Shown one piece after another: positions 1-34,611 of a DNA stretch of 34,611 nucleotides (position 1 is its first letter; every line of letters starts with the position of its first letter). This DNA comes from Sandaracinaceae bacterium (GTDB lineage Bacteria; Myxococcota_A; Polyangia; Polyangiales; Sandaracinaceae): contig JBGAQA010000071.1 in NCBI GenBank assembly GCA_044220955.1, positions 273 through 34,883 of the forward strand, given 5' to 3'. A program made the translations under genes and the position numbers. Under the pieces are notes generated by a model. The model had not been told where the DNA came from. It saw nothing but the letters and a program-made list of their open reading frames with translations, and made no database searches.

Positions 1-216
1 GTCACCAGCTTCGGGAGCCTCGCGGGGACGCTCCGGATGGCGAGCCTCCTGCTCGACGCGGCGCAGCCCGACGCGTCACAGGACGAGGTCATCCTCGAGG
101 GCGAGCCCGGCAACCGCGGCGTCGCGCCGACGAGCCACGAGATCCGCTTGGTCCGCCCGGGCGGGCTCGACTGGAGCATGCTCGACGAGGACTTCCGGGC
201 CGGCCTGCCGGGCTGA
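1..216 (+). CDS. 3' end of a hypothetical protein (partial, runs off the window start)
   Basis: Frame 1 is open from base 1 to TGA at 214-216 (…LDAAQPDASQDEVILEGEPGNRGVAPTSHEIRLVRPGGLDWSMLDEDFRAGLPG*), with strong G/C third-position bias. Confidence 0.6.
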   Translation, partial: VTSFGSLAGTLRMASLLLDAAQPDASQDEVILEGEPGNRGVAPTSHEIRLVRPGGLDWSMLDEDFRAGLPG

Positions 217-281
217 CGAAGAGGTCAGACCACTTCGCCTCCGCGAAGCTCGTTTCGCACCGTGGCGAAAGGGCTTTCGCG

Positions 282-310
282 TTGATTGCGGGGGCGAGCG
301 ACGCTAACTC
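282..310 (+). promoter_or_regulatory. Putative sigma70-type promoter of the alpha-oxoamine synthase/GST genes
   Basis: TTGATT (282-287), 17-nt spacer, TAACTC (305-310), then 8 nt to ATG 319. No Shine-Dalgarno sequence. Confidence 0.4.
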
Positions 311-318
311 TCGACCCC

Positions 319-1581
319 ATGAGCTGGATCAAGGACAAGTCCCACGCGGAGCTCGCGCGCATCCGCGAGGCCCGTGACAAGCAGGTCTACCCGTACTTCC
401 GCCCCTTCGAGTCGGGCGGCCTGCACACGACGATCGGCGGCAAGCCCATCGTCAACTTCAGCTCGAACGACTACCTCGGCCTCACCAACCACCCGCTCGT
501 GAAGGAAGCGGCGCGCGCCGCGGTCGAGAAGTACGCGTGCGGTCTCTCGAGCTCGCGCGTACAGGCCACCACGGTCGAGCACGTCGAGCTCGAGGAGCGG
601 CTCGCGCACTGGTTCAAGATGCCCAAGTGCCTCGTCACCACGACGGGCTACCAGGCGATGGTGGGCACGATCATGTCGCTCGCCGACGTCGACACTACAC
701 TCGTGCTCGATCAGCTCAGCCACGCGTGCATCCTCGACGGCTCGTTCCTCGCGGCGGGCGTGCCGAAGAACGGGTCGGAGATCCGCTTCTTCAACCACAA
801 CTCCGCGCGCTCGCTCGAGCGCATCCTCAAGACGCGCGAGCGCAAGAACGCACTGGTGTGCATCGAGGGCGTCTACTCGCTCGACGGGGACCAGGCGACC
901 ATCAAGGAGATCCTCGAGGTCTGCGCGCGCTACGACGCCTGCGTCGTGCTCGACGACGCGCACGGCACCGGGACGCTCGGCACCCACGGCCGCGGCATCC
1001 TCGAGGAGCACGGCCTCGAGGGCACGTTCCCCAGCGAGAAGCTCGTGATCGTCTCCACGTTCAGCAAGACGTTCGGCGGGATCGGCGGGATCATCCTCGG
1101 CGACCCGGAGGTGATCGATCACATCAAGCACAAGGCGCGCTCGTTCGTGTTCTCGGCGACGTTGCCGGTGCCGATCGTGGCGGCCGCGAGCACGATCCTC
1201 ACGATGCTCGAGAAGGACGGCCCCGCGCTCGTGAGCGAGCTGAAGACGAAGGCCGAGTACATGCGCAAGGGCCTGAAGGCGGCGGGCTTCGACCTCGGTC
1301 ACTCGAACACCCACATCATGCCCGTCATGTGTCGTGACGAGCGCAAGGCGCTCTTCATGCACGTCGCGCTGCTCGAGAACGGCGTGATGATGGTGCCGAT
1401 CACGTACCCCGGCGTGAAGCAGGGCGAGGAGCGGCTGCGCGTGAACGTTACGCGCGGCCACAGCTACCAGGACATGGACCAGGCGCTCGAGCTGCTCTCG
1501 ATCTACGGCGAGGCGTTCTTCGTGCAGAGCGGCGAGGACATCGGGGCGATGGAGCCGGACGCGGCGAGCGCCACGGCGTGA
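319..1581 (+). CDS. PLP-dependent alpha-oxoamine synthase (class II aminotransferase; serine palmitoyltransferase/BioF/Kbl family), 420 aa
   Basis: Motifs NFSSNDYLGL, SHACILDG, EGVYSLDGD, DDAHGTG, TFSKTFG (PLP lysine) and RLRVNVT. ATG 319 preferred over TTG 286. Confidence 0.9.
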   Translation: MSWIKDKSHAELARIREARDKQVYPYFRPFESGGLHTTIGGKPIVNFSSNDYLGLTNHPLVKEAARAAVEKYACGLSSSRVQATTVEHVELEERLAHWFKMPKCLVTTTGYQAMVGTIMSLADVDTTLVLDQLSHACILDGSFLAAGVPKNGSEIRFFNHNSARSLERILKTRERKNALVCIEGVYSLDGDQATIKEILEVCARYDACVVLDDAHGTGTLGTHGRGILEEHGLEGTFPSEKLVIVSTFSKTFGGIGGIILGDPEVIDHIKHKARSFVFSATLPVPIVAAASTILTMLEKDGPALVSELKTKAEYMRKGLKAAGFDLGHSNTHIMPVMCRDERKALFMHVALLENGVMMVPITYPGVKQGEERLRVNVTRGHSYQDMDQALELLSIYGEAFFVQSGEDIGAMEPDAASATA

Positions 1582-2222
1582 CGCTGACTCTGCACTACTA
1601 CCCGGGCAACGCGAGCCTCACGCCCCACGTGCTGCTCGAGGAGCTGGGGGTGCCCTACGCGCTCGCGCTCGTGGACCGGAAGGCCAACGCGCAGAAGAGC
1701 CCGGAGTACCTGAAGCTGAACCCGGCCGGGCGCATCCCGGTGCTCGCCGACGGCGATCTCGTGATCTTCGAGACCGCCGCCATCGTGATGCACCTGCTCG
1801 ACACGCGCGGTGGCGATGGCCTCGCGCCCCAGATCGGCACGAGCGAGAGGGCGCGCTTCTACCAGTGGCTCATGTACCTCACGAACACCGTGCAGGCGGA
1901 GGCGCATCCGTACTTCTATCCCGACCAGCACGCGACCGACGCAGCGGGCGCGGCGCAGGTGAAGCAGAAGGCCGAGGAGCGCTGGACCGAGATGTTCGGC
2001 CTGCTCGATCGCGAGCTCGCGGCACGTGGCCCCTACCTCCTCGGCGAGCGCTTCAGCGCGCTCGACGTCTACCTCGCGATGCTCGTGCGCTGGGGCCGCT
2101 TCCTGAAGTCGCCGCCGCGCGACCTCCCGCACGTCGGCCGCCTCGCGCAGACGGTCGCGAACCGTCCGAGCTGGCAGCGCGCGATGGAGCAAGAGGGGCT
2201 CGCGGCGCCGTACTTCGGCTGA
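1578..2222 (+). CDS. Glutathione S-transferase family protein
   Basis: LKLNPAGRIPVL..DG..IFETAAI (GST-N) and YLLGERFSALDVYL (GST-C N-capping box). GTGA overlap with the upstream stop. Confidence 0.93.
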   Translation: MTLTLHYYPGNASLTPHVLLEELGVPYALALVDRKANAQKSPEYLKLNPAGRIPVLADGDLVIFETAAIVMHLLDTRGGDGLAPQIGTSERARFYQWLMYLTNTVQAEAHPYFYPDQHATDAAGAAQVKQKAEERWTEMFGLLDRELAARGPYLLGERFSALDVYLAMLVRWGRFLKSPPRDLPHVGRLAQTVANRPSWQRAMEQEGLAAPYFG

Positions 2223-2280
2223 GCGCGAGAGCGCTTCGTCGGATTGCGTGCGCGCCTGCTTGGCGCGATAGCTCCACGCG

Positions 2281-3633
2281 ATGAGCGCCTGGACCCCGAC
2301 GTCCTACCGATCCCACGTCGCGGCGCAGGCGGTCTCGTATCCCGACGTCGCCGCGCTCGATCGCGCCGTCGAGGAGCTCCGCGTCCTTCCGCCGCTCGTC
2401 ACGTCGTGGGAGATCGAGCGCCTCAAGTCCCTGCTCGCGGAGGCCCAGGAAGGGAAGCGCTTCGTGCTCCAGGGCGGGGACTGCGCAGAGACCTTCGCCG
2501 ACTGCCGCTCCACCATCCTGTCGGCGAAGCTGAAGATCCTCCTGCAGATGTCGCTCGTGCTCGTGCACGGCGCACAGCGGCCGGTCGTACGCATCGGGCG
2601 CTTCGCGGGGCAGTACGCCAAGCCGCGCAGCACTCCGACCGAGACGAGGGAGGGCGTCACGCTGCCGAACTACTTCGGCGATCTCGTGAACCGCGCCGAG
2701 TTCGCCGAGGGCGCGCGCACGCCCGACCCACGCCTGCTCCTCGCCGGCTACCACCATGCGGCGATGACGATGAACTTCATCCGCTCGCTCACGGTCGCGG
2801 GCTTCGCCGATCTGCACCACCCGGAGCACTGGGACCTCTCGTTCAGCCAGAGCGCGTCGCTCTCGCCGGCGCTGCGCGCCGAGTACCAGCGGGCGAGCGA
2901 GCAGCTGGCCGAGGGCCTGCGCTTCATGGAGGCGCTCGGCGAGACGAGCATCGACGAGCTGACGCGCGTCGAGATGTACGCGTCGCACGAGGGGCTGCAC
3001 CTGCCCTACGAGGCGGCGCAGACGCGGCGCGTACCGCGGCGCTCGGGCTACTACTGCCTGAGCACGCACCTGCCCTGGATCGGCGAGCGCACGCGCGGCC
3101 TCGACGGCGCGCACGTGGAGCTGTTCCGGGGTGTCCAGAACCCCATCGGCGTCAAGCTCGGCCCGAGCGTGGCACCGGACGAGGTGCTCGCGCTGGCCGA
3201 GCGGCTCAATCCGTCCGACGAGCCGGGCAAGCTGGTCCTGATCACGCGGATGGGCGCGGCGAGGGTCGAGCAAGTTCTCCCGCCGATCCTCGCGGCCGTG
3301 CGCGAGAGCGGACGGCGCGTGCTCTGGATCTGCGATCCGATGCACGGAAACACGCGGATGGCCGGCTCCGGGCGCAAGACGCGGGCGTTCGACGACATCC
3401 TCGCCGAGCTCGAGCGCACCGCGGAGGCGCACCGCAAGGAAGGCACGCTCCTCGGCGGCGTGCACTTCGAGCTCACGGGCGAGGACGTGACCGAGTGCAC
3501 GGGCGGCGCCGACGCGCTGACCGAGGCGGATCTCGAGACGGCGTACGAGACGGCGTGCGATCCGCGGCTCAACTACCGCCAGTCGCTGGAGATGGCGTTC
3601 CTGCTCGCGCGCACGATCCGGCCGAGGCGCTGA
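2281..3633 (+). CDS. 3-deoxy-7-phosphoheptulonate (DAHP) synthase, class II
   Basis: LQGGDCAETF, GRFAGQYAKPRS, SHEGLHLPYE, WIGERTR, NPIGVKLGP, CDPMHGNT, GGVHFELTG, CDPRLN. Confidence 0.96.
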   Translation: MSAWTPTSYRSHVAAQAVSYPDVAALDRAVEELRVLPPLVTSWEIERLKSLLAEAQEGKRFVLQGGDCAETFADCRSTILSAKLKILLQMSLVLVHGAQRPVVRIGRFAGQYAKPRSTPTETREGVTLPNYFGDLVNRAEFAEGARTPDPRLLLAGYHHAAMTMNFIRSLTVAGFADLHHPEHWDLSFSQSASLSPALRAEYQRASEQLAEGLRFMEALGETSIDELTRVEMYASHEGLHLPYEAAQTRRVPRRSGYYCLSTHLPWIGERTRGLDGAHVELFRGVQNPIGVKLGPSVAPDEVLALAERLNPSDEPGKLVLITRMGAARVEQVLPPILAAVRESGRRVLWICDPMHGNTRMAGSGRKTRAFDDILAELERTAEAHRKEGTLLGGVHFELTGEDVTECTGGADALTEADLETAYETACDPRLNYRQSLEMAFLLARTIRPRR

Positions 3634-3634
3634 C

Positions 3635-4834
3635 GTGCGCGCGGCCCTGGCGCTCGTGGTGGCTGCGACGCTGGGTCTTGGGGCGGGCGGCTGCTACCTC
3701 GCGCACGAGCGAGAGGCATCGTGTGCGGCGTCCGGTCCGGCTGCTCCGTGCGCGCGCTGGGAGGCCGCCGGTCCCTCGGCGCTCATCGCGGGTCCCACGC
3801 CGATCGACGAGGCCCGGCAGCTCACGTCGATCGTGCCGAGCGGCTGCGGCCTGGTCGTCGCGTGGTACCGGCTCTCGGGGTCGCCGTTCCCGGACACGCT
3901 GTCGTTCGAGACGCGGGAGATCGACTGGAGCGGCGCGCCGTCCGGTGACGTCCACGCACACCCCGCGCTCACGGTGACGTCGACCGGCTCGGGGAACATG
4001 GAGCTCGCGGAGCGCGGGGGAGCGCTCGCCGCCATCGTGAGCACCTCCCCGGGCGGATGCCGGTTCGTCCCGCTCGACGCGAGCGGCGCGGATCGAGGAG
4101 CACCGGTCACGGTCTCGGTCCCCTGGTGTACCGCGCTCCAGCCGACCGACGAAGGGTACTCGCTGCTCGCGAGCGCAGCGGACGGCAGAACCCCCGGCGT
4201 GCTCGTGCGCATGGACCCGGCAGGCGCCGCGATCGCGATGACCACCCTCGACGTGCCCCCCGGCCGGGTGCAGTGGTCGCGCGCGCGGAGGGACGACGGC
4301 TCGTTCATCCTCTACACCTTCAGCGAGGATCCGATCACGATCGTCTACTCGGGCTGGCTCCAGCAGTTCGACGCGCGCGGTGTCGCGCTCGCGCCGGAGG
4401 TGGAGCTCGGCGTGAACGCCGTGCCCGTGCAGCTCGCGCCGACGCCCGGCGGCGCGGTGTCGGCCTGGGAGACGGCCACCTCGGGAGGCCTGCCGCTCCA
4501 GACCCGCGCGATCCACGCGGACGCGCGCCCGGCCGGGCCCATCCGCGATCTGCCGGCGCGCGGCGCGCAGTACGGGCTCGTCCTCACCTCGACGCCCGAC
4601 GGTGGCGCGCTCGCGATGTGGCTGGAGGACCACTTCGACGAGCCGCCCGACTGGCGCCTGCTCGTCCAGGCGCTCGGCCCGGACGCGGCGCCGCGCGGCG
4701 AGCCCTCGCGCGTCCTCGAGGGTGTGAACGCGAGCGGGATGCGCGTGCTCGTCGAAGGCTCCGGCGAGCGCGCGCTGGTGGTCTACGACGACGGGGGTCC
4801 GCGGGCGCTCCCGCTGCGCTGCGCTGGCCCTTGA
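3635..4834 (+). CDS. Hypothetical lipoprotein (beta-rich, possibly propeller-like)
   Basis: GTG 1 nt after the DAHP synthase stop. Hydrophobic signal ending LGAGG-C; recurring 'xxLDxxG' strand ends; codon bias. Confidence 0.7.
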   Translation: MRAALALVVAATLGLGAGGCYLAHEREASCAASGPAAPCARWEAAGPSALIAGPTPIDEARQLTSIVPSGCGLVVAWYRLSGSPFPDTLSFETREIDWSGAPSGDVHAHPALTVTSTGSGNMELAERGGALAAIVSTSPGGCRFVPLDASGADRGAPVTVSVPWCTALQPTDEGYSLLASAADGRTPGVLVRMDPAGAAIAMTTLDVPPGRVQWSRARRDDGSFILYTFSEDPITIVYSGWLQQFDARGVALAPEVELGVNAVPVQLAPTPGGAVSAWETATSGGLPLQTRAIHADARPAGPIRDLPARGAQYGLVLTSTPDGGALAMWLEDHFDEPPDWRLLVQALGPDAAPRGEPSRVLEGVNASGMRVLVEGSGERALVVYDDGGPRALPLRCAGP

Positions 4835-4859
4835 CGGCCTCGCGCGTGCGACGCAGCGT
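4831..4859 (+). promoter_or_regulatory. Putative leaderless sigma70 promoter of the cupin gene
   Basis: TTGACG (4831-4836), 17 nt, CAGCGT (4854-4859), 6 nt, ATG 4866. Confidence 0.45.
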
Positions 4860-4865
4860 CCGCGC

Positions 4866-5339
4866 ATGTCGAACGCGCGCCCGATCCTGAACATCGCGGA
4901 TCTCGAGTACACCAGCCTGAAGAACGGCGACCGCTTCGAGGCCCGCATGGGGATGATCGGCCCGAAGGTCGGCGCGCAGAAGCTCGGCTACAACGTGACC
5001 GTCGTCCCGCCCGGCAAGCGTGCGTTCCCGTTCCACAGCCACCGCGCGAACGAGGAGATGTTCTTCGTGCTCGAGGGCGAGGGCGAGATCCGGATCGGCG
5101 CGGAGCGCCACCCGCTACGCCGCGGCGACGTCGTCGCGTGCCCGGCGGGCGGGCCGGCCACCGCGCACCAGATCCTGAACACGTCGAGCGCCGAGCTGCG
5201 CTACCTCGCGGTCAGCACGAAGATCAGCCCCGAGCTCGCGGAGTACCCCGACTCGGGCAAGTTCGGCGTGCTCGCCGATGGCTTCCGCTTCGTCGGCAAG
5301 CCCGATGGGTCGCTCGACTACTACGAGGGCAACGAGTAA
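4866..5339 (+). CDS. Cupin domain protein
   Basis: PPGKRAFPFHSHRANEEMFFVLEGEG and GDVVACPAGG..AHQILN (cupin motifs 1 and 2, H-x-H/E/H); EYPDSGK tail. Confidence 0.92.
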   Translation: MSNARPILNIADLEYTSLKNGDRFEARMGMIGPKVGAQKLGYNVTVVPPGKRAFPFHSHRANEEMFFVLEGEGEIRIGAERHPLRRGDVVACPAGGPATAHQILNTSSAELRYLAVSTKISPELAEYPDSGKFGVLADGFRFVGKPDGSLDYYEGNE

Positions 5340-5353
5340 CGCGCGGGCACGCG

Positions 5354-5943
5354 TCAGCGACAGCGGATCACGCTGGAGCCCGGCATGACGTCGGCCGGGC
5401 AGTCGCCCATGAGCAGGTTGCAGGTGAAGAGCGTCTCGCACGTCCCCGCCGACCAGGCGACGACGCCGCTGCTGCATGCGATCGCCCCGAGCGGGATCCG
5501 GCAGCGCTGCGCCATCCCACCGCCTTCGGTCTCGCTGAACACGTCGACGATGCAGTCTCCGCCCTCGACGCCGCAGATGCGCGCCTGATTGCTGCCGAGC
5601 GGCTCGAACGTCCCGCCCGCGACGGCCGCGCAGGCCAGCGCGCCCGTGCAGGTGCACCCGGGATCGCTCCAGCCGCACTCCATCCAGGACGTGTAGGTAA
5701 TCGAGCCCGCGTCCGCCGCGCCCGTGTCCGTGGCGCCGGCGTCCACCGTCGCGGCGTCCGCTGCGCCGGCGTCCACAGGGCCGGCGTCCGCGCCCGCGTC
5801 CGCGCCCGCGTCCGCCGTGGCCGCGTCCGCCGTGGCCGCGTCACGCGCGGCCGCGTCGTCGAGGGCCGGGCTGGCGGCGCACGAGCACCCGTGGAGCGCG
5901 ACGAGCGCGCTGCCGAGCGCCGCGATCCGGAGGCCCCCGGTCG

Positions 5944-5947
<4 letters not shown>
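5354..5947 (-). CDS. Small Cys-rich lipoprotein with a DAG/DAA-repeat linker
   Basis: Signal ending LHG-CSC, low-complexity DAAT/DAG linker, Cys-rich C-terminal domain. GTG start overlaps the radical SAM stop (GTGA). Confidence 0.7.
5705..5860 (-). repeat. Imperfect 12/15-bp coding tandem repeats (DAAT/DAG linker)
   Basis: On + strand, GCGTCCGCGCCC x2 and GCGTCCGCCGTGGCC x2 plus degenerate copies; encodes DAAARDAATADAATADAGADAGADAGPVDAG…. Confidence 0.75.
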
Positions 5948-8769
<2,822 letters not shown>

Positions 8770-8904
8770 GGACCGACCAATATAGCGGGATGCCGGCCGC
8801 ACGCTCCGATCTCTCGCGCGTCGCGGAAAGGGCGCGGCGCCCGCGCGGGCATCGCGCGGCGCGCCATCCGGGCGCGTGCGTGGGCGGGGACGTGCGACGT
8901 CGAG

Positions 8905-9714
8905 CTACGGACTCGTGACGGCTGGGCGCAGCTGCTCGGCGAAGAACGAGAGGACGCGATCGCGGGCTGCGCGGGTCGGGTGCCCTTCGCGGTCCACGAG
9001 GTGATCGGTGACCACGGAGTGCGCCGCGCGCGGGATCCCGTGCGGGTTGCCCGGCGCGGAGTCGATCTCGATCCCCTCGAACGCGGGACCGAGCTCATCT
9101 CTCAGGCGCGCGAAGCGCTCGCCCGGCACGAACCGGTCGCGTGTGAAGCGCATCCCGAGCACGCGCAGGCCCTCGGCGGCGCAGCGGCGCCGGATCGTCA
9201 CGAGCGCCTCGTCGCTCACGTGCAGGCCGCGCCGCTGCTCGCGCGTGACGCCCGACGGCAGAGAGGGCTGGCTCAGCACGGGCGCCATCATGGCCGGGTC
9301 CACCGCCATCGCGAGCGCGAAGTTCCCCGTGATGCACATACCGATCGCGCCGACGCCCGGCCCCCCGAGCTCGGCGTGCAGCTCCCGCGCGAGCGCGCGC
9401 AGCCAGTCCACGATCGGGCTCGAGCGCCGAGCCGCGAAGACGTGGAACTCGCGGCTCACGCAGGCGCGCGCGATCTGCGCCAGCTCGTAGCCCTTGGTCC
9501 GCGGGCGCCCGTCCTGCCCGAACATCGAGGGCATCAGCACCGTGAACCCGGCATCGGCGACGGAGTCGGCGAAGCGGGCGACGGACGGGGTGATGCCGGG
9601 GATCTCGTGCATCACGATCACGCCCGGTCCCGCGCCGCGCCGGTAGACGCGGTGCTCCATGCCGTCGTGCGCGAAGGGGCGGTGGGTCCAGCCGTCCAAG
9701 AGGGGCGTCGTCAC
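8905..9714 (-). CDS. Dienelactone hydrolase family protein, 269 aa
   Basis: C-terminal part of ORF 8905..10935. VIVMHEIPG, GAIGMCITG (Cys nucleophile), TRDRFVP (Asp), AHSV (His). GTG 9714. Confidence 0.88.
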   Translation of the reverse strand: MTTPLLDGWTHRPFAHDGMEHRVYRRGAGPGVIVMHEIPGITPSVARFADSVADAGFTVLMPSMFGQDGRPRTKGYELAQIARACVSREFHVFAARRSSPIVDWLRALARELHAELGGPGVGAIGMCITGNFALAMAVDPAMMAPVLSQPSLPSGVTREQRRGLHVSDEALVTIRRRCAAEGLRVLGMRFTRDRFVPGERFARLRDELGPAFEGIEIDSAPGNPHGIPRAAHSVVTDHLVDREGHPTRAARDRVLSFFAEQLRPAVTSP

Positions 9715-9737
9715 CGCGCGAGTGTACGCTGTGTGTC
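9715..9737. promoter_or_regulatory. Putative bidirectional leaderless promoter (23-bp intergenic gap)
   Basis: + strand TACGCT 9725-9730, 7 nt before GTG 9738; - strand TACACT 9726..9721, 6 nt before GTG 9714. The two hexamers share the TA at 9725-9726. Confidence 0.65.
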
Positions 9738-10352
9738 GTGGCGGCCCGTATCGCGATCGTGCTCGGCGCGCTCGGCGCGCTCTTCGGTGCGCTCTGGCTG
9801 GAGCTCCCCGTGGTGCGGGGCTGGATGCTGCCCGAGGCGAGCACGGCCTCGGGACTGCTCTGGGTGATCGGGCCGCCGCGCGCGCTGCGCTTCGGAGCCT
9901 GCGCCGTGCTCGCCGCACTGACGCTCCCGCTGCTCTTGCGACCGCTCGGGCGGCGGTGGGCCGCGGAGGACCAGCGGGCTCGGCCGGCGCCCGCCGTCGA
10001 GCGGCACGTCGGGCGGACGGCGCTGCTGATCCGGGGCGGGCTGCTCTTCGTGGTGTACGCCGTCTGCGGCGCTTTCTACTTCGTGTCGCACGGGGAGGTG
10101 CGGGACGGCTCCATCGCCTTCCATTCCGTGCTCGGGACGCGGGCGTACGGCTACGCGCAGATCGTGTCGCTCGAGCACCAGGCGCCCGAGGGCGGGCAGC
10201 CGGACCGCTACGCGATTCGATTCGACGACGAGCGCTGGGGCTACTTCGATGCCGACTGCGAGGGTGTCGACGATGGCGCGGCGCGCGCGATCGCTGCCCA
10301 CGTCGCGCGCCGCGCGGGCCAGGTCTGGCTCGAGACGAGCGGCAACCGATGA
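9738..10352 (+). CDS. Hypothetical membrane protein (about 3 TM segments plus a soluble C-terminal domain)
   Basis: Hydrophobic stretches IAIVLGALGALFGALWL, FGACAVLAALTLPLLL and GGLLFVVYAVCGAFYFV; codon bias. Confidence 0.7.
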   Translation: MAARIAIVLGALGALFGALWLELPVVRGWMLPEASTASGLLWVIGPPRALRFGACAVLAALTLPLLLRPLGRRWAAEDQRARPAPAVERHVGRTALLIRGGLLFVVYAVCGAFYFVSHGEVRDGSIAFHSVLGTRAYGYAQIVSLEHQAPEGGQPDRYAIRFDDERWGYFDADCEGVDDGAARAIAAHVARRAGQVWLETSGNR

Positions 10353-10413
10353 GCGCTCGCTCCCTCGAGGGGGGGCACTTCCGAGCCTCCGGAGGACGCG
10401 CTATGGAGCGCCG

Positions 10414-11061
10414 ATGAAGCTCGCGGTTCTCGTGTCCGGAGCGGGATCGAACCTGCGCGCGATCGCGAGCGCGATCGACGCCGGCTCGTGCGCAGCCGCC
10501 ATCGTGCTCGTGGCCTCGGACAAGGAAGGCGCTCCGGCGCTCGGCTTCGCGGGCGAGCGCGGCATCCCGACCGCCGTCGTGAAGCCGAAGGACTACCCGG
10601 ACCGTGCGGCCTGGGACGTCGCGCTCGCCGAGCGCGTCGCCGCTTCGTCCCCGGACCTCGTCGTGCTCGCCGGCTTCATGCGCATCGTCGGTGCGCCGAT
10701 CCTCGCGCGCTTCCCGCACCGGATCGTGAACGTACACCCGGCGCTCTTGCCGTCGTTTCCGGGCACCGACGGGCCGGCGCAGGCCATCCTCAAGGGCGTG
10801 CGCATCGCGGGCTGCACCGTCCACCTCGTGGACGCCGGCGTCGACACCGGGCCGATCCTGGCGCAGGCCGCCGTCCCCGTGCTTCCCGGAGACGACGCGC
10901 ACGCACTCCACGCACGCATCCAGGTCCACGAGCACCGGCTCCTGCCCGCCGTGATCGACGCGATCGCGCGAGGTGCCATCGTCGTCGGTGAGCGCCCCAC
11001 CTTCCGTGATGCCCCCTTCACGCCCGCCGACGCGCTCGTCTCGCCGTCGATCGAGCGCTGA
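10414..11061 (+). CDS. purN: Phosphoribosylglycinamide formyltransferase
   Basis: MKLAVLVSGAGSNL, VLAGFMRI, NVHPALLPSFPG, GCTVHLVDAGVDTGPILAQ, EHRL. GGAG upstream of ATG 10414. Confidence 0.97.
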   Translation: MKLAVLVSGAGSNLRAIASAIDAGSCAAAIVLVASDKEGAPALGFAGERGIPTAVVKPKDYPDRAAWDVALAERVAASSPDLVVLAGFMRIVGAPILARFPHRIVNVHPALLPSFPGTDGPAQAILKGVRIAGCTVHLVDAGVDTGPILAQAAVPVLPGDDAHALHARIQVHEHRLLPAVIDAIARGAIVVGERPTFRDAPFTPADALVSPSIER

Positions 11062-11067
11062 GCCAGC

Positions 11068-11880
11068 TCAGCCCTGGCGCAGGTTCCCGAGCCAGGGCTC
11101 GAGGTGCGCGAGGGACGCGGCGGGCTGCTCCCACGCGGAGAGGTGCCCGGCCCGCGCGATGCGCCGCAGGCTCGCGTCCGGGATCGCTCGCGCGATCTCT
11201 TCCGAGCGAGGCAGCGGCGTGGCCACGTCTTGGTCCCCGCAGACGACGAGCGTGGGCACGCGGATCTGCGGCAGGCGCGGCCTCAGGTCGTCGCCGCGGA
11301 AGATCACCGCGTCGATCGCGTGCCCCGAGGAGGCCGGATCCATCGAGGCGACGCGCTCCCGAAACCGCCGAACCAGGGCCGGCTGCTCGGCGCGCGTCGC
11401 TCTCGAGAGGTAGATCGGCTCGATCCGATCGAGCAGGAAGGGCAGGGCGCCGAAGCGGCGCGCGATCGCCGTCATCGCGAGGTACGAGGGCAGCTTGCGG
11501 CGCGACTCGGCCTTGGCGCTGGTGTCGAAGAGCGCGAGCCCGGCCAGGCGCCCGGGAGATCGCAGCGCGAGCCGCATGCCGACCATCCCACCCCACGAGA
11601 GGCCGATCCAGACGCAGCGGTCGATCGCGAGCTCGTCGAGCACCGTGAACGCGGCGTCGACGGAATCGTCCATCGTGTACGGGGCGCGCGTCGGGCTGCT
11701 GCGGCCGTGCCCGGGCGCATCGACGTTCACGATGCGGTAGCGGGCCTCGAGCCCCGCGATGACGGGCGCCCACATGCCGCCGTCGCAGAGCAGCGAGTGC
11801 CAGAGGACGAGCGTCGGGCCGCTCGAGGTCCCGCGCTGCTCCACGAACAGGCGGCCGCACTTCTTCGTCTCGATCAACAT
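11068..11880 (-). CDS. Alpha/beta hydrolase (3-oxoadipate enol-lactonase-like)
   Basis: LVLWHSL, DAPGHGRS, GLSWGG nucleophile elbow, GDQD, AGHL. Confidence 0.9.
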   Translation of the reverse strand: MLIETKKCGRLFVEQRGTSSGPTLVLWHSLLCDGGMWAPVIAGLEARYRIVNVDAPGHGRSSPTRAPYTMDDSVDAAFTVLDELAIDRCVWIGLSWGGMVGMRLALRSPGRLAGLALFDTSAKAESRRKLPSYLAMTAIARRFGALPFLLDRIEPIYLSRATRAEQPALVRRFRERVASMDPASSGHAIDAVIFRGDDLRPRLPQIRVPTLVVCGDQDVATPLPRSEEIARAIPDASLRRIARAGHLSAWEQPAASLAHLEPWLGNLRQG

Positions 11881-11899
11881 CGCCCGGTCCGGCCCTTTC

Positions 11900-14662
11900 C
11901 TAGTGTGCGGCGCCCCAGCTCGCGCCCATGCCGGTCTCGACCAGCAACGGCACTCGCAGCTTCGCCGCGCGCTCCATCGTCTCGCGTACGAGCGTCGGTA
12001 GCACGTCGCGCTCGCTCTCGTGAACCTCGAGGACGAGCTCGTCGTGCACCGTCAGGATCATGCGGCTGCGCCGCTTGCCGGCGTCGAGCGCGGCCTCGAG
12101 GTCGACCATCGCGCGCTTGAGGATGTCGGCGGCGGTGCCCTGGATGGGGGTGTTGCGCGCGATGCGCTCGGCGGCCCAGCGCTCGGTGCGGTTGCGGCTC
12201 TCGAGGCCCGCGATCGCGCGCTTCCGGCCGGCCATCGTTCGCACGAAGCCGGTGCGGCGAGCGTCCTCGACCACGTCGTCGAGGTAGCGCGCGACGCCGG
12301 CGTACCGGTGGAAGAACGCCTGGATGTAGCGGCGCGCCTCCTGCGCATCGATGCCGAGGTTGCGCGCGAGGGCCGTCTCCGTCTGCCCGTAGATGACCGC
12401 GAAGTTCACGGTCTTGGCCTGCCCGCGCTGCTGCTTCGTCACCTGGTCCGGCGGCACCGCGAAGATCGCCGTCGCGGTGCGCACGTGCACGTCGGCGCCC
12501 ACGCCGAACGCGTCGACGAGCTCGGGGTCGCCGCTCAGGTGTGCCAGCAGGCGCAGCTCGATCTGGGAGTAGTCGGCCGAGAGGATGGAGAATCCGTCCG
12601 CGGCGATGAACGCGTCCCGGATGAGGCGCCCCTCCTCGGTACGGATCGGGATGTTCTGCAGGTTCGGCTCGCTCGACGAGAGGCGCCCGGTCGCGGCCAC
12701 GGCCTGGTTGAAGCGCGTGTGGACGCGGCCCGTGCGCGGATCGATCGCGGCCGGCAGCGCGTCGAGGTACGTGCTCTTCAGCTTCGTCAGCTGGCGCCAC
12801 TCGAGGATCACCTGGGGCAGCGGATGGAGCTCGGCGAGCTCCTCCAGCACCTCCGCGTCGGTCGAGCGTGCCGTCTTCGTGCGCTTCTTGGCGGGCAGAC
12901 CGAGCTCGTCGAAGAGGAGCGCCTCGAGCGCGCGCGGCGAGCCGACCTGCACCGGGTGGCCGACGATCTCCGCGCACTTCTGCTCGAGCCTCCCGATACG
13001 AACGTCGTACTCGCGGCTCGTGCGCGCGAGCGCCGCCGGCTCGACGCGCACGCCGACCTCCTCGATGTGCAAGAGCACGCGCGCGAGCGGTAGCTCGAGC
13101 TCGCGGTACACCGATCCGAGCAGGGTGTCGGCCTCGAGCGCCTCCGCCTCGGCGATCGCAGCGGGGATGAGCGCCCGGACCCGCGCGCAGCTCCAGCCCG
13201 CGACGCGCTCGACCTCCGCCTCCGACATGCGGCCGCGCGTCCCACGGGGACCCTTGGGCGTGACCTCGACCGCCGCGTCGAGCACGACGCCGACCTCGGC
13301 GCGCGCGACGTCCTCGATCGTGTGCGCGTGCTCGTCCGCGCGCAGCAGGTAGCTCGCGAGCATCGTGTCGACGTCACCCGGCCCGACCACCAGGTCGACG
13401 CCGTGGCGCCGCCAGATGAGCGCTTCGCGCTTTCCGTCGTGCACGAAGAGGGGCTTGCGCCGTCCGGCGATCGCCGCCGCGATCGCGCGCAGCGCGGCCT
13501 CGACTCCGAGCTGCGCGGGGCGCCCGAGGTAGACGTGCCCCAGCGGCACGTACGCGGCGCCCTCGCACCACGCGATCGCGACGCCGACCAGCGGAGAGCG
13601 GCGCGCGTCCTCCCCGTCGAGCGTGGTCGAGAGGGCCACGGCCGCGCTCGCCGTCGCCGCGCGCAGCACCGCGTCGAGCGACGCGGCGTCGAGGACGAGC
13701 TCCGGCGTGATCGAGGCGAGCGGCGCCGGCCTCGGCGCCCGCGGGATCGGGGCCTCGACAGGGCGCTGCGACGCGCCACCGTAGCGACGCTCGAGCTCGG
13801 TGAGCGGGCGGTCGAGCTCGAGCTCGCGGAAGATCGCTCGCAGCTTGGGCACGTCGGGCTCTCGGGGCACGAGCGTGTCGAGGTCGAGCACGACGGGCAC
13901 GTCCTCGCGTAGCGACACGAGCTGGCGGGACAGCTCGGCGAGCGCGCGGTTGTTCTCGAGCGTGGCGCGCAGCGCGGGCTTCTTCACCTCGCTCGCGCGC
14001 GCGAGGATCGTGTCGAGGTCCCCGTACTGCGACAGCAGCTCGACGGCGGTCTTGGGGCCGACCTTCGGGACGCCAGGGACGTTGTCCGAGCTGTCGCCGA
14101 CGAGCGAGAGGTAGTCGCGGACCTGCTCGGGTCGCACGCCGAGCTTCGCCACGGTCTCGTCGATGCCGTAGACCACCTCGCGCATCGCGTCGTGCATCAC
14201 GACGGGGCCGCCGACCAGCTGGAGCAAGTCCTTGTCTGCGCTCGCGATGACGACCAAGAGGTCCCGCCCGAGCGCATAGCGCACGACGGTCGCGATCACG
14301 TCGTCGGCCTCGAACCCCGGCGCCTCGAGACAAGCGAGGCCGTACGCCCTCGCGATCTCCTTCACCCGGATCGACTGGGGCGCCAGCTCGGGCGGACGCT
14401 CCTTCCGGGTCGCCTTGTAGTCGGGATAGAAGTCCTTTCGAAACGAACCCTCGGCCGAGTCGATCGCCACCGCGAAGTGGGTGGGCCGGCGATCTGCCAG
14501 GAGCTTCTGCAGCATCATCGTGACGCCGAGCACGGCGCCCGTCGGCTCGCCGCGGGTGCTCGTCAGCGGGGGCAACGCGTGAAACGCCCGGAAGACGTAC
14601 CCCGAAAGATCCAGGACGGTCAGGGTCCGCGGATCGCCCGGCGGGGGAAGCTCTGCCTTCAC
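11900..14662 (-). CDS. polA: DNA polymerase I
   Basis: 5'-3' exonuclease motifs (RAFHALP, YKATR, EADDVIAT, GDSSDNVPGVPKVGPKTA) and polymerase motifs TGRLSS..PNLQNIP, ADYSQIELR, AKTVNFAVIYG, TVHDELV. Confidence 0.98.
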   Translation of the reverse strand: MKAELPPPGDPRTLTVLDLSGYVFRAFHALPPLTSTRGEPTGAVLGVTMMLQKLLADRRPTHFAVAIDSAEGSFRKDFYPDYKATRKERPPELAPQSIRVKEIARAYGLACLEAPGFEADDVIATVVRYALGRDLLVVIASADKDLLQLVGGPVVMHDAMREVVYGIDETVAKLGVRPEQVRDYLSLVGDSSDNVPGVPKVGPKTAVELLSQYGDLDTILARASEVKKPALRATLENNRALAELSRQLVSLREDVPVVLDLDTLVPREPDVPKLRAIFRELELDRPLTELERRYGGASQRPVEAPIPRAPRPAPLASITPELVLDAASLDAVLRAATASAAVALSTTLDGEDARRSPLVGVAIAWCEGAAYVPLGHVYLGRPAQLGVEAALRAIAAAIAGRRKPLFVHDGKREALIWRRHGVDLVVGPGDVDTMLASYLLRADEHAHTIEDVARAEVGVVLDAAVEVTPKGPRGTRGRMSEAEVERVAGWSCARVRALIPAAIAEAEALEADTLLGSVYRELELPLARVLLHIEEVGVRVEPAALARTSREYDVRIGRLEQKCAEIVGHPVQVGSPRALEALLFDELGLPAKKRTKTARSTDAEVLEELAELHPLPQVILEWRQLTKLKSTYLDALPAAIDPRTGRVHTRFNQAVAATGRLSSSEPNLQNIPIRTEEGRLIRDAFIAADGFSILSADYSQIELRLLAHLSGDPELVDAFGVGADVHVRTATAIFAVPPDQVTKQQRGQAKTVNFAVIYGQTETALARNLGIDAQEARRYIQAFFHRYAGVARYLDDVVEDARRTGFVRTMAGRKRAIAGLESRNRTERWAAERIARNTPIQGTAADILKRAMVDLEAALDAGKRRSRMILTVHDELVLEVHESERDVLPTLVRETMERAAKLRVPLLVETGMGASWGAAH

Positions 14663-14746
14663 GCGGGGGTTTCTCGCCCGAGGGACCGGTCGAGGAGTAG
14701 CTGCGGAGTGCGTTTTCTCTTATCTTCGATCACGGGAGACTCTCCG

Positions 14747-16018
14747 GTGGCTCGACTCCGCGCGACGCGACGGAGCGCTCTCTTCTTCGTCGCGGCCCTC
14801 TTGATCGTCTCGCTCGCGGCGCAGGATGCGCTCTTCGCGTCGATCCGCGCCATCGCCCCGTCGGCGATCGCCGCCACGCCGCCGCCGGACCTCGGGGTGG
14901 CCATCTCGCTCGAGGACCCGGGCGGCCACGCCCTCGACCAGTTCCACGAGGCCCTGGGCCGCGCGGCCGCCTACCACGGGCAAGCGAGGGTGATCTGGTG
15001 GGGCGCGTCGCACACCGCGCCCGATCGCTACGTCGGGCTCGTGCGTCGAGCGCTGCAGGCCCGCTTCGGAGACGCGGGGCCCGGCTTCGTGGTGCCAGTG
15101 CGCCCCTTCGCGGGCTACGACACGAGCACCGCCCGGATCTCGTGGCACGGGGCTTGGCGCACGTTGCGCGGCGATCGCATGGCGGAGGGAGAGGCGTACG
15201 GCTTCGCGGGCTTCGCGGTCGAGTCGCTGATGGCCGGCGCGACGGGCGCACTCGACACGCGCGGTGCGCGCTGGGGCGAGAGGCCCGTGGGCTCGTACGA
15301 TGTCGCGTTCCTGCGGCAGCCGAACGGTGGCCGCTTCGAGGTCCGCATCGACGAACGGGCGGCCGCCGTCGTCGACACCCAGGGCGAGCTCGGCGCCGGC
15401 CACGCGCGCTTCCGCGTCCGGGACGCCGCACATCGAGTCGAGGTCCGAGTGCTCGACGACGCGCCAGTCCGACTCTTCGGCGTGTCCATGGAGCGGGATC
15501 GCTCCGGCGTCGTCGTCGACACCGTCGGCATTCCCGGGTCTCGCGCGCGCTCGCACCTGCGCTGGGATGACGCGACCTACCGCGCCGAGGTGCGCCGCCG
15601 GCGCCCCGACCTGGTGGTGCTCGCCTACGGGACGAACGAGAGCGAAGACACGAGCGTTCCCGCGCGTCGCTACGAGAGCGACCTCGCGCGCGTCGTGCGC
15701 CGCCTCCACCAGACCGTGCCCGGAGCCAGCTGCCTCCTCGTCGGCCCCTCCGACCGCCCCATCGCCAGCGGCCGCGAGGCGTGGTCTCCGAGGCCGCTGA
15801 CGCGCGAGGTGATCGCCGTGCAGCGACGGGTGGCGGCGAGCGCCGGCTGCGCGTTCTTCGACCTCTCCGCGTTCATGGGCGGCGAGATGTCGATGATGGA
15901 TTGGGTCGCGCACGACCCCCCCTTCGCGCTGCCCGACCACGTGCACTTCACGCCCGAGGGCCACGCTCGGCTCGCCGAGGTGATGACCGCCGCGCTGCTC
16001 GAGGGCTACGAACCGTAG
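14747..16018 (+). CDS. Exported SGNH/GDSL hydrolase or O-acetyltransferase-like protein, 423 aa
   Basis: N-terminal signal/TM; block I WGASHT, block III AYGTNE, block V DHVH (DxxH). GGGAG 8 nt before GTG 14747. Confidence 0.85.
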   Translation: MARLRATRRSALFFVAALLIVSLAAQDALFASIRAIAPSAIAATPPPDLGVAISLEDPGGHALDQFHEALGRAAAYHGQARVIWWGASHTAPDRYVGLVRRALQARFGDAGPGFVVPVRPFAGYDTSTARISWHGAWRTLRGDRMAEGEAYGFAGFAVESLMAGATGALDTRGARWGERPVGSYDVAFLRQPNGGRFEVRIDERAAAVVDTQGELGAGHARFRVRDAAHRVEVRVLDDAPVRLFGVSMERDRSGVVVDTVGIPGSRARSHLRWDDATYRAEVRRRRPDLVVLAYGTNESEDTSVPARRYESDLARVVRRLHQTVPGASCLLVGPSDRPIASGREAWSPRPLTREVIAVQRRVAASAGCAFFDLSAFMGGEMSMMDWVAHDPPFALPDHVHFTPEGHARLAEVMTAALLEGYEP

Positions 16019-16068
16019 CCGCGGGCGCGCTCGGGCGAACGGGCGCGAGCGAGAGGGTCGATCGATCC

Positions 16069-16902
16069 TCAGTGGCCGACGTGCGCCGAGGCGGCGAGGC
16101 GGATCATCGCGTCGCGATCGAGATCGCCCGTGAACGCGTAGGTCAGGCCGCCCATCTGCATCATCGGCACGGTGTAGCCGTGAACCGTCCGGTAGTAGAG
16201 GTCGTGGCCCTGCATCCGGACGTGATCGGCCCCACGGAACGCGTCGGGCGGTGGCTCGAACACCATCACCGTCACCCGGTGTCCGTGCACCTGGTAGTAG
16301 AAAGCGGCCGCGTCCCGCTCGCGCACGTTGGAGAGCCGGGCGCCGACGAGCTCGACGTCGCTGCGGCCGAAGTCGACCGGCCGCGCCGGGAACTCGAGCT
16401 TGCGCTGGAACCACGTGGCCATCTGGGAGGGCGAGCCCTGCACTTCGGGCGGGTGCTCGCGCTCGTGGCGCCGCACGACGTCCTCGAACACCGGGACCGC
16501 CGCCGCTTGCAGCGCGACCGCATCCTGCGAGTCGTCGGTCTGCGTCGCGAAGCCGAGCGCCACCACGGCGGCGGCCGCCGCCGGCAGCGCGTAGCGCGCG
16601 AGCCGGGAGTCCTGGCGAACCGGCGGCCGAGCTGCCCCGCCTCTGATGCTCGCCTCGGGCGGCGAGGGACGCGGCGCGGCGTCGAGCGCCGTCAGCACGC
16701 GAAGCCGGAGGTGCTCGGGCGCCGTCACGCCCCCGAGCGCGGCCCTCGTCGCCCGCTTCATCGACTGCGCGAACATCGCGTGCTCGCGGCAGAACACGCA
16801 CCCCGCCAGGTGCTTCTCGAACTCGATCTGGGCCGAGCTGTCCAGCTCGCCGTCCACCAGCGCGTCGACGTGCCTCTTCACGACGCGACAGGAGGTGGTC
16901 AT
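16069..16902 (-). CDS. Zinc-binding (ZAS/zf-HC2) transmembrane anti-sigma factor, 277 aa
   Basis: C…LVDGEL…HLAGCVFC (HxxxCxxC), [17 protein letters not shown], extracytoplasmic domain. ATGA overlap with the sigma gene stop. Confidence 0.9.
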
Positions 16903-17567
16903 CCGGCGATCTCCCGCGCGCGGCGGTAGGCGTCGAGCGAGACCGTCTCGGCGCCGGCCGCCTGCTTCGTGGGATCGACGATGCCCATCTCGATCGCTTG
17001 CTCCACGAGGCGTCCCTGCATGTGCTTCCGCGCGCGGTGCAGGCGCGACATGACCGTGCCGATGGGGCAGCCCACGATGTCCGCGATCTCCTTGTACGAG
17101 AGCTCCTCGATGTCCGCCAAGACGATCATCAGGCGGTGCTCTTCGGAGAGCTCGTCGAGCGCCTTCTGGATCTCCTGCGACACGAGCGACCGCATCGCGG
17201 CGTCCTCGGGCTCCGTGAGCGCCCGCATCGCCGCGCGGCTCATCACGCCCTCGCCCACCGGCTCCGCGTCGTCGCCGTCGAGGACCTTCCGCTCGCGCGT
17301 GTTCCGACGGTACTTGTTGATGAACGTGTTGGTCAGGATCCGCAGGAGCCACGCCCTGAGGTTGGTCCCGGGCTCGAAGCGGTCGTAGAAGCGGTAGGCC
17401 TTCAGGAAGGCGTCCTGGACGAGGTCGTCGGCATCCGCGGCCGAGCGAGTCAGGCGCAGCGCAGCGCCGTACATCGAGTCGAGGTAGGGCAGCGCCAGCT
17501 GGGCGAACTCCCCCTGCTCGAGCCCTCCGCGGCCCCGCTCGCCACCCTCGTCGTCGTCTCGCGCCAT
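16899..17567 (-). CDS. ECF RNA polymerase sigma factor (SigR/SigH-like)
   Basis: Region 2 [40 protein letters not shown]; region 4 [33 protein letters not shown]. Confidence 0.95.
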
Positions 17568-17651
17568 CTCGGTCCTTCAGGGCCCGACCACCCTCGCTTC
17601 CGCGAAAAGATGGAGAAAACCGGAGCCCGCGGTTCGCTGCCGCCCCCCCAG

Positions 17652-17677
17652 AACCCTGGTGGGCTGCCCGTCATTCC
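17652..17677 (-). promoter_or_regulatory. Putative autoregulatory ECF promoter (GGAAT-N18-GTT)
   Basis: Minus strand reads GGAAT (17677..17673), exactly 18 nt, GTT (17654..17652); about 85 nt upstream of the sigma ATG. Confidence 0.7.
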
Positions 17678-17738
17678 AAGTGAGTACGAAGCACCCTGGC
17701 CATCGTTGGATGGCATGCAAGGCCATACGCTTGGCGGG

Positions 17739-18395
17739 TCAGGCGTCTTTCGCGGGGGGCTCCGGGTCCCGCCGCTTCTGCTGGGCCGTGACGAGCTTCT
17801 GCTCGAGGTCCTCGATGCGGGCGGTGAGGCGCTTGACCTCGTTCTGCAGGTTGTGGACGTGGCTGATGGCCACCCCGAGCACGCTGCGGATCCGGTCGTC
17901 GGCGAGGCGCTGCAGCTCGTCGAAGGCCTCCTTGGGGCTCAGGATCCGCCGGTCCGCCTTCGCCGGCTCGGCGCTCGGCTCGGCGACGGCCGGGGCGGGC
18001 TCGGGCGGCTCGGGCGCGCTCTCGTCCTCGCGCCGGGCGATCAGCTTGCCGACCGGTCCCTCGCGCAGGGTCGTCATGATCCGCTCGCCGCTCTGCTGGA
18101 TCAGCCCTCGCAACGTGGACATCGTGGGGGAGGTTCGGCGCGCCTCCTCGCCCGACTTCCGCTCCTCTTCGTAGACGATCTGGGCGAGCGTGACGTTGGT
18201 GAGGTCTTCCTTCGTCGTGTTGTCGATGATGGAGACGTCCTCGCCCCGCCGCACGTACTCGGCGATCTGGAGCAAGGTCACGTAGCGGCTGTCCCGCGTG
18301 TCGTAGAGCTTCCGGTTCGCGTAGCGCTTGATGAGGCGCGTCGCGCGACCGGGGTCCTTCTCGCGTCCGCGCTCGGGCTGCTGAGGGGTGCTCAC
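17739..18395 (-). CDS. PhaR-like regulator (PHB/PHA accumulation regulator N-terminal DNA-binding domain) with a C-terminal coiled coil
   Basis: IKRYANRKLYDTRDSRYVTL..I…VR.GE…IID..T.EDLT…L.QI; C-terminal LQNEVKRLTARIEDLEQKL. Confidence 0.88.
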   Translation of the reverse strand: MSTPQQPERGREKDPGRATRLIKRYANRKLYDTRDSRYVTLLQIAEYVRRGEDVSIIDNTTKEDLTNVTLAQIVYEEERKSGEEARRTSPTMSTLRGLIQQSGERIMTTLREGPVGKLIARREDESAPEPPEPAPAVAEPSAEPAKADRRILSPKEAFDELQRLADDRIRSVLGVAISHVHNLQNEVKRLTARIEDLEQKLVTAQQKRRDPEPPAKDA

Positions 18396-18468
18396 TGAGG
18401 ATCGCAGTGCCAGAACCGACGCGGCGCGTCAAGCGTGTGTCGACCCGGAACCGGTGCATACTCGGAGC

Positions 18469-19221
18469 GTGCGCGTCGAATCCTCGCCATCGGCTCGGCT
18501 CGCCCGCCGCTGGGCGAGGGTCGTCGAAGCGGCCCACGACCCGATCCTGGCGGTGGGCTACCTGCGCAGCGAGCTGGCGGCCCCGCCGGGCCTCGTGGCG
18601 GGCGCCCTCGACGTGGTCCTCGCGGACGCCGCGGCGCGCGACGGCGCCGCCCAGGGCCTGCTGGTGGCGCTGAGCGCGGCCCTGGCGCCCATGGAGATGG
18701 CGGAGGTCCGCGAGCGTATCGCCCAGGCGGCGACCGAGGGGGGCCACCTCGCGGTGGGCGAGATCCTCGGCGCGCGGGGCGCGGCGCAGGCGTGTGGGGA
18801 CCAGGAGCGAGAGCGCATCCCCGACTTCGGCCGCGGGCGCCCGCTGGCCCTGGGGGAGCGCAAGTCGCTGGCGCGGCGGCGCGACCGGCAGCTGCTCGCG
18901 CGGGTGATCCGCGATCCGCACCCTGACGTGATCCGCGTGCTGCTCGACAACCCCGCCCTCACCCAGGACGACGTGGTCCGCCTCGTCGCGCGCCGCCCGA
19001 TCCCGGCGGACGTGCTGCGCGAGGTCGCCGCGAGCGTGCGCTGGATCGCCCGCTGCCACGTGCGCGCCGCGCTCCTCAAGAACCCCTTCGCGCCGCTCGA
19101 CCTCGCGCTTCCGCTCTTGCCGCTGGCGACCTCGAACGAGCTCGCCGAGCTCGCGACCTCGCCGGAGCTCGCCGTCGCGCTGCGCTCGATCGCGGCGCGT
19201 GGGGTGCGCACCCTGCACTGA
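18469..19221 (+). CDS. Hypothetical helical-repeat protein (LRV/DUF2336-like)
   Basis: DPHPDVIRVLLDNPALT and VRAALLKNPFAP repeats. GTG 18469 chosen because CATACT lies 6 nt upstream and it avoids overlap with the divergent gene. Confidence 0.72.
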   Translation: MRVESSPSARLARRWARVVEAAHDPILAVGYLRSELAAPPGLVAGALDVVLADAAARDGAAQGLLVALSAALAPMEMAEVRERIAQAATEGGHLAVGEILGARGAAQACGDQERERIPDFGRGRPLALGERKSLARRRDRQLLARVIRDPHPDVIRVLLDNPALTQDDVVRLVARRPIPADVLREVAASVRWIARCHVRAALLKNPFAPLDLALPLLPLATSNELAELATSPELAVALRSIAARGVRTLH

Positions 19222-19253
19222 CCGCGGGCGCGGCGGGGCGCACGAACGACGAA

Positions 19254-19279
19254 GGCCCGCAGCCGGGCGGCTGCGGGCC
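19254..19279 (-). terminator. Intrinsic terminator hairpin between convergent genes
   Basis: GGCCCGCAGCC-GGGC-GGCTGCGGGCC, a perfect 11-bp stem, followed on the minus strand by TTCGTCGTTCGT. Confidence 0.75.
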
Positions 19280-19309
19280 CCGTCGCGATCGGGCGCGCTC
19301 GGGCGCGTT

Positions 19310-20971
19310 CTAGGGGCCCGCCGGCACCTGCGTGACGTGGATGCCGTTCGTGACCATCGTCCCGGTCCGATCGATCCACCAGGATGCGACGAACGACTGG
19401 TCGCCGGCCGTGTTGAGCTCCTGCTCGACCCAGAAGCCGCTGTGCTGGCCCATGTCGAGCACGGCGTGCGTCCAGGCGCCCGCCGCGGACCGGCGCGCGA
19501 TCATCGTGCGCTCGGTGGTGGAGTCCTGGTAGGCCACCCGGACCTCGCCTCCGACGACGACCACCGAGCTGTCGTCGCCGACGATGTGCCGCCCGTCGGT
19601 GTACGCCATGGTGCCGTCGCTCGTGCTTCCGTCGTCCACGACCTCGCGCGTGATCGCGCCAGCCACGATGCGCGCGTAGCGCAGGACCTCTTCGGCGCCG
19701 TCGACGTACGTCACGTGCCAGGTGTCGGCTGCGTCGACGAAGATCGAGGCTCCCTGGCCGGAGTCACCCGTGCTCGGATCGGAGCGGCCGTAGCCGTCGA
19801 TCAGGAAGGGCGTGCCCCAGGTCGTGCCCGTCGCCGACACGCCGTAGAGGTTGCCCTCGGTGCGGTCGTAGTAGACGAGCGCCAGCCCCGCCGAGGTGCG
19901 CGCCAGGCGGGTGTAGAGGCCGTGTGCGGGGGTGAGATCCTCGACGTAGTCCGCGGCGAGGGCGGCGGTGCAGGTGCCGGCGACGCAGGCCTGCGTCGCG
20001 GAGCACGCCGGGGCGCACGTCCCGGTCGGCATGACGCAGCTGCCGCTCTCGAGGCAGCGCTGCCCCATCCCGCAGAGGTTGGGGCGGCAGGGGCTCGCCG
20101 CGTCGCCGATGCGGCTGATCGTCCAGTCGGCGGCGGCCATCGGAGCCGCGCTGCTCGCGACCGCGACGCGCACCTGGCTGTGCACGGCGCCCGTCGTCGC
20201 GTCGAGCTCGTAGCCGAGGTACGCGATCGCAGGCGCGCCCGAGGCCGTAAGCACGAGCGACGAGTAGCGGCCCGCGTCCCCCGTGTCGTCGACGGTCTGC
20301 ACGCGCCAGTCGCCCGGCAGCCCGATCGCCAGCCGAAGCGCGCCGTGCGTCGCGTCGTAATACGACACGAAGAGCTGCGTGCCGCTCGACGCGATCGAGG
20401 TCCAGAGGCCGACGTTGTCGCCGGGCGCCGCGACGCCGCCGCGCCACCCGCTCGGCGCTGCCGTGATGGGCGTGGCCGGAGCGCCATCGGCGATGTCCCA
20501 GTCGATCATGCCCAGCTCGCCGCCGGGGATCGTCGCGACCACCATGTCGCCGTAGTTCGTCGACGGCGGGTTGCCCGGGCTGTAGCCCGAGAGGAACTGG
20601 TCGCCTGCCGACGTGATCACGAAGTCGAGGTCGGTCGCGAGATACCCCGGGTTGAGCGGGGGACGCTCCATGCAGCGGCCACACGTGACGTGGCAGCTCG
20701 CGTCCATCATGATCATCGCCGCCGGGCACGTGAAGCCCGGCATGCAGAGGTCGTTCACGTTGTAGTCGACGCACATCTGCGTCGACTCGCAGCACTGCTG
20801 CCCCATGGGCGAACCCGGCGGCATCGCAGCCACGCACTCGTCGTTGCAGTGCACGCCCGGCGAGTCGGGCCTGACCCCCGAGTCGCCCGTCGGCCCGCTT
20901 CCGTCCGAGCAGCTACAGCCCATCGCCGCGCTGCTCAGGACGAGCAGCGCGATCACCCAAAGCGCGCGCAT
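19310..20971 (-). CDS. Lipoprotein with Cys-rich segments and about 7 beta-propeller-like repeats, 553 aa
   Basis: True start MRALWVIALLVLSSAAMG-CSC at 20971 (TGATG overlap with the upstream stop); repeats of G-x-x-(T/S)-S-(I/L)…(Y)YD…G-x-L. Confidence 0.85.
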   Translation of the reverse strand: MRALWVIALLVLSSAAMGCSCSDGSGPTGDSGVRPDSPGVHCNDECVAAMPPGSPMGQQCCESTQMCVDYNVNDLCMPGFTCPAAMIMMDASCHVTCGRCMERPPLNPGYLATDLDFVITSAGDQFLSGYSPGNPPSTNYGDMVVATIPGGELGMIDWDIADGAPATPITAAPSGWRGGVAAPGDNVGLWTSIASSGTQLFVSYYDATHGALRLAIGLPGDWRVQTVDDTGDAGRYSSLVLTASGAPAIAYLGYELDATTGAVHSQVRVAVASSAAPMAAADWTISRIGDAASPCRPNLCGMGQRCLESGSCVMPTGTCAPACSATQACVAGTCTAALAADYVEDLTPAHGLYTRLARTSAGLALVYYDRTEGNLYGVSATGTTWGTPFLIDGYGRSDPSTGDSGQGASIFVDAADTWHVTYVDGAEEVLRYARIVAGAITREVVDDGSTSDGTMAYTDGRHIVGDDSSVVVVGGEVRVAYQDSTTERTMIARRSAAGAWTHAVLDMGQHSGFWVEQELNTAGDQSFVASWWIDRTGTMVTNGIHVTQVPAGP

Positions 20972-23532
20972 CAGACCTTCTCCTTGCGGCCGGCGCTCGC
21001 GCGGCGGCGCCGCGCGACGAAGAGCCCCAGCGCCAGCGCGCCGAGCCCGACGCCCATCCCCTCGTGACCCCCCTCGGCGCCCGTGGCGCGGCAGCCGCAG
21101 CCGCTCCCGCTCGCCGGGTTCGGTAGGCCTCGGATCAGTGCCTCGCGCGCCGTGCCGACGTTGCCGACCTCGTCGCGCGCCTCGACCTCGACGACCAAGC
21201 GCTCCTGCGCCAGCGCGGCGGCGTCGAGCGCCACCTCGTCCTGCGTCGACCACGGGCTCCACGCGCCGCCGTCCACGCGGAAGCGGTAGTCGAGGTCGCC
21301 CTGGCTGATGATGTCGTCGCCGGTCGCGACCATACCGTTGGGGCTGCGCGAGAGGCTGACGTTCGGCGCGAGCGTGTCGACGACGATCGTCGCCATCGCC
21401 GGCGTCGCGTCGACGCTGCGAGGCGCGCCCACGATGCGGCTCCGGGCCTCGATCTGGTGCCGCGCCTGGAGCAGCAGCACGTCGTCGTCGATCTGGATGC
21501 GCTGGTCCTGCGTCCAGCGCGACCAGGGGCCCTGGTCGATGCGGTACTGGTACTCGACGCGCTCGCTCGCGTCGGTGCCCTCGCTCGCGAAGTGCAGCCA
21601 GAGCGTGTTCTGGCTCTCGCCCCAGTGCTCGACCACCATGCTCTCCGGGGAGAGCACGAGATCGGAGAGCTCGAGAGAGGTGTCGACCGAGCGCGTCTCC
21701 GGCGCGAGCGAGAGGTTGGCCCAGATGGACAGGAAGTCGTCGCCGCCGCTCGAGACGCCCAGGATGCCCTCCGGCGGGATGTCGAGGTTGAAGCCCATGA
21801 TGGCCGGCAGCGCGATGGGCGAGATGCCGCTCGTGAACATCCCGGCGAACATCTGGATGACCGTCTCGAGCGTCGAGGCCAGCATCGCGGGCGACTCCGA
21901 CAGGAGCTCGGAGTTGGTCACGACGGAGTTCGTCGGCGTGACGCCGATGATCTCCGGCGTGATCATGCCGCCGGCGACCGTCAGGTTCATCTCGATGACG
22001 AGGTCGGTCTGGTAGGTCATGAAGCGCACGTAGCGCTCCGTGCTCCACACGTAGAAGTCGATCATCGCGTGCGGGAGCGTGATCGAGAGCAGCGGTGAGC
22101 TCGAGTCGGTCCCGATGTCGAACGTCGGCGGGAGCTGGGGACGCACGGAGATCGCCAGCGCCGCGTTCGTGTCGGGGAAGGTGAGCGCTCCGACGGAGCG
22201 GACCAGGGCGGAGACGAGGCCCGTCGAGAGCTGCTGCGAGAGCCGGGTGCCCGTCCCGATGCACAGCATGCCGCTGTCGAACATGCCGTAGCCGGCATAG
22301 TTCAAGTAGTCCTCGGCGATGCCGATGCCCAGGTGCGCTGGGGTCGTCGTGCCGGGGATCACGTTGCCCTCGAACGCGGGCGCCTGCGCGATCACCGGCG
22401 GGAAGGGCGTCGGTGGATCGATCCGCGGCACGCACGAGTTGTGGCCGGGCGACGTGGTGAACATCCGGTCCATCGACATGAAGCCGCCGACCATGTCGAC
22501 CGTCATGCCGTTGTTCGTCGCGATTCCGTCGCCGCCCGCCGCGAGCACGAGCTGGATGGGCGCGTGGGTTCCCGGCGAGAAGCCGCCGAGGAACTGCCCG
22601 CCGAGGTCGCCGCGGCCGTCCATGCCGAGGAGCATGGGCACGCAGGTGTCGCCGTGCGTGGGGCCGTAGCGGCAGACCGTGGTCGGGTCGGTCGTCGGGC
22701 CGTCCGGGAACGTGCCGGTGGGGCAGGTCCCGCCCGCGCCTACGGTGGTGCAGAGGTTGTCGCCGATCGCACCGTTCAGCAGGCCCGAGATCTGGCCCGC
22801 CAGCTGGCCGATCACGAGGTTCTTGATGAAGTCGAGGTTGAGCAGCCCGCACGCGCCGAGGAACCCACCGCTGATCGACAGGTCCGCGGACTCGACGTCC
22901 TCACCCGAGGTGAGCACCACGCTCTGCACGACGAGCTCCGTGTAGCCGTCGCGCGCCGGGTGTCCGGTGATGTTGCGGAGCAAGAGGGTCGCCGTGACGC
23001 CGACGAAGTCGCGCGAGCCGCGCGTGGTGTCGAGGCCGATGTCGCAGGTGCCCGGCCACGAGCCGTTCGTGAAGGTGGTGATGTCGCAGCCGGGCGTGCC
23101 CGGGACGCACCGGCCGTGGCGGCTGTGGAGGATGGCGCGGACGTGCACGACCAGCGAGTTCGGCGGCGTCGGGGTGATGTCGACGCTCTCGATGTCGATG
23201 TGGGCCGAGCAGTGGTCGTCGTCGCAGATGGTCACGCTGATGCCCGCGGACACCGTCATCGTGTGGACCGGGAAGTCGAGCCCCGCTCCCAGCACCGTGG
23301 TGATGATCGGTGTGATGTTCGACTCGAGGAAGTCGATGCCGCCCGAGGTGAGGCGGACCTGCGCGGAGTTCGGGATCCGCTGCGCGACCGGGAACGCGCC
23401 GGGGATGGGCGAGATGCCACATCCGGCACAGCCCGAGCAGCCCCCGCCGCCGCACGCGAAGACCAGCATGACGAGCGCCGATGCGACGATCGGCTTCCAA
23501 GTACGTCCCCAGAACCGAGCCAAGCGATGCAT
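20971..23532 (-). CDS. BPI/LBP/CETP-like (TULIP) lipid-binding surface protein with lipobox, two Ig-like domains and a MYXO-CTERM sorting signal, 853 aa
   Basis: GGAGG 5 nt before ATG 23532; LVFA-C lipobox; GCGC…hydrophobic…RRRR C-terminus; several colinear BPI-like motifs (see findings). The CDS itself is near certain; the fold is inferred. Confidence 0.8.
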   Translation of the reverse strand: [853 protein letters not shown]

Positions 23533-23591
23533 CAGCGCCTCCACGTCCACGGCGCACGCGTACGTCTCGCGTGCCGGCCGCCGCAGCCCGG

Positions 23592-23621
23592 ATTCTACGC
23601 GCGCCGAGATCCCGAGAGCAA
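23592..23621 (-). promoter_or_regulatory. Putative sigma70 promoter of the TULIP/propeller operon
   Basis: TTGCTC (23621..23616), 18 nt, TAGAAT (23597..23592). The predicted 5' UTR contains a 7-bp hairpin (23554-23574). Confidence 0.55.
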
Positions 23622-23683
23622 CGGGCATCTCCCGGGCGACGTGGTCCTGGGGTTGCGTTAGCGCACGGACGGCGACTGACGGG

Positions 23684-25895
<2,212 letters not shown>

Positions 25896-25985
25896 CGCGC
25901 GCGGCTTAGCACGGGCGGACGAGCCCAGTTCACCCTGGCCGAGCATCGCCGGGCGAGAAGATCCGCCCGTCGTCGGGACGGCCGC

Positions 25986-27767
25986 TCAGACCGCGCAGCG
26001 GCCGGACTGGCACGTCGCGCCGCCGCAGCAGTCGGTGTCGTTCGCGCACGACGAGCCGACGCCCTGGCACTGACAGCGACCCATCGTGCACGTCATGGTG
26101 CCGCAGCAGTCGTCGTCGCGCTGGCAAGGCGACATGCTCTGCTGGCAGCAGACGGTCATCGAGCTGCCGGCGTCGGGGGCGAGGCACTCGAGGCCCTCGC
26201 AGCAGTCGGGTCGTCCCGTGCAAGCGGTCGTGGCGCTCCCGGGTCGGCGGCAGTGGTCGACGACCTGGCACGCGCCGGCGACGCAGCCGAGCGAGCCGGT
26301 GTGCCCCGCGGGATCGGTGCCCGTCGCGCAGCACTCGGCGTCGCGGAAGCAGGTGTCGTCGACGCCGCGGCACGCGCACATGTTGTCGGTGCACGTCATC
26401 TCGCCGCAGCAGTCGGCGGGCGACTGGCAGGCGCCGCCGCTGCCCGTGCAGCACTGCAGCGGGCGGTCGGAGACCGTCGAGTCCGAGCTCACGCCGCAGG
26501 TGAAGCCGGCGCAGCACTCGGCGTTCGTCGTGCACGACTGGCCCTGCGGCATGCAGCTCGCCATCGGGTCGGGCCGGCACATGAACGTCTGGCACGTGAG
26601 GCCGTCGGCGCACTCGCTCGAGTCCAGGCAGAACGAGCCCTCCCGACCCGCCTGGCACATGCCGTCCCGACACATCATCAGGCCGCAGCAGTCGAGCGAG
26701 TTCGTGCAGGGCTGATCGGCGCCGACGCAGCAGCGCGGGATGAGCGGTGCCGGGCGGCAGACCGAGCCGTTGCAGCAGGTCTGACCCGGGAGGAGCCCAC
26801 CCAGCACGCAGCTCAGGCTCGGGCCCTGACACGTCGTGCACGAGCCGAACTGGCAGTGCTGCGCGCCGTCGCAGCTCGGCGCGCCGGTGTCACAGCACAT
26901 CTGCATGTCGTGGCCGCAGTCGCTCGGCGTCATCACGCACGTGTTGCTGCCGTGGTCGCACATCAAGCCGGCATCGCAGGTGCTGCGAGGGCCGCAGGGC
27001 TGATCCATGCCGCCGGTGTCGGTCGGGTCGCTGCACGTGCCGCCGAGGCAGACGAGGCCACCCTCGCAGTTGCCGGTGCCGCTGGGCGAGACGCCGTCCT
27101 CCGCGCAGCACGGGCCGTCGATGCGTCCGCAGCGCATGGTCGGATCCGGCGCCGTCTCGCAGTCGCCGCTCATCGGATTGCAGACGAGCGAGCTCGACAC
27201 GCACGACGTCATGCCGTCGCAGCAGCGACCGCCGGACTCGCCACAGCCCTCGCACATGCCCGTCGTCGAGTTGCAGACGAGGCCGGAGCGGCAGGTGAAC
27301 CCGGCGCAGCACGTCCCGCCGGCACCGCCACATCCGCTCATCCCCGGCAGGTCCCCCATGTCGGGCGAGAGGCAGACGCCGCCGGAGCAGACCAGGCCGC
27401 TGCAGCAGTCGCCCGACCCGGTGCAGGTCGAGCTGCGCCCTGCGCAGCACACGCCGCTCGTGCACGTGAGGCCGGTACAGCAGTCGGCCGACGTCGCGCA
27501 GCGCGTGCTGCTGTTGGCCTGCAGACAGCAGGTGCCACGGGCGCAGCGCAGGCCGAGCTCACAGGTGCTCCCGGCGCAGCACATCTGGCCGAGCGGACCG
27601 CAGGGCACGTCGTTCAGCGGCACGTTCGCGTCGGTGCGAACTCCCGTGTCGAATCCGGGCCCGACGCCGGAGTCGCGCTGGGAGCTCGCCGGGCGGGCGC
27701 AGCCGGGGGCGAGCGCGAGGAGCAGGGTCGTGGCGAGCGCCAAGGCAAGGCGGTGCTGCGCGTGCAT
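25986..27767 (-). CDS. Very Cys-rich lipoprotein built from tandem knottin-like modules, 593 aa
   Basis: Signal LLLALAPG-C; 17 modules of 4-6 Cys (about 99 Cys by hand count). Confidence 0.85.
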   Translation of the reverse strand: MHAQHRLALALATTLLLALAPGCARPASSQRDSGVGPGFDTGVRTDANVPLNDVPCGPLGQMCCAGSTCELGLRCARGTCCLQANSSTRCATSADCCTGLTCTSGVCCAGRSSTCTGSGDCCSGLVCSGGVCLSPDMGDLPGMSGCGGAGGTCCAGFTCRSGLVCNSTTGMCEGCGESGGRCCDGMTSCVSSSLVCNPMSGDCETAPDPTMRCGRIDGPCCAEDGVSPSGTGNCEGGLVCLGGTCSDPTDTGGMDQPCGPRSTCDAGLMCDHGSNTCVMTPSDCGHDMQMCCDTGAPSCDGAQHCQFGSCTTCQGPSLSCVLGGLLPGQTCCNGSVCRPAPLIPRCCVGADQPCTNSLDCCGLMMCRDGMCQAGREGSFCLDSSECADGLTCQTFMCRPDPMASCMPQGQSCTTNAECCAGFTCGVSSDSTVSDRPLQCCTGSGGACQSPADCCGEMTCTDNMCACRGVDDTCFRDAECCATGTDPAGHTGSLGCVAGACQVVDHCRRPGSATTACTGRPDCCEGLECLAPDAGSSMTVCCQQSMSPCQRDDDCCGTMTCTMGRCQCQGVGSSCANDTDCCGGATCQSGRCAV

Positions 27768-27788
27768 GCGTGTACCTTATCACGCATG
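27765..27788. promoter_or_regulatory. Putative bidirectional leaderless promoter (18-bp gap) inside an 8-bp inverted repeat
   Basis: CATGCGTG-TACCTTAT-CACGCATG; + strand TACCTT 7 nt before ATG 27786; - strand TAAGGT 6 nt before ATG 27767. Confidence 0.65.
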
Positions 27789-28142
27789 TGCTGCTTCTCG
27801 AGACCGGTCGAGCGCGTGGAGCAGACGCGCATCTATGCGCGCGCGGACGGGGCCCGCCAGCTCGTCGTGTACGAGCTCAAGCTCGTGGCCGAGGGAGAGC
27901 TCGCGATGGTGCTCCCGGTCCCGGTCGCGTCGGGCGCGGCCGAGGAGGCGATCGAATTCGTCGATCTGACGAGCTCCCCGGCGTTCTTCGGCGGGCTCGA
28001 GTACGCGTTCCGCGCGACCGGAGCCCACGAGGCGCAGGCGCTGCGCAAGGGCGGCCCGCAGGCGCGCCTGGCGGTGCGAGAAGGTCACCGGATCGAGCTG
28101 CGGCGCACGCGGCAGAACGCCGACACGTGGATCGACGGCTGA
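27786..28142 (+). CDS. Small hypothetical protein (MCCFSRPV…; DUF2330 N-terminus-like), possibly internally deleted, 118 aa
   Basis: Tail of ORF 25158..28142 with natural codon bias; RQLVVYE…LAMVLPVPV motif. Confidence 0.6.
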   Translation: MCCFSRPVERVEQTRIYARADGARQLVVYELKLVAEGELAMVLPVPVASGAAEEAIEFVDLTSSPAFFGGLEYAFRATGAHEAQALRKGGPQARLAVREGHRIELRRTRQNADTWIDG

Positions 28143-28259
28143 CGTCCTTCGTACGCGCGTCCCCCCACGGAATTCCCCGGAATCGAAGCGGGATCCTCGA
28201 GTGTTCGAACCTTGAACCCGAACGCGTCGTGGCGCGTCCTAGGGACAGGGGAGGTCGAC

Positions 28260-28739
28260 ATGTCCGCGTTGCTCTCGTTCGATCCGTCGCTTCGTCGCTC
28301 GCTCTTCGATCTGCTGGTCCACGTGGTCCGCGTCGATCCGATGATCGCGGCGCCGCAGATCGCGGCGGTGCGCGGCGCGCAAGTGGCCCTCGGCCTCGTC
28401 GAGCTGCCCGCCCTGGACGGCGCGGTGCTGCGCGGGGCGACGGGCGAGTGGCTCGCGCTGCGCGATGCTTCCGACCGTGAGCGCTCGCTGGCCTACGCCG
28501 CCGCGCGCTGGGTCGCGCTCTCGGACGGCGTGCTCGACGACGCCGAGTCGGCGCTTCTCTCGGCGCTGCGTGGACAGCTGCGTCTCGGGGACGCGGCCGT
28601 CAGGCTGGCGGAGTCGATCGCGAACGACGTCACGTGGCGCGCACGATCGGAAGCGATGCCGCCCCACCGTGCCTTCACGCTGCTGGCGGTCGAGGCGGCC
28701 AAGCACGCCGCGCGGCGCCGCGCGCTCCGGGCTGCCTAG
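28260..28739 (+). CDS. TerB/DjlA-N-like (tellurite resistance TerB fold) protein, 159 aa
   Basis: GGGGAGG RBS before ATG 28260; motif VALSDGVLDDAESALLSALRGQLRL. Confidence 0.7.
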   Translation: MSALLSFDPSLRRSLFDLLVHVVRVDPMIAAPQIAAVRGAQVALGLVELPALDGAVLRGATGEWLALRDASDRERSLAYAAARWVALSDGVLDDAESALLSALRGQLRLGDAAVRLAESIANDVTWRARSEAMPPHRAFTLLAVEAAKHAARRRALRAA

Positions 28740-28747
28740 CATCCATC

Positions 28748-30406
<1,659 letters not shown>

Positions 30407-30505
30407 GAGGGAAGAATAGAGCCGGGGACGCCCGGTGGGCGAGGTGGCCCGCGCACGCTCCCGTTGCTACATCGCCGGGCACACTCCGCTCTGCGAGGTT
30501 CCGCC

Positions 30506-31681
30506 ATGCACCGCTCCGCGCGCTCGCTCTTCGTCTGGTCGGTCCTCGTCCTCGCCGCTTGCGGCTCGCCCTCGGGTCCGGGGGACGATGCGGGGATGTC
30601 CACGATGGTCGATGCGAACGTGCCGCGCGACGCCGGCCCGCTGGTCCCGACCTGGCACAGCGGCCCCGACTACCCGACGCCGATCGCGTTCGGCACGGCG
30701 ATGGTGCTCCCGGGCGGCGACGGCTCCGCGTACCTCTACGTGTTCGGCGGCGGCAGCGGGACGTTCGGCGGGCTCGGTCCCTTCCACTCCGAGGTCCGAC
30801 GCTCGCAGATCCAGAGCGACGGCTCGCTCGGCCCGTGGCAGGACGCGGGCAACGTCGGCACCGGGACGGCGAACTACGCGCTCGCGGGGCACGGCTCGAT
30901 CCGCGTCGTCGCCGAGGACGGCGCGATCGGCGTCGCGATCGCGGGCGGTGGCGGGCCGAGCGGCATGCTCGGGCAGGTGCTCGCCGGGTACGTCCAGACG
31001 GTCGACGGCTCGTTCGGGATGTGGGGCGCGTTCGCCCCGCTCGTCAGCGCGACGCAGGGCGGGCACGTCCACGGCTCGTTCAACACGTTCGAGGCGCACC
31101 AGCTCGCGCTCGTCGGCGGGATGCAGGGCACGACGCCGATCGATCACGTGATCATCGCGGCGACGATGGCGGGGACGATGGTTCCCACCTGGCGCGACGG
31201 ACCACCGCTGCCTGCACCGCGCTTCGGCCACGGCTCCGCGCAGATCGGCAGCGGCACGCCGGACATCTACCTGATCGGCGGCATGGGCGTGGGCGGCGCG
31301 CTGATGGGCGACATCCTGCTCGCGCAGCGCGACTCGACGTCGCTCGAGGTCACGTCGTGGGTGAGCGCCGGGACGCTCACGAGCCCGGTCGTGTTCCCGC
31401 AGGTCGCGACGCTCGACAGCCACGTGTACGTGATGGGCGGCGTCGCGGGTGACCCGGGCCTGGACCCGCTCGTGACGCGCGTGCGCATGGCGACGGCGCC
31501 GCCGATGGGCACGGCCCGTCCGACGCTCACGTTCGCGCCGGTCCCCGGGGCCGATCTGCCCGACGGGCGGGCCGGCGGCCTCGTCGCGGTGCTCGGGCAC
31601 ACGGTCTACATCGTCGGCGGCATGATGGGCACCGACCACATGGCGAGCGCGAGCGTGATCTACTGCCAGCTCGAGCCCTGA
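30506..31681 (+). CDS. Kelch-like beta-propeller lipoprotein, 391 aa
   Basis: Start MHRSARSLFVWSVLVLAA-C; Kelch motifs LYVFGG, LALVGG, IYLIGG, VYVMGG, VYIVGG with W…P.LP.PR. Confidence 0.85.
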   Translation: MHRSARSLFVWSVLVLAACGSPSGPGDDAGMSTMVDANVPRDAGPLVPTWHSGPDYPTPIAFGTAMVLPGGDGSAYLYVFGGGSGTFGGLGPFHSEVRRSQIQSDGSLGPWQDAGNVGTGTANYALAGHGSIRVVAEDGAIGVAIAGGGGPSGMLGQVLAGYVQTVDGSFGMWGAFAPLVSATQGGHVHGSFNTFEAHQLALVGGMQGTTPIDHVIIAATMAGTMVPTWRDGPPLPAPRFGHGSAQIGSGTPDIYLIGGMGVGGALMGDILLAQRDSTSLEVTSWVSAGTLTSPVVFPQVATLDSHVYVMGGVAGDPGLDPLVTRVRMATAPPMGTARPTLTFAPVPGADLPDGRAGGLVAVLGHTVYIVGGMMGTDHMASASVIYCQLEP

Positions 31682-31703
31682 CGGGGTCGAGAGCGAGCGC
31701 GAG

Positions 31704-34403
31704 TCAGCTCTCGCCGCCCGCCGCGGGCTTCTCTTCCTTCGGCGCGACCTCCATCGCGTCCACGACGAACGCGTCGCTCTCGGTCGGCCGGTGCGCGATC
31801 ACGTGCTTCTCGATCTTCGTCGAGCTGAGGACGTCGGCCAGGCCCGGAGCGATCGATGCCGCGCGGGTCTCGGGGAACGCGAGCGTCGCGCTGCGCACCA
31901 CGCGGCCCACGCTGGCGCCGAGCTCCGTCTTCTTCTTGTTGATCGCCGTCATGAGCTCGATGGCGATGTCGAAGCTGTCCTCGCTCTTCGGCGCCTGGAT
32001 CTTCGCGAGCTCCGCCGCGGTCGGCCAGGGCGCCACGTGCACGCTCGCGCGGTGGGTCTCCTCGGCGTACACCCAGCTCCACACCTCCTCCGTGATGTAC
32101 GGCACGAAGGGCGCGAAGAGGCGCAAGAGCACGTTCAGCACGAGGCGTAGCGTCACGATGGCCGACACGCGGCCCGAGTCCTCGCCGCCCTCGCCGCGCG
32201 CGCGCGCCTTCACCAGCTCGAGGTACGCGTCCGTGAACTGCGACCAGAAGAACTGCTCGGTCGCCATCAGCGCGTGCGCGTACTCGAACTCGCGGAAGCT
32301 GGCGGTCGCCGTCTCGATCAGCGCGCGCAGCTTGCCGACGAGTGCGCGATCGATCTCGTGCGTGATCTGCACGTCGATCGTGTCGTCGAGCCCGACCTCT
32401 GCGTCGCCGAACGACTGGCCGAAGACGTACTTGCCCGCGTTGAAGAGCTTGGTGACCAGGCGCTTGCCCACCTTGAGCACCTTCTCGTCGAACGCGGTGT
32501 CCATGCCCAGGCGCGCGCTCGCGGCCCAGTAGCGCACGCCGTCGGCCGTGTAGTCCTCGAGGAGCTTCATCGGCGTGACGACGTTGCCGACGCTCTTGCT
32601 CATCTTCTTGCGGTCGGGATCCAGGATCCAGCCGCTGATCACGACGTTGTTCCACGGCACCTTGCCCTCGTGGAGCATCGCCTTGGCGATCGTGTAGAAG
32701 GCCCAGGTCCGGATGATCTCGTGCGACTGCGGGCGGATGTCGGCCGGGAAGAGCTTCTCGTGCCGCTCCGGATTCAGGAGCCAGTGCGAGCCGATCTGCG
32801 GCGTGAGCGACGACGTGAACCACGTGTCGAAGACGTCGGGGTCGCCCGAGAAGCCGCCCGGCTGGTTGCGCTGGGCCTCGGTGAAGCCCGTCGGCACGTC
32901 GCTCAGCGGATCGATCGGCAGCTGCGCGCGCGTGGGGTGGATCGCGTGCTCGTGGTCGACCGTGCCGTCGCTCCTCACGGGATACCAGACGGGGATCGGC
33001 ACGCCGAAGTAGCGCTGGCGCGAGACGCACCAGTCGCCGTTCAGGTTCTCGGTCCAGTTGTGGTAGCGCGAGTGCATGAACTCGGGCCACCAGCGGATCT
33101 GCTGGCCCTTCGTGAGCAGACCCTCCTGGTTCTGGAGCAGCTTCACGAACCACTGACGCGTCGTGATGAACTCGAGCGGGCGCTCGCCCTTCTCGTACAT
33201 CTTCACGGGGTGCGTGATCTTCTTCGGCTCGCCCTGGAGCGGCGCGCCGCGACCCGTCGCGCTCGCGGCCGGGTCCTTGAGCAGCTCGACGATGGTCTTC
33301 TGCGCCTGCGCGACGGTCTTGCCGACGAGCTGCGCGAACGCGGCGTTGGCCCTGTCCGCGTCGAGGGAGGGGAAGGCCTCGGTGCCGAACTCGGTCGCCT
33401 TCACGCGCCCGTCCTTGCCCAGGATCTGACGCGTCGGGAGCTTCTGCTCGCGCCACCACGTGACGTCGGTCGCGTCGCCGAAGGTGCACACCATCAGGAT
33501 GCCGGTGCCCTTCTTCGGGTCGGCGAGCTCGCTCGGGAAGATGCGCACGGGGGCCCGGAAGAGCGGAGTGATGGCGCGCTTACCGAAGTACTTCTTGAAG
33601 CGCTCGTCGTCGGGGTGCGCGCAGGCGCCGACGCACGCGGGGAGGAGCTCGGGGCGCGTGGTCGAGATCACGAAGGACGCGTCTTCCCCTTCGATCGCGA
33701 ACTCGAGGTCGTGGTAGGCGCCGGGCCGCTCCTCGTCCTTCAGGTCCGCCTGCGCGAGGGCCGTCTGGAAGTCGACGTCCCACATCGTCGGGGCCTCCAC
33801 GTTGTAGAGCTGGCCCTTCTCGACCAGGTCGAGGAACGAGAGCTGCGCGAGGTGCCGGCAGCGCTCGTCGATCGTCGCGTACGTCTGCGTCCAGTCGACG
33901 CTCAGCGCGATGCGGCGGAAGAGCGCCTCGAAGGCCTTCTCGTCCTCGTGGGTGACGCGCGCGCAGAGCTCGATGAACGCGCGACGCGACACGATGCGCG
34001 GCCGCTCGTCCTTGCGCTTCTTGTCGTCGGCCTGCTCGATCTCGAGCGGACCGCCCTCGTAGGGCAGCGTCGGGTCGCAGCGCACGTGGAAGTAGTTCTG
34101 CACGCGGCGCTCGGTGGGCAGGCCGTTGTCGTCCCAGCCCATCGGGTAGAAGACGTTCTGCCCGAGCATGCGGCGCTGCCGCACGAGCACGTCGGTGTGC
34201 GTGTACGAGAAGACGTGCCCCATGTGGAGCGAGCCGCTGACCGTCGGCGGCGGCGTGTCGACCACGAACGTCTCGTCGCGCCCGCGCGCCGGGTTCCAGC
34301 GATAGATGCCGCTCGTCTCCCAGACGCCGTCCCAGTGCTTCTCCTTGCCGGCGGCGTCGAAGTGCGGGGGGAGGGTGGAGGGATCGAAGATCTTGAGCGG
34401 CAT
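31704..34403 (-). CDS. valS: Valine--tRNA ligase (type 2-like)
   Basis: DTPPPTVSGSLHMGH (HIGH), GWDDNGLPTER, TTRPELL, DWCVSRQRYFGVPIP, DVFDTWFTS, KMSKS. Confidence 0.97.
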   Translation of the reverse strand: MPLKIFDPSTLPPHFDAAGKEKHWDGVWETSGIYRWNPARGRDETFVVDTPPPTVSGSLHMGHVFSYTHTDVLVRQRRMLGQNVFYPMGWDDNGLPTERRVQNYFHVRCDPTLPYEGGPLEIEQADDKKRKDERPRIVSRRAFIELCARVTHEDEKAFEALFRRIALSVDWTQTYATIDERCRHLAQLSFLDLVEKGQLYNVEAPTMWDVDFQTALAQADLKDEERPGAYHDLEFAIEGEDASFVISTTRPELLPACVGACAHPDDERFKKYFGKRAITPLFRAPVRIFPSELADPKKGTGILMVCTFGDATDVTWWREQKLPTRQILGKDGRVKATEFGTEAFPSLDADRANAAFAQLVGKTVAQAQKTIVELLKDPAASATGRGAPLQGEPKKITHPVKMYEKGERPLEFITTRQWFVKLLQNQEGLLTKGQQIRWWPEFMHSRYHNWTENLNGDWCVSRQRYFGVPIPVWYPVRSDGTVDHEHAIHPTRAQLPIDPLSDVPTGFTEAQRNQPGGFSGDPDVFDTWFTSSLTPQIGSHWLLNPERHEKLFPADIRPQSHEIIRTWAFYTIAKAMLHEGKVPWNNVVISGWILDPDRKKMSKSVGNVVTPMKLLEDYTADGVRYWAASARLGMDTAFDEKVLKVGKRLVTKLFNAGKYVFGQSFGDAEVGLDDTIDVQITHEIDRALVGKLRALIETATASFREFEYAHALMATEQFFWSQFTDAYLELVKARARGEGGEDSGRVSAIVTLRLVLNVLLRLFAPFVPYITEEVWSWVYAEETHRASVHVAPWPTAAELAKIQAPKSEDSFDIAIELMTAINKKKTELGASVGRVVRSATLAFPETRAASIAPGLADVLSSTKIEKHVIAHRPTESDAFVVDAMEVAPKEEKPAAGGES

Positions 34404-34457
34404 GGGGCCGCTTAGATACTTGGCCCGGATCGACGGGACAAGCGCTAGAGATCGGTC

Positions 34458-34611
34458 ATGACGCGTTGCGCGGCTGCGCTCGTGCTCTTCGCATACGGCT
34501 GCGCGACGGACCCTTGCGGGGGCGCGCCGCCCGCCATCGCGGAGTGCGAGGTCGGCGTCGCGTGGGCGGACTGTGGCGGCACCGGGGCCGCGACCTTCGC
34601 GTGCGCGAGGC
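34458..34611 (+). CDS. 5' end of a Cys-containing lipoprotein (partial, runs off the window end)
   Basis: MTRCAAALVLFAYG-CATDPCGGAPPAIAECEVGVAWADCGG…; frame open to the window end. Confidence 0.6.
   Translation, partial: MTRCAAALVLFAYGCATDPCGGAPPAIAECEVGVAWADCGGTGAATFACAR

What the first reader, a model, noticed from the sequence alone, without database searches (positions are those of the whole stretch)
19254..23621. Self-contained two-gene operon pairing the TULIP-like protein with a 7-bladed propeller lipoprotein: candidate new surface lipid-capture system
Seen: promoter TTGCTC-N18-TAGAAT, a UTR hairpin (23554-23574), GGAGG, gene 1, a TGATG stop/start overlap at 20969-20973, gene 2, then an 11-bp terminator. 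Gene 2 has about 7 repeats (e.g. VGLWTSIASSGTQLFVSYYD, AGRYSSLVLTASGAPAIAY, HGLYTRLARTSAGLALVYYD, SGQGASIFVDAADTWHVTYVD, VGDDSSVVVVGGEVRVAYQD) plus two Cys-rich inserts. Inference: translational coupling suggests a stoichiometric complex, for example a lectin-like or receptor propeller plus a lipid carrier, loosely analogous to LBP and its partner.
Basis: partly seen in the sequence, partly recalled or inferred. Interest (0 to 1): 0.8.

Follow-up and report, generated by a model that had tools for sequence, protein, structure and literature searches.

The report
Split myxobacterial lipid-tube surface polyprotein
In most relatives these two genes are a single gene whose product carries a surface-sorting tag and a second export signal in its middle, so it is likely cut into a tube predicted to have a lipid-binding fold and a propeller-shaped cap, which are predicted to bind each other and likely handle lipids at the cell surface; this bacterium carries a split copy.

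Summary
Gene 1 (853 aa) has a lipobox, a predicted BPI/LBP/CETP-like double-TULIP, two FnIII domains and a MYXO-CTERM; gene 2 (553 aa) is a predicted lipoprotein with a seven-bladed propeller. 98 of 119 close homologues are single ORFs of about 1,400 aa holding both; 66 of 200 sampled Myxococcota genomes carry the family, 62 as one long ORF. 185 of 192 fusions keep an internal MYXO-CTERM followed directly by a second signal peptide with a lipobox Cys (23 of 1,920 control windows): likely a polyprotein cut by myxosortase and signal peptidase II. Fission happened at least twice at this junction. Co-folding places the propeller on the tip of the C-terminal barrel (0.81, best control 0.00). Four unrelated ORFs of this genome share the junction type. 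Lipid binding, surface location and cleavage are inferred. Precedents: Bdellovibrio TipA/TipB, and MXAN_5598 with an internal MYXO-CTERM. New variant of known kinds.

The parts
23592..23621 (-). sigma70-type promoter-like site (TTGCTC-N18-TAGAAT)
   Evidence: sequence; same pattern upstream of 42 of 67 homologous loci vs 92 of 1,340 shuffles; not found by the consensus scanner
23554..23574 (-). 5' UTR hairpin, 7 bp, weak
   Evidence: -11.0 kcal/mol; no shuffle control run
23538..23542 (-). ribosome-binding site GGAGG of gene 1
   Evidence: GGAGG also precedes the start in most relatives printed there
20971..23532 (-). gene 1, 853 aa (P0001): first half of the ancestral polyprotein
23452..23532 (-). 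gene 1 N-terminal lipoprotein-type signal peptide, Cys27
   Evidence: sequence; rule-based lipobox in 212 of 232 homologues with intact N-termini; Cys27 at least 90% conserved
21700..23376 (-). predicted double-TULIP (BPI/LBP/CETP-like), residues 53-611
   Evidence: AlphaFold2 mean pLDDT 75; Foldseek BPI E 1.2e-16; VIA Z 15.0 LBP, 14.8 BPI, 12.8 CETP with rmsd 3.8 over 420 residues
22024..22065 (-). conserved hairpin (residues 490-503) at the tip of the C-terminal barrel, predicted main contact with the propeller
   Evidence: D492, Y494, R500, R503 at least 89% conserved
21130..21699 (-). two FnIII/Ig-like domains, residues 612-801 (predicted stalk)
   Evidence: Z up to 10.1, rmsd 2.1 over 94 residues to receptor FnIII domains
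21001..21108 (-). MYXO-CTERM sorting signal (GCGC, transmembrane helix, Arg cluster), residues 809-844
   Evidence: TIGR03901 23.7 bits, cut-off 20; myxosortase core NF040914 over cut-off in this genome
20969..20985 (-). fission junction: AAGGAG ribosome site (Lys-Glu codons) and TGATG stop/start overlap
   Evidence: the fused same-genus locus L011 already has AAGGAG in frame at this place
19310..20971 (-). gene 2, 553 aa (P0002): second half of the ancestral polyprotein
20915..20971 (-). gene 2 lipoprotein-type signal peptide, Cys19 (equals the internal signal of fused homologues)
   Evidence: sequence
20672..20848 (-). Cys-rich domain, residues 42-100 (10 Cys), missing in some homologues
   Evidence: homologues aligning only from residue 105
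19322..20653 (-). predicted seven-bladed beta-propeller, residues 107-550
   Evidence: mean pLDDT 91.4; VIA Z 32.0 CylK, 30.3 BP39L lectin, 28.5 PLL lectin, 27.7 Vgb lyase
19970..20089 (-). Cys-rich insert between blades 3 and 4, residues 295-334 (8 Cys)
   Evidence: weak match to MXAN_6577-like Cys-rich family, E 0.13
19254..19279 (.). 11-bp G+C hairpin, likely terminator, possibly shared with the convergent gene
   Evidence: hairpins at the same place in L031 and L033; not called by the scanner

Best explanation
The two genes are the split form of a gene that is one open reading frame in most relatives, and they are predicted to encode a lipid-anchored double-TULIP tube and a lipid-anchored propeller cap that likely bind each other on the cell surface, where the tube likely takes up or hands over lipids. 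Steps. (1, shown) In fused homologues an internal MYXO-CTERM is followed at once by a second signal peptide; the Arg cluster of the tag doubles as that signal's basic n-region. (2, inferred, about 0.8) The precursor is threaded as an inner-membrane hairpin; Lgt and signal peptidase II release the propeller as a lipoprotein, myxosortase cuts the tag and leaves the TULIP protein lipidated at its C-terminal Cys as well as at Cys27. (3, shown by trees) The window's lineage turned the junction into TGATG behind an AAGGAG that already existed as Lys-Glu codons, so translational coupling likely replaced cleavage as the way to keep the two at 1:1. (4, predicted, about 0.85) The propeller's top face caps the distal tip of the conserved C-terminal barrel; the variable N-terminal barrel stays free. 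(5, inferred from TraA, about 0.7) The folded complex is exported by type II secretion. (6, inferred from fold, about 0.75 for lipid binding, about 0.45 for capture of lipid from outside, such as prey or neighbour membranes) The free barrel likely extracts lipid and the capped end likely docks the tube to the cell's own outer membrane or gates it.
For: Fusion: 98 of 119 listed homologues of gene 1 also align to gene 2; 66 of 200 phylum genomes match at E <= 1e-20, 62 in one open frame of 1,213 codons or more, 61 of these with a propeller match in the same frame (my tabulation). Junction: 191 of 192 fusions have Cys + hydrophobic helix + basic cluster, 185 of 192 also a second hydrophobic stretch ending in Cys, with Gly at -1 in 165 of 185; 23 of 1,920 control windows pass. 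The uncharged stretch before that Cys (median 17, range 11-24) equals that of free gene-2 signal peptides (11-22). Only 2 of 66 fused locus rows have an in-frame start codon with a ribosome site there. Split forms are nested in fused ones; one origin is rejected (p-AU 3e-29). Four other ORFs of this genome have the same kind of junction, one releasing a TraB-like barrel/OmpA protein that cannot work while tied to an inner-membrane helix. Complex: ipSAE 0.81, best of 3 controls 0.00, runs agree in at least 57% of contacts, partner pLDDT at least 86; this mark was reached by 116 of 157 solved complexes and 2 of 215 mismatched pairs; the TULIP side of the interface is more conserved than the rest of that barrel (p 0.009). 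Myxosortase present; MrtX cleavage and T2SS export shown for TraA (PMC11980579); a bacterial double-TULIP holds lipids (TipA).
Against: No experiment on any member. No Pfam match to LBP/BPI/CETP families and no sequence match in the PDB. The propeller side of the predicted interface is not more conserved than the rest (p 0.77). The co-folding used my own paired alignments, for which the tool's calibration holds only roughly, and left out the FnIII and Cys-rich N-terminal parts. The junction parser was written after I had read the sequences, the 192 proteins are related and partly redundant, and only 133 of 185 fit a relaxed four-residue lipobox pattern. Asp at +2 in 70 of 185 internal lipoboxes is the E. 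coli inner-membrane retention signal, though a different rule was reported for M. xanthus (PMC3222651). Stand-alone copies without a following propeller exist (L013, L014, L015, L076). Nothing ties the family to predation.
Confidence: 0.55

Rival explanations
1. Same processed complex, but it stays in the periplasm and shuttles or buffers the cell's own envelope lipids between inner and outer membrane.
For: Single copy here and near-universal in several families (23 of 24, 12 of 15, 20 of 21) with a conserved sigma70-type promoter and housekeeping neighbours, as expected of a maintenance function; Asp at +2 in 70 of 185 internal lipoboxes; myxosortase mutants have outer-membrane permeability defects (PMC11980579).
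Against: The two MYXO-CTERM proteins tested are surface-exported (PMC11980579); many Cys suggest an exposed protein; no match in many complete genomes of the phylum (for example 0 of 11 in genus g20); the N-terminal barrel is the most variable part (0.36 vs 0.51).
Confidence: 0.2
2. The complex is an adhesin or contact receptor: the TULIP is a rigid spacer or recognition rod and the propeller binds glycans or proteins; lipid cargo is incidental.
For: Best Foldseek matches of the propeller are PLL-family lectins (E about 3e-10); most MYXO-CTERM proteins are predicted adhesins or hydrolases (PMC11980579); variable N-terminal barrel loops.
Against: Lectins are tied with non-lectin propellers in the wide search (CylK ranks first); identity 9-13%; the propeller top face is predicted to be occupied; both TULIP barrels are kept across the phylum and most long strands alternate polar and apolar faces (rough proxy).
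Confidence: 0.15
3. Fused homologues are not cleaved: the two hydrophobic segments form a permanent inner-membrane hairpin with both domains in the periplasm, and the split form is a tolerated accident.
For: Cleavage of an internal lipoprotein signal was not found described in the papers searched; 37 of 185 second segments are 19 residues or longer.
Against: An invariant Cys preceded by Gly/Ala ends the second segment; 54 of 185 segments are 15 residues or shorter; repeated fission at exactly this place yields normal signal peptides; a beta-barrel follows the same junction type in two other ORFs.
Confidence: 0.1

Closest known systems
Bdellovibrio bacteriovorus TipA/TipB (bd2538/bd2539; bioRxiv 10.1101/2025.09.09.675085; read: parts 1-3 of 7, Discussion, passages)
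   Same: Predatory-type bacterium, BPI-like double-TULIP encoded in an overlapping two-gene operon with a partner that binds it; TipA holds lipids and binds bilayers.
   Different: TipB is a small C2-like beta-sandwich that binds and opens the N-terminal barrel, and TipA is a secreted end-to-end dimer; here the partner is a seven-bladed propeller lipoprotein predicted to cap the C-terminal barrel tip, the TULIP has FnIII domains and two predicted lipid anchors, and the pair is usually one ORF. The paper's main text has no hit for 'myxo' or 'propeller'.
MXAN_5598, internal MYXO-CTERM protein of Myxococcus xanthus (PMC11980579; read: abstract, introduction, part 3 of 7, first part of Discussion, passages, supplement text part 1; Table S1 itself not visible)
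   Same: MYXO-CTERM in the middle of an ORF; proposed to arise by gene fusion and to be processed.
   Different: Called atypical and rare there; adhesin plus barrel/OmpA; the parts read do not mention a second signal peptide or how the C-terminal half is released, and no test was reported. Here the junction is kept across many families, carries a lipobox, and is the likely ancestral state.
TraA/TraB (PMC3325183 and PMC6372800; passages read)
   Same: MYXO-CTERM surface protein with an overlapping, translationally coupled partner gene for an envelope protein.
   Different: No shared domains; TraB is a barrel/OmpA protein; no sequence relation found.
Eukaryotic BPI/LBP/CETP family
   Same: Two tubular barrels joined by a central sheet.
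   Different: 11-15% identity, no Pfam match, longer, membrane-tethered, disulfide-rich, with a propeller partner.
PLL/PHL/BP39L seven-bladed lectins; CylK propeller
   Same: Seven-bladed propeller fold.
   Different: 9-13% identity; sugar sites not tested; Cys-rich additions and lipoprotein anchor.
Bradyrhizobium FbcH cytochrome b-c1 precursor (recalled, from no call; searches did not return it); Haloferax ArtA substrate with internal sorting signal (title only, reference list)
   Same: Prokaryotic precursors cut at an internal signal into two products.
   Different: As recalled, one internal cut; here a sortase tag and a lipoprotein signal lie back to back and would need two different enzymes.

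Membership tests
Double-TULIP (BPI/LBP/CETP-like) fold | two helix-plus-sheet tubular barrels joined by a central sheet | tested here: met
   model; whole-domain alignments 53-611 to BPI, LBP, CETP
Pfam LBP_BPI_CETP / LBP_BPI_CETP_C | sequence match to the family HMMs | tested here: not met
   0 Pfam families at E <= 0.5; Atlas rank-2 cluster carries PF02886 in 57% of members, score 0.92, a lead only
Double-TULIP (BPI/LBP/CETP-like) fold | hydrophobic lumen that binds lipid | not testable with these tools
   no coordinates or assay; strand alternation is only a rough proxy
MYXO-CTERM proteins | Cys motif + transmembrane helix + Arg cluster near the C-terminus, with N-terminal signal peptide | tested here: met
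   TIGR03901 23.7 bits over cut-off 20 at 809-844 of 853; internal hits over cut-off in fused P0024 and P0293, none at E <= 0.01 in fused P0064 and P0233
MYXO-CTERM proteins | cognate myxosortase in the genome | tested here: met
   NF040914 127.6 bits, cut-off 100, at G000:C230
MYXO-CTERM proteins | cleavage by myxosortase and surface export | not testable with these tools
   shown for TraA and MXAN_4924 only
Bacterial lipoproteins (signal peptidase II substrates) | basic n-region, hydrophobic stretch, small residue then Cys | tested here: met
   gene 2 Cys19 and gene 1 Cys27; homologue statistics; own rules, no SignalP
Bacterial lipoproteins (signal peptidase II substrates) | diacylglyceryl modification and cleavage | not testable with these tools
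   needs mass spectrometry or labelling
TipA/TipB system | double-TULIP with an operonic binding partner | tested here: met
TipA/TipB system | partner is a small C2-like beta-sandwich binding the N-terminal barrel | tested here: not met
   partner is a 553-aa propeller predicted on the C-terminal barrel
TipA/TipB system | homodimer through an N-terminal hairpin | not tested
PLL-type seven-bladed lectins | seven-bladed propeller | tested here: met
PLL-type seven-bladed lectins | sequence relation and inter-blade sugar sites | tested here: inconclusive
   no sequence match; sites not examined
MXAN_5598-type internal MYXO-CTERM fusions | MYXO-CTERM in mid-ORF | tested here: met
   in fused homologues, 191 of 192; not in the window's own split gene
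MXAN_5598-type internal MYXO-CTERM fusions | C-terminal half is a barrel/OmpA protein | tested here: not met
   C-terminal half is a propeller lipoprotein; met instead by the unrelated ORF P0312 of this genome

The most novel reading that the evidence does not exclude
Myxobacteria use a general two-enzyme polyprotein linker, a sortase tag whose Arg tail doubles as the start of a second signal peptide, to make two separately anchored envelope proteins from one ORF; its oldest and most widespread user is a doubly lipid-anchored TULIP tube capped by a propeller, exported as a pre-assembled complex that pulls lipids from prey or neighbouring cells.
Probability: 0.35. Interest if true: 0.85.

Novelty: new variant of a known kind. 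Interest (0 to 1): 0.68.

Why it matters
If the cleavage is real, bacteria process a lipoprotein signal that lies more than 800 residues inside a chain, back to back with a sortase tag, which makes true two-product polyproteins; annotation pipelines treat these as single hypothetical proteins and miss the second lipoprotein. The linker recurs in at least five unrelated gene contexts (this family plus four ORFs of this genome), so it is more than the one atypical case noted in print. It is directly testable because myxosortase cleavage has been reproduced in E. coli. The cargo is a widespread, unstudied bacterial double-TULIP with a new kind of partner; prokaryotic TULIPs are few in structural work, and how predatory myxobacteria take up prey lipids is open.

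Tried and rejected
Sterol carrier: rejected as a general role. On the same 200 genomes the family and oxidosqualene cyclase (TIGR03463, E <= 1e-100) do not track: f18 12/15 vs 0/15, f26 20/21 vs 1/21, genus g20 0/11 vs 4/11 (kin are not independent). Internal translation start in fused genes: 2 of 66 fused rows have a start codon with a ribosome site and 13 have no in-frame start in the window tested (rows include duplicates). Programmed frameshift joining the split genes: gene 2's frame is open for 627 codons upstream, but the -1 frame is normally stop-poor at this G+C content, its length varies among relatives and gene 2 has its own ribosome site and signal peptide. Assembly artefact: rejected. 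Pfam: nothing for either protein. PDB by sequence: nothing for gene 1; weak beta-lactamase hits for gene 2 (E 0.011, 72 residues) taken as chance. Atlas: gene 2 hits under 0.9. Co-transcription: one 168-nt contig of an RNA run spans the junction without differences (X19 record 1); contigs cannot show a transcript and DNA carry-over is not excluded, so not used. Named relatives across the whole phylum were not obtained: the broad alignments had no stretch conserved enough for the locus scan, which therefore reached mainly Polyangiales; whether Myxococcus xanthus has a member was not determined. Literature searches that returned nothing relevant on this family or an internal lipobox: (open-licence PMC and bioRxiv only; Sah et al. 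2020 not held; bioRxiv supplements closed; Table S1 of PMC11980579 not visible and may show more on internal tags). Earlier scan findings: none relevant.
Full report
Observation. The two ORFs are 23532..20971 (853 aa, P0001) and 20971..19310 (553 aa, P0002) on the minus strand, overlapping as TGATG at 20973-20969. The consensus scanner calls neither promoter nor terminator, but the promoter pattern lies upstream of 42 of 67 homologous loci against 92 of 1,340 shuffles. A second ribosome site, AAGGAG at 20985-20980, is written by the Lys-Glu codons near the end of gene 1. Contigs of other studies cover the junction without a listed difference, and of the 22 listed substitutions of one strain that I tested, 6 change an amino acid.

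Anatomy. Neither protein has a Pfam match. P0001 has a MYXO-CTERM at 809-844 over the curated cut-off and a lipobox-like Cys27, found by my rule in 212 of 232 homologues with intact N-termini. Its AlphaFold2 model (pLDDT 75) aligns over residues 53-611 with BPI, LBP and CETP (Foldseek E 1e-16 to 1e-13; VIA Z 12.8-15.0, CETP rmsd 3.8 over 420 residues); 612-801 are two FnIII-like domains. P0002 has a lipoprotein-type signal (Cys19), a 10-Cys domain (42-100), a seven-bladed propeller (pLDDT 91) and an 8-Cys insert. Its fold neighbours are lectins and non-lectins alike, so the fold does not give the ligand.

The pair is usually one gene. Of 119 listed homologues of gene 1 other than the window's own (120 of 149 hits were listed), 98 also align to gene 2 in the same chain. 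Among 40 related genomes 33 match; four genomes of the same genus have short open frames of 867-897 codons and most others frames near 1,400. In a 200-genome sample of the phylum, 66 match at E <= 1e-20, 62 of them in one open frame of at least 1,213 codons, and 61 of those have a propeller match in that frame; the exceptions are one split locus, one stand-alone gene and two contig-edge cases (my tabulation). The profile search of the 50% library gave 700 proteins at E <= 1e-30, of which 150 were listed. After removing 8 duplicates, 4 loci cut by contig ends and partial matches, 67 loci are 56 fused, 6 split, 5 stand-alone (one stand-alone lies at a contig end and says little). Named records from the locus scan are mostly Sandaracinaceae and other Polyangiales.

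The junction. In 192 fetched proteins that carry both the Ig part and the propeller (106 from the 90% searches, 86 from the 50% library), 191 have Cys motif, hydrophobic helix and basic cluster, and 185 go on to a second hydrophobic stretch ending in Cys, with Gly at -1 in 165 and Ala in 16; 23 of 1,920 control windows from the same proteins pass. The parser was written after viewing the sequences and the proteins are related, so this shows retention, not a probability. The uncharged stretch before the Cys has median 17 (11-24), like free gene-2 signal peptides; 133 of 185 fit a relaxed lipobox; the loop between the helices has median net charge +6. In the shortest junctions the Arg cluster of the tag is directly the n-region of the second signal. 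Internal re-initiation does not explain it (2 of 66 rows). The simplest reading is an inner-membrane hairpin cut on both sides, by myxosortase (present here and over cut-off in 160 of 201 genomes) and by Lgt/signal peptidase II. This step is inferred.

Direction. In a 42-row tree (39 loci that I chose plus 3 proteins) the five split loci of this genus form one branch (99% SH-aLRT) nested among fused relatives, including a fused genome of the same genus (L011); the split locus L012 lies in another family beside a fused sister; one origin is rejected (p-AU 3e-29; I had seen the tree first). L011 already has AAGGAG in frame at the junction, and L012 also uses TGATG. So fission likely replaced cleavage with translational coupling. 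In a distant family (L098, L103) a TULIP without Ig domains or tag is directly followed by a separate propeller gene, so the partnership outlasts the architecture.

The linker is general. Of 66 MYXO-CTERM-like hits in this genome, five have tails over 190 residues; four of these continue with a second signal peptide and a sensible protein, one looks spurious. They are an Ig-repeat adhesin plus TraB-like barrel/OmpA (P0312), a subtilase plus a lipobox and an MXAN_6640-family metalloprotease with a second, terminal tag (P0313), a tandem of two Cys-rich tagged proteins (P0314), and a protein followed by a likely barrel (P0315; barrel judged by eye). Guo, Haft and Wall describe one such ORF, MXAN_5598, as atypical and propose processing of its N-terminal part; the parts I read do not mention a second signal peptide.

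The complex. Co-folding P0001 53-608 with P0002 106-548, using alignments of the same 120 fused homologues, scored 0.81 against a best control of 0.00; the runs agree in at least 57% of contacts and partner pLDDT is at least 86; the mark was reached by 116 of 157 solved complexes and 2 of 215 mismatched pairs, counts that hold only roughly for my own alignments. I found no solved relative by sequence, so recall of a like complex is unlikely but not excluded. The TULIP side is more conserved than the rest of that barrel (p 0.009); the propeller side is not (p 0.77); the N-terminal barrel is the most variable region.

Function. By fold and by TipA, which holds lipids and binds bilayers, lipid binding is likely; by TraA, surface export is likely. 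I commit to a surface-tethered lipid capture or transfer unit with a propeller cap (0.55 for the whole chain), against a periplasmic lipid shuttle (0.2), an adhesin without lipid cargo (0.15) and an uncleaved membrane protein (0.1). A sterol-specific role is not supported. Neighbours give little: in the order the gene commonly follows mtaP, pfkB and an unknown Cys-rich lipoprotein (31, 36 and 34 of 76 loci, many with short flanks); here those three lie on another contig and the pair follows enolase.

Novelty. A bacterial double-TULIP with an operonic partner and an internal MYXO-CTERM each have one precedent. The propeller-capped, doubly anchored TULIP family and the tag-plus-lipoprotein-signal polyprotein junction were not found in the searches run, which cover open-licence PMC and bioRxiv only. 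Verdict: new variant of known kinds, interest 0.68.

Noticed in passing
L085:1912-8427 (+) = G000:C263: 2,171-codon ORF: Ig-repeat adhesin, internal MYXO-CTERM-like segment, second signal peptide, TraB-like barrel/OmpA half; architecture like MXAN_5598.
   Followed up: partly
L086:2186-5266 (-) = G000:C111: Subtilase S8, internal MYXO-CTERM (over cut-off), lipobox, MXAN_6640-family metalloprotease and a second terminal tag: two surface proteases in one ORF.
   Followed up: partly
L087:2021-6052 (+) = G000:C77 and L088:1989-3728 (-) = G000:C251: Two more ORFs with an internal tag and second signal peptide: a tandem of two Cys-rich tagged proteins, and an unknown protein followed by a likely beta-barrel; no Pfam or NCBIfam match.
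   Followed up: partly
L104:3481-6388 (-) = G000:C40; L016:12243-13313 (-): mtaP-pfkB-unknown Cys-rich lipoprotein (about 330 aa, no Pfam) usually sits just upstream of the polyprotein gene in Polyangiales; a possible third partner.
   Followed up: partly
L090, L091, L092, L093, L096, L097, L099, L100: A more distant family of about 560-670 codons: TULIP-like domain with ordinary signal peptide and terminal MYXO-CTERM-like end, no propeller, several paralogues per genome in families that lack the polyprotein.
   Followed up: partly
L098:528-4393 (-), L103:670-4430 (-), L094: Family f29: TULIP lipoprotein without Ig domains or tag directly followed by a separate propeller lipoprotein gene; L094 has a propeller gene followed by a weakly TULIP-like ORF.
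   Followed up: partly
L014, L015, L013, L076: Stand-alone gene-1 copies ending at the MYXO-CTERM with no propeller gene behind; the genomes of L014 and L015 also hold a fused copy.
   Followed up: partly
L052, L079, L068: Copies interrupted inside the TULIP region (stop or frame break); assembly error or decay not resolved.
   Followed up: no
L079:10038-10382 (-) and 23 other loci: A small protein of about 90 aa (motif read as RAHGYxDGYM, no Pfam) is often encoded convergently just downstream of fused genes; here it lies on another contig.
   Followed up: partly
window 18388-19221 (+), 25986-27767 (-), 3635-4834 (+), 6193-9867 (+): ORFs with no Pfam match at E <= 0.001; the first converges on the operon's hairpin, the last may be a shadow frame.
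   Followed up: no
window 23684-24997, 25044-25946, 17739-18395, 16899-17567, 11900-14662 (all -), 14192-16018 (+), 28748-30406 (-): Ordinary neighbours: enolase, pyrroline-5-carboxylate reductase, PHA regulator domain protein, ECF-type sigma factor, DNA polymerase I, GDSL lipase, FG-GAP propeller protein.
   Followed up: yes
G000:C11:74185-76068 (-): Oxidosqualene-cyclase-like gene, 728 bits, under the family cut-off of 851.
   Followed up: no
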